Below, one piece after another: positions 1 through 64,000 of a stretch of DNA of 64,000 nt (positions within the stretch are counted from its first letter, which is position 1; the number at the start of each line of letters is the position of its first letter). Source of the DNA: Malacoraja senta (Eukaryota); NCBI GenBank assembly GCA_038087875.1, contig CM075978.1, positions 174,716,001 to 174,780,000 on the forward strand, given 5' to 3'. The translations under genes were made by a program, and so were the position numbers. The notes under the pieces were generated by a model, which had not been told where the DNA came from, did not search any database, and worked only from the letters and a program-made list of their open reading frames with translations.

Positions 1-3000
1 ACAGTGGCTCTGGTGTGCACTAGACACAAATGCACTGAGATCGCAATGGGATATTCTCACAGCAGCTCTTAGAACTGTGACCGCAACATGTTAGTACAGG
101 TGTCAGAGGTTATAGGGAGAAGGCAGGAGAATGGGGTTAGGAGGGAGAGATAGATCAGCCATGATTGAATGGCGGAGTAGACATGATGGGCAGGATGTCC
201 TTATTCTACTCCTATTCCTTATGTCCTTATGAACATTAAGAACAACATGGGGCAGCAAGCTTCATGGGGCATCATTACCTGCAGATTCATCTCCTAGTCA
301 CGCACTGTCCTGACTTGGAACAATATCACTGTTTGTGTATTATCTTTGGGTGGAAAATCCTGGAACTTCTTTTCCAATATCAAAGTTGGAGTACTTTTAT
401 GAGGACTGTAACAGAATGGGATATTTCTGCCAGACATCCCTCTCCACAATCTTGCCTGCGAGATGTGTCCCTCAGCTTTGCTGTTTGTGACGCTTAATAC
501 TGCTGTCCAACTGCCGTTATTCTCATTTGATGTCGACCAAATAGCGATTCTGTATGTTCTGTTTCTTTCATTCCCACCTTCACCGCAATTGAAACTAGTT
601 TTCTCTTTGTTCCAGTACTGCCAAAAGGCTTTTGGACTTTCTCTTTCCATAAATGTGCCCATCCTGATGAGCGTTTCCAGGATTTCCAGTTATTGTTTCA
701 GTTGCTGGAAAATCGGTGGTGAACATGTATTATGTTACAGCAGAACTATATATTGTTTACAGTGAGGGTGGATGAAGGATGGATAAGACAACTGTGAAAG
801 GGCGAGGCCAGGATTGCCCATGGGGATAAGGTGTAAACTAGGTCATCTGACTGATGGATTAATGGAGGACAAACTATTATAGTTTGCTTATAAAAGCTGT
901 AAAATGAGGCAGTTAGAGAGCATGAAAACAGACAAGGGAAGTAAAGGCCCTGAATTGCAGGACTCTTAAAATGTGCCAGAAAGTCTGGCGATGCTAAAGG
1001 AAAGAGGAAACATAAAATCAATATCACAGATAAATGGTTTTGCTCGCTCGGCAGAGAAAGCAGGTTACCTGAAGTTGTTGAATTTGATATTGAGTGCACA
1101 AGGCTGCAGTGTGCTGAAACACAAGATGAGGTTCTCAAGTTGGCAGTATTATTAGTGCATGAGGCCACAGACAGGGTTGGAGTGGGATATATGTAAAGTA
1201 CCTGTAGTTTAGAGCTACAGCGCGGAAACAGGCCCTGCTGCCCACTGAGTCTGTGCCGACCAGCGCACACTACTGCTATCCTACACACACTAGGGACAAT
1301 TTACAATTTACAATTATACCAAGCCAATTATCCTACAAACCTGTACGTCTTTGGAGTGTGAGTGGAAACCGGAGATCCCGGAGAAAACACTGCAGGTTAC
1401 GGGGAGAACACACAAACTCTGTGCAGACAGTACCCGTAATCAGGATCAAACAGGGGTGTCTGGTGCTGTAAGGCAGCAACTCTACTGCTACGCCTCCTTC
1501 CCGCCCTGTACATTAAAATCAACCTACAATGTGTCAAAACCCCATCTAAATAAATTTTTTTACTCAATTAATCAGGATGACGCTTTTTGATCATAGAACA
1601 ACCCAGGAATAGGTTCTTCGGCCCACAATGTTTGTGCGGAATGTGATCCCAATGCACACTCTTACCTGCCTACGTATAATCCATATCTCTCCATTCCTTG
1701 CATATGCATGTGCCAATTCAAAAGTCTCTTAAACACCACTATTGTATCTGCCTGTCGCACCACACCCAGCATTGCATTCTAGGCACTCATTACCCTCTGT
1801 AAATCTCCTTTAAACTTTACCCCTCTCACCATACATCTATGCTCTCTAGTATTTGATATTTCCATTCTGGGGAAAAAAGGTTCTGACAATCTACCCTATC
1901 TCTGCCTTTATATACTTCTGTTTTATATACAGATGCATCATCAAGTTTCCAGCAACTGATGGTCCGGCACCTCCTTTAATATGGAAAGAATTACGAGATC
2001 GCACTTGAAATCCCCCCCGGAAGTCCTTTCCTGAAAATATGACGCTTAGGATGGGCGAGGTGGTCCATCTTGACATCATCGGGACTTTCGTGGCTGGACA
2101 TCCGATCAGTCGGTCGAATTTTCATCATGCGGCCAGGGCTCTGGAACTCCGGACCGGACGATCTGTTCCCATAAATGGCTTTCGCAGCCGGACTTCCGAT
2201 CGGCAGGACAAATCTTCCCCCTGCGGTTGGGGGCCTCTGGAACTACAGCCCAGCTGCAGCTGGAAAATCCCTTCCTATAGCCAACTTCTGAGGCTGACAT
2301 TGTGCTGGAAAATTGGTGGTGGACCTGTACTTCCATCAGGTCTCTCCACAACCTCTGGTGTTCCAGATAAAACAATCCAAGTCTGTCCAATCACTCCTTG
2401 TAGTGAATACCCTCTAATCCAGGTATTTTCTGCCCATTGTTTCTTAGCTGATCTAGATCCCACTGTACTTTGACAGCCTTCCTCGCACGACTCCAGCAAT
2501 CTTGGAGTAATTTTCAAATTTACCAACCAACCCATCTACATTTACATCCAAGTAATGTATATATATAACAAACCACAGAGTTTGCAGCACAAATCTCTGC
2601 CGAACTCCACTGGTTACAGACATCCAGTCTAAATATCATCTTTCCACCACAACACTCTGTCTTCCATCAGTAAATCATTTATGATCCATATGGCCAAATC
2701 ACTGATAATCCCACGTATCTTAATCTGGATCCTACCATGGGACACTTTATCAAATGCCTTACTAAAATCCATGTAGACTGCGTCCACCACCCTCCCTCTT
2801 CTATCATTTCAGTCTTCAGACGTTCGTCTGAAGAAGGGTCTCAACCTGAAACATCGCCATTCCTTCTCTCCAGTGATGCTGCCTGTCCCACAAGGAGTTT
2901 TGGATTATATGCCAGCAATTGCTTTGGCTAGGTATGAATTATTTCTCATGCGGTGTTCCATTTATTGTTTGTGATGTACAGAGTAGGCAAAGCTCATGCT

Positions 3001-3167
3001 ACAATGAGAAGGTTGTACAAGTGAACTACAGCAGCATCCAGTCGGCTGGCTGTTTGGAAAAGACCCATTGCATGACCCACATCCAAGGTGACCTGTGTTG
3101 GGTGTCCACATCTAACGCTATGATGCCTGGTTGAGATTTATCTACTGTTATTTTTTTTTTCCTTCAG

Positions 3168-3273
3168 GTGAATCGGGCTTGGCAAATCAACATTGATCAA
3201 TTCACTCTTCCTGTCAGACCTGTACTCCAAGGAATATCCTGGTCCGTCACTTAGGATCAAGAAAACTGTACAG
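3168..3273 (+). CDS. SEPTIN7: Septin exon: P-loop [36 protein letters not shown] (1-nt deletion as assembled)
   Basis: ttcag|GT acceptor and CAG|gtaatt donor. Length is 106 nt against the 107 needed to keep frame. Confidence 0.93.
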
Positions 3274-6200
3274 GTAATTAAAAATGTGCAGATTCTGGAA
3301 ATCTTAAATAAAAGTAGAAAATGTTGGAAAACCTCAGGCAGCATCTGTGAAAAGAAAAAGCAAGTTATTTATTTTTTTCATAGATGTTGCTTATCTTCCT
3401 TAATTTTCTTAAACTGTACAGGTGATATGCCGGTTGGCTGTGAGCTTCTTCATCCACTGTGTGCTGCAGGAGATGTTTATTCACAACAATTGATGCCCAT
3501 TAAACTTTAAAATAGTTGGGGGGGGGGGGGGGGGGGGGGGGGAGAAGAAGGATATCGATTATGGTAGAGTTTGTGACATAGTACAATTTTCTATGCCTGA
3601 TGATTTATAGTGTTTCATTAGCTGCAAGGTGTATTCTAAATTTATCCAATTTAAAGCATTGGTAGAGCCCATTTGTCAAAGTAGAGGTTATCCTAGGACG
3701 ACAGATGGCGCAATGGGCTAAGTGTTCGGCTGGCAACCGGAAGGTAGCCGGTTCGAATCCCGCTTGGAGTGCATACTGTCGTTGTGTCCTTGGGCAAGAC
3801 ACTTCACCCACCTTTGCCTGCGTGTGAATGTGTGTGAATGTGTGTGAGTGATTGGTGGTGGTCGGAGGGGCCGTAGGCGCAGATTAGCAGCCACGCTTCC
3901 GTCAGTCTGCCCCAGGGCAGCTGTGGCTACAGAAGTAGCTCACCACCACCGAGTGTGACTGAGGAGTGAATGAATAATGCGATGTAAAGCGCCTTGGGTA
4001 TTAGAAAGGCGCTATATAAATCAATCATTATTATTATTATTATTATTATCCTTGGTGGCGAAGATGGGTGTTTGTCTTCACAATGGCTGTGCAGTGGTCA
4101 CTCTTGGTACTGTCACGGGCACATACATCTGGAGATGGTGGATTGGTGAAGTTTGGTCATCCCTTGCTAATTCTCTCACTTGCTGCACACCAAGTGAAAC
4201 AGCTTTGTTTTTCACAATTTGTGCATCTTGAGCAGTGATGGTTCTCCTGAGATATTCTTAATGATATATTGAATGATCTGTCTTCACTACATTACATGTC
4301 CTTGGTGTTTTCCCTACGTTTCCCTGTCCAAATCAATGTGAAGTCATCAGCTGAAGGCTAGCAATTGGTGATAATCAGCAAGCAGTTTCCTTGTCTGTGA
4401 TGAACTGATGTCATGAGGATTAGAATTCATGTTGACAGATGCAACTCCACATTGTCCAATAGTATAATTTGTGTGATTGTTTCTTCATGTGTTTGTTGCT
4501 TGTGGAGTGCTTTATTTTGTGTGTATGTGTGTTGGAAGCTTTCTGCTATTTCCTGGTGGCTTTTGGGATTCCTGAACACCCTGCTCATTTCAACAGCTTA
4601 TTTGTGGTCCAGGCTCACTAGATCCTGACTTATTTGAGCTTTGGTGAATATGTCTGGTTAATATTTTGGGCATTTGTCTACTTGTGTAAGAACCTTATGC
4701 TTTGTTGGAACCATCAAGTGCATGCTGACTCCCACGAAGTACTTGGAGTCCACGAAGATGGCACATAAAATGTGGCAACTGTTGTGTACAGACTCGGTAT
4801 GGTCCACCGTGTTACACTCTTATATTTATTATATTGTGCCTAATGTCTAGCAGGATTGTCACTGAACGGTATGCAAAAAATAATTTCACTGTGCTTGGGT
4901 ACACGTGACAAAGTACCATTGAATGATTGCCAGCCTTTTTCATTTTTGTTTTTGAAATTTGCTCATACCCCTGCTCTTGCCACTTTCACTGCAAATGTGT
5001 GTTAGCTTTAGACATGGTGTTCAGTGGCCTGAATGCAGTTTATCTGTTTGTTTCCAGGTTGAACACGCAAAGGTTCAAATTAAAGAAGGAGGAGTGCAGC
5101 TTACACTGACTATTGTCGATACCCCAGGATTTGGAGATGCGGTGGACAACAGTAATTGGTAGTTTGAGATTTTACTCACTCTGTCTCTTGTATCTTATAA
5201 TTGTAACTGCCATCTTGGAAAGTTGTCAGATTTTTAAAGAAAAAAATACAGTGGCGCAGTGATAGAGTTGCTGCCTTACAACGCCAGAGATCCTCTGGAT
5301 CTGGATGTAGTACGCTGAAAAGCTCTAGGTAGAGCATCACTCAGAATTAACTATAGGTGATATTTGTATGTTTTCCCTGTGACCGCGTGGGTTTTCTCCA
5401 GGTGCTCTAGTTTCCTCCCACATTCCAAAGATGTACAGGGTTGTAAGCTAATTTGCTTCTGTAAATGATCAGTGTGCAGGATAGAACTAGTGTACGGGTG
5501 ATTTTTGGTTCCACGGACTGAGTGGGCCGATGGGCTTGTTTCCACACTGTATCTCTAAAGTAAATGAAAACATGCAAGTGTAAGAAAGCACCCAAAGTAC
5601 TGATGGTGTCTATTATTGATTTGTAATCTTTCTGGTTTCCTTGCAGTTGGCAGCCAGTTGTAAATTATATCGACAGCAGATTTGAGGAATTCCTGAACTC
5701 TGAGTCACGAGTGAACCGGCGACAGATAGCAGATACGCGAGTGCACTGCTGCCTGTACTTTATTGCACCCTCAGGACACGGGTGAGATTTGCATGGAGTT
5801 GCCAGCAGTTGCCTGAAAAAGCGGGATTTGGAACGGCGACTGGCCGAGTGGAGCGCGCGCGCGCGCACACACACGCACGCACGCACGCACGCACGCGCGG
5901 CTGGGGCCAGGGCATGTGGGGGAACGCTGTCTAAAAAATTCCCACGGTGCAAAGCCAAGGTGATGCAGACACACACGGGAAGGATTGGCGCTGTAATTAA
6001 GAGAGCTAAAGCACAGTGTACGGTAAGTAATTTAAAAGAGGGGTGGGGGGAAGAAGGAGGGAGAAGGAGTAGAGACAACTTTTAAGAAGCCAGAGATACA
6101 CGGCTGTGAAGTTCGGCGGACATTTAACATTACTGGCCAGTTCCTTGGTTCTGAAAACTACTGCTTACGTTTTTTCCCCAATGAGCCAATGAAATTCACC

Positions 6201-9200
6201 AATCAGCACTGGCTCCAACCTATGAGAACCTCTGAGAATCTTAAGACCTCCTGGCGACCCACCTACGGCTCGAGAATTCTCGCTAATCCCCATGGCGACT
6301 TCATTCTGGACGCCGCTAATTTTTCAACGTTGAAAAACTCTCGCCGACCATAATGAGGCCGCGACTAGTTGCCAAAATGTGGGAACTCCTCACGACCATG
6401 AAGGCGACTCCCCGGCAACCACCCGTGAACAAAGTCTCCTGCAGTCGTCTAAAAAGTCGCCTAAGTGGGACAGGCCCATAAGCAACAGATCAAGTCAAAG
6501 TATCCCAGTCACCAATCGAGCCGGTTGCACTCCCCGACAACTCCCCAGAACCCTGCACATTCCCTCCTTTCAAGTGTTTATTCAGCTCCATATGAATGTT
6601 ACAATTAAATCCCCATCCTCCCCAGAATAAATTCCAGACACTCACCACTTACTGCTAGGAAATGAATATCCTTCTGTCTCTTTATTCAGTCATATCAAGT
6701 TCTTTACCTGTCCACCAATGAAAGCTATCCTGCCTTCATCTACAGCCGTCGTAATTTTAAATACCATTCTGGGATCGCCTTCCAGGTATCATTTCTGTAA
6801 TCTTTACTGTATACTCTCATAAATATTCAAATCCAGAAAATGTGTCCAGAATTGAACACAATATTCCGTTTACACAGCTGGACCCCACCCCCCATCCTCG
6901 CTCCATCCACAGATGGGTCTCCCTCCTCCCTTTGCTTTGTTCGTAGCTAAGCCCACTCCCAGCCTTGTCTATCCACAGCTGGACCTCACTCCTGGCCTTG
7001 TCCATTACAACCCGTTCCCACTTCTGCTCAGCCACTGTCTAGGTTGCACTCGCACACTTTCACATGTGCCACAAGCATTCCCTCCACTCAATTCAATTTT
7101 CAATTCAATTCAATTTATTTGTCTTTTGAGGGACAAATTTGTCATTTGGACCCCTTGAGGTCCAAACGAAATGTCGTTTCTGCAGCCATACAATACAAAA
7201 CAAAGAAGACCCGAGACACAACACAATTTACACATACATCCATCACAACGCTGTGATGGAAGGCAAAAATAACGTATCTCTCCACTGCACTCCCCCCCCC
7301 CCCCGATGTCAGAGTCAAAGTCAAAGCCCCCGGCGGGCGATGGTGATTATCCCGCAGCCATTAAAGCCACGCCGGGTGATGCAAGGTCGCGCACCGGGTC
7401 TTGGCGTTAGAGCCCCGGCGCGCGCCCGCAAAGTCCGGCAGCCATTCCAAGCCGTGCGGGGGGATAAAGCCCCGCTCCAGGTGCTCCTCAACCCCGCAAC
7501 TCGGGCGGGAGAAGTCGCCGCTGCGGAAGCCCCGAAAAGCGGTCTCCCACCAGGGGACCTGCGGGCTTACGGTGTTGCCGTCCGCCAGACCCGCGGTTGT
7601 AGCCTCCGAATCTCCGGCGGTCGGGTCGGGTAGCAGCAGCGATTGTCTCCACCACAGCTCCACCCGCTCCGGACTCGGCCAGCCCCGCGACGGTGAGTAG
7701 TCCGCAGCTCCACGGGAGCCCCAGGTCGTTCCTGCTGGAGGCTGCTCCACGTTGCCCAGCCCCAACGACAACGGAGACCCGACAAAGAAAAGGTCGGGTC
7801 TCCCGTGCAGCGGAAAGATTTTAAAGTTTCCCCCCCCCACCCCCACCCCCCCACACACATACCCCGACCAAAAAAAAAAATAAAAACTACATAAAAACGA
7901 GACAAAAATAATAAAAAGACAGACGGACTGCAGAGGCCGCTGCAACGAAAAGTCGCGCCGCCCAGTACCAAAAGTCAACCTGAGCACTGGTCCATGTGTC
8001 CTATTGCGCCCCATTCCGAGACACTGCACCTGCGCAGAGGTGAAATAGTCAGCGAGCCATTGTTGGTGCGAAGGGTGGAATATATTAGAGGAACGTTGAA
8101 TGTGAGCAGCCAGGGAGAGAAGAATGATGTTCACTGCTTCCTTAACACAATAGTTCCTATTGCAGCTCTCAGTTAGATTCTCCCACTCTCTTCCAGGCTG
8201 AAGCCTCTGGATATTGAATTTATGAAGCGTTTACATGAGAAAGTGAACATCATTCCACTTATTGCGAAAGCGGACACACTCACAACTGAGGAGTGCTACC
8301 ACTTCAAGAAACAGGTAAAGCAATGCCCGTTGATGTAGCAGTATTAGATGCCATAGTGTAATCAGGGTCTGTCCGAGGGAAAGTCACAGTGTAACCAGTG
8401 GTCACTCTATATCCAGGGTCTGTTCCTATGGGTGGTCATTGTGTAACCAGGGTCTGTTCCGGGGGGTGGACCACTGTATTACCAGGGTTCCCCCCTGGGC
8501 GGTCACTGTAACCAGGGTCATCACAAGTTGGAGGAACAGCACCTCATGTTTCGTTTGAGTAACATACAACCCAGCAATATGAATGTTGAATTCTCTAATT
8601 TTAGGTACCATACAAGCACCCCTTCTCCCCTCCTTGACCCCCTTCCTCCATTAAAAGTCTAGCCAACAGTTGGCCGATCAGAGAACCACCCTGCCTGAGG
8701 TCATGTGTTGTCGGCCCTGATTTGTCCTGGTCTTTTCTTGCTTCTAATCCCTGCTCCCTGCAGTCAGCCTGAAGGAGTGTCCTGACCTGAACCGTCACCT
8801 TTCTATTTTCTCCAGAGATGCTACCTGGCCTGCTGAATTACACCGGCTTTTTGTGTCTGTTTCAATGTTATTCTTGTCAAATCATTCTCTTGTCAGATGG
8901 TGATTCAGACCAATGTGATGAGTGCGGGAATTATATGTTTTGCCTTGACTCTTTATAAAGTTAGCATTAGTATTGATAAGCATTGATTGAGACCCGAACC
9001 GTCAGAGTGTTTTTGCTATTCTTGTGAATTTTCTTTTCTTCAAAGATTATGAAGGAAATCAAAGAACAAAAGATTAAGATTTATGAATTCCCAAATGCAG
9101 AAGATGAAGATGATAATAAATTGGTGAAGAAATTTAAGGTAAATGCTTACTTGTCTTTCTGTCCATTCAGTGCCCTTTAGAGATGGACAAATTCCTGATT

Positions 9201-12200
9201 AGTAAGGGTGTCAGGGGTTATGGGAAGACAGGAGAATGGAGTTGAGAGAAAAATAGATCAGCCAAGATTGAATGGCAGAACAGACTTGATGAGTCAAATG
9301 GCCTAATTCTGCTCCTATAACTTATGAACTTTACGTGGAATGTTTCTCACTGCATTCTAATCAGGGAGTACTTGATGAAACATCTCGAACCTTAATCTGC
9401 ACGTCTTTTTCAACATTTTCATTTACTGAGCCCGACTTTGTTTGCAAACCTGGAACCGTGCCCTCTTACCTATTTCAAAGCTCAGTTATGATCCAGTTCC
9501 TTGGAGAATGCCACCTGTTGCCTCCTGCCAAATAGGACAGTACCATGGCGTTGTTCACATCAGATCGTGTCTCAAGAACTTGATTGGTTTTTTTGAAGAG
9601 GTGACGAAGGCGATCGATGAAGATAGGATAGTGGACGTTGTCAATATCAATTTTTGTAAGGCATTTGTTGAAATCCCTCATGGTAAGCTGATCCAGAAGC
9701 TTAAGATGCACCGTGACATGATCTGTTTATTCAGAACTGGCTTACTTATAGAAAACAGTGTTGTGGTGAAAATGTGATATTCTGGTATGAGGTCTGTGAC
9801 CAGTTGAGTTTTGCTGGGATCTGTGNNNNNNNNNNNNNNNNNNNNNNNNNNNNNNNNNNNNNNNNNNNNNNNNNNNNNNNNNNNNNNNNNNNNNNNNNNN
9901 NNNNNNNNNNNNNNNNNNNNNNNNNNNNNNNNNNNNNNNNNNNNNNNNNNNNNNNNNNNATCAGGACCCATGTCTATCTGTGAGTGGATGGCGGGCCACA
10001 TCTATCGCCATAGTTAATAAATGGTGGTAATAATAATAATACATACTAACTAAATTAGTAATTACTAATAATACATACTAATAATATATAAATTTGTAAT
10101 AATACATATAATACATATTAACTAGTGTGACACTTGGTGTTGTTTTTCGCATTAGTTTTCACGTGTTTTTCAATTAGTTTTCTGCAGTTCCCAAATCCCT
10201 CGCATCCCTGGGACTGGCGGCAGTTCCCAGAACCCTTGCGTCCCCGGGACTGGCTGCAGTTCCCAGATCCCTCGCGTCCCCGGGACTAGCTGCAGTTCCC
10301 AGGTCGCCTGCTTACCCCGGGACTAGCTGCAGTTCGCAGATCAGCTCGCGTCCCTGGGACTAGCTGCAGTTCCCAGGTCGCCTGTGAGCCCCGGAACTGG
10401 CTGTAGTTCCCAGGTCGCCTGCGTGCCCCGGGACTGGCTGTAGCACCCAGGTTGCCTGCGTGCCCCGGGACTGGCTGTAGCGCCCAGGTTGCCTGCCCCA
10501 GGACTGCCTGTAGCGCCCAGGCTGCCTGCAAGCCCCGGGACTGGCTATAGAGCCCAGGTTGCGAAAACTAATTGTTAAAAAAATGCCTGCGGGGCGTATG
10601 ATTTCGGGTTACGGGCCAGATCCGGCCCTTGGGCCGTAGGTTGCTGACCCCTGATGTAGATGGATGGGTTCATAAATTTGGCGAAATGGCCACCTCGCCA
10701 ACTATCTGTCTCGTCCCTTCTTTGTTGTTTTTTACTATGTGTTAAATGTATGTTTTAGTGTTCTTTAGCTTGTTATATGTGGAGGGTGGGGGTGGGGGGG
10801 GAACTTTAATCCCTTAATGGCCTGTCCCACTTGCATGCGACTGCATGCGTTTGGCGCGACCAAACGGAAGCGGAGTAAGCGGTAAGTACGCGCTAAGTTC
10901 GCTCGTGACGTAATTTGCGTCATACTTACCAATCAGCTGGGCAGGAGGCGGGCCGACTGAATTTGGGCGTCGTGCGGTGACGTCATCACGCAACGGCACT
11001 CCGGGCGGTGACGTCATCGTGCAACCCCACGCACTAGGCTTACGCCGTCAAGACGCTGCGCACGACGTCAAGATGGTGCGTACGTCGTCAAAACGCTGCG
11101 TACGCCCTCAATGCGCCGACAGTGTGAGATTTTCGGACAGTGTGAGATTTTCGGAGCCCAGCCCCGCACAACTCCATACGCCTCCGCGCTTCGAAGTGGG
11201 ACCGGCCCCGCGTGGCCTGTACGCCTCAAGCGACCACGTTTGGTCACGCCAGATGCATGCAATCGCATGCAAGTGGAACAGGCCCTTTACCTCGACGGAG
11301 TTGTGATTTTCTTTCCGTATCGTATCTCCGTCCGCACTGCGGCCTAACATCGTGGAGCTGGCGGCCTCGGCTGGAGACCGATTTTGGGAGCTCCAACCGC
11401 GGGAGCCTGCGGACTTTAACATCGTGGAGCTCGCGGTCCCTGGTTAGACACCGACTTCGGGAGCTCCAAGCCGCGAGAGCTTCGACCGCCCTGACGCAGG
11501 AGCTTCGATTGCCCCGACTCGGGAGCTTAATTCGCCGACTATGGGAGCTTCGATCGTCCCGACTGCAGATGTTTCGACTGCCCCTACCGCAGGAGAATAA
11601 AGAGGAAGAAGATTGGACTTTATTGCCTTCCATCACAGTGAGAAATGTGGGGAATCCGCTGTGGTGGATGTTTATGTTAACTTTTTTGTAGTTGTGTGTC
11701 TTGTTGCTTGTTTTTAGTATGGTTGCATGGTAATTCGAGTTTCACTATACCTTAATTGGTACACTAGACAATAAACTGACCATTGAACACCAAAATTGCT
11801 GAATTTGCAGACGGTGAGAAAGGCTGTCAAAATATACAGCAGGATGTAGATCAGCTGCAGAAATGGGCAGAGAAATGGCAGATGGAGTTTAATCTGAACT
11901 AGTGTGAGGTGTTGCACCTTGGGAGGTTGAATGCAAGGCAAAAGTATACAATTTATGCCAGTCCCTTAACAGTATTAATGTGCAGAAACGATCTTGGGAT
12001 CCATAGCTTATTGAAAGTGGCAACACATATAAACTGTGTTATAAAGAACACATATAAACTGAGTTATAAAGAAAGCGTATGTTATGCTTACCTTCATAGG
12101 TTGGGGCTTTGAGTGTCAGAGTCAGATAGTCATCTCGCAGCTTTATCAGACTTGGTTTAGGCCACATGTGCAGTTCTGGTGCCCCACTATAGAAAGGATG

Positions 12201-15200
12201 TGGAGGCTTTGGAGAAGGTGCAGAAGAGATTTACTAGAATCTGGATCAGAGAGTATTGGATATAAGAAGTGGTAGGACAAACGGATGGTTTTCACTAGAG
12301 CTTCGGAGGCTAAGGGGCGGCCTGATCGAAGTATATAGTATTATGAAGTATATAAAATTATGAGGCATATAGAATATATTAATCACTATATAGACCAGCA
12401 CAGCATAGGAAGTATATAGAAGTATATAAAATTATGTGAGGCATAGATAGGGTAGATGGCCAGAATCTTTATCCCAGTGTAGAAATGCTAGATTAGAGGA
12501 CACAGCTTTAAGGTGAGAGGAATAAAATTTAAAGGTGATGTGCGAAGTAAGATTTTTACACAGACTGGTTGGTGGATGTTTGGAACGGGCTGACAAGGGA
12601 AACTTTTAGGTTCCTAGTGAAATTTATAATAACCTTCAAAGCATGCACTCTCATTTTTTATTTGTCCATGATCTTCAATCCATTTATCTATTTATTTATT
12701 TATCTGTCTGTCCATTTGTCTTGTCTATTTATTTGTTTGTTTGTTTATTTATTATCAGATCTCAGAATTCTTAGAATTCTTATTATCAGATCATAGAACA
12801 ATTAGACTTGTGAAACATAAATCAGAGTGATCAAAGCAGCTCTTCAACCTTGATCCCCTGTTTGTTGAGGTCATCACCTTGCAGAAACGACCTATATGTA
12901 AATATGTATGTAGTTTGTTTGTTTATATTATTCTTATAACAAATGTAAAGCACTTTGGCCAACGAGAGTTGTTTTTTAAATGTGCTATATAAATAAATGT
13001 GACTTGACTTGACTTGCACAAATTTTTCTTGATCACCATATGCTTTGCTTAACCTAGTGTCGAGGAAATTGACCGAGGAAAATTAAAGGAAAAACTGAGA
13101 CTTTGAGGTTTGCTTCAAGAGACTTTATTGCATGATATCATGGAGAGATGGTGGCAGTTCTCTATCTTTGCAGCAGAATTAGCTGACAGTTATACTGTGC
13201 AGCAAACTTTTTTTTGTTCGATATAATTATACGAAAACATACTTCGTCCTTGGTTATATGTTTTCCTGTTGCTACCATCTACTACATGGGTATTCATTAT
13301 TTCAATAGTCATAATATACTTTTTGTTTATGTTAATCTTATTCAACAACAGATGATTAATACAAGTCAAACATAATACAAGGGCATCTTGACATTATTCT
13401 ATTAGGTATGTTACAATACTTACCTTCAGCAGCGCTGCAATTCTGCCACTGGCCGTGTGCCCGATTTTGGCGCTTTTGAGTGGGGGGGGGTGGGGGCGGG
13501 GTTAAAACGCGGGTTTCTCCTACCTTGTCCTGGATTATATTTCGTTGTAGTGCAAGCTTTTGCTGAAGAATCGTTCCGACGGGCGTTCTGTGTATTTTGT
13601 TTTAAAAATCCCCCGACAATTTCAGCGCTGGAGTTATTTAAAAATCAGCTTCTAAAGCCGACAACGGGGACGGATTTCACGCACGGGACAGGTAAACGAA
13701 AGTCGTTTATTTTATGTATAAAAGTGCTCCTTAAGATGCCTTTAGTTCACATTTTAAGTGATTTTTTCCCCCGAACGAACCGGCAGTATTTTTCATGCCG
13801 ATACGGGTTTAAATTCACCGCAAATGCAACGTTCCAAATGATCGCGTTCCAGAAAAACCCACTCGCAAGATGATTTAAATGGCCATTAATTTACAGGTAT
13901 TAAACATTAAATTCCTTCAATTTGGCCTATAAATCCATGACAATGAGATTTAAAAATTATGTTATATTGTGAATTCTTGTGTGAATGTTATTTGGACACT
14001 TAGGCTTTTTAAAAATGTTAATCTATTCTTAAGAAATTGATAGATGTTCAGATCTAGTAATTGAATTTTGTGATTAGCTACAATTAGGTAACTAACTAAT
14101 TATATGCTTTAATTTCATGTCGTCTAAGAAAGATTGTTTCATATTTGTTTCAGAATGCTTCAATCTATAATAACTGAAAATTTCTTTCAGTTCTCTTTAT
14201 TTTTAAGAATGTTATGGGCTTTTGACTGTCCTCGATCACAGCTTTTGTGTTAAGTCAATGGAAAAGCAATAGGGAACAAGATGCTAATTTCCGAGTATGA
14301 AAATGGCCATAGCTTTTTTAATACTGAAGATATGAAAGTGAATTAGGTGTCAAATTAAACTTCTTTTTATGCTTTATCTGATGGGATAAATTACAGACTT
14401 GAGTTTTAAAATCTCAACATTTTGTAACATTGCTAATTCTATCACATCTTTCAAGCAGACTGCGCCACTGGCCCCTCTCTGAGCCAATCAAAACCCCCCC
14501 ATTTACTACAAAGTTTCTGGCTGCTAGCTGCAGGGGGCGCGGGTGGTCTACCCAACTAATGCCCTTGTGTTTACAGGGTTAATTATTGTGATCCAGCATT
14601 CGGTAACTTTCCACTGAAAAACAGGCGTCCTTATCCATGTAGGAACATGAGGCTGCCTCAGTGTAGCCTTGAATTCGCAAGCTCTTCTTTGTGTTTAGCG
14701 AACTTGTTTTCTTAACTCTGTGGACCACACCAGCACCAGGCCTATGTAGCCTAATCTGAAGGGTACGTTCACCGGAGTAAAGTTAGATTCCCACAGAGTG
14801 AAGCTCAGAGAGAGCCCATGTTGAAATTCAAAATGGAAGAACAGCTCATTTCTTCCACACCTCATGGCTAAAAATCTATCCTTGATTATACCCAGCAACT
14901 GAAGTCCACTGTGTTGTGGGATAGAAAATTTCAAAGATTACTTGCCCGCCATGCATGATCTATCCTCAAGTTGATGGACCCTCATCCTGAAATTCTAGCC
15001 CTTGGTTCTTGGATCTCCTAGCATAAGAATCAGCCTTCTTTGCATTAATTCATTTTACACTAGTTTAGGTGCCAATGGTATTTCTTCTAATTTTTTCCAA
15101 GGTTCAGTGTGTACAGATATAGCCAGTTCAAACTCATTTCATGTTATTGCAGGTTGACACACTGGATCTGTGCTTCAAGTGCTCATGTCCAGTTAAATCT

Positions 15201-17580
15201 TTCTTGAAGTTTTGGGGGAGAAAGCAGGTGAATGCAGTAAGAGGGAAAGATAGATCAGCCATGATTGAATGGCGGAGTAGACTTGATGGAACGAATGGCA
15301 TAATTCTGTACCTAGAACTTATGAACTAAATACTGAGCCAATCCTGTACACACACTTTCAAGTGTGGATTTGTCATAGCTTTGTTGAGTAGTTTCAGATC
15401 ATCATTTCTTTTGTACTCCATACTTGACTTTCAGCAAAGCAAGCATTGTGGATCAGTGTCAATCAAGAATGCAAGTGACTCACCATTTTGAATAGGCGTA
15501 TTACGTTCTAATTAGAGAAACATAAGGGAGGTAATAGTGAATATGAATGACACCATAGTTGTGACCGGAAATGGAAAAACTGTTCGGGGTGCACATCCAC
15601 ATTTGCCAGTAGTACCCCAGTACCAGATGCTGGATACCCGATTTGTCACCATTTGAAAATCATAGTCTGATCACCACTTAGGGCTCCACTGTTTATCCTA
15701 CACTGATGATAACCATATAACCATATAACCATAACAGCACGGAAACAGGCCATCTCGGCCCTTCAAGTCCGTGCCGAACATTTTTTTTAAATTTTTTAAA
15801 AAATTAAAAATAAATACTTCCCCCTAGTCCCATCTACCTGCACTCAGACCATAACCCTCCATTCCTTTCCCGTCCATATACCCATCCAATCTATTTTTAA
15901 AGGATAACATCGAACCTGCCTCCACCACTTCCACTGGAAGCTCATTCCACACAGCTACCACTCTCTGAGTAAAGAAGTTCCCCCTAATGTTCCCCCTAAA
16001 CTTCTGTCCCTTAATTCTCAAGTCATGTCCCCTTGTTTGAATCTTCCCTACTCTCAATGGGAAAAGCTTATCCACGTCCACTCTGTCTAACCCGCTCATA
16101 ATTTTAAAGACCTCTATCAAGTCCCCTCTTAACCTTCTGCGCTCCAAAGAATAAAGACCTAACTTGTTCAACCTTTCTCTGTAACTTAGTTGCTGAAACC
16201 CAGGCAACATTCTAGTAAATCTCCTCTGTACTTTCAGCCCACTCTTCCAAATGGCCTAAATCTCTCTGTAGACTTTGAAAATCTACTTCATTATCCACAA
16301 CACCACCTATCTTAGTATCTGCATACTTACTAATCCAATTTTCCACACCATCATCCAGATCATTGATGTACATGACAAACAACAGTGGACCCAACACAGA
16401 TCCCTGAGGCACCCCACTAGTCACCGGCCTCCAACCTGACAAACAGCCATCCACCATTACTCTCTGGCATCTCCCATTCAGCCACTGTTGAATCCATCTT
16501 GCTACTCCACCATTAATACCCAACAATTGAATCTTCTTAACCAACTTTCCATGAGGAACCTTGTCAAAGGCCTTACTGAAGTCCATATAGACAACATCCA
16601 CTGCTTTACCCTCATCAATTTCCCTAGTAACCTATTCGAAAAATTCAAGAAGATTAGTCAAGCATGACCTTCCAGGCACAAATCCATGTTGACTGTTCCT
16701 AATCAGACCCTGCTTATCCAGATGCTTATATATATTATCTTTAAGTATCCTTTCCATTAATTTGCCCACCACTGACGTGAAACTAACAGGTCTATAATTG
16801 CTAGGTTTACTCTTCGAACCCTTTTTAAACAACGGAACAACATGCGCAGTACGCCAATCCTCCAGCACTATTCCCGTTTCTAATGACATTTGAAATATTT
16901 CTCTCATAGCCCCTGCTAATTCTACACTAACTTCCCTCAATGTCCCAGGGAATATGATAGAATCTGCATTTACCTGGATAGATATGAAAGTTCATGATAA
17001 TTTTTTCTCTCCCAAGGATTGTGTACCCCTGGCAGTCGTTGGAAGCAACCTTGTCTTTGAGGTCAGTGGGAAAAAGGTCAGAGGTCGGCAGTACCCATGG
17101 GGAGTGGCGGAAGGTAAAAGTTCTGTTGAGCTTGGATTGTGCATGTGAGATTTTTAAACTTTTCAGTGTCAAAGACTGCATGGATCTGACTATTTACCTA
17201 GGCTTTCGACCTTAAACCAGTGCACAGGTGGACAAAGCAATAAACCCTTCAATCTAGTTTGACCATTCAGTTTAATCTCAGTTGATCAGTGACACATCAA
17301 CAAATTGATGCAAACCATTTTGCAATTAACTTGATAATTTTACAGTTGAGGTGGCTTGATTTGTTTTGGAATATTATTAAGAAATAAATTGGACAAACAC
17401 AGCTTGGAAGGTGTTGAACACTGTGTTTGGATCCTGGAACTTCTCCCCACAAATTTTCGCCCTGTAATTGATAAAGTTCATAGATTTAACATTCTACAGC
17501 TTTTGCACAAATCAGCAAATAATTGGCTTTATCAGTGTTAGATCACACAATGTACTAGACATATATACGTGTGTGTGTGT

Positions 17581-17615
<35 letters not shown>

Positions 17616-20600
17616 ATACACACACACACACGCACACATATATATTACATTTCCCCAATCATGCTTTAAATCCCGTTGCACTGCATCCTGTTTATCAGTG
17701 CCAAAAGCACAAATACAGGCTCTAGACTATTGTTTATTACATAACAAAAAGGGAAATATTGATGCTAATAAGCAGGTCAGCCTTGTTAGAGTAGGATGAG
17801 TACCTATGTCTGTATGATGAGGATGAAAATTGATTTACTTTTTTCTCAATCTTTCACAGTTGAAAATGGAGACCATTGTGATTTCTCCATTTTGCGCAAC
17901 ATGCTGATCAGGTAAAGTTCATCAGACAATGAAAATTAATCGTTGAATCAATGTGTTATTGCAGCACAGTGTGACTTGTGCTCCGTAACTTTAATTAATG
18001 ACACATTATTCTTTCACTGTATTTCATTTTATCTTTAGTGAAAATCCAATTTTCATTTGAGAGTGCTGATAAACTCCATCCTTGGAGGCAATTAGTCTTT
18101 TTATATAAGACAAAAGAATCTCAGTTTCTGAGCTATGTATATTTAATGTTCCAATCTCATTTGCTGAGATATATTCCAGGGTTGTTGGTAATCAGGGAAA
18201 ATGTTTTTGCCATCCACAAATGGTGTAGCTGACCTGGGAATGAACTACATTACATTCTTGAGATATTGTATATGGTTAGTGAGGGTACGAATAGGAAGAT
18301 AACACAGATGAATGCTTGTTGAGAACCTGGTGCTGGGAGCAGGAGTTCAGGATTTTGATCATTGAGATCTCTACTGTGTCAGAGGTGACCTGTACAAGAG
18401 AGATAGGCTGAGGGGTGACCTTAAGAGATTTATGAAATTATGAGGGGCATAAGTAGTGTAGATTGTCTTTTCACTAGGTAGGAGAGCCTAGAAGTAAATT
18501 TGGGGTGAGAGTGGAGAAATTTGGAGATCTGTCTTTTTTTCCGCCTAGGGTGATGAATAACTGGAACGAGCTGCCAATGGAGCTGGAGGCAGTTATCACG
18601 TTTAAAGATGTTTAAACAGATAGATAGGAAAGGAATTGAGAGATACAGGCCTAATCCAGGTAATTGGCATAGGAGGCATCATGGTAGACATAGACAAGGT
18701 GGGCTGACAGGGCCCATTTCTCTGTGGCATTATTCTGTGTGTTGGTGGGTAGTTTTGGCTGTTGGGGAATAAATTATGCTCCCGGGTTTGACACATGCTT
18801 AGTGTTGAGTTATACTTATGATCTGCAAGGAAGCTTCAACTCGCGTCCTCGTCATGCTTTTATTGCAGGACACATATGCAGGATCTGAAGGAGATCACCA
18901 ACAATATCCACTACGAAAACTATCGAAGTCGAAAGCTGGCAGCTGTAACTGGCAATGGAGTTGATGCCAGTAAGACAAAAGGCCGCCTCACCAGGTGAGC
19001 TACATGGAAAATATGCTGCCTGTTGCCCAGTTAGCTTGCAAAGCAAACCCACCATAAATTTATCCACATGCCGATTAATGAGATGAGCAGTAACCAAACA
19101 TCAGATTTGAGCTGCAGCACATTGAGCTGCATGGAGATGTTGAGCTGTGTACTCGAACTTTGTTGCACTGCCTTCCTCCCATAACCTCTGACATCCTTCC
19201 TAATCAAGAATCAAGATCTCTGTCCATAGACCGATCAGATATATCCTAGGATATTGTGGGAAACCAGAGAGGAAATTGCAGGAGCCCTGGTTGAAATTTA
19301 CGAGTCGTCCTTAAATTCAGGAGAGGTGCTGGAAGACTAGAGGGAGTGGCAAATGTTGTGCGTCTTTTCAAGAAAGGCTGCAGGGAAAATGCTGGGAACT
19401 ATAGGCTGGTGAGCTTAACATCTGTAGTTGGAAAGTTACTGGAGAGTATTCTGAGGGATTGGTTATACAGGGATTTGGATTGGCAAGGGCTGATTAGGGA
19501 TAGTATGCTTTGTAGCATACTTACTAACCAACCCATCTGCATGTACATCAAAATTGTTCACATTACAAACAACAGAGGTCCCGACACACATCCCTGCGGA
19601 ACTCTACTGGTCAGGGACCTACAGCCAGAACAATATATCTTTCCACCCCGACCCAGTATCTTCTATGAGTAAGCCAGTTCTGAATCCAACAACCATGGAT
19701 AGGACACAACAACAATAACAAATAAATAACCAAATTATTAGTTATTCTAAGTAAAACAGGCCATGACAGTGCAAAAAAACATATGACATAGAGCAACCAT
19801 AGTACAAAGCCCTTCGTGAATTGGTGTTGAGTTAGGGTTGTAGTTAGCGTTGTGCAAGGTTTTGCAAGAACCTTATGATAAATAGGGAAAAAACACTTTT
19901 TGAACTTGGAGGTAACAATTTTCAGGCACCTGTAACTTCTTTCCACGCCAGCAGTGAGAAGAGTGCGTGGTCAAGATGGGGTGGTTTTTGATTTTGCTGC
20001 CTTCTTGAGGCATTGCTTCTTGTAGATCTCTTCAATGGTGGGGAGGTCAATACCAGGAACTCTCCAATGCTGTCTCGTCCATGAAGACAGGTTTATGGTT
20101 CCTTGGCTTTCCCTTTCTGAAGTTAACATCAGCTTTTTGATCTTGCTATTGTTGAGAACAAGATTGTTGTCTAGCACCATTCAACTAGATTATCAATGTC
20201 CCTCCTGTTCTCTGATTTGTTGTTGCTTGTTATTCGTTCAACAGCGGTGGTATCATTGGCGAACATGGGTCTGAGATGTTACAGTGCTGATGATCAGTGA
20301 GGAGGAAGTGTTGTTATCAATCCCTAGTCTGAAGTCGACTGAAGAGAAAGGCTGGGTTCCAGTTGCTCAGTGTGAACAGAGTCCCAGCTCCTGAGTCTGA
20401 TGATGAGTTTGGTAGGAATGTTCCTGATGTCCAAATGGTCCAGCAGAGTAGAGAATCGGCAAGATTGCATCTGTCTCCACAATTAGCAAAAGAAGGGTCC
20501 CACCCAAACCATCACTTTTGAGTCAGGTGGTCCAATTTTCCAAAGTGCAGGCTAGTCATAGGCTTCTCTGATGGTGGAGTAGCAGTGGTCATGAGTATTT

Positions 20601-23600
20601 AATCCTCTCTTGCTGGAGATGTACTAATGGTAGTTTGGAAGTCTTCTTCAAGCTAGCTTGTTGAAATCCTCGGCAATGATGAGGAAGACTTTGGCCAACA
20701 CCGTCTGGTGTTTGTTAATGTCGGTGTATTGTCCCTCGCATGCTGGCCGATTATCTGCCTGGGGTAGGTTGTAGACTGCAGTCATGACAACTGAGGTGAA
20801 TTGCCTGGGGAGATGAAAGGGAGAGCACAAGGTCAAAGGTCCAGGTGGGGGACACAAGACTGGACAAGCATGTCTCCTCTGTGTCCTGTGGTTTTTCTCT
20901 CACTCCCATTCCCCCCAGATGGAACCAGGATATGGGATCTCCCAGTTGTTAATTATTTTAACTTCCCTTCCCATGCCGTACTGATGTTTCTTTCCTGGGC
21001 CGCCTTCATTTCCAGAATGAGGCCACACACAAACTGGAGGAACAAAACCGTTACCTCTTATTCCGCTCTGGTAGCTTGCAACCCAATGGCATGATCATTG
21101 AATTCTCCAATTTTAGGTAACCTCTAACAACCTCCATCCCCCCCTTCCCCTGTGCCCACCTGCACTCACACTTATTTCTCCCCTCTCGCTCCTTACATTC
21201 CTTTCTCTGGCTTCACAATTTGCAACTTTTCAATCTATCTCACAAATTCTGCTTTAATCTCTTGACATTTGCTCCAACCATCTGCTATCAAAGCCCCCAC
21301 TCGCCTGTATCCACCTATTACCTGCCACACTTTGTCTTGCCTCTCCTCTCTCCCACCTTTCTCCCCCCTCACCACTCCACAATTAGCAAAAGAAGGGTCC
21401 CACCCAAACCATCACTTATCATGTTCTTCAGAGATGCAGTATGAATCGCTGAGTTGCTCCAGTACTTTGTGTCCTTATTTTGGACCGCCATGCCCAAGCA
21501 CAGAGATTACCAGGTTTTGAGGAATTGAATTATCAGGTGAGGTGGGATATACTGGGACTGGAGTTAAGGAGGCTGAGGGGTGATGTTGAATAGTCAGTTT
21601 TTTTTCCAGGGTAGGATAATTTAGGACTAAAAGGCCTTAGGTTTAAAGTGACAGTGGAAAGATTTAACAGGAACATGATGGGCAACTTTTTCACATAGAG
21701 GCTGGTATTTAGAATGAGCTGCCAAAGAAAGTATTAAAGAAGGAACTGCAGATGCTGGAAAATCGAAGGTGTGCCAAAGAAAGTAGTTGAGGCAGCTACA
21801 TTAACAGCCTATAAAAGACATTTGGACAGGTACATAGATAGAAATGGTTTAGAGGTTTAAAAGGACAATGGGAGTAACACTGCCAACTAGTGGCTGATGA
21901 ATCTAACCTCACTGGTGGTGAAGATATTCAAGATGTAACTGTTGTCTTCTAATAAGTCACTGAATGGAATATATGACATGGATGAGAATGAATGGGGTAT
22001 GATTAGTAAGTTTACAGATGCAGTATAATGTGGATAAATGTGAGGTTATCCACTTTGGTAGCAAAAACGGGAAGGCAGACTATTATCTAAATGGTGGCCG
22101 ATTAGGAAATGGGGAGATGCAGCGAGACCTGGGTGTCATGGTACACCAGTCATTGAAAGTAGGCATGCAGGTGCAGCAGGCAGTGAAGAAAGCGAATGGT
22201 ATGTTGGCCTTCATAGCAAGAGGATTTGAGTATAGGAGCAGGGAGGTTCTACTGCAGTTGTACAGGGTCTTGGTGAGACCACACCTGGAGTATTGCGTAC
22301 AGTTTTGGTCTCCAAATCTGAGGAAGGACATTATAGCCATAGAGGGAGTGCAGAGAAGGTTCACCAGACTGATTCCTGGGATGTCAGGACTTTCATATGA
22401 AGAAAGACTGGATAGACTTGGCTTATACTCGCTAGAATTTAACAGGAGATTGAGAGGGGATCTTATAGAAACGTACAAAATTCTTATGGGGTTGGACAGG
22501 CTAGATGCAGGAAGATTGTTCCCGATGTTGGGGAAGTCCAGGACAAGGGGTCACAGCTTAAGGATAAGGGGGAAATCCTTTAAGACCGAGATGAGGAAAA
22601 ACTTTTTCACACAGAGAGTGGTGAATCTCTGGAACTCTCTGCCACAGAGGGTAGTTGAGGCCAGTTCATTGGCTATATTTAAGAGGGAATTAGATGTGGC
22701 CCTTGTGGCTAAAGGGGTCAGGGGGCATGGAGAGAAGGCAGGTACGGGATACTGAGTTGGATGATCAGCCATGATCGTATTGAATGGCGGTGCAGGCTCG
22801 AAGGGCCGAATGGCCTACTCCTGCACCTATTTTCTATGTATCTATGAAAGAAAATTGGCGGAGTCATAGATAGGGAAGGTTGTTGAAGACATAGATCAGT
22901 TGTAAAGTTGGATAGAGCAATGGCATATGAAATTTAATCTAAACAAGTGTGAGATAAAGCACTTTGGGAGGTCATATTCAAGTTAGGTATGTAGAGGAAA
23001 TGGCAATGATGTTAACATCGTTGATAACAGAGAGACCCAATGGTATAAGTATGTGCTTCCCTGAAGGTGGCGACAGGGTAGTGAAGAATAATTTGTCACC
23101 CTTGCCTTCATTGGTCAAGGAACTTAAGTACAGGAATTGAGAACTTGAGTACAAGAATTATGTTACATCTATGCAAGATTTTAGTGAGACAAAACTTTGA
23201 AGTATTGTGTGCAGTTCTGGTTACCTAGGAAGAGAAAGGATATCATTAAGAGGGAAAGGGTGCAGAAAAGACCTGTCCCACTTGGGTGACCTAATCCGCG
23301 AGCTCTGGTGAGTTTGCCCTTGACTCATACTCGCAGAATGGTCGACACGCGGTCGTAGGAAGTCTTCGTAACTCTCCTTCATGCTTGAGAGTGGTCTTCG
23401 CGTACTCGAGGCCTCAGCTAGGTCGCGGCGTTTTTTTCAATATGTTAAAAAAATGCCCGCGAGTAAAAAAAGGTTGCCATGGAAAAAATGGATACTTTTG
23501 TTACTCGTAGGTTTAGTCGTAGTAGGTCGTAGTAGGTCGGCATGTTAGTCGTAGGTAATCGAGGGTAGTCGAAGGTAGTCGTAGATAGTCTTCATCATAG

Positions 23601-25864
23601 TCGAAGGGAGGTCGACGGAGGTCGTCACTCTCCACTATTCGGTGTCCAATTTTCCCGAAGTTAGTCGTAGCTAGTCTTCAACATAGTCGAAGGAGGTCGA
23701 AGGAGGTCTTTTACATAGTCGAAGGAGGTCTTCAAAATGTCATTTTTTCAAACTCTCCTAAACTCGCCAATTAGGTCGCCCAAGTGGGACAGCCTCTTAA
23801 GGATATTACTGGGACTGGACAGCTTGCGTTAGATGAAGTGACAGGATAATCTGGAATATTTTTCCCTGGAGTGTCCATAATTCCCTGAAAGTAGCAGCAC
23901 AGGTGGATAGGGTAGTGAAACAGTCACGAGTGTTTAATTGTCAGCAAAACTTAAGTGCTGGAGAAACTCAGTGAGTCAGGCAGCATGTGGAGGGAATGGA
24001 TAGGCGATGTATCAGTTCAAGGCCCTTCAGATTGAATGTAGTAGGTGGGAGAAAGCTGAAAAAGAGGTGGGGCAGGACAAAGCCCAGGCTATAGGTGAAG
24101 GATGGGTTGATTGGCAGTTGGTATTCACAGGCTGGAGATGAAATGGAGACAGGTGTGTCATATAAGGAGAGAAGAGGAGTAAAATATAAAGTCAGGTGGA
24201 GGGATATGTGGAAGGGGATGGTTTCTGGGAGGGGGCGGTGGGATAGTGGGTGAAATGGGTGAGCACCGTGGTGGGGAGGCGCAGGAAAGGGGGTGTGGTG
24301 TTACATAAAATTGAAGAATTGGCATAAAGCAATAGGGGCATAAAGCAGGGAAATGCGTTTAGAGTGCTTAGGCATCACAGGCAAAGTCGGCCAAAACATC
24401 TCGTTTCTGTGCTGAATATTTCTTTATTATTCTATGAACAGGATGCAGGTGTTGACCTTTGCGCTTGACCTTGCTGTACTAACATTAAGGATAGTTAAAA
24501 GGAGAAACTGGAGAGCGCATACTTTTTTGTGAAACTTCCTGTGCCGGCTTGCATGCGACTTCCTTGTGGAAGGTACTTCAGTAAATGGTCACGGAGTCTG
24601 CTGTTCAATCTTAGGTTTGTTTGGCAGACGATAGGCCTGGTCATGCTCACTGCCTGCCCAGAACAAATTGAGGCACAGGTAAAGTGCAAGAAGGTAATTG
24701 ACTTTTATTAATGCAGGAGCCCTCTCGCTGAGATGGAGGAAGAGCGTCGAGAGCATGTGGCGAAGATGAAGAAAATGGAGACTGAGATGGAACAAGTGTT
24801 TGAGATGAAGGTCAAGGAGAAGAAACAGAAATTGAAAGACTCTGAGAATGAAGTAAGCTTTTCTAACCATCATCCCTACCCCACATCTCCATTGACCCTT
24901 CCGTACGCTTTCAGCACCTTCCTCTCTCTGTAGCCTTTGACTGCAACTAATGGCATTTTGTTGTCTTGTAACCCATCCATCTTGGTGTCCTCTGCTTGTC
25001 CCAGAATATGTAATTCTGTCCCTACCTGGACGCATCTGTACTGAAAGAGAGTGGTTGGTTTGAATTGGACATTACCCAGGGAGCATGACTGATGTACTCA
25101 GCCATTTCAGAGTGTTGTAGAAACTAAAGGCACTCTTCTTCCTTTCGTGTTGCCATTCCCTCCCTCTTCCCTCCTACTCCACCCCCTTCCCCTTCTCCCT
25201 TCCCTGGCTTCCCCTCCTTCCGCTCTCACTTTCCCTTTCCTGCCGCCTCCTTCCTTGCTACCCCCACCCTCCCTCTCCTCCTCCCTTCTCTGTCTCCGTG
25301 CCCCTGTAGCTGCAGCGCCGACATGAACAGATGAAGAAAAACCTGGATGCTCAATACAAGGAGCTGGAGGAGAAGAGGAAGCAGTTTGAGGAAGAGAAAG
25401 TAGCATGGGAGGCAGAGCAACGCTTGTTGGAACAGCAGAAATTGGATGCTTCGAAGTTAGTGGTAATTGTACTTGAGAGTGTATGAGGAGTTTTGTGTGG
25501 GGGAAACGCTGAGTGTGAATGGGCATTGTATAGCAATGGGGAGACCTGCTCTTGGGTATGGGCTGAGGAAATGAGGGAAGAGTGTGACAAAGGTGGCTGT
25601 GAGAGGTGAAGTGTAAATAAGGGAGCGTGTACAGCTAGCTGCAGGTATGAGGGAGATGGTACATGGGTACATGAAAGGAGAGTGGAGACAGTGAGCATGA
25701 GATGAGGGATGTAAGCTTGCATGCTACTGCATGTCACTGCCCTCCCAGGACTGTTCCTCTTGTTCTGCATATTACGTGTGCTGTGTTTGAGTAAATTAAC
25801 TCTTTCTTTTTCCATCCTTCCCAGAACAATGGAGAAGAACAAGAAGAAAGGGAAGATCTTCTGA
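3168..25864 (+). CDS. SEPTIN7: Septin-7-family GTPase gene, 5'-partial, 11 coding exons in window (possibly the septin15/sept7-like paralog)
   Basis: Spliced exons give G1 GESGLGKS, G3 DTPG, G4 AKAD, the septin-unique element [13 protein letters not shown], a coiled coil and the C-terminus [13 protein letters not shown]. All introns are GT-AG. Exon sizes 106/101/135/118/93/97/52/126/136/146/40 match the recalled vertebrate SEPT7 pattern, except the first exon (-1 nt) and the tenth (+6 nt). Confidence 0.95.
3696..4049 (+). mobile_element. tRNA-derived CORE-type SINE with L2-like 3' tail
   Basis: A box TGGCGCAATGG, B box GGTTCGAATCCC, CORE-like GTGTCCTTGGGCAAGACACTT, stem-loop AGCGCCTT/AAGGCGCT, (TTA)n tail and TTATCCT flanking repeat. 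Confidence 0.88.
5058..5158 (+). CDS. SEPTIN7: Septin exon [33 protein letters not shown](C)
   Basis: ccag|GTT ... TG|gtag; 101 nt; DTPG motif. Confidence 0.96.
5647..5781 (+). CDS. SEPTIN7: Septin exon [44 protein letters not shown](G)
   Basis: gcag|T ... GG|gtgag; 135 nt. Confidence 0.96.
6200..6477. mobile_element. Truncated Harbinger-type MITE (right TIR only)
   Basis: AAGTGGGACAGGCCC followed by ATAA. Confidence 0.6.
7087..7965 (-). mobile_element. Unclassified non-autonomous retroposon-like repeat
   Basis: GC-rich body, internal hairpin and (CAATT)n tail. Confidence 0.5.
8197..8314 (+). CDS. SEPTIN7: Septin exon [39 protein letters not shown]
   Basis: ccag|G ... CAG|gtaaag; 118 nt; AKAD motif. 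Confidence 0.96.
9046..9138 (+). CDS. SEPTIN7: Septin exon [31 protein letters not shown]
   Basis: aaag|ATT ... AAG|gtaaat; 93 nt. Confidence 0.95.
9520..9825 (+). mobile_element. CR1 RT fragment running into the gap
   Basis: [26 protein letters not shown]. Confidence 0.8.
9826..9959. other. Assembly gap (134 N)
   Basis: N run. Confidence 0.99.
10183..10562. repeat. 36-bp minisatellite (about 10 copies) within a hAT/Charlie-like non-autonomous element ending at about 10633
   Basis: Unit approximately CCCGGGACTGGCTGCAGTTCCCAGGTCGCCTGCGTG; terminus reads CAGGGGTCAGCAACCTACGGCCC on the - strand. Confidence 0.8.
10818..11285. mobile_element. Harbinger-type MITE
   Basis: TIR GGCCTGTCCCACTTGCATGCGA / TCGCATGCAAGTGGAACAGGCC; TAA left flank. 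Confidence 0.85.
11290..11782 (+). mobile_element. Unclassified non-autonomous retroposon-like repeat with internal GGGAGCTTCGA repeats
   Basis: Rex-like 3' tail (ttcactatacc..gacaataaa); hairpin shared with the element at 7087-7965. Confidence 0.5.
11800..12600 (+). mobile_element. Old CR1 3' fragment
   Basis: [13 protein letters not shown] and PHVQFWCP remnants. Confidence 0.8.
12880..13018 (+). mobile_element. L2-type LINE 3' end
   Basis: TGTAAAGCACTT..TGTGCTATATAAATAAA followed by a (TGACT)n tail. Confidence 0.65.
13403..14435 (+). mobile_element. Non-autonomous DNA transposon (hAT-like), copy 1
   Basis: Imperfect TIR TAGGTATGTTACAA / TTGTAACATTGCTA; 7-bp TSD ATTCTAT. Confidence 0.85.
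15712..16950 (-). mobile_element. CR1 LINE 3' half
   Basis: RT ORFs 16632-16940, 16212-16601 and 15824-16210; short (ACCATATA)-type tail. Confidence 0.93.
17017..17113 (+). CDS. SEPTIN7: Septin exon [32 protein letters not shown]
   Basis: caag|GAT ... G|gtaaaa; 97 nt. Confidence 0.96.
17569..17645. repeat. Compound microsatellite (GT)n(AT)n(CA)n; similar CA/GCAC tracts at about 5853-5896 and 48040-48155
   Basis: Direct reading of the sequence. Confidence 0.9.
17860..17911 (+). CDS. SEPTIN7: Septin exon (V)[16 protein letters not shown](R)
   Basis: acag|TT ... AG|gtaaag; 52 nt. Confidence 0.95.
18869..18994 (+). CDS. SEPTIN7: Septin exon [41 protein letters not shown](R)
   Basis: gcag|G ... 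AG|gtgag; 126 nt. Confidence 0.96.
19950..20860 (-). mobile_element. Rex1/Babar LINE fragments
   Basis: [23 protein letters not shown] (endonuclease) and [13 protein letters not shown] (RT). Confidence 0.7.
22016..22846 (+). mobile_element. Young CR1 3' fragment, near-identical to about 40388-41205
   Basis: ORF 22018-22755 and the same 3' UTR and tail. Confidence 0.96.
23269..23796. mobile_element. Harbinger-type MITE inside old CR1
   Basis: 23-bp TIR CTGTCCCACTTGGG[T/C]GACCTAAT; internal GTAGTCGAAGG repeats. Confidence 0.85.
24717..24852 (+). CDS. SEPTIN7: Septin exon [45 protein letters not shown]
   Basis: gcag|G ... GAA|gtaag; 136 nt; coiled coil. Confidence 0.96.
25310..25455 (+). CDS. 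SEPTIN7: Septin exon [48 protein letters not shown](K)
   Basis: gtag|CTG ... AA|gttag; 146 nt. Confidence 0.95.
25825..25864 (+). CDS. SEPTIN7: Septin last coding exon [12 protein letters not shown]
   Basis: ccag|A ... TGA; 40 nt. Confidence 0.96.
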
Positions 25865-28800
25865 AGAGGTTTATTATTAGTGGAAATGTTTTAAGGCTCA
25901 TTCCTTTGGCCATACTGCAACGGAGAGACATTGCTTAAATCGGATCAGACAATTACTTAGCTCCCTGCAAGCCCAGGACTAGTGAAAAAAACAGTAAATT
26001 CTTCATATGTTCCTGGCACTGAGCTCCTTTACAGTGGGCCTCTTGTTGTCTTGTCTTAATATCCCATGAATCACAAGCTGTGCAGTAATGATGACATTTG
26101 GTACCTGCTGCTCATGCTGCATGCTCCTCACATTGTCCCCCCATGTGAGAGTAAAACTCAGCTCCACATTCTGTCTGCTTGGTGTGTGATTGCCACCTAG
26201 TGGCAGATTCTTCATATGCCTCACACATCCAACACAAGGATCACAGTGAGGCCCCATCCAGTTTGGCCATTGTATCCTCCTCTGGTATTAATTTCTTGAG
26301 CAAGTTGTGCAATTCCGGTGCTGGTAATTGTGGTTTGCAAAAGGTCAGCAGTCTTTGAGCTCTCGTTGGTTCACACTGGGCCATAGAACCAGATCACTGC
26401 AGTGCTGATTTTAATCATTCAACACAAAACAAAATGAACAATTTTTGTTTCATAATTGAAGTGAGGTTATGTTTAATGAGTGGTTTGAATATAGTTGAGT
26501 CTCGTGCGATAACAATCATTACAAGTGGGCAGGACAGAAACATATTGATTCTCTATTTGTATTGGTATTTCACCAGCTCAAATGTCCCATGGATTCAGGA
26601 TTGGTTGGTCATGAATGGGCCACCTGGTTGCCAGTCATGTGCAATGATTCCCTGTATTTGGAGTGACTGGTTTTCTGAATGGGGGCAGAGCTTCTGTGTG
26701 GGGAGATGCCCTGTCCTCCAGTCAAGCAAACAGATGCAGTGGCAGGCTGCCTTTCACTTCAGTTGATACAATGACGCAACGATAGAATTACTGTCTTAGC
26801 GTCAGAGACCTAGGTTTGATCCTGACTACGGGTGCTGTCTGTACACAGTTTGTACATTCTTCCTGTGACTATGTGGTTTTCTCCGTGTGTTCTGATTTCC
26901 TCCCACATTCCAAAGTAGTGCAGGTTTGTAGGTTAATTGGCTTCTGTAAATTGCCCCTATATCATAGAACTTGTGTGAATGGGTGATTGTTGGTCAGCAT
27001 GGATTTGGTGGGCCGAAGGACCTGTTTCTACATTCTATCTCTAAACTTAAACTAAACATGCATTTGGCCTGCTGCAGAGTCCATTGTGACACTTCAGATA
27101 ATTTCACATCCAGCCCAGGAGGGGAGTCAGAAGAATTTTTTAATGTTTTATCCAGTCTGACGGCTACATTTCTTGAATCGACTGACTGATGGAACGTGTT
27201 GTGTAAGCAAGGTAGAAATGTGCTGGAGGATCTCGACAGGTCAGCAGCATCTGTGGAGGAAATGCGCAACCGACGTTTTAGGTTGGGTCCCTGCATCAGA
27301 GTCTGAAGAGCCAAAACATTGTCTATTCCCTTCCTGAATGCTGCCTGACCTGCAAAGTCCTTCCAGCATTTTGTGTTTTGTTCAAGATTCCAACATCTGC
27401 AGTTTCTTGAGTCTCAAATATGGTATAGGTTTGCTGTGCTACTCTGTTACACGTAAATCCCGGGCAACCCCGTTTGTTCTTATGCTTCCTGTGGCAGTGT
27501 CCGTTGAGAAGCTGCAATGTTCCCTTCTTCCCACAGGTGCTTGTGTCTCCTGCTTATTTTCTTTGCTAGTTTTGCATGGGGAAACAAGCAAAGTGCTTTT
27601 AGATCACTGCTGGTACATTTGTAAAATTGGTGTTGTAAGACATTACTCTGCTTCAGCTCCAGGGTGGATCCCAAACCATGAATGACGCAACAGCCAGAAG
27701 GTTGGTATTGTACTTCTCCCCAGCTGATCCATTTTCTTTGCATATGTAGGATCAGAACTTTCAGCCTTGTGTCCTGACATCTCCCTGCTTTGTGGCCACT
27801 TCTTCCTTCTGTGCTGGTGACTGTACTAGGTCGTGCACCCACATTCTCCATCCTCGTCCTCCTCTTTTTTTTTGTCTCTAATCTTACCCCTTCTCTCTTT
27901 CTCTCTCAGCGCTGGGTGTCTCCCTGTCACTGTCAAGGTCTTTGAATGCTGGGATGGGACTTTTAACCCTTCTGTTTTTTCACATGTGCTCTGCATTGGG
28001 GCTTCTCGGCCTTTCTATGTTGGGAGGGGTCCCTTCCTCTCAGCCTCCCCCCTCCTATATTCTCTACTTGCTGTTCTATCACCCAGTGCCCTCACCAAAT
28101 CCCTGTCTTAGAAATGGCTTTCTTGATCTGCACAGTGGTGTCTCAATGTTTGCTCTGAGTGGTGAGCTCTCCCTTATCGGCTCACCCTACCCTATGTTGT
28201 ATCAGTGGCCCTGTGCATTTTCTGCCAATAATTTGGTTCACTGTGATAAACTACCATCAGCGAAGGTGTAGGAGGAGGAGGAGCAACGACACTTCAGGGA
28301 GAGGAACTTGGAGCTGTCTCATTGAATTGAAATGTTATATTTGGTGTTTTTTTTAAAAAGAAATAAGCTTTACTTGATGTTTTATAATCTTCACTGCCAC
28401 TTAGTATACATATTGAAATAAACAGATAATCTCTCCAGTTCAAGCATTCCACTCGCGGATGTCTCTGTTTTTGCTTTATACAAGTTCAGTCTGACCCCCA
28501 CAGCTTGTACCCATGGTGTGGATGTGGTGGTGAATGGCTAAGATTATAGCAAATCCGGTACAAGGGGTTTTGCTGCAGGTGATCAGTGCCAGCAGCTCAA
28601 ATGTCAGGCTACTAAACTAGAACATGAAGAAATTAAAAGGTGTATCGTGCACAGAACTCCCCAAAATCTCTGTGCAAATCTGTGTGGTCTGATAGCAGAC
28701 TGTGATATGATGGAAGCATTAAAATAGGGTGATGTCACCTCCATCCCTTTCTGTTGCACACAGCAGGATGATGCATGGGGACTTGCTCTATATTCCAAAA

Positions 28801-29229
28801 TCACTAAAAGCTACAAAGGTACGGTGCATGATGATCAGGGGTAATATCCACCAGGTGTACAGATACATAGAAGACATATTAATCTGATTACTTCCATACT
28901 GACTGCACCCTTGACATTACCTGTGGGAACTCCTCTCACTTTCTTCAGATTTCTTCATGGGCACTGGCATGCCTGCCTTTTTGTCGATTACATCAGTCTT
29001 TGTTCCCAACGTACATTGACACCATCCCCAAACTACTACATTGAAGACTGCATCATGGTTGCTTCTTGCACCTGTGCAGAACTCATGACTTCATTAACTT
29101 TGCCACTAATTTCCACCCTGCCCTCAAATTCACATGGGCTATCCCTGACTCTCTCCCCTATCATGATCTCTCTCTCTCTCTCACAGGGGCAGACTATTGA
29201 GTTAGTTATCTGGTATTAACCTAGTTATC

Positions 29230-31390
29230 TGGTCAACGCTTCCTCCTGTGGTGTCTGGGAGCTCAATATGCAGGGGTATTCAATATTCAGGAAGGATAGA
29301 CAGAAAGGAACAGGAGGTGGGGGGGGAGTGGCATTGCTGGTTAAAGAGATTAATGCAATAGTAAGGAGAGACAGCTTGGATGCTGTAGAATCTGTATCGG
29401 TAGAACTGCAAAATAATCAAGGGCCAAAAACGCTTGTTGGAGTTGTGTACAGACCACCAAACAGCAGTAATGAGGTAGGGGATAGCATCAAACAGGAAAT
29501 TAGAGATGCGTGTGGCAAAGGTAAAGCAGTTATCATGGGTGACTTTAATCAACATATAGATTGGGCTAACCATATTGGTAACAATACTGAAGAGTATTTC
29601 CTGGAGTGTATATGGGATTGTTTTCTAAGCCAATATATATAGGAACCAACTAGAGGGCAGGCCATCATAGACTGGGTATTGTGTAGTGAGGAAGGATTAG
29701 TTAGCAATCTTGCTATGGAAAGCCCCTTGGGCAACAGTGACCATAATATGGTGGAATTCTGCATTTAGATGGAGTGTCACAGCTAAATCAGAAACAGAGC
29801 CAGAGGAAGCAGCAAACCAGAGGACTGGGAGAAATTTAGAATTCAACAGAGGAAGACAAAGGGGTTAATTAAGAGGTGGAAAATAGAGCATGAAAGACAG
29901 CTTGCGGGGAACAGCTTTAGATATGTGAAGAGGAAAAGATTAGTGAAGACAAATGTAGGTCCCTTGCATTCAGAAACAAGGAAATGGCAGACCGGTTAAA
30001 CAAGTACTTTGGTTAGGAAGACACAAACAATCTCCCAGAAATCCTACGGGACCGAGGATCTAGAGTGAGGGAGGAACTGAAGGAAATTCACATTAGTCAT
30101 GAAATGGTGTTGGGTAAATTGTTGGGACTGAAGGCAGATATATCCCCAGGACCTGATGGTCTGCATCCCAGAGTACTCAAGGAGGTGGCCCTGGAAATCG
30201 TGGATGCATTGGTGATTATTTTCCAATGTTCTCTCGACTTTGGATCAGTTCCTGTGGACTGGAGGGTAGTTAATGTAACCCCACTTTTTAAGAAAGGAGG
30301 GAGAGAGAAAACAGAATTATAGACCAGTTAGCCTGACATCGGTAGTGGGGAAGATGCTTGAATTCATTATTAAAGATGTAATAGCAGTGCATTTAGAAAG
30401 CAGTGACAGGTCAAAGTCAGCATGGATTTATGAAGGGGAAATCATGCTTGCCTAATTTTCTGGTATTTTTTGAGGACATAAGTAGAATGGATAAGGGACA
30501 GCCAGTGGATGTGGTGTAACTGGACTTTCAAAAAGCCTTTAACAAGGTCCCACAGAAGAGATTAGTGTGCAAAATTAGAGCACGTGGTATGAGGGGTATT
30601 GACATGCATGGAGAACTGGTTGGATGACGACGCAAAGAGTAGGAATTAACGGGTTCTTTTCAGATTGGCAGGCAGTGACTAGTGGGGTGTCACAAGGCTC
30701 AGTGCTGGGACCCCAGTTATTTATAATCTATATTAACAATTTAGATGAAGGAATTAAATGTAACATCTACTAGTTTGCAGATGACAAAGCTGGGTGGCAG
30801 CGTGGAGGATGCTATGAGGCTGCAGCGTGACTTGGATAGGTTGGGTGAGTGGGCAGAAGCAGTATAATATGGATAAATGTGAGGTTATCCACTTTGGTGA
30901 CAAGAACAAGAAATAAGTTTATTATTGGAAGGTGTCAGATTAGGAAAAGGGGAGGTGCAACGAGACCCAAGTGTCCTTGTACATCAAGTCACTGAAAGTA
31001 AGCATGCAGGTATAGCAGGCAGTGAAGAAAGCTAATGGCATGTTGGCCTTCATAGCGAGAGGTTTTGAGTAGAGTAAGGAGGTCCTACTGCAGTTGTACA
31101 GAGCGCTGGTGAGACCGCACCTGGAATATTGTGTGCAGTTTTGGTCTCCTAATTTGAGGAAGGACATTCTTGCTATTGAGGTAGTGCAGCGTTGGGTCAC
31201 CAGGTTAATTCCTGGGATGGCGGACGGACATATGTTGAAAGAATGGATTGACTGGGCTTATACTCACTGGAATTTAGAAGGATGAGAGGGGATCTTATTA
31301 AAACATAAAATTGTTAAGGTATTGGACATGCTGGATGCAGGAAAAATGTTCCCCATGTTGGGGGAGTCCAGAACCAGGGGTCACAGTTGA
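29230..31390 (+). mobile_element. Degenerate CR1 LINE (endonuclease to C-terminus)
   Basis: VGVVYRPP, GDFN, PGPDGLHPRVLKE and [10 protein letters not shown] fragments. Confidence 0.92.
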
Positions 31391-32389
31391 AGAGCCAAGA
31401 AGCATCAAGTGGGATAGATATCATGCAGGCCGGCCCGTAATAGCTAAGGGGTAATAAGTTTGGTAGTCTAATTGTGCATTTACACTTTATAATAATTATA
31501 AGGTTGTAAATGATGGAATAACTAATGCCTTTGTAAGTGTTGATGTATCACAGGGAGCATATGTCACTAGCTGCATTAAATGCTATGTTAAGAATGGCTG
31601 GGAATGTACTCTACCTCGTGATAATGTCATAACCCTGGGTCTCACAAAACAAATCACCATTGGAGACAAGGAATTAATAATAACATTGGCTGAACATGAT
31701 TACTGTGCGGCCAACTATCGAACACTATATGACAAGTAGGTGGCGATGATATGCCACGTATTATGTGTGCTCGCCGCCATGTGTCCTCTAAAGTCCATGT
31801 TGTTTCACAGCATGAAAAAGAAACGGCATTATTATTCCTTTCACATTCCGTCACAAGATCGCCTTTAAAAAACCAGAAATGACATCGAATAAAGTTGATA
31901 AGTTTTATGATTAGATTTCTCGCCCAAGTAAGCTCCCATAAGGATCAGGCGGTCTTGTGAAGCGAGAACTTCTAATTTTCGATGCCTTTCAGCGTGAATT
32001 GACAGGAATCTATGACATTCAGCTGGTGTGATGCCATCAAGCTAACAAAAAGCCATCAAGCAGTCAGCAACTTCCTACACAAGCTAACAAAACTGCCCAT
32101 CACAATAAAAACATTCTAAACAAAATTTTGGCCAGGAGAAAACATTGGACATAGAACAGCACAGCACAAGAAACGCCCCCCTCGGCCCACTATGTGCCTA
32201 ATATGTCAATTTAAACTGGTCAGCTGCCTGGACATAATCAATATCGCTCGCTCTATTGCCTTATCCAGAAGCACCTTAAATGCCATGATGGTATCTGCCT
32301 CCACCACCACCCCTGGCAGGTGCATTCCAGGCCCCCACCACTCGCTGTGTGAAAACGTAGCCCGCACGTCTCCACTAAAATTTCCCTTA

Positions 32390-33300
32390 GAAATAATTAT
32401 TTTTTTAAGCAGCTGAGTGCTAATGGAAATTTAAAAGTAAACTTGAGATTAAAGTATAAATCGATGCATGGAACCGTACTTCCACATATAACTGCCAATA
32501 TTTCTCCAAATGTTTGTCAGACAAGGAGGGCGGAAGATCCAACTTTTCTGTGAACCGTTTGATTTCTTGATTTTCTCGTCTGAACTCCCCGTGCAGTTGA
32601 GAGCTGCTGCTCCACAATGCCAGAGACCCAGTTCAATCCTTTTTTTTGTTTATTATATTATCCATTGAGTACTGTGTTTACAAAACTTTTATGCTGCCGC
32701 ACGTAAGAATTTCATTACTCTGTTTCAGTACATATGGACTACCTATGTACTGATAAAACATGGGAGAGCTGCTGCCTCACATCGCCAGAAGCCAGGGTTC
32801 AATCCTGACCTGGTATGCCCTGTGCGGAGATTGCGCGTTTCCTCCATGTGCTCCAGTTTTTTTCCTCCCACATCCCAAATACGTGCCGATTTGTATATTA
32901 GTTGACCTCTACAGTTCCCCTTGCGTAGGTATTTAGAAAGTGAATGGTTGGCCGAAGGACGGCGTGGTCTGGGTGGGCCAAATGGTTCAATGGTGAATGG
33001 TTCAATGGTGATTTTATTGACACATGAGCGAAGTGCCAACACAGTGAAATTGTTACCCCGATTAGCAAATGTACAGAAATATACTGAGCCCGTTTGCAAG
33101 AGGCGCCATTATTTTGGCGCCATTTTCAAAGTCCACGCTCCAGTTCTATCGAGCCACGCAGTTTCAAGCAAGTTCCAGGCTTTTTCCGATCTCCAGCCAT
33201 TTCGTTCCTTGGAAATTCCGTAAACAAGAAGGTAAGATTTAAGAAGTTATTTATGTCTAATGTTAATTTAATCTCCAGGGTGACACCAGGAAAACAGCTG
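32390..33300. pseudogene. Degenerate relic of a paralogous IgSF receptor (cytoplasmic mini-exon and TM-exon end), partly inverted
   Basis: 32390-32455 aligns with 49046-49110 in the same orientation, with splice sites lost. 33205-33300 aligns with the reverse complement of about 50221-50320 (ttccgtaaaca[a/g]gaa[g/a]gtaag and the following intron). Confidence 0.55.
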
Positions 33301-33949
33301 AAAGTCCATGGAACCTGCCTCCACCCGTTGACTTTCTCCAGCATTTGTCTACCTTACATTTTTGATTTGTTTTGTTTTGTTTTTGCCCATCACCTTCATT
33401 CTATGTCCCATAGTTATTATTTTCTAGAAACTGTTTCCCTCACTCCACTTTCACTCTAATGTGCTCGTGATTTCACATCCCACGATCAAATCCCCAAGGT
33501 ATCTTTTCAATTCTGAGGGAAACTCCGTTCAGCTTCTACAATCTATCCACAGAACTAAAGTCCCTCATCCCTGGAATCATAACCATAAATAGCTACTGCC
33601 CCTCACATGTTACCGCAGAGGCGATGTAGTTTAGAATTACAGCATGAAAACAGGTCTCTCGAGGTCGGCTGCGAGTGGCACCCCCTAGAGACGAAGGTGG
33701 GCGGGCGAGGGGAGAGGGACACAAGCAAAGATACTAGAAGAGGTGACACCAAATAGAAGCTAACCAGGCCTGTGGAACATGCAAACACGGGTAGGAGATT
33801 TTTAAATTGGAGGCATCGGATGGAGGGAGGAATCAGCTTCCGCCTCTATCATTGGAGCCTCGATGTTCTGACCCACAGACAGAAATGAGTGACGGTATGA
33901 GACAGCATCTCCTCCACAATAACAATCAACACTGGTGGTTCGCAAAATT

Positions 33950-34399
33950 GCGTTCTCAATCCCCTACTATACTTCCTTTACACTCACGACTGTATAGCTA
34001 AATTCGGCTCAAATTACGTCTTCACGTTTGCAGACGATACTATTGTCAGAAGGTACTATCGGCAGAAGGCACAGAAGTTTCAAAGCGGAAACCACCTGAA
34101 TCAGGAGAAATGTCTTCCTCTTCGTTATCAGGCATCTGAACGCTCCTTGCATAAGCTATATTCGATTCACCACTACGTGGTGCACAACACCACTACGATT
34201 CACCACTACCACCACACACCCCATTGTGGACATTGGATTTTGTCTAAGGAGTTTATGCGCTGCAATGCTTAGAAATGAGAACACTATGTGTATTTCCCCT
34301 TTGCTGTATCTATTGTATTTGAGTTTGAACTGATTGTATCATTGTATGATATATCTGATATGCTTGGATAGCATCCAAGACCATGTTTTTCATTGTACT
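33950..34399 (+). mobile_element. Rex-like LINE RT remnant and 3' tail (target of the Gypsy insertion; tail resumes at about 41964)
   Basis: YTHDCIAK..FADDTIV; the tail motif gtgacaataataaa lies right of the 5' LTR. Confidence 0.6.
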
Positions 34400-34645
34400 T
34401 GTCTAATTATTCTTATAATGAGGCTCGTACAACGACGTAATCGGAGTCTGTCTTTATTTAGCAACTCTGTACAGCAGCAGCCTCGTGTGCATGCCCGGGC
34501 CCGGCCCCTACGTCCCTCCGGTTACACCCACAGCGCCAACTTCAGGCCGGATGCCGTCACTGCAGCCTGACCACTGGCAGCAGCGCCACCCTCCGGTTGC
34601 TACAAAATAAAGGCATTCCTTACACTATTATTCCATAATACCACA
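34400..34645 (-). repeat. 3' LTR, preceded by PPT AAGAAAGGGAGA (34646-34657)
   Basis: 8 substitutions relative to the 5' LTR. Confidence 0.95.
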
Positions 34646-34953
34646 TCTCCCTTTCTTGGAGAACAAAGGGTGGACTACCTTTGTCTCTGCAGGTCTTAAG
34701 GGGTTTATTCTGCCCTTTTGCTGGAAGACCTGTCCCTGATCTGTCCCTGTTTCAAGCATGCAAAATAGAAATAAAATAACTTACACATTACCATACTGTG
34801 AACTATTACTTTTGCAGGCTGTGTTCTTCAAAACTTAAACACTCAGGTTTCAGGTAAATGTAAACAGGTTTCAGGTAAATGTAAACAGTAAAGCAGAACA
34901 ATTTCACACTCACATTTCACTCTTTTTTTTTACTGTGAAAACAAATCATTAAA

Positions 34954-35805
34954 TCACCAATCAAGTCGCTGCGGCTTTCTAACCTCTCTCCCACACCTGG
35001 TCCGCACAGTCTCTGTGGTGGGGCCCTCTCTGCTGGGTGATGTTGTCACTGGTGGAGCTGGCTCTGGTGTAGGTGAATCTTCTCCCACCGGTGGCTCATC
35101 AGCGTCGACCACCCCACTGTTGGTCTGCAATGGCACCAAGTGATGCCGGTTCCTCCTCAGTGTGCCCTGAGGCACCTGGACGATATAAGAGCGAGGGGTG
35201 TTGTGTGTAGATAGCACTGTGCCCTGGACTCGTGCATCGGTGATCCACACATCCTCCCCAGGTACGAGTGGCTCCAGGTTTCTCGCTCCGTGCTTCTTGT
35301 AGAAGGATCTTGCGTCGTTCCTCCTCTTCTCCCTTTCTTTGGCCCCCAGCATGTTGTAGTCAGGCAAAACTGGATTCAGCAGGGTTGGAAGGGCAGGAAG
35401 TGTAGTGCGGAGGCGGCGCCCCATCAACAGCTCGGCCGGGCTATAGCCGTTCTGTAGAGGGGTTGCTCTGTAGGCCAGCAATGCAAGATATGGGTCTGAT
35501 GCCTTTGTTAGCAGGTTTTTCACGGTTTGTACAGCGCGTTCCGCCTCCCCATTGCTCTGAGGACACTTGGGGCTGCTCGTGATGTGCACAAAGCCATACT
35601 CTGCTGCAAAGGCTTTAAAGTGGCTACCTGAGAACTGGGGCCCATTGTCACTTTTAAGAAATTCACAAATTCCATGACGAGAAAACATGGATTTCAGGTG
35701 CACCACCACATCTGTGGACCTTGTGGGTGACAGCAGCGCAACTTCCACATACCTTGAGAAATAATCTACTACTAGTAGATAAGTCTTGTCTTTCAGCGTG
35801 AACAA
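34954..35805 (-). pseudogene. Gypsy integrase core and C-terminus (N-terminal zinc finger missing)
   Basis: LVVDYFSRY, SDNGPQF, NGEAERAV. Confidence 0.93.
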
Positions 35806-36058
35806 CTGTTCTGCTTTACTGTTTACATTTACCTGAAACCTTACATTTACCTGAAACCTGAGAGTTTAAGTTTTGAAGAACACAGCCTGCAAAAGTAATA
35901 GTTCACAGTATGGTAACGTGTAAGTTATTTTATTTCTATTTTGCATGCTTGAAACAGGGACAGATCAGGGACAGGTCTTCCAGCAAAAGGGCAGAATAAA
36001 CCCCTTAAGACCTGCAGAGACAAAGGTAGTCCACCCTTTGTTCTCCAAGAAAGGGAGA

Positions 36059-36304
36059 TGTGGTATTATGGAATAATAGTGTAAGGAATGCCTTTATTTT
36101 GTAGCAACCGGAGGGTGGCGCTGCTGCCAGTGGTCAGGCTGCAGTGACGGCATCCGGCCTGAAGTTGGCGCTGTGGGTGTAACCGGAGGGACGTAGGGGC
36201 CGGGCCCGGGCATGCACACGAGGCTGCTGCTGTACAGAGTTGCTAAATAAAGACAGACTCCGATTACGTCGTTGTACGAGCCTCATTATAAGAATAATTA
36301 GACA
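36059..36304 (+). repeat. Third, inverted LTR copy inside the duplication
   Basis: No difference from the 3' LTR seen by eye; it carries the same PPT and the same host flank. Confidence 0.93.
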
Positions 36305-36500
36305 AGTACAATGAAAAACATGGTCTTGCATGCTATCCAAGCATATCAGATATATCATACAATGATACAATCAGTTCAAACTCAAATACAATAGATACAG
36401 CAAAGGGGAAATACACATAGTGTTCTCATTTCTAAGCATTGCAGCGCATAAACTCCTTAGACAAAATCCAATGTCCACAATGGGGTGTGTGGTGGTAGTG

Positions 36501-38638
36501 CTCTTGCGGCTTTCAGAGGAGCACGAGATAAGGTGTCGGCTGTCCACAGGCTTTTGCCAGGGACATGATTGACTGTATAGTTGTACCTCATGAGTCTCAT
36601 CCTAAATCTTTGGATTCTTGGTGGGAGGTCATCCAAAGCTTTCCTTCCCAGCAGACTCACCAACGGCTTATGGTCAGTTTGCAGCTCTAATGGTCTTCCC
36701 AGGATGAAACAGCTGAACCTTTCACATGCCCACGTTGCAGCCAATGCCTCCTTCTCTACTTGAGCATAGCGCTGCTCTGTTGGCGTCATTGACCTGGACA
36801 CATATGCCACAGGTGACCACATGGCATCGCTCTTCTGCAGCAGGACTGCCCCCAGGCCAAAGGAAGAGGCATCAGCAGAGATCTTTAGAGCACTGTTTGG
36901 GTTGTATAATGTGAGCACTGGTGTGGATGACAGCTATGTTTTTAACTGATCAAAGGCGGCCTGCTGCTCTGTCCCCCAGTACCAGTGGTTCTTCTTGGAC
37001 AGCAGGTCTTTGTCTTTTTCAGCCAGGTTAGGCAAGAAGCGGCCCAGCTGATTGACCATGCCCAGAAAACTGAGTTCGCTGACATTTTTGGGTGCATCCA
37101 TCCCTTGTACTGCTCTCGTCTTCTCTGGATCTGGCTTCACTCCATCTGCTGAAATCACATGACCCAGGAATCTGACTGTGTGGCGTGTGAGCTCATATTT
37201 GTCCATGTTGAGCGTAATGCCGGCCTTTTGTGCCTTCTCTAGCACCGCAAGTAGCCGCACATCATGCTCCTCCTGCGTCTGTCCCCAGACTAGGATGTCA
37301 TCCATGTGACACAGTACCCCCTCCAGGCTGATGCTATGCCAAAGGGTAGACGGTTAAAATAGTAGCGCCCAAAAGGCGTGATGAAGGTGGTGTATTTGGC
37401 AGACTCTTTTGTCAAGGTACTTGCCAAAAGCCCATGTTGGCATCTAATTTGCTGAAGACTGTTGCGCCAGCTAGCATGCCCAGAGTGTGCTCGACAGAAG
37501 GCAGGATAAACTTTTCTCTGCATACTGATTCATTCATCATTGTGAAATCCACACAAATGCGAACATCACCTGCTTTTTTCGGCACCACCACCATCCCGGC
37601 ACACCAATCACTCGGCTCCTCAATCTTGGTGGTTACGCCCGTCTTCTCCATATGGTCTATCTCCTCCTTCACTTTTCCCATAAGCGGCAGAGGGACTCTG
37701 CGTGGTGTGTGGAGAGAGAAGGGCACAGCCTCTGGCTTTAATTTAATTGAGTATGGCCTGAGAACAAGACCCAAGCCGCTACACAGCTTCGGATATTGTT
37801 GTTTCACTGATTCCATGGTGATGCTGCCAACCCTGCACACAAGCTGAAGCTGTTCTATGGCAGGCCTTCCCAACAGTGCAGTGTGCAGGTGTTTTACTAC
37901 ATAAATGTTCTCTATGGCTGTCTTTTTGCCTCTGCGCAGTGTTTCTCTGGCTACACCTAGGACAGAGAGTGCATTGCCCCCTGGCCCAAACAACGGGCGT
38001 GTCGACACTGCCAGGCGCTTCACATCATGCCCCCCTGTAATGTCATGGTACACCTCGGCTGGCATGGCGGTGACATCAGCACCAGTGTCTATTTTAAAGC
38101 ACACTTTTTTTTGTCTCACTTGTAGCTGCACCGTCCACGGGTCTTTTCCAGCATCCACGGCTCCCAGGAAAAAGCTCTCTTCTTCCTCTGTAGTGACAGC
38201 ATTCAGAGATTTTGCACTGTTTCTGCACACTTTGCCATAATGTCCCATTTTGCCACAGTTGTGACACACAGCATCTTTAGCAGGGCATTCCAATATTCCA
38301 TGCGAGGGCATTTTTCCACATCTATAACAGGCCTTTGAACCTGGCTGTGGCCGTGTATTAAGTTTATTTTTGCCTGGTGTTTGTGCTTGTGGCTGAGGCT
38401 TTGAGGGCAATTTGGGTTTTCTGTAGCTTTTAGCATGCACAGCATCAACATTAGAGCACTTGCTAGCACCGCCATTTTCTCCTCTTAAGTCAGACCGCTG
38501 TCGTCTAACTTCTTCAGACTGCCTTGTCTTTGTTATAGCAGTTCCAAGGGTTAGGTCTCTATCTAGCTGTAGCTTTTCTGACAATGAGACGTTTCTCAGC
38601 CCGACCACTAACCTGTCGCAGATCAGCTCGTTCTGTAA
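36501..38638 (-). pseudogene. Gypsy gag C-terminus, protease, RT and RNase H (frameshifts and a deletion in RT)
   Basis: ORFs 37412-38665, 37290-37523, 36934-37305 and 36457-36918. Confidence 0.93.
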
Positions 38639-41219
38639 GGCAAAACAGTTATAATGGAAAGGCAAAACAGTTATAATGGAAAGGCAAAACAGTTATAATG
38701 GAAAGGCAAAACAGTTATAATGGGTGACTTCAATCTACATATAGATTGGGTGAATCAAATTGGCAGGGGTGCTGAGGAAGAGGATTTCTTGGAATGTATG
38801 AGGGATAGTTATCTAAACCAACATGTAGAGGAACCAACGAGAGAGCAGGCTATTCTAGACTGGGTATTGAGTAATGAGGAAGGGTTAGTTAGCAGACTCG
38901 TTGTGCGTGCCCCCTTGGGCAAGAGTGATCATAATATGGTTGAGTTCTTCATTAGGATGGAGAGTGACATTGTTAATTCAGAAACAACGGTTCTGAACTT
39001 AAAGAAAGGTAACTTTGAGGGTATGAGACATGAATTGGCCAAGATTGACTGGCAATTAGTTCTAAAAGGGTTGACGGTGGATATGCAATGGAAGGCATTT
39101 AAAGACTGCATGGATGAACTACAAAAATTGTTCATCCCAGTTTGGCAAAAGAATAAATCAAGGAAGGTAGTGCATCCGTGGATAACAAGGGAAATCAGGG
39201 ATAGTATCAAAGCAAAAGATGATGCGTACAAATTAGCCAGAAAAGGCAGCATACCAGAGGACTGGGAGAAATTCAGAGACCAGCAGAGGAGGACAAAGGG
39301 CTTAATTAGGAAAGGGAAAATAGATTATGAAAGGAAACTGGCAGGGAACATAAAAACTGACTGCAAAAGTTTTTATAGATATGTGAAGAGAAAGAGATTA
39401 GTTAAATCAAATGTAGGTCCCTTGCAGTCAGAAACAGGTGAATTGATCATGGGGAACAAGGATATGGCAGACCAATTGAATAACTACTTTGGTTCCGTCT
39501 TCACTAAGGAAGACATAAATAATCTGCCGGAAATAGCAGGGGGCCGCGGGTCAAAGGAGATGGAGGTACTGAGTGAAATCCAGGTTAGTCGGGAAGTGGT
39601 GTTGGGTAAATTGAATGGATTAAAGGCCGATAAATCACCAGGGCCAGATAGGCTGCATCCCAGAGTACTTAAGGAAGTAGCTCCAGAAATAGTGGATGCA
39701 TTAGTGATAATTTTTCAAAACTCTTTAGATTCTGGAGTAGTTCCTGAGGATTGGAGGGTAGCAAACGTAACCCCACTTTTTAAGAAGGGAGGGAGAGAGA
39801 AAACGGGGAATTACAGACCAGTTAGTCTAACATCGGTAGTGGGGAAACTGCTAGAGTCAGTTATTAAAGATGGGATAGCAGCACATTTGGAAAGTGGTGA
39901 AATCATTGGACAAAGTCAGCATGGATTTACGAAAGGTAAATCGTGTCTGACGAATCTTATAGAATTTTTCGAGGATGTAACTAGTAGAGTGGATAGGGGA
40001 GAACCAGTGGATGTGTTGTATCTGGACTTTCAGAAGGCTTTCGACAAGGTACCACATAAGAGATTAGGATACAAACTTAAATCACACGGTATTGGGGGTT
40101 CAGTATTGATGTGGATAGAGAACTGGCTGGCAAACAGGAAGCAAAGAGTAGGAGTAAACGGGTCCTTTTCACAATGGCAGGCAGTGACTAGTGGGGTACC
40201 ACAAGGCTCAGTGCTGGGACCCCAGCTATTTACAATTTATATTAATGATCTGGACGAGGGAATTGAAAGCAACATCTCCAAGTTTGCGGATGACACTAAG
40301 CTGGGGGGCAGTGTTAGCTGTGAGGAGGATGCTAGGAGACTGCAAGGTGACTTGGATAGGCTGGGTGAGTGGGCAAATGTTTGGCAGATGCAGTATAATG
40401 TGGATAAATGTGAGGTTATCCACTTTGGTAGCAAAAACGGGAAGGCAGACTATTATCTAAATGGTGGCCGATTAGGAAATGGGGAGATGCAGCGAGACCT
40501 GGGTGTCATGGTACACCAGTCATTGAAAGTAGGCATGCAGGTGCAGCAGGCAGTGAAGAAAGCGAATGGTATGTTGGCCTTCATAGCAAGAGGATTTGAG
40601 TATAGGAGCAGTGAGGTTCTACTGCAGTTGTACAGGGTCTTGGTGAGACCACACCTGGAGTATTGCGTACAGTTTTGGTCTCCAAATCTGAGGAAGGACA
40701 TTATAGCCATAGAGGGAGTGCAGAGAAGGTTCACCAGACTGATTCCTGGGATGTCAGGACTTTCATATGAAGAAAGACTGGATAGACTTGGCTTATACTC
40801 GCTAGAATTTAGGAGATTGAGAGGGGATCTTATAGAAACGTACAAGATTCTTATGGGGTTGGACAGGCTAGATGCAGGAAGATTGTTCCCGATGTTGGGG
40901 AAGTCCAGGACAAGGGGTCACAGCTTAAGGATAAGGGGAAAATCCTTTAAGACCGAGATGAGGAAAAACTTTTTCACACAGAGAGTGGTGAATCTCTGGA
41001 ACTCTCTGCCACAGAGGGTAGTTGAGGCCAGTTCATTGGCTATATTTAAGAGGGAATTAGATGTGGCCCTTGTGGCTAAAGGGATCAGGGGGTATGGAGA
41101 GAAGGCAGGTACGGGATACTGAGTTGGATGATCAGCCATGATCGTATTGAATGGCGGTGCAGGCTCGAAGGGCCGAATGGCCTACTCCTGCACCTAATTT
41201 CTATGTATCTATGTATCTA
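38639..41219 (+). mobile_element. Young 5'-truncated CR1 LINE nested in Gypsy gag; open 800-aa ORF2 (38720-41122)
   Basis: Endonuclease C-terminal part (GDFN, SDH), RT ([12 protein letters not shown]), 3' UTR and (CTATGTAT)n tail. Confidence 0.97.
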
Positions 41220-41224
41220 TGTAA

Positions 41225-41641
41225 CTGTCCATAGTTGCAGTGTTCAGCTAATCTGTATAGAGCAGTGATGAAGGAATCCACCGTTTCTCCTGGCAGTTGC
41301 ACATGCTGATTGAACTTGGCTCTTTCGTAGATTACATTCTTTTTAGGCACAAAAAATGCATCAAAGCCCGCCTTGACATCCGTGTACATCTTCCTCTCAT
41401 CTGCAGTTAGCGTTAGCCCCTTTAGCACATCTTCGGCTTCATCGCCCATGCAATACACTAACGTGTTCACCTGGTTTTCTTCCGACATTGCGTTTAAGTT
41501 GCTTGCAAGCCGAAAGCGATCGAATCTCCTGATCCAACGCTCCCATTCTTGAGGCTTGGTAAAATCGAATGGCTCTGGAGGTTGTATTGTGAACGTAGAA
41601 GTTGGTGTAGGTTGCGCCATATCTGCCAGCTCATCTCCCAT
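41225..41641 (-). pseudogene. Gypsy gag N-terminal part
   Basis: MGDELADMAQP..PEPFDF..WERWIRRFDRF..LAEHCNYGQL; cut by the CR1 insertion. Confidence 0.9.
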
Positions 41642-41699
41642 TTCTCCGCCAAAACGATACACTTTCCACTTCTTCCTCTTTTTTTTTTTGCTTACAAGA

Positions 41700-41717
41700 A
41701 TCCCGTTTCTGACACCA
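41700..41717 (-). promoter_or_regulatory. Primer-binding site, tRNA-Leu-like
   Basis: TGGTGTCAGAAACGGGAT; 2 mismatches to the recalled complement of the tRNA-Leu 3' end. Confidence 0.75.
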
Positions 41718-41963
41718 TGTCTAATTATTCTTATAATGAGGCTCGTACAACGACGTAATCGGAGTCTGTCTTTATTTAGCAACTCTGTACAGCAGTAGCC
41801 TCGTGTGCATGCCCGGGCCCGGCCCCTACGTCCCTCCGGTTACGCCCACAGCACCAACTTCAGGCCGGCTGCCATCACTGCAGCCTGACCACTGGCAGCA
41901 GCGCCACCCTCCGGCTACTACAAAATAAAGGCATTCCTTACACTATTATGCCATAATACCACA
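41718..41963 (-). repeat. 5' LTR
   Basis: TGTGGT...TTAGACA, immediately followed by the PBS. Confidence 0.95.
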
Positions 41964-42652
41964 CTTGTGACAATAATAAACCCAAACCTAAATGTAAAAT
42001 GACCGGAGAAGACAAGAGGAATTATGAATTTTCTTTAGCAGACCAGTTAAATTGAATGAGTTTCAGATGGAAGGAGGTGATGTGCACCAGGGAGTTGTCA
42101 GTGTCTTAAAGGCCTGTCTCACGGATTTGCGGTCATTGGCAGTGAAACAGGAAGTTTCTACCGCTCGTGGACCGCCAGAGACCGCGGGTTCGGTCCAATG
42201 CACACCGCCGGTCCCAACACCGTACGGTGCTCACAAAAAAACAACAATGTCGAAAAATCTGTTCCTACCGCACAGCCGCCGCCAGTGAGGCACGAGTGCG
42301 GCACGGGCACCGCCACAGCCGCCGCCAGTGCGGCACGAGCACCGTGAGTCCAACTTTCGCCGCCACAGCCGCCGCCAGTGAGGCACGTGTGCGGCACGGG
42401 CACCGCCACAGCCGCCGCCACAGCGCCGCGATCAGCACTACCGCCGCCACAGCCCGGTGATCCGAAATGACGTCATCGCGTAGCGCGTCGCGTTGCGCGA
42501 TGTCGTCATCACCCGACGCCGCGCGACGTCCTTTCGCAGTCGGCCCGCCTTTTTTAGCTGTTCACGTCCAAACCACGCGAGATCTGAGACTTCAACAGTG
42601 TAACATTTTTACCGCGTTTTTCAAACGGAGTGCTTGGCAGTTTATTATCAAC

Positions 42653-44470
42653 ATGAGGAGAACAAGGATTGTAAGAAGATCGATGCAGGACAAAGTAAAA
42701 AAAGTAATAATGGGAAACATTCAGATACTGGAGTGTCCAGCCACTGCTCCTGCCCCTGCTTCAGTACCTGTCCCATCTCCTGCCCCATCTTCTGACTCAG
42801 CACCTTCATCAGTTCCCACCCCAGTTCCTGCCCCATCTGCTTCCACATCTGCTGCCCCATAAGCTTCTCCATCTGCTGCCCCATCTGTTTCCCCATCTGC
42901 TGCCCCATCTGCTGGCCCATCTCCTGCTCCAGCTTATTTCCCTGCATGGTTGTTGAACAAGTCTGGCTCAAAGCCTTATAATATTTCTCGGGAACAAGAG
43001 GGGGACCTGGTGGAATGGTATCAGGCCCACCATGAGCTGTATGACAAGACCCACCATGATTTCAGGAACAGGTGTCTCCGCAACGTCATAATTGAAGAAA
43101 AGGCGAAGGAGTTCCCTGACTGCTCTTGTAAGTACATAATTTGTAGTTTATCTACATTTCTGTGTTTGTAATTGAAGTTCCAATTCAGATTATAAGTTGC
43201 TCAACACTGATCTTCATTTATTCTATGTTTTCACAGATGACCAACTGTGTCAATGGCTGAAGAGTCAGAGGACACGGTTCGGGAAACTGTCTCAAAGTCT
43301 TGGCAAGTCTGGCTCTGCCAGTAGGACACTGACTGACAGAGACCAGTGGATATATGACAAATGGGTGTTCGTGCGGGACCACATGGTCAGAGTGCAGAGG
43401 AAGGAAAGTTGCAGGAAGGTGAATAATTAAGAAAATTATGTGACAATTAATATTTGTCGGCAAGTCAGTCAAACATATTTTCAACAATGATAACTTGGTG
43501 TTCACTTTTCTTGCTACGTCCTGATGGCCTTGCACATTTATGATACGCATTCACTTTCTTCAAGTGTATTGTGGGTGTTTCAACGTACGCGGACTCGAGT
43601 GAGGGCGAGCCTGATCCGCCAGAGGGACCCTCAGATGGCCTGCACTGCTGTCGAACTGCAGCAGCACGCCAAACGGAAGCGGGCCTGCACAACTGCGTCA
43701 GATAGCGATGTGCCTGTTCAAAGTCTTCAGCGGGAGATGTTCAGGGATGTAAGTGCTTTTGGATTAACCATCATCAAATCTCTCATTCACTCCGCCCTAC
43801 GTCCACGTTTCTCCATTGCATCCCAAAATATAATTATCATGATTGTACTCTCTTGTTGCAGATCATGGAACAGGCAAAGACAACGTCGGGCATGATAAAC
43901 GTTTTGTCACAGCCAAGGACGTCACAGGAAAGAATCGTCCATGCGTACGCAATGTTACTGAGGGAGATGTTTCTGATCCCTGAGGAAAATTGGCAACGCT
44001 ACAGCATAGAGGGATTGGCCTTGGCAAGGGCGCACAGACTTCCTCAGCCAGTAAAATATTTTAATCAAAGTTTATTGAATTTATAAAAGTTTTAATTTAA
44101 TGCTGTTTATGAATCATTTACTACGATTTTCTTTGTGTTGCAGAGTCCGATGAGGCCCATGCCAATAGTGCCACTGCAACAAACCATGATGATGCCACAA
44201 TATCCTCCCCAGGTACACTGTGAAACATTTGTGAGTCTTCAGCCTGACTCAAGATTTTCTCTGACACACAGCTTGTGAAAGGTTGTGATTTGTTTTATAT
44301 GATTTGTTTGGCACCGATACATATTGATACGCTTATGTGTTTTGCCCACAGGCAAGGATGGAACCCCGTTCTATGGCATACCCGTGGATGGCAGGCCCCC
44401 CCCCCACTATGTCAGTGGACACACCCCACCGCCACATCATTCGTCACGTGGCATGGATAGGCTAGGGGAA
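42653..44470 (+). pseudogene. Harbinger accessory MADF/Myb-like DNA-binding gene, about 6 exons
   Basis: Exons 42653-43127, 43237-43418, 43565-43748, 43862-44050, 44144-44212 and 44352 onward, all GT-AG. LVEWY..LYDK..QWLKSQRTRFGKL. Premature TAA at 42860-62. Confidence 0.8.
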
Positions 44471-45192
44471 ACAGAATTCCATGTGCAATTTGATGGTCCC
44501 GAAGAAAGCGCAAACGCCGGCACAGAATTCTCAGACTTTTATATGGTAATTGACATATGGACATGGGCCGTAAGGGGTGAGGTTGCCCCCAACATTCACT
44601 GTTGTGTCTGCTTGTGTGTTGCACATTAACGTTTAATTCACTGTTGTTTCTCACTACGTTATTTGTTTGCTTGCACTAATGAACAATGTTCTGTGGAATT
44701 GTGTTGCACATTTAAAAAGAATCTCTTGTTTTTCAATATGTTAATTGTTTTCACTAAATAAACAGTTTAAATTTAATATTGTATTGTGGAAAAAAGTGTC
44801 TGTTAATCATGGCGTAGATCTCTCATGGAAACAACGTCTAATGATGGAATGCATCTCACATACAAAAGCATTGATTTATTAGAGAAATAAAACACAAACA
44901 GGCATTGAACTGCATTGAATTGCAAAATTTGTCATTATAAGCCATGAAAATCAAACAATGGCATTTAAACGCTTTAAAGATCAGGCAATTTCAAAATAAG
45001 TGATGTAGGTATTACTATTAACACAGAATTAATAATTTCACAATCTAAAACCATCCATCAACATACATAGATCGCACTTTTGTTAGATCTGGGGCCTTCA
45101 TGATCGGGTACCTCTGCCGTGAGAAGACAGCCCTGACATCCCCTGTTTGCTTTTGATCCTCAAAACATATTGTTCTGCCAGGGTACACTGCC

Positions 45193-46455
45193 TCACTCTG
45201 AGTTGTAGTAAGCACAGAGATGGTCCCTCCACTCCTTTGCTCTTTTGTTGCTGGTGTTTCCTTGCAATGACCCCAGTGCCACCATCGGTGATGCCTGTCT
45301 TGCAGCTCTCCATGAACCTGGTGTGACTTCACCTGTCTGTTTGTCCATCGTGTCACCCTCCACCATGGCTGCAGCTGCACCTCTGGTGCGGATCAGGTTA
45401 TGGAGGACACATGCCGCGTAGACAATGGCCTGCACATTCTCGGGCTCCTGCTCCATTGTTGTCAGCAGGCATCTGAATCTGCTAGCAAGGATACCAAAAG
45501 CATTTTCCACTACCCTCCTAGTCCTGGACAGCCTGTAATTGAAGATCCTTTGCTCCCTTGACATCCCCCTGTGAGGGTATGGCTTCATCATCCATGGCCT
45601 GAGTGCGAAGGCATCATCACCAACCAGTGCGTAGGGGATGTCAGGGTTGTCTTCTCCCGGCAGAGGTTCTGGATCAGGAAGGCCTGCTCTCCCTTCTTCC
45701 AATGCTTGCCCAAGGGAGGTCTCTCTCCAGATCCCTCCATCTGCGGCACTGCCAGGTGTGCCCACATTCACAAACATGAAGTTGTAGTTTGCATCTACCA
45801 CAGCTAACAGCACGATGGAATGGAACTTCTTGTAGTTGAAGTACACAGAACCTCCCCCACATGCTTCCCGTCAACAGCCCCACATGTGTGCAGGAAGTTC
45901 CATCTGCTTTGAAAGCCGTGCGCCACACTCCTCCACCCGTCTGATGTAGTTGGGCAGTCAATAATCTCATCATATGTTTTGTTGATGGCGTCACAGGTCT
46001 CTCGGACTACCCTGCTGATGGTGTTGTGAGCCACACGGAAGTTATACGAGAGGCTCTTGTAGGAATCCCCTGATGCAAGGTAGCGGAGGGTGATGGCTAG
46101 GCGCAGGCCTGGTTCCAGTGACTTCCGCATGATGGTTTTCGTTTTCTGCAGAAGAGGTCCGACTCGTGTCTTGAGCTCCTGAAACAGGTCGGGGGGGGGG
46201 GGGGGTCCTGGTGAAATTTCTAAAGGCAGCATCATCTACCCGCTGCAGATCCGTCGTCATGGTCTCATACTGGCCCAAAGTAGGTCTCATCCGGAACAAA
46301 GACCTCGTCCACACAGACCTCTTCCTGGGCTTCTTCTTCTTCTTCTTCATAACCTTCTTTGTTGAACTGCTGCACGGCTGACCTGCAACCATGAGGGCTG
46401 CTGCTAAGAGAAGTGTCTGTTGGTGTAGCAGCAATGCAATCTCAATCTCTTCCAT
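45193..46455 (-). pseudogene. Harbinger DDE transposase (HARBI1-like), two frameshifts
   Basis: GAVDGKH / GDDAF / VVENAFG triad and LRLAITLRYLASG. Frameshifts at the G15 run (46191-46205) and at a deletion near 45855. Confidence 0.93.
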
Positions 46456-48356
46456 TGTGCAGTAGTTTACAGGTCCAAATAAATTTTGCTGCAAAATTAA
46501 GATAAAGAATAAGTGCAAATATTCTGAACAAGTTATTTTCACTTTCACTGTAGGCTCAGTTTACGTGGGGAGAGTGAATGTACTAATTAACTTCCTGTAA
46601 ATAGAGTTAACACGATAGGACAGAGCTGAACATAGCTGCAACCACAGAGAGAAGTGTAAAGTGGAGACGAAATCATTATATACTGATCAGTGAGCAGTTC
46701 TTCCTTATTTTATCAGACGTTTAAGTATTCAAAGGGGCAGCAAAGTAAATTGATACGCGTTGTTATTTGCTTACTTGCATGCAGCGACTTTGATTACCTG
46801 AAAAAAAATGGCGTCAGGCTCGAGCTTCCAGACTCCTCTCAAAATGGACGTCCGCGCACCCCCCCCCCCCCGCTTCCGGTAAAAGTCCGCGATCGTATGC
46901 TCGTTGGACAGGCCGTGCGGTGGTCACCCGGCATACGCGCAGCAACAGCTTCCGGTAAGGCTACATTTTTGTTAACTTACCGCAAGCTCGTGGGACCGGC
47001 CGTACGGAGATCACTCGGCCCCCGCGCAGCATCCGTGCCGCGCTTCCGCGGCATAGGCTCAGCGCTCTCGTGGTTGCCGTGCGGTCCCCTCTTCCGGCGA
47101 CACCGCGCTTCACCGTCAATGACCGCAAACCCGTGAGACAGAGCTATTAACAGGATGCCGTCTGTGTTCCAGAACTGAAATCTGAGAGAGGAATGGGCGA
47201 GACGTCCAGTACAAACAACATTTCGGGGAGAAACATGGCATTTAATGTTTTACATCAGTGTTTCACGTGGACGACAAAATTATTCTCTCAGTCAAGTTTC
47301 ATCTGCCCAACAAATCCTTATTTCGAACTATATTCTTTCACAGATGGACCGAATATTCCCATATTTCTGCTTCAGCTAATATTTCTTATTTCAACATCTG
47401 CCAGCAACACACTTCCTAAAATATTTACTGGTAAAGATGTTTGTGCACTCCGTTCTTGTGCACGTCCCAACAGCAGTCAGATTCGGCATATCTGCACAGT
47501 GGCGTACTCTAACAGGTAAAACCAATATCGGAACTCTTATTCTCATGATAATTCAGCTACACATGACTTTCCCGCCTTCTTAGTTACATAAATATTATGC
47601 TAAACGTTCTATGAATGCTTTTCAACGGTTCTGCGTCATGTTTACAAGAAAACTCCAGAAATATCATGGTTTAGGCAAAGCTTCAATATTGCTTGTTAAT
47701 TTATCACTGCATTCCATCTTGTCCGTTGCCTTTCATGCGTTCGGAATCTAAACAAATAATTGGTATTTAAAATAGTTAGTGTATATCGTCATGTTCAGAA
47801 ATGGTTTATAATTCCACAATCCTAATTAAATTGATGACCTTTAAACTAGATTATATTAATTAATTAATGATTTGTCAAATAATATTTAGCTGCAAGCTTT
47901 CAGATCAAACTTGCAGTACTGAGCAAATAAGCGCAAAAGCGCAGGCTCAGCACGCTCAAACCCAGAGAGAAAAATGGGCGTAAACCCCCTAACAAACCCA
48001 TGAAAAGCCAAACCACCTAAACAGACGTGCGCTCACAGATACGCACACGCACACACACGCACACACACAAACACACACACGCACACGCACAAACACACAC
48101 ATACACGCACACACAAGCGAACACACACACACACAGAGCCACACACACACGCGCGTGTGCAATGAACAAGAAATAATAATCCGATTTAATTTGAAGTTGT
48201 CAGAATTGCCACATTGACATTTTTATTAACAGATGGCAGGTCGTCTGGTTCAGGTTAATGTAGTCTCCAGCTCATCCAATTATTTATTTTTTCTGCTACA
48301 TTATTTGAAATTCATCGTTCATTGTTCATTGTTTCAAGTGGATATCTAGAGATTAT

Positions 48357-48443
48357 TCACATCCCTTTCGTCCTTATCTTTTGATAAAGCCTCCGCCACT
48401 TCCGAAGGTGTACAGGCGTATATTCAATCACCTCCTTCATGAT
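48357..48443 (-). CDS. IgSF receptor probable terminal cytoplasmic exon IMKEVIEYTPVHLRKWRRLYQKIRTKGM* with ITIM-consensus IEYTPV
   Basis: Branch point gctaac plus ttttatag acceptor. Only phase 0 stays open, matching the 23-nt exon. AATAAA downstream at 48283-48288. Confidence 0.5.
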   Translation of the reverse strand: MMKEVIEYTPVHLRKWRRLYQKIRTKGM

Positions 48444-49057
48444 CTATAAAATCAACGGATTTTGTAGTTAGCTCACAACCGTGTACAGTCGCCCAAATGG
48501 TTCGCAAAACACTAGGAAGAAGAAATAATCCATTCGCCGTTCTGGAGAAAACCGCGTTTGTCTCCGTGTTTGTTTCACATATTTCAATCGCTCAAATGGA
48601 TACTAAAATCGTTACGAAAGATTATATTGAAGAATGTTGGAAGGGAAATGCTTGTCCTGTTTTTGTTGTATTCAAAGGCGTTAAAACGTGATCAGGGTAA
48701 TGTTGCAACAATTGGGCGTTAACCTGTTGACATTAGATTTGGAATAACTGTAACGAGTTTTGGGCGGACAGAATCGCAGAATCAGGTCTTGTTCGTAAGC
48801 ACCTGATGACTTTCTAAAGAATTGTATCGATTTTTGAAGCATCTTTTGAATAATCTTTTCGCATGGGCATGCATTTCCTTCATATGGTTAGTTTCATATT
48901 AGTTTTTAAATTATTATTACAGTTGGAAAGGGTGCAGAGATATTTACGAAGATGTTGCCAGGACATTTGCCAATGTGTTCCAGGCCCCCACTACTCTCTG
49001 CGTAAAAATCTTGCCCGCACATCCTCATTAAACGCCCACCCCCCAGAAATAATTTAC

Positions 49058-49080
49058 CGTTTTAAGCAGTTGAGTGCCAA
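49058..49080 (-). CDS. IgSF receptor small cytoplasmic exon IGTQLLKT
   Basis: ttcttctaaacttcag| acceptor and ACG|gtaaat donor; 23 nt, phase 1-0. The same segment is conserved in the relic at about 32405-32430. Confidence 0.65.
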
Positions 49081-50289
49081 CTGAAGTTTAGAAGAATACA
49101 TGCAATTATAGTAGAAATCGAAACTATATTTGAACCCGTAACTACGAACATTTCCCATCTACATGCGATACTAAAATACGGCATTACCAAAGTCCTATGT
49201 AGCTGCATAATGACGTGTTGACTCTTATATTAAGCGCCTCTAATACTGAAGGCAAGCATACTATTCGCCTTCTTTACCACCCTATATACTTGTGTTGCTA
49301 CGTTCAGTGAGCAATGAAGCTGGACTCTAAGATACCTCTGCACATCAATGTTAAGTGTCTTGCCATAAACTGTATACTTTCCCCTTACATTCAACCCCCG
49401 AAGTACAACATTTTATTTTTGCACTGGTTAATCCCCATCTGTCATTTCTTCGCCCATTTTTGCAACTGGCCCATATCCCGCTATATCATCTGACTGCTTT
49501 CCTCACTGTCAGCATTTCCTTCAATGTTGGTGTCGTCAATAAACCTACTCAACAACCCATCTGCATTTATATCCAGGTCATTTATATGTATCCAATCCAA
49601 TCTTCCAATCCAATGGGCAAGAGTTCAGTAGGAAGAGTACAACAGTTGCAGCGAACTGTCCTCGGAAGCATTTGTGACGTAAAATCCATGGAGGGAAGGT
49701 ATTTGAAGAGCGTTCTCAAACTACATTATCACCATAATAAGATTGTGAACATATACTGCGAAATATCTACTGCCGAAACCCCTTGGGAGTCGTGGGTTTA
49801 AAATAAAAGAAACATGACATCTGTAAGATTTGAATTTAACCCGATTTAGTTTAACAATTGTAATCAACAAAATAATATTAAACACTGTATACGTGGGTAT
49901 CCACTAATCGGTTAATTGAGTAATTATGACAGATATAACGTTGGCCTTCGTTTTTCACTAACTTTGTTTAGTTTAGATTTGAAATACAGCGCAGAAACAG
50001 ATTCCCGCACACTAACACTATCCTACACACACCAGGGACAATTTACAATTATACTAAGCCGATTAGCCTACAAACCTGTACGTCTTTGGAGTGTGGGAGG
50101 AAACCGGAGCTCCCGGAGTAAATGCACGCACGTCACGAGGAGAATGTACAAACTCCGTACAGACAAAACCCGTAGTCAAGATCGCACCCGGGTCTCTGGC
50201 ACTGTACAGCAGCAACTTTAAAGCTGGGCCCGGTGTTTCCCTCTATTCTTTAAATGAACCCGAAGGAAATTACACTGAATCTTACTTAC

Positions 50290-50403
50290 TTTCCTGTTTA
50301 CGGAATTGACATTTTCTCCAACTGAGAACTATGACGGCAAGGCAAACGAATACGCTCAATGTACATCCAAAAACCAAGAGGAACAGCTGTGTTTTTTCTT
50401 TGG
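50290..50403 (-). CDS. IgSF receptor transmembrane exon AKEKTQLFLLVFGCTLSVFVCLAVIVLSWRKCQFRKQE
   Basis: ctcgtag|CC ... GAA A|gtaagt; 114 nt, phase 1-1. About 22 uncharged residues are followed by a basic stop-transfer cluster. Confidence 0.88.
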
Positions 50404-51379
50404 CTACGAGAATAATCATCAGCATTAATCATCTTTGCAATAATTATCATTTTTGTTGTACGCAGCTTATGCAGCAAAATGTATAAGCCTATTTGTTGTG
50501 GTGTGATGCGCACTTTCCGCGTATGCACAACAAAGTCACGGACGCAGACTGGTATCCTTCGCCATTTAAAATATTACATTTATGAATATTGTTTCACTTT
50601 ATTCATATTTATTTCGCTGGAACCACTACAACTCGAGCTCATTATGGGAACAAGCAATTATCTTTTTAATTTCTTTGAGTCAACGGTAATTAAGTTTTTG
50701 ATTTACAAAATATATAAACACATTTCTGACCATATCTCTCAATAAGTAACAAAGGATTTAAGATCTGACCAAAATCCGTAGTGTTTTAACACGAAAGACA
50801 GTTCATTGAGGGAAGAAATTGATTTATATGTATTTGCCTCTCTCTTTTTCATGCCAACTAGTTAATAGAGTGAACCAGTTCAGAAATAAACCCTGCGGCT
50901 CATCTTGTCCGGATCCACCACCATGCACCCATTCCCACCAAACCCAGTTTACTCTCTCCATGTTGTCGTTACCTCCCCCTGTTTACGGTTACAATACAAA
51001 CCTATAGACCAGGAGACATTTGCAGAGAAATTAACCGTCCAACGGGTACATCTTTGGGACACGGAGGGCACGGGAGTTCTTGGGGGGAAAACGTGCATTT
51101 ATAGGGAAAACGCAAATTCCACAAAGTGGATTAATTTGGTCATGCAGACTGACTCAACCCGGGCTACTGTAGCTGGGAGGTAGGCACAAAATTGCTGGAG
51201 TAACTCAGCGGGGCAGGCAACATCACTGTAGAGAAGGAATGGGTGACGCTTCGGGTCGAGACCCTTCTTCAGATTGTAACTGGGAGGCAGAAGCTCTACC
51301 AGCAACACAGTGTGCGGCATCATAGAATTGATGATAACATTTTTACATAATTCACATTTGTCATAGCTTTTATTGGCAT

Positions 51380-51429
51380 TTATTTTCTTTTTGGAAACAG
51401 GCGCAGAACGACTATCTTTGGTGGATATC
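51380..51429 (-). CDS. Candidate alternative terminal exon GYPPKIVVLRLFPKRK* (secreted isoform, or relic of a second C1 exon)
   Basis: ttttgtag|GA acceptor 100 nt after the C1 donor, in frame. TAA at 51380-51382; AATAAA at 51379-51384 and 51369-51374. Confidence 0.45.
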
Positions 51430-51529
51430 CTACAAAATTCACATGCCCATAGCAATAGGAATGAAAATAATATGAAGCTGTTTATTGCGGCCTCTATTGT
51501 CAGCACATGAAACATCGCCAGCATCTTAC

Positions 51530-51838
51530 CCGGATTAAAACTGGCATCAACGTAAATAGCCATAGCTGGACTCTGAAGTGTGTGGTGGGTTACCAGACAG
51601 GTATACAAAGCGCCACTCCCGGACGGCTGCAATGTTTCGAAGTTGCTGGACGCTGCATAAGTTCCGTTTGAGTTCAGGATTTTACTAGTGCTGATACCAG
51701 TCTCAATGTTGGTGTCATTTTTATACCAAGTGAAGGTGAGAGACTCCGGGTAAAACTCTCCTGTCTTGCACACAAGGACGAGATTGGACGCGTTTGTTTC
51801 CGGCGCTTTGGGGGAAAGGCTGACAGGTTCTGGAGAAG
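51530..51838 (-). CDS. IgSF receptor C1-set domain exon
   Basis: cacag|CT ... CCG G|gtaag; 309 nt, phase 1-1. LVCKTGEFYPESLTFTW and YTCLVTH C1 motifs; N-glycosylation sequons NAS, NDT, NGT. Confidence 0.93.
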
Positions 51839-52916
51839 CTGTGGGACGCGAGAAAGAATAAAATGATTATCTGAATTACCATTTCAGTTTAGAATCTAGT
51901 GCTTCCAATTAGACTGGAGAGATGAATACTGACGGGCTCCCCAGCAAATCCAACGGTTATTTGTAAGAAACAATTTTTTTTATCAACAAGCTACAATTCG
52001 CCTATAATTTGGATGATTTTAATGTTACATTGTTCAAATCAAACCAATTCGACCAGGTTATTAGCCTGATTAAGTCTACACAGAGAATAGCACTTCAACA
52101 GCAACTCATTCCGCTTTTCTGTTCGCTGGTAGTTAGTCTTACTCTACGCACTCCAGCAATTCGATGTAACATTAAACAATTCTCAGTAAGTTATGTTGCT
52201 ATCTTCTAAATTCTAAAGATCACGACCCTAGTTTCAGCGATATGATCTCGATATAAGCTTCGGAATCCAGATGTCTTTCCGACAAATGTGCCTATCATTT
52301 CTTCTAAGACCTATAAATTCTGGCACTGGTATGATGGCCAAAACTGCTTACATGCGGGTATATCTGCCCAGGGTTTTGCTTCGTTGAGCCATTACCCTTT
52401 CACCTTTGCCCTTGAGGTATACAAGCAATCTTCCCATAGATTTCTGGGATACTTTATTTGCCAGATTATCACAACGCATATTGCTACCGAGCACACAAAA
52501 ATGCTGGAGAAACTCAGCGGGTGCAGCAGCATCTATGGAGCGAAGGAAATAGGCAACGTTTCGGGCCCCCGCTGGCCTTCAGATTCCTCTTGTGCTACGT
52601 GAATCGTACAATTATATATATACCAAAAAATATATATAAAGGCGTTCTAATCATCTACCGTTCACTAACTGAATGATCTAAGCAACCAACGGCAGACAGA
52701 CGTTACAAACATAGTTGTAGAAATAGCAACATTGTCCTTATTCTAATGTTGTAAGTAGTACAAAGAGATGAACTATTGACATTATTTAAAGATAGGTTGA
52801 CCTGGCCCATTGACTTTTTACGGAGTCAAAAGGAACCCCGAAACGGAGTAGATTCGATGGGCGGAATGAACTAATTCTGCTCCTTTGACTTATGAACCGC
52901 ACTGCAGTCCTCTCAC

Positions 52917-53228
52917 CGTGCACCTCAAGCCTGGATCCGGTTCCTTTCACAATCTCATTTTTTTGCTGACCTACACCACAGTAGTATAACCCAGAGTCGG
53001 CGACACGGACATCAACGATTTTGAGCAAACTCCTATCGTTTTCCAACTGAATAACCCGTTTTCTGCCATGGGAACTTGGTTGTAATAGTCCTTCATCACC
53101 AAGTTTCCACCAATTTACAGTCAGACTTGCTTTGTTCGGAATCTCGCTGGTAACGCATTCGAAGATGATATCTGTTCCCACCATCACCGTGCTAGCTTTA
53201 GGGATCTGGGATATTGTCGCTGGAGCCA
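52917..53228 (-). CDS. IgSF receptor V(J)-type domain exon
   Basis: gacag|TG ... CAC G|gtgag; 312 nt, phase 1-1. B-strand Cys (IIFEC), C-strand Trp (VNWW), DSGLYYC and J-like KGTGSRLEV all lie in one exon. Confidence 0.93.
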
Positions 53229-53353
53229 CTGTCAAACAGAAAGAAATGTTGCGATGAAATATATTTTAGACACAATAACTAGTTTAATCGTATGTAGGTA
53301 GATACGTGGATGATCTACAGGACAACAAGACGCTGAAGCATTAGGAAGACTAC

Positions 53354-53399
53354 CTTCATAAAAAATCCACAGCGCGCAAAGGTACAAATAGATTAACAT
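53354..53399 (-). CDS. IgSF receptor leader exon MLIYLYLCALWIFYE
   Basis: ATG at 53399, hydrophobic signal peptide, 46-nt phase-1 exon with G|gtagtc donor, and a 125-nt intron to the V exon (typical Ig/TCR-like L-V layout). Confidence 0.8.
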
Positions 53400-53519
53400 T
53401 GTAGAACAGAATCTGGTCTATCCAGAAACTGTGGCGTTGTTTGGTTGTAGATAGCAGTTTCCTAAAGGTCAGGTCTTGTTCGTGATACGACGTGCTCTCG
53501 TTTTGCGCGCCCAACTTGC

Positions 53520-53630
53520 TGCAGTTAAACCACTGAAGGAAGTGAGTTGCAGAGGAAAATGGATTTGTGCCCAAGTGACTTATCTTAGCAGGAAATGTCA
53601 GTTGAATATAAACCAACCTCCTGATTGGGC
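53520..53630 (-). promoter_or_regulatory. Putative promoter of the IgSF receptor
   Basis: Sites 120-230 nt upstream of the ATG: ETS-type GGAA sites (53537-44 AGGAAGTG, 53552-59, 53589-96), GATA AGATAA (53580-85) and CCAAT (53624-28). Confidence 0.4.
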
Positions 53631-54094
53631 GCGAAGGGTGTGATGCTTGTCGATGACTCGCCAACAGGATACTCTCTCAATGTATTACGCTGAAGGTATA
53701 TAAGGGGAGGCGTAGCAAAGGTGACGGAGGACGGGTCTTGTGGTAGACGGCTCAAACGAAGAGGGGAAAATAAGAAACGACATTCTTCTAGGTGAAGATA
53801 GCCATAAGATGCTGGAGTAACTCAGTGGGACAGGTAGCATTTCTGTAGAGGAGGAATGGGTGACATTTCGGGTCCAGTCTCTTCTTCAGACTCGACCCGA
53901 AACGCCACCCATTCCTTTTCTCCAAATGCTACCTGTCCAGCATTGTGTGTGTATCTTCGGTTTAATCCAGGATCTGTAGTTCCTTCCTACACATTTCGTC
54001 TGGATTAAGTTGGCCTAAACTACTTTCGTCCTTCAGTATTTTTCTCTTGCTCTTCATTTTGAAGGATCAGGCAGATGTCCAGTTCGTAGTTAAT

Positions 54095-55235
54095 TTTTAA
54101 ATTTTGTTTAATTATCATTATTTTTTAATTTATTAGAAGCAAATATACAAAAATAGATCCAACGGCATATGAAATAATACAGTTATTGTACAGCTTCACT
54201 TTTAACTTTAAGCTATAGTTGGAAGAAAAGAAAGATAAAAAGTGAAATGTGCAAAGATAGAACCCCTAGACTACCAAAGTAGTGTAGCCAAAGAGTGAAT
54301 AAATGAAAGAAAGAGGAGAGGAATAGAAAAAAATAAGAAAGATAAAAGGACAAAAAGAGAAAGAAACAAAAAGGTGGTGATATACCTGCCTCACATCGCT
54401 CCCCACCCACCTCACCCAACCCGTAATTAGATTTAAATCCAAAGTTGTGTTGTACCATACTATCCTTGTAATAAATCAATTAATGGTGTCCATGTCTTCG
54501 AAAAATGATCTGTTTTTTCTGCCAAGACAAGTCTAATATTTTCAAGATGTAGCGTCTCGGACATGTTTATAATCCATATCTTAAGAGTAGGGACTGATGT
54601 ATGTTTCCAAAATTTGAGTATTCGTTTTTTCGCCGTTATCAGGCCATAATTAAGGAAATGTCTTTGAAATAATGATAGCTCAGAGCAGGATTCTGATGTA
54701 CATAGAATGATCAATTCCGTATCGGGATCCGGTTTTGTTTTTAGTGTTTTTGAAATTTTTTAAAAATTCCTCTCCAAAAATTATGTAACTTTATACAAGA
54801 GACAAAGGAATGGGTTATAGTTGCTTCTTGAAGAATACATTCATCGCAAATAGGAGATACATTTGGAAATATCTTATTCAGTTTAGACTTTGAATAATAG
54901 AGTCTGTGCAGTATTTTAAATTGAATTAACGAATGCCTAACATTAATCGAACAATTGTGTATATATAGAAGGTTTTCCTCCCATCTGTTTTTTACAATTT
55001 TTAGGCCAAGTTCATCTTCCCAAGCTCTTCTAATTACTTCTGACGCTGGGGTTTCTATATTTAAAAGGGTGTTGTACAGATATGATATTAACTTGTTTGA
55101 ATCCGAATTTCTATTCATACATTCGTCTAGTGTGTCTGGCAACAAAGATTGGTAGTCTTGGGTATATGATTTCAGATAGTCTCGAATTTGAAGATATCTA
55201 AAATATTGACTACCTTTCAGGTGATATTTCGACGG
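54095..55235 (-). mobile_element. L1/Tx1-type LINE 3' fragment
   Basis: FRYLQIRDY, QFKILHR, C-terminal CDEC-x8-H-x4-C motif and an A-rich 3' end. Confidence 0.85.
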
Positions 55236-56422
55236 TGATTCTTGACCAGTTCGTAGTTCGAGCGGGCATTTGAAACTTCCTGTCGCCCATTCTTCGAGGC
55301 GAAATTTCTAAACTTACTCGCTCTTGATCATTATTTTCTGCTTTCTTACATCTCTGCACATTATTGATTCAGAATGGAAGGAGTTCAGTTATCGACTCCT
55401 CTGCCTTGGAATCGCTAATGCAAGGTGCCCCGGCAGTTGTTTCGGCGGCAAAGGCTCTCGATAGAGCACTGCTGAGGAATATCTTTTTGTCTTGGTGGAG
55501 TTCACTTTATGCTCCCTCGGCTCCCATGCTACTTCGTCTCAGCAGACAATAAATATTCTTCAAAGATTTGCCGCGTTGTCCAAGATCTGCTGTTTGAGGC
55601 AACTGTTGGTTCTCACTCCGTGGATTTTCATTTGGAGCTGAATAGTGTGCATTCTCCTGGTAACATCACAGTCCTGGTGTTATGGGAGTAACCACAGAAG
55701 ACTGAAATTGATTGATCCTGGAAAGGACACTGGAATAATGTCTGCACACATATTTAGTTTTTGATTTACAGATGGAGGGTGGAAACAGGCCCATTCGGCC
55801 CACCGAGTCCACACCGATCATCGTTCAGCAGTCCACACTAGTTCTATGTAATCCCAAAACGCAAGCACTCCCTACATACGAGGCATTTATTTACAGAGGC
55901 CAATAAATGTGCAGACCCTCGAGACTTTGGGGTATGGGAGGTAGTCGAACTGGGGTCTCTGGCGCTGTGAGACAGCAATATACCCGCTCCGGCACTATGC
56001 TGACCGTTGAGGTTGAAGGGGGTAATTGTATTGGCTTGCTTTCCCAGAGAGTTGACCTGATAGAAGCATGCAAGTTCATGATAGACATATCGATAAGTTA
56101 ATTACCGAAGATTTTTCTTTTGTTGAAACGGTTGGGGTTTAATAACGTGGCATAATGTCCGAGGAAGGATTGTGTACGGTGACCTGAGGGGTAAGTGAGG
56201 CAGATACTATAAGCATTTAAAATACACTTTTACATGTGCATGGTTTGAAGGGATAAAGGACAGACGCGGGCAGGTGAGACTAGCGTAGATGGAACATGTT
56301 GGTCAGCATGGATTAGCGTTGCTTTCTTGCTGTATGACTGTGATTTGTGGTTTTCCGGCTCGTAAAATCGACCTGTTCGTAATTCACTCAGTGTTCTACT
56401 GATCTATGAGGTTGACATTAAT

Positions 56423-57467
56423 TAGGTATGTTACAAAACTTACCTTCAGTCGCGCTGTAATTCTGCCACTGGCCGTGTGCGCGATTTTGGCGCCTTTAAG
56501 GGAGGGGGGGCGGGGTTAAAACGCGGGTTTCTCCTCCCTTGTCCTGGTAAATATTTTGTTGGAGTACAAGCGTTGGCTGAGGAATCGTTCCTAGTGGCGA
56601 TTTGTGTGTTTTTTATTTTTATTAAATCGTCAATGTCAGCGCTAGAGTAACTTTAAAAGCAGCTCCTGAAGCGTCAACGCCGATAACGGGGACGGATTTC
56701 ACACACGGGACAGGTAAACGAAAGTGGTTTCTTTAAATGTATAAAAGTGCTTCTTAAGAAGACTTTAATTCACATTTTTTCATGCGACATGGTGATTTTA
56801 TTCCCCGAATTAACGGCAGTATTTTTCATGCCAATACGGGGTTAAATTCACCGCAAATCAACGTTCCAAAAGATCGCGTTCCAGAAATCCTCACTCACAA
56901 GATGATTTAAATCCCCATTAATTTACAGGTATTAAACATTCAATTCCTTCCATTTGGCCTGTAAATTCATGAAAATGAGATTAAAAAATTATGTTATATT
57001 GTGAATTATTGTGTGAATGTTATTTGGACACTTAGGCTATTTAAAAATGTTAATCTATTCTTAAGAAATTGATAGATGTTTAGATCTAGTAATTAAATTT
57101 TGTAATTAGCTACAATTAGGTAACTAACTAATTATATGCTTTACTTTCATGTCTTCTAAGTAAGATTGTTTCATATTTGTTTCAGAATGCTTCAATCTAT
57201 AATAACTGAAAATGTCTTTCAGTTATCTTAATTTTTAAGAAAGTTATGGGTTTTTGACTGTCCTCGATCACAGCTTTTGTGTTAAGTCAATGGAAAAGCA
57301 ATATGGAACAAGATGCTAATTTCCGAGTATGAAAATGGCCATAACCTCTTTAATACTGAAGATATGAAAGTGAATTAGGTGTCAAATTAAACTTCTTTTT
57401 ATGCTTTATCTGATGGGATAAATTGCAGACTTTATTTTTAAAATCTCAAAATTTTGTAACATTGCTA
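56423..57467 (+). mobile_element. Non-autonomous DNA transposon (hAT-like), copy 2
   Basis: Same family as copy 1 over about 1 kb; 7-bp TSD CATTAAT. Confidence 0.85.
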
Positions 57468-57475
57468 CATTAATA

Positions 57476-57752
57476 GGGCGGGACGGTGGCGCAGGAGTGG
57501 TGTTTCTGCCTTACAGCGCCAGGCATCCGGGTTCGATCCTGACTACGGGTGCTGTCTGTGCTGAGGTTGTACGTTCTCTCCGTGCGTGGGGTTTCTCCGG
57601 GATCTCCGTTTCCCACCCAGGTTTGTAGTTTGTAGGTTACTTAGCTTGGTTTAATTGTAAATTGTCCCTAGTTTGTTCGTGTTAGTGTGCGGGAATCGCT
57701 GCGGGCTCGGTGGGCGAAGACCATGTTTCCGCGCTTTACCTCCAAACTAAAA
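57476..57752 (+). mobile_element. HE1-like tRNA SINE (other copies at about 1205-1500 -, 5249-5562 +, 26790-27055 +, 32765-32990 +, 49975-50225 -, 55765-55990 -, 59525-59775 -)
   Basis: GGTGGCGCAG..GGTTCGATCCTGACTACGGGTGCTGTCTG head and a shared body. Confidence 0.8.
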
Positions 57753-60119
57753 TGATCAATATGATCACCCATGATCACATTGAATGGCGGTGCTGGCTCG
57801 AAGGGCCGAATGGCCTACTCCTGCACCTATTGTCTATTGTCTATTGTCTATTGTCTAAAACTAAAGACCCTATCGGATGAGGAGTCACTACTGCCTCTTA
57901 ACTGGTCAGCACAGACCGAAAGTATGTCATTACTAATAGAAATTGTCTCACAAAGGCATGGTGCACAAATAAAGAATAGATTCTCAGAGAGGAATGGAGT
58001 TTTGAAATAGTGTGTGCAGCTATGGTCACCCCATTACAGGAAGGATGTGGACGCGTTGGAAAAGGTGCAGAAGAGGTCTCCCTTAATGCTTAGAAAGAAA
58101 CTGCACATGCTGATTTAAACCTAAAATAGACATAACATGCTGGAGTAACAGCGGGTCAGACAACATCTCTGGAGAGAAAGGATGGGTGACATTTCGGGTC
58201 AGAACTCAGTCTAAAGAAAAGAAGCTGACTGACAAGCTGAGTTACTCCAGCACTTTGTCTACTTTATCTGAATGTTGCCGGATTAGAGAGAATTAGCTAT
58301 AAGGAGAGGTTGGACAAACTTGGATTGTTTTCTCTCGAATGTCAAAGGTTGAGGGAAGATCTAATAGAAGTATATGAAATTATGAGAGGCATAAATAGAG
58401 TAGAGAGTGAGGACCTATTTCAAGGGTTGGAAATGTCAGACGAGGGGGGTTTCTGGGAGAAGAGCAAAGTTTATTGGAAATTTTTCGCCCAATTCTTTTA
58501 CAGAGTGGGCGGTGGGTAGCTGGAACACTGCCGGTGTGGTGGTGAAGGCTGATATAGTGTAATTAAAGGGAAATTTACCGTCATTTCAAGCTCAATGGAT
58601 AATAGGGATGACAGTAATGATCTTGGACGGACACACATATTTTGTTAAACATATATAAAACAAAAACAGACATCAATTTTGCTGCACGAAAAAAAGGGAG
58701 ACAAACTTCTGGTGGACGGCGTTTCAGGCAACAGCGGTGGAAGGAAAAGGATGGACGTTTCGGGTTGGGACCAGGATCTTCAGTTTCTTGTGGACCACTT
58801 TTGCTATCGCGTGTTTCTGGTTTTACACCTGATAAAACAAAACGCCACTGCATATTCGGAAAGTTTAAGACACGCGTTGCTGAGTTATATACCGCATTCA
58901 AATAATCACAGCAACTTCTTCAGCGTTCATACTCCCTCGGACAAACCTAACGCATCCATTAAACAGGTTCAAATGTTTATGTACATCATTAGGGACATTG
59001 CAATGGCAATTTTCACCGTGGGCTGAACGAATACATTTTAAATGCGCCAATGCTATTGACCTATAAAATCGATCATACGATTTATGTTGTAACAGCTACA
59101 ATTTGAAACCACAGATTGTATTTCCATTACGTTGTAATTCACCCTATGCGTGTTATTAAAGATAGGCGAGAAACTGCTTCTTTGCACGCAACGATGCGCG
59201 AGTAAGGATTAAGCAATAAATTCCAATGCAACAGTAACCACATTACGGCGATGGTTCAGGTCAGAAAAAAAACACTTGTTTGCGATGGTAGTGAAGCATC
59301 CGTTCTTCATCTCTTCTGTTTTGCAAATAAAATGTGCCCATCTTTCAGCAAGTCTGCACGTTTTCATTTGAAACGGAATATATTTCTATTCAGGTCATTA
59401 GCAAGCTAAACACCCAGATTCTACATGTGCTAATCCACAAAACAATGTTTGTAATTCGCTCTCATCCACATGTTTGTTGATAACATGTATGGTCAGTGAA
59501 AAGGGGAAGCGAGTGCGTGCTGTGCAGTTTAGTTTAGTTTAGAGATACAGCACGAAACAGGCCCGTCGAGTCCATGCCGACCCGTGTACACTAGTAGTAT
59601 CATACACACTTGGGACAATTTATGTATTTACCGAAACCAATTAATCTACAAACCTGAAGGTCTTTGGAGTGCGGGGGGAAACCGGTACACCCGGACAAAA
59701 CCAACGCGATCACAGGAAGAACGTACAAACTCCGAACCCTGGTCTCTGGTACTGTAAAGCAGAAACTCTACTGCCACTCCTTCGTGTCGCACTTAACACG
59801 TATACTTAATACTTCACATGGAGCCAAACAACTGGGAAATAGATATAATTACACATTTGGGAATCGCTCTGAGGCTGCGGAGAGTGCTCCCCAGGTAAAC
59901 TTAAGTGATATGGAAACAGCTACAAGAACGGAATGGTGTGATTTGTCTGATATTCATATTACGCAAACACCCCATGGATCAGAAAATACTGGAACAGCCT
60001 TCACAATGAGAAGGTAATTGGAATGCGGGATCTGCGATCTGCACAATAAGTCTCCAATTTGAAAACAAAATCATGGCATTATTTTTATGTAACTGACTAA
60101 AGCTCCTTTCATAACTAAA

Positions 60120-61070
60120 AATCGTTTGTTCCATTAATAGAGAAATTTATCATGGTTGTAGATGAGCTTTATTTCTCTCCACCAACGTCGTGTCGATGAA
60201 GATAGTTTTGTGGAACCTCAACCTTCATTGTCCAAAGTGAACAAACATTCATTGGTTTTACTGATGTTGATGGAGAGGTTCCACTCCTCCCATCCCTTGT
60301 TGTTCTGGCGCCATTTGGAGAGTCGGGCGATCTCCCTCCTATTCTCTGACTCGTCTTTGGTAATTCGTCCAACAACGGTGGTGTGGCGTACTTGCAAATC
60401 GTTTTGGAACTGTGTCGGACTACACATTCATGAGTATAGAGCGAGTAGGCAAGCGGCCTAAGAACACGGCCTTGAGGTGCTACTGTGCTGATGGTTTTTG
60501 AGGAGGAAGCGTTGCTGCCATAATGAACAGATTACCGTCTGTTGATGAGGAAGTCAATGATCCAGTTTTAGGGATGCACATGGACCCAATTCCGTGAGAT
60601 TGGTATCCATTATGGAGGGCATGTTGGTGTTGAACACCAAGCTGTAGTTTATGAACAACTGCCTGATATGTGTGTCTTTAATTGTCCAAGTGGTTCATCG
60701 CAGAGTAGAGAGCCAGGAAGATTGTATCCTCTGTTGACCTGTTGTGGTGGAAGGCAAGTTGTAGTGGGTCCAGGTTCTTGTTGAAGTAGTTGATATGCGG
60801 CATAATCAATCTTTCAAATAACTTCCTCAATACGGATGTTAATTGTCACTGGTCGGTAGTCATTGAGGCACGTCATCTTCCTCTTCTTGGGCACCACTAT
60901 TTTGATGCCCTTTTAAAGAAGGTGTGATCGTCAAAGGTTGAAGATGTGCACAACATTTTCAGCCAGTTAAAGGTTGCAAGAACATGAGCAGGTATCCCAT
61001 CAGGTCCAGATGCTTTCTGAGCGTTCACCCCCCTGAAGAATCTTCTGACGTCAGCCTTTGTGACGGAGAT
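60120..61070 (-). mobile_element. Rex1/Babar LINE RT fragment
   Basis: TTVVGRIT..NLSINISKT motif. Confidence 0.7.
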
Positions 61071-61599
61071 TGTGATACCATTGGGCCTATGGGGGCTCGG
61101 GAAGCCGCATCAGTATATTCCTAAATAAAGTGTGCATAAAGCGGCAGACAGATAATTGGACAATGGGCATAGATACAATTACAAATGGTCTACACACACC
61201 AACGTGCAAGAGAAAATGATTAGAGAGTTGTGAAATGTGAAGCTGGGGAATTGATGAGTAGCGAATTGTGTAAGAACGTAGCTGGAGAGGGATGGGAGGA
61301 GAGGGATCGATGCAAGTACAGCCAAGGATCAGGGGTGAGGAGGGGGTGAGAAAGGGTTTATTGGGGAGAAAGGAGATGGGGCGGGGTCGTTTGAGGTTAG
61401 CTAAAATTGGAGAATTCAAAGTTTATTGCTGTTGTGTTATAAGGAAAAAGGGGGCTGTTCCATTCAGTTTGCTTGTGGCCTCACTCTGGGAATGGAGGAG
61501 GCCCAGGATAGAAAGGTCAGTATGGGAATGGGAAGGGGAGTTAAAATAGTTAGTAGCTGGGAGTTCCCGCAGGCCCTAGCGATCGAGCGCAAGCGTCCG

Positions 61600-62360
61600 G
61601 GACAAAATGGTTGCAGAGTCTACCTTTGCCTACGTTTGGTCCTTATCCATCTAAATCTATCTTGTCCATGTACCTGTCTAAATGTTTCTTAAACATTGTG
61701 ATAGTACCTGCCGCAACTACCTCCTCTGTCAGCTTGTTCCCCACATCTACCACCCTTTGTGTAAAGGCATCGCTCCTTAGGTTATTAAAACGTTTCCCCT
61801 TCACCTTAAACCTATGTCCTGTGGTTGTCAATTCCGCTACTCTGGGAAAAAGTACCTTATCTATTTCTCTGCTGATCTTGTAGACCTCTTTAAGATCACC
61901 AGTCGACCTCCTGCACTCCAAGGAATAAAATCCTAGCCTGCTCAATTTCTCCCTATAGCTCAGAACTGGAGACCTGGCAACATCCTCGTAAAACCTATCT
62001 GCACCCTTTACATCTCAACATCTTTCGTGCACCAGACTGACCAAAATTGAACAAACTACTCAAAATGTGCCCACACCAATGTCTTACACAACTGTAACCT
62101 GACCTCCCAACATCTATACTCAATATTCTGACCGATGTGGTCAGAATGCTGAAAGCCTTCTTGGCCAATGTGTTGAAAGCCTTCTTGGCCATCCTATTTA
62201 CTTGTGACGCCACTTTCAAGGGACTATGTACCTGCACTTCCAGATCTTTCTGCCCTGCAACACTCCCCAGAGCCGTGCCATTCACTGTGTAGATCCTACA
62301 TTGGGTTGACCTCCCAAAATGCTCATGCATTTCTATATTAAACTTCATCCACCATTCCTC
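61600..62360 (-). mobile_element. Old CR1 3' fragment
   Basis: ORFs 61643-61945 and 61995-62450. Confidence 0.8.
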
Positions 62361-62369
62361 TGGGGACAG

Positions 62370-63110
62370 GGGAAAGTTTTCCGGGAGGAGGTTATTTGGG
62401 TGGGAAGAGATGAATGGACCATGGAATTGTAGATGGAGCTGTCTCTGCAAAAGGCAGAGTGGGGTGGAGATACGAAAATATGACTGCTGTTCGGATCACA
62501 TCGGAGGTGCCGGAAATGTTGGATGATGATGAGATGAATGCGGAGGCTGGTGGAATGAAAGGTAAGGAACAGGGGATCTCTAACTTTATTGCTTCAACCA
62601 AGGAGTTTCAGAGGGAGTGGTCCCTGCAGAGAGCAGAAACGGTTGGATATGTTAAGATCTGATTTGTAGCGATTCGTAGGATCACTTGGAAGGTAACATA
62701 AATGTCAGAGGCTGATGTGTTGCAAGCCGAGGCTGTTGGGGGTGAAAGATGAGGAACAAGGAACCCGTTTTCCATCCGGTGGGTGAGGGAGAGAGAACAG
62801 AGCTATGGGCCACAGAGGTGACGTGGATCAGGGATTCGTCTATCACAGAAGGGGAGAACTACTTTTACGAAAGAAAGAGGACATCTCAGATAGCCTTGAT
62901 TGAAAAGCCTCATCGTGGGAGCTGTTTGGGGGAATTGAGAATAGGGGATATCGACTTTGCAAGAGCTAGGGTGAAAGGAAGTGTAGTTCAGATAACTGTG
63001 AGTGTCGGTAGGTGTGCAGTAGACGTCAGTCCATAGTCCGTCCTCTGTGGTGGAGCCAGAGGGATCAAGAAAGGGGAGTGAGGTGCAGGAGATAATCCCG
63101 GTGAATCCGT
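62370..63110 (-). mobile_element. Penelope-like element fragment (other 3' remnants at about 8520-8610, 20920-21120 and 61390-61560)
   Basis: Degenerate GIY-YIG-region sequence; the remnants end in LEEQHL..F..QP..MN.EFSNFR-like codons. Confidence 0.55.
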
Positions 63111-63289
63111 CACGACCTAAAACGTCATCAGTCTGAAGAAGGGTCCTGAACCGAAAAACGACACCTATACAGGTTTTCCAGGAATGGAAAGGGTTGGATA
63201 TGTTAAGATAACCTGCTGAATTATTACAGTATATTGTCTTCCTTGTTAAACCAGCATCTGCAGTTCATTGTTTCTTCTTTATCTTTGAC

Positions 63290-63850
63290 GAATCCCCTGG
63301 GCTTGATGGTCTGCATCCCAGGGTACTTAAGGAAGTGGCTCCAGAAATCGTGGACGCATTGATGATCATTTTCCAATGTTCTATAGATTCAGGATCAGTT
63401 TCTGTGAATTGGAGGGTAGATAATGTTATCCCACTTTTTTAAGAATGGAGGGTGAGAGAAAACAGGGAATTATAGACCAGTTAGCCTCACATCGGTGGTG
63501 GGAAAGATGCTGGAGTCAATTATAAAAGATGAAATAGCGGCACATTTGGATATTAGTAACAGGATCGGTCCGAGTCAGCATAGATTTACGAAGGGGAAAT
63601 CATGCTTGACTAATCTTCTGGAACTTTCTGAGGATGTAACCTGGAAAATGGACAAAGGAGAGCCAGTGGATGCCGTGCACCTGGACTTTCAGAAAATCTT
63701 TGGTAAGGTCCCGCATAGGAGATTAGTGGGCAAAATTAGGGCACATGGTATTAGAGGTAAGGTACTGACATGGATAGAAAATTGGTTGGCAGACAGGAAG
63801 CAAAGAGTAGGGTTTAACGGGCCACTTTCAGAATGGCAGGCAGTGACTTT
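63290..63850 (+). mobile_element. CR1 RT fragment interrupted by a Harbinger-type end
   Basis: ORF 63495-63980 reads as CR1 RT up to WQAVT. Confidence 0.88.
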
Positions 63851-63853
63851 TAA

Positions 63854-64000
63854 AGGCCTGTCTCACGAGTCTGCGGTCTATGGCGGCGAAACGGGAAGAA
63901 TTTGCCGCCATAGACCGCGCACTCGTGAGAAAGTACAATTCTCGGACCGTGCGTCGGTGTTCCCAACAGTGCTAAAATAAATTCGACAATGTCCAAAACT
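63854..64000. mobile_element. Left end of another Harbinger-family element, running out of the window
   Basis: TAA|AGGCCTGTCTCAC, the same 13-bp terminus as 42110. Confidence 0.8.

What the first reader, a model, noticed from the sequence alone, without database searches (positions are those of the whole stretch)
48357..53399. Non-rearranging, germline-joined VJ-C1-TM-ITIM immune receptor with antigen-receptor-like architecture
Seen: six phase-compatible exons on the - strand (L 46, VJ 312, C1 309, TM 114, cytoplasmic 23 and 87 nt) give an open 296-aa type I membrane protein. The V exon carries its own J-like G-strand (YYC-GVGQQKNEIVK-GTGSRLEV) with no RSS, and is followed by a true C1-set domain. 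Known: C1-set domains are largely restricted to Ig/TCR, MHC/B2M, tapasin, SIRP and a few B7 relatives. Single-exon VJ plus C1 genes (VJC1/PRARP-type, and SIRP-like V-C1-C1) are discussed as descendants of the pre-RAG antigen-receptor ancestor. Inference: this is a cartilaginous-fish member of that class with one C1 domain and an inhibitory tail. The ORF track misses the leader, TM and tail exons.
Basis: partly seen in the sequence, partly recalled or inferred. Interest (0 to 1): 0.85.

Follow-up and report, generated by a model that had tools for sequence, protein, structure and literature searches.

The report
Skate VJ-C1 receptor with fossil ITIM

Summary
Four of the six proposed exons are real: leader, single-exon VJ, C1 and TM. 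Pfam confirms V-set and C1-set. Spliced RNA contigs from two related skates show the leader-V, V-C1 and C1-TM joins.

The 23-nt "exon 5" is not supported. It lies inside a decayed LINE fragment. Its GT donor is CT in Leucoraja erinacea and in another skate. An RNA contig joins the TM exon straight to the last exon.

That join puts the last exon in another frame. The protein is 266 aa and ends ...RKQENHEGGD*, without an ITIM. Predicted orthologues in six other elasmobranchs also have short, ITIM-less tails.

In the sevengill shark a 44-nt exon keeps that frame, and an inhibitory paralogue encodes its first ITIM (LTYAAL) at the same place.

The gene is the conserved tail-less lineage of a large VJ-C1-TM receptor family found only in cartilaginous fish. 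The family has inhibitory, Arg-TM and tail-less members. This scan has met it repeatedly on this chromosome, and RefSeq predicts it under inconsistent names. I found no paper describing it.

The gene lies next to SEPTIN7. Any link to the pre-RAG ancestor remains untested.

The parts
53354..53399 (-). Exon 1: start codon and most of the signal peptide (46 nt, phase 1), followed by a 125-nt intron (split leader)
   Evidence: borders. X1 record 6 and X9 record 30 join 53354 to 53228. The N-terminus is identical to the Leucoraja orthologue P0001.
52917..53228 (-). Exon 2: V-set domain with its own J-like G strand (YYC...KGTGSRLEV) in one exon, no RSS
   Evidence: Pfam V-set 1.3e-9. No CACAGTG/CACTGTG in 52700-53400. 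In the family V profile only TCR/Ig V domains align through the G strand. Spliced contig X9 record 30.
51530..51838 (-). Exon 3: C1-set constant domain (FYPESLTFTWYKN ... YTCLVTHH)
   Evidence: Pfam C1-set 2.7e-14, against CD80-like C2-set 3e-5. Best PDB matches are Ig lambda/heavy constant domains and UrIg2. X9 record 30 joins it to the V exon.
50290..50403 (-). Exon 4: short stalk, uncharged TM helix (LFLLVFGCTLSVFVCLAVIVL) and juxtamembrane WRKCQFRKQE
   Evidence: X1 record 1 and the 22.7-depth X9 contig cover exactly 50290/1-50404.
48424..48443 (-). Coding start of the last exon in the frame actually used: (N)HEGGD plus stop (TGA at 48426-48424)
   Evidence: X1 record 1 joins the TM exon directly to this exon. 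The same join and frame appear in the Leucoraja (DH*), Pristis (DHERKS*) and Heterodontus (EHGSGS*) models. Translation.
48411..48428 (-). Fossil ITIM (IEYTPV) in the 3'UTR, out of frame with the coding sequence
   Evidence: It aligns by position with VEYTPV (Leucoraja), LEYSPP* (Pristis), VENRLL* (Heptranchias orthologue, in frame there) and LTYAAL (first ITIM of the inhibitory paralogue P0168). All lie in a last exon starting A(C/T)C-ATG. There are 1-, 3- and 10-nt indels at or downstream of the motif in related skates; the 3-nt one at 48412 lies within it.
49058..49080 (-). It is a chance AG...GT inside a repeat.
   Evidence: Skipped in the X1 transcript contig. Donor is CT in Leucoraja and organism C. 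It lies inside the LINE remnant and in a high-copy depth zone.
48920..49591 (-). Decayed LINE (CR1/L2-like) reverse-transcriptase fragment in intron 4
   Evidence: tblastn of the window's own intact LINE ORF (38720-41122): aa 506-780 match 49591-48920 with stops, E 1e-21.
4956..25861 (+). Neighbouring gene: 3' half of SEPTIN7, convergent with the receptor gene (context only)
   Evidence: Septin motifs in exon-sized ORFs. Exon 8177-8335 matches Septin-7 best, 4.5e-19 against 8e-14 for Septin-9. The Leucoraja locus has the same arrangement.

Best explanation
The locus is an intact, expressed skate gene of five exons: leader, VJ, C1, TM and a short terminal exon. It encodes a 266-aa type I membrane glycoprotein. 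The ectodomain is built like one antigen-receptor chain (germline-joined V-J plus one C1 domain). The TM is uncharged and the 17-residue cytoplasmic tail has no ITIM.

It is the skate orthologue of a conserved, one-per-species lineage inside a large VJ-C1-TM receptor family found only in cartilaginous fish. Other members of that family carry long ITIM/ITSM tails (inhibitory type) or a short tail with an arginine in the TM (activating type).

This lineage descends from an inhibitory-type ancestor. In batoids the 44-nt exon between the TM exon and the last exon is gone. The TM exon therefore splices straight to the last exon in a shifted frame, which stops after 6 codons. The former first ITIM is stranded in the 3'UTR.

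Inferred, not shown: the protein keeps ligand binding through a fast-evolving V domain but cannot recruit SHP phosphatases. It would then act as a non-signalling counterpart (decoy, adhesion or competitor role, as SIRP-gamma is to SIRP-alpha) to the inhibitory paralogues beside it in the cluster.
For: - Domains. The AF2 model of the orthologue shows two beta-sandwich domains plus a TM helix, pLDDT 81.
- Splicing: X1 records 1 and 6 and X9 record 30.
- Short tail: translation. Orthologue models P0001, P0002, P0003, P0015, P0166 and P0169 all lack an ITIM.
- Orthology: a 7-member clade with SH-aLRT 100, one gene per species. In a broader group with 95% support, an ITIM-bearing clade (P0168/P0157/P0074) and P0072 are its nearest relatives; their order is unresolved.
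The inhibitory paralogue P0168 has the same exon order and the same T-M start of the last exon, with LTYAAL at the matching place. No homologue of the 44-nt exon is detectable in three batoid introns.
- Family make-up: ITIM tails and Arg-TM members.
- Family limited to Chondrichthyes: all 24 of the top single-V hits whose names were looked up (from a 1.84-billion-protein search) are chondrichthyan V-C1 proteins.
- V-domain divergence: dN/dS about 1.4 against Leucoraja, with changes clustered in the CDR3-like loop, versus 0.59 in C1.
Against: - There is no RNA from the window's own species. In this species alone the 23-nt segment has a GT donor, so a minor ITIM isoform cannot be excluded.
- In X9 the contigs break exactly at the TM-exon/last-exon junction and have different depths (22.7 vs 12.5). 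That could mean alternative 3' ends.
- Overall dN/dS against Leucoraja is near 0.9 on few substitutions, so constraint in skates is weak.
- The functional role (decoy or adhesion) is inferred by analogy only. No ligand, expression pattern or partner is known.
- The direction of change (exon lost, rather than gained in Heptranchias) rests on comparison with paralogues, and the tree has no outgroup.
Confidence: 0.75

Rival explanations
1. One reading: an inhibitory VJ-C1-TM receptor whose 23-nt exon 5 sets the frame so that the last exon encodes an ITIM tail (296 aa).
For: AG/GT borders and an open frame in this species. The frame is the ancestral coding frame of that exon. Family paralogues really are ITIM receptors. 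The X9 contig break at this junction might hide an alternative form.
Against: The transcript contig of a related skate skips it. The donor is CT in two other skates. The segment is part of a LINE remnant. Indels of 1, 3 and 10 nt in the supposed tail-coding exon in related skates show no coding constraint. All seven orthologue products lack an ITIM.
Confidence: 0.07
2. It is a B7/butyrophilin-type cell-surface ligand (IgV-IgC, TM, short tail) that is bound by a receptor on another cell, rather than a receptor of the SIRP/antigen-receptor type.
For: The best Foldseek hits in Swiss-Prot models are CD276, PD-L1, NCR3LG1 and butyrophilins, E 1e-16 to 1e-14. It has an uncharged TM and a short motif-less tail. 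NCBI names some orthologues NCR3LG1-like or CD276 homologue.
Against: The V domain has a conserved J-like G-x-G...L-x-V strand that B7 V domains do not align to: PD-L1 and CD276 alignments stop at profile position about 85-89. The C domain scores C1-set 2.7e-14 against CD80-like C2-set 3e-5. SIRP-alpha aligns across both domains in the sequence-profile search (5.7e-31), whereas no B7-family chain is in the top 60. Its nearest paralogues are ITIM receptors. Foldseek E-values for SIRP, Ig lambda and TAPBPL are within two orders of magnitude of the B7 hits.
Confidence: 0.12
3. In skates the gene is drifting toward a pseudogene: having lost its signalling tail, it is no longer under selection.
For: Pooled dN/dS against Leucoraja is about 0.9, and 1.38 in V. 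Tail sequences differ in every species.
Against: The reading frame is intact with no indel over about 780 coding nt in two skates, while the flanking introns are full of indels. Exons are more conserved than introns (94.5-96% vs 88-93%). Spliced transcripts are present in two related species. The lineage is kept in seven species spanning sharks and batoids.
Confidence: 0.06

Closest known systems
SIRP family (SIRP-alpha, -beta, -gamma) of tetrapods
   Same: A non-rearranging N-terminal V domain with a J-like G strand is followed by a C1-set domain and a TM. The wider family comes in inhibitory (ITIM), charged-TM and tail-less versions, and this gene matches the SIRP-gamma-like tail-less state. 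The family profile aligns to SIRP-alpha across V plus C1 (2wng, 5.7e-31). NCBI labels many paralogues SIRP-alpha-like.
   Different: It has one C1 domain, not two. No bony-vertebrate protein appears among the 24 top V-domain hits whose names were checked. The neighbour is SEPTIN7, so no synteny with the SIRP cluster has been shown. Orthology was not tested, and CD47 binding is unknown.
UrIg / UrIg2 (non-rearranging elasmobranch antigen-receptor-like genes; PMC12227049, PMC10751288)
   Same: Elasmobranch genes with a single-exon VJ, a split leader and C1-type domains. UrIg2 (9dmx) is among the best PDB sequence matches.
   Different: As described in the paper, UrIg2 has three to eleven C domains and UrIg also has several, whereas this gene has one. 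UrIg is MHC-linked and UrIg2 lies in the IgH/TCR-alpha-delta complex. This gene lies in a multi-megabase cluster of paralogues next to SEPTIN7. UrIg V domains are about 80% conserved between species. Here V identity is 43-49% between skates and sharks.
Ig light chains / TCR chains
   Same: V-J-C1 layout. The top Foldseek PDB hits are Ig light chains (E about 1e-15, 21-27% identity). The C1 exon's best sequence match is a lambda constant domain. Only antigen-receptor V domains align through the J-like strand.
   Different: V and J are fused in the germline and there is no RSS. There are no charged TM residues for CD3/CD79-type partners and no stalk cysteine for an interchain disulfide.
B7 family (CD276, PD-L1, NCR3LG1/B7-H6, butyrophilins)
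   Same: IgV-IgC-TM-short tail architecture. These are the best Foldseek hits among Swiss-Prot models.
   Different: This gene has a J-like G strand. Its C domain scores as C1-set far better than as CD80-like C2-set. Its closest paralogues carry ITIM tails.

Membership tests
Chondrichthyan VJ-C1-TM receptor family (unnamed; RefSeq labels: SIRP-alpha-like, Ig lambda-like, NCR3LG1-like, tapasin-related-like) | Leader, single-exon V with W-W-K-x-G, D-S-G-V-Y-Y-C and N/K-G-T-G-S-x-L-x-V motifs, one C1 domain with F-Y-P...W-Y-K and Y-T-C-x-V-x-H, then TM | tested here: met
   Alignment A1 shows all invariant columns present. Profile search gives E 1e-102 or lower for the four orthologues it returned (P0166, P0002, P0169, P0001). 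The gene sits inside the family tree with support 100.
Chondrichthyan VJ-C1-TM receptor family, inhibitory subtype | Cytoplasmic tail with one or more ITIM/ITSM motifs in the translated frame | tested here: not met
   The tail is SWRKCQFRKQENHEGGD. The ITIM-like IEYTPV is out of frame in the 3'UTR.
Chondrichthyan VJ-C1-TM receptor family, activating subtype | Short tail plus a basic residue inside the TM helix | tested here: not met
   The TM (LFLLVFGCTLSVFVCLAVIVL) has no charged residue, unlike P0048, P0177 and P0179.
SIRP family | V domain followed by two C1-set domains | tested here: not met
   There is only one C1 exon between V and TM.
SIRP family | Orthology or synteny with the tetrapod SIRP cluster | not tested
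   No SIRP sequences or flanking markers could be brought in. The only identified neighbour is SEPTIN7.
Rearranging antigen receptors (Ig/TCR) | V exon ending in an RSS, with separate J (and D) segments | tested here: not met
   V and the J-like strand are contiguous in one exon, and there is no heptamer in 52700-53400.
UrIg / UrIg2 | VJ exon followed by three or more C domains | tested here: not met
   A single C1 domain. tblastn of family proteins finds no further Ig exon in the window.
UrIg / UrIg2 | Linkage to the MHC (UrIg) or to the IgH/TCR-alpha-delta complex (UrIg2) | not testable with these tools
   The window shows only SEPTIN7 and transposons.
B7 / butyrophilin family | IgV without a J-like strand, plus an IgC of CD80-like/BTN type | tested here: inconclusive
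   Foldseek ranks B7 members first. However, the J-like strand is present, C1-set beats C2-set_2, and the sequence profile matches SIRP and Ig while returning no B7-family chain in its top 60.

The most novel reading that the evidence does not exclude
The conserved tail-less VJ-C1 chain is not a decoy. It is the invariant partner chain that pairs, C1 to C1 and V to V as in Ig/TCR, with the ITIM-bearing or Arg-TM paralogues of the adjacent cluster. That would make a heterodimeric, non-rearranging antigen-receptor-like complex, a living model of the pre-RAG receptor. The evidence does not exclude this: the ectodomain is light-chain-like, the lineage is single-copy and conserved while its neighbours are expanded, and its V loops diverge quickly.
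Probability: 0.08. Interest if true: 0.85.

Novelty: new member of a known kind. Interest (0 to 1): 0.45.

Why it matters
Non-rearranging VJ-C1 genes are the material from which models of the origin of Ig and TCR are built (SIRP, UrIg, UrIg2, NKp30). Cartilaginous fish turn out to hold a large, unnamed VJ-C1-TM family with inhibitory, activating-type and tail-less members. I found no paper describing it, and public annotation names it inconsistently.

This gene adds three things:
- It defines the one lineage of the family that is kept one-to-one from skates to sharks, which makes a useful anchor for naming and for synteny.
- It marks one edge of the cluster, next to SEPTIN7.
- It shows how an inhibitory receptor became tail-less: loss or skipping of a 44-nt exon shifted the frame and left the ITIM as a fossil in the 3'UTR.

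It is also a caution for annotation. A phase-fixing micro-exon found by eye can resurrect a dead motif.

Tried and rejected
- Relic tail exons in intron 4. tblastn with the tails of the Heptranchias orthologue and sister paralogues gave only noise. The best hit fell inside the LINE remnant.
- A hidden homologue of the 44-nt middle exon in batoids. I enumerated all AG...GT candidates of length 2 mod 3 in the window, Leucoraja and Pristis introns. Nothing was similar, and the only high scorer in L001 lies in a Leucoraja-specific repeat insertion.
- My first guess that the fossil matches the paralogues' second ITIM (TEYAAV). Exon mapping of P0168 shows it matches the first ITIM, at the start of the last exon.
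- Linkage to TCR-gamma. From memory, human SEPTIN7 and TRG are both at 7p14. This was not tested, and an earlier unchecked scan note places TCR-gamma V segments on another piece of this genome. I dropped the idea.
- Ranking IgL, SIRP, B7 and UrIg as the closest family. Profile-versus-PDB searches and Foldseek give near-equal scores and disagree with each other.
- A proper phylogeny against those families.
- Paralogues within the window: none.
- Literature searches for a description of the family found only the UrIg/UrIg2, MHC, CD28-family and PD-1 papers.

Full report
**What is in the sequence**

The V exon (53228-52917) matches Pfam V-set at 1.3e-9. The next exon (51838-51530) matches C1-set at 2.7e-14, far better than the CD80-like C2-set at 3e-5.

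The V exon runs without interruption from the B-strand cysteine through YYC to a J-like KGTGSRLEV. No RSS heptamer occurs in or beside it. The leader is split by a 125-nt intron. The window holds only this one copy.

**Transcript evidence**

No RNA run of the window's own species was offered. X2 and X3 cover exons and introns evenly and differ at 0-2 sites per contig, so they appear to be DNA runs of the same species. Related skates, at about 93-95% identity, gave spliced contigs.

- X1 record 6 joins 53354 to 53228.
- X9 record 30 is 914 nt. It carries the C1 exon directly followed by the V exon in the record's coordinates.
- Pieces of the same depth (22.7) cover exactly the TM exon (50290-50404) and the leader (from 53354).

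Exons 1-4 and their three junctions are therefore supported.

X1 record 1 is 209 nt. It joins 50291-50404 directly to 48347-48444 with no letters between. The TM exon is spliced straight to the last exon, and the 23-nt exon is skipped.

**Why the 23-nt exon and the ITIM tail fail**

1. The transcript contig above skips the exon.
2. The exon lies inside a decayed LINE reverse-transcriptase fragment. Residues 506-780 of the window's own intact LINE ORF match 49591-48920 with stops, at E 1e-21. The zone is high-copy in all DNA runs.
3. Its donor GT is CT in Leucoraja erinacea and in organism C (49057 C>G).
4. The supposed ITIM-coding stretch carries indels in related skates. There are 1-nt deletions at 48389 and 48396/7, a 3-nt deletion at 48412, and a 10-nt deletion in Leucoraja.
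5. The predicted orthologues end ...RKQEDH* (Leucoraja)...CKDHERKS* (Pristis) and ...RKEHGSGS* (Heterodontus). These have the same x-H start as the window's frame-A reading, as expected from the direct join.

For the window the direct join gives ...RKQE-NHEGGD*, with the stop at 48426-48424 and a protein of 266 aa.

**Where the ITIM comes from**

The last exon is homologous in the window, Leucoraja, Pristis and Heptranchias. In all four it begins A(C/T)C-ATG after the acceptor.

The sevengill-shark orthologue P0166 has a 44-nt exon (GARRKEEESQHFEER, phase 1 to 0) between the TM exon and the last exon.

An inhibitory paralogue in the same genome, P0168, has the same exon order. Its middle exon has matching flanks, and its last exon starts TMQQIDDKKLTYAAL..., which is its first ITIM.

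Lined up by position, the motifs are:

| Gene | Motif |
|---|---|
| P0168, inhibitory paralogue (Heptranchias) | LTYAAL |
| P0166, orthologue (Heptranchias) | VENRLL |
| Pristis orthologue | LEYSPP* |
| Leucoraja orthologue | VEYTPV |
| Window | IEYTPV |

In batoids it is out of frame because the 44-nt exon is missing. I could find no trace of that exon in three batoid introns. In the one orthologue that still reads this frame, the tyrosine is replaced by asparagine.

**The family**

A HMMER scan with the V exon against 1.84 billion cluster representatives gave two kinds of top hit: giant multi-Ig proteins, and proteins of 220-410 aa with a single V match running through the J-like strand. All 24 of the latter that I looked up are V-C1 proteins of sharks, rays or chimaera. 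Their automatic names are inconsistent: SIRP-alpha-like, Ig lambda-like, NCR3LG1-like, tapasin-related-like and CD276 homologue. A profile search adds more members, again all chondrichthyan, usually several per chromosome.

Tails and TM segments sort the members into three types:
- long tails with 1-3 ITIM/ITSM motifs;
- short tails with an arginine in the TM;
- short tails with an uncharged TM.

In a maximum-likelihood tree the window gene forms a clade with SH-aLRT support 100. The other members come from Leucoraja, Pristis, Heptranchias, Scyliorhinus, Mustelus and Heterodontus, one gene per species, and none has an ITIM. Within a broader group (95% support) its nearest relatives are an ITIM-bearing clade (P0168/P0157/P0074) and P0072; their branching order is unresolved.

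Against Leucoraja, the V exon has 14 non-synonymous and 3 synonymous changes (dN/dS about 1.4), concentrated in the CDR3-like loop. The C1 exon gives 0.59. Counts are small. There is no indel in about 780 coding nt although the introns are full of them.

**Comparison with known families**

- The family profile against PDB sequences aligns across V plus C1 to a lambda chain, to SIRP-alpha (2wng, 5.7e-31) and to SIRP-gamma. It also matches UrIg2 (9dmx, 1e-33, summed over several C domains).
- With the V profile alone, only TCR/Ig V domains align through the G strand. PD-L1, CD276 and pIgR alignments stop before it.
- An AF2 model of the Leucoraja orthologue (pLDDT 81) finds Ig light chains first in the PDB.
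- Among Swiss-Prot models it finds B7-family members, SIRPs, Ig lambda and TAPBPL at nearly equal E-values.

I cannot say which family is closest.

UrIg and UrIg2 (PMC12227049, PMC10751288) share the single-exon VJ and split leader. They differ in having three or more C domains and in their described linkage to the MHC or to the IgH/TCR-alpha-delta complex. Five literature searches found no description of this VJ-C1-TM family.

**Context**

The rest of the window is transposons plus the 3' half of SEPTIN7. SEPTIN7 lies on the plus strand (exons 4956-25861) and is convergent with the receptor gene. The arrangement is the same in Leucoraja.

Earlier notes of this scan place an ITIM-bearing paralogue 5.7 kb beyond the window's end, and further clusters of the family up to about 5 Mb away on the same piece. 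The scan has therefore met this family before. This gene is at, or close to, the SEPTIN7-side end of the cluster. In Heterodontus the orthologue also has a V-C1 paralogue 6.7 kb upstream.

**Verdict**

The VJ-C1-TM observation is real and well supported. The inhibitory tail is not real for this gene.

The most likely reading is a tail-less, SIRP-gamma-like member that descends from an inhibitory receptor by loss of an exon. Shown: the gene model, orthology, exon homology and family make-up. Inferred: the direction of change and the non-signalling decoy or adhesion role.

It is a new member of a known kind (non-rearranging VJ-C1 receptors), in a family that is predicted in public gene sets but undescribed in the papers searched.

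Noticed in passing
window 4956-25861 (+): The 3' half of SEPTIN7, in six exon-sized ORFs with the motifs [35 protein letters not shown] and the C-terminal KNKKKGKIF. It is convergent with the receptor gene. An assembly gap (N run) lies at 9826-9959 inside it.
   Followed up: partly
window 51099-51773 (-): Reading through the C1 exon donor stays open for 224 codons and includes a hydrophobic stretch. Another scan note (s1-140760) reads 51369-51529 as a secreted/membrane switch. In X9 the intron depth is about 5, against 26 in the exon.
   Followed up: no
window 48300-50404 (X9 contigs): In organism E the spliced contig ends exactly at the 3' end of the TM exon (depth 22.7). A separate contig (depth 12.5) starts exactly at the last exon's acceptor. 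A graph break plus a depth step could mean alternative 3' ends in that species.
   Followed up: no
window 52917-53228 vs L001 10167-10480: The V exon has 14 non-synonymous and 3 synonymous differences from Leucoraja. Four of them cluster in the CDR3-like loop (CGVGQQKNE vs CNVVQQTDE).
   Followed up: partly
window 34954-41782 and 45193-46548: A nested transposon block: an intact 800-aa LINE ORF (38720-41122, +) inserted into an LTR-retrotransposon gag-pol (34954-38665 and 41201-41782, -), and a Harbinger/PIF-like transposase remnant (45193-46235, -). A second LINE 3' copy lies at 22018-22755.
   Followed up: no
window 48030-48170: A long (GT)n-rich microsatellite lies just downstream of the gene's poly(A) signals (AATAAA at 48288-48283 and 48227-48222 on the - strand).
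   Followed up: no
window 49940-50327, 51104-51297, 52462-52655: Three very high-copy short repeats (SINE-like, depth 10^5-10^7 in every run) lie in introns 2, 3 and 4. They swamp read-laying output.
   Followed up: no
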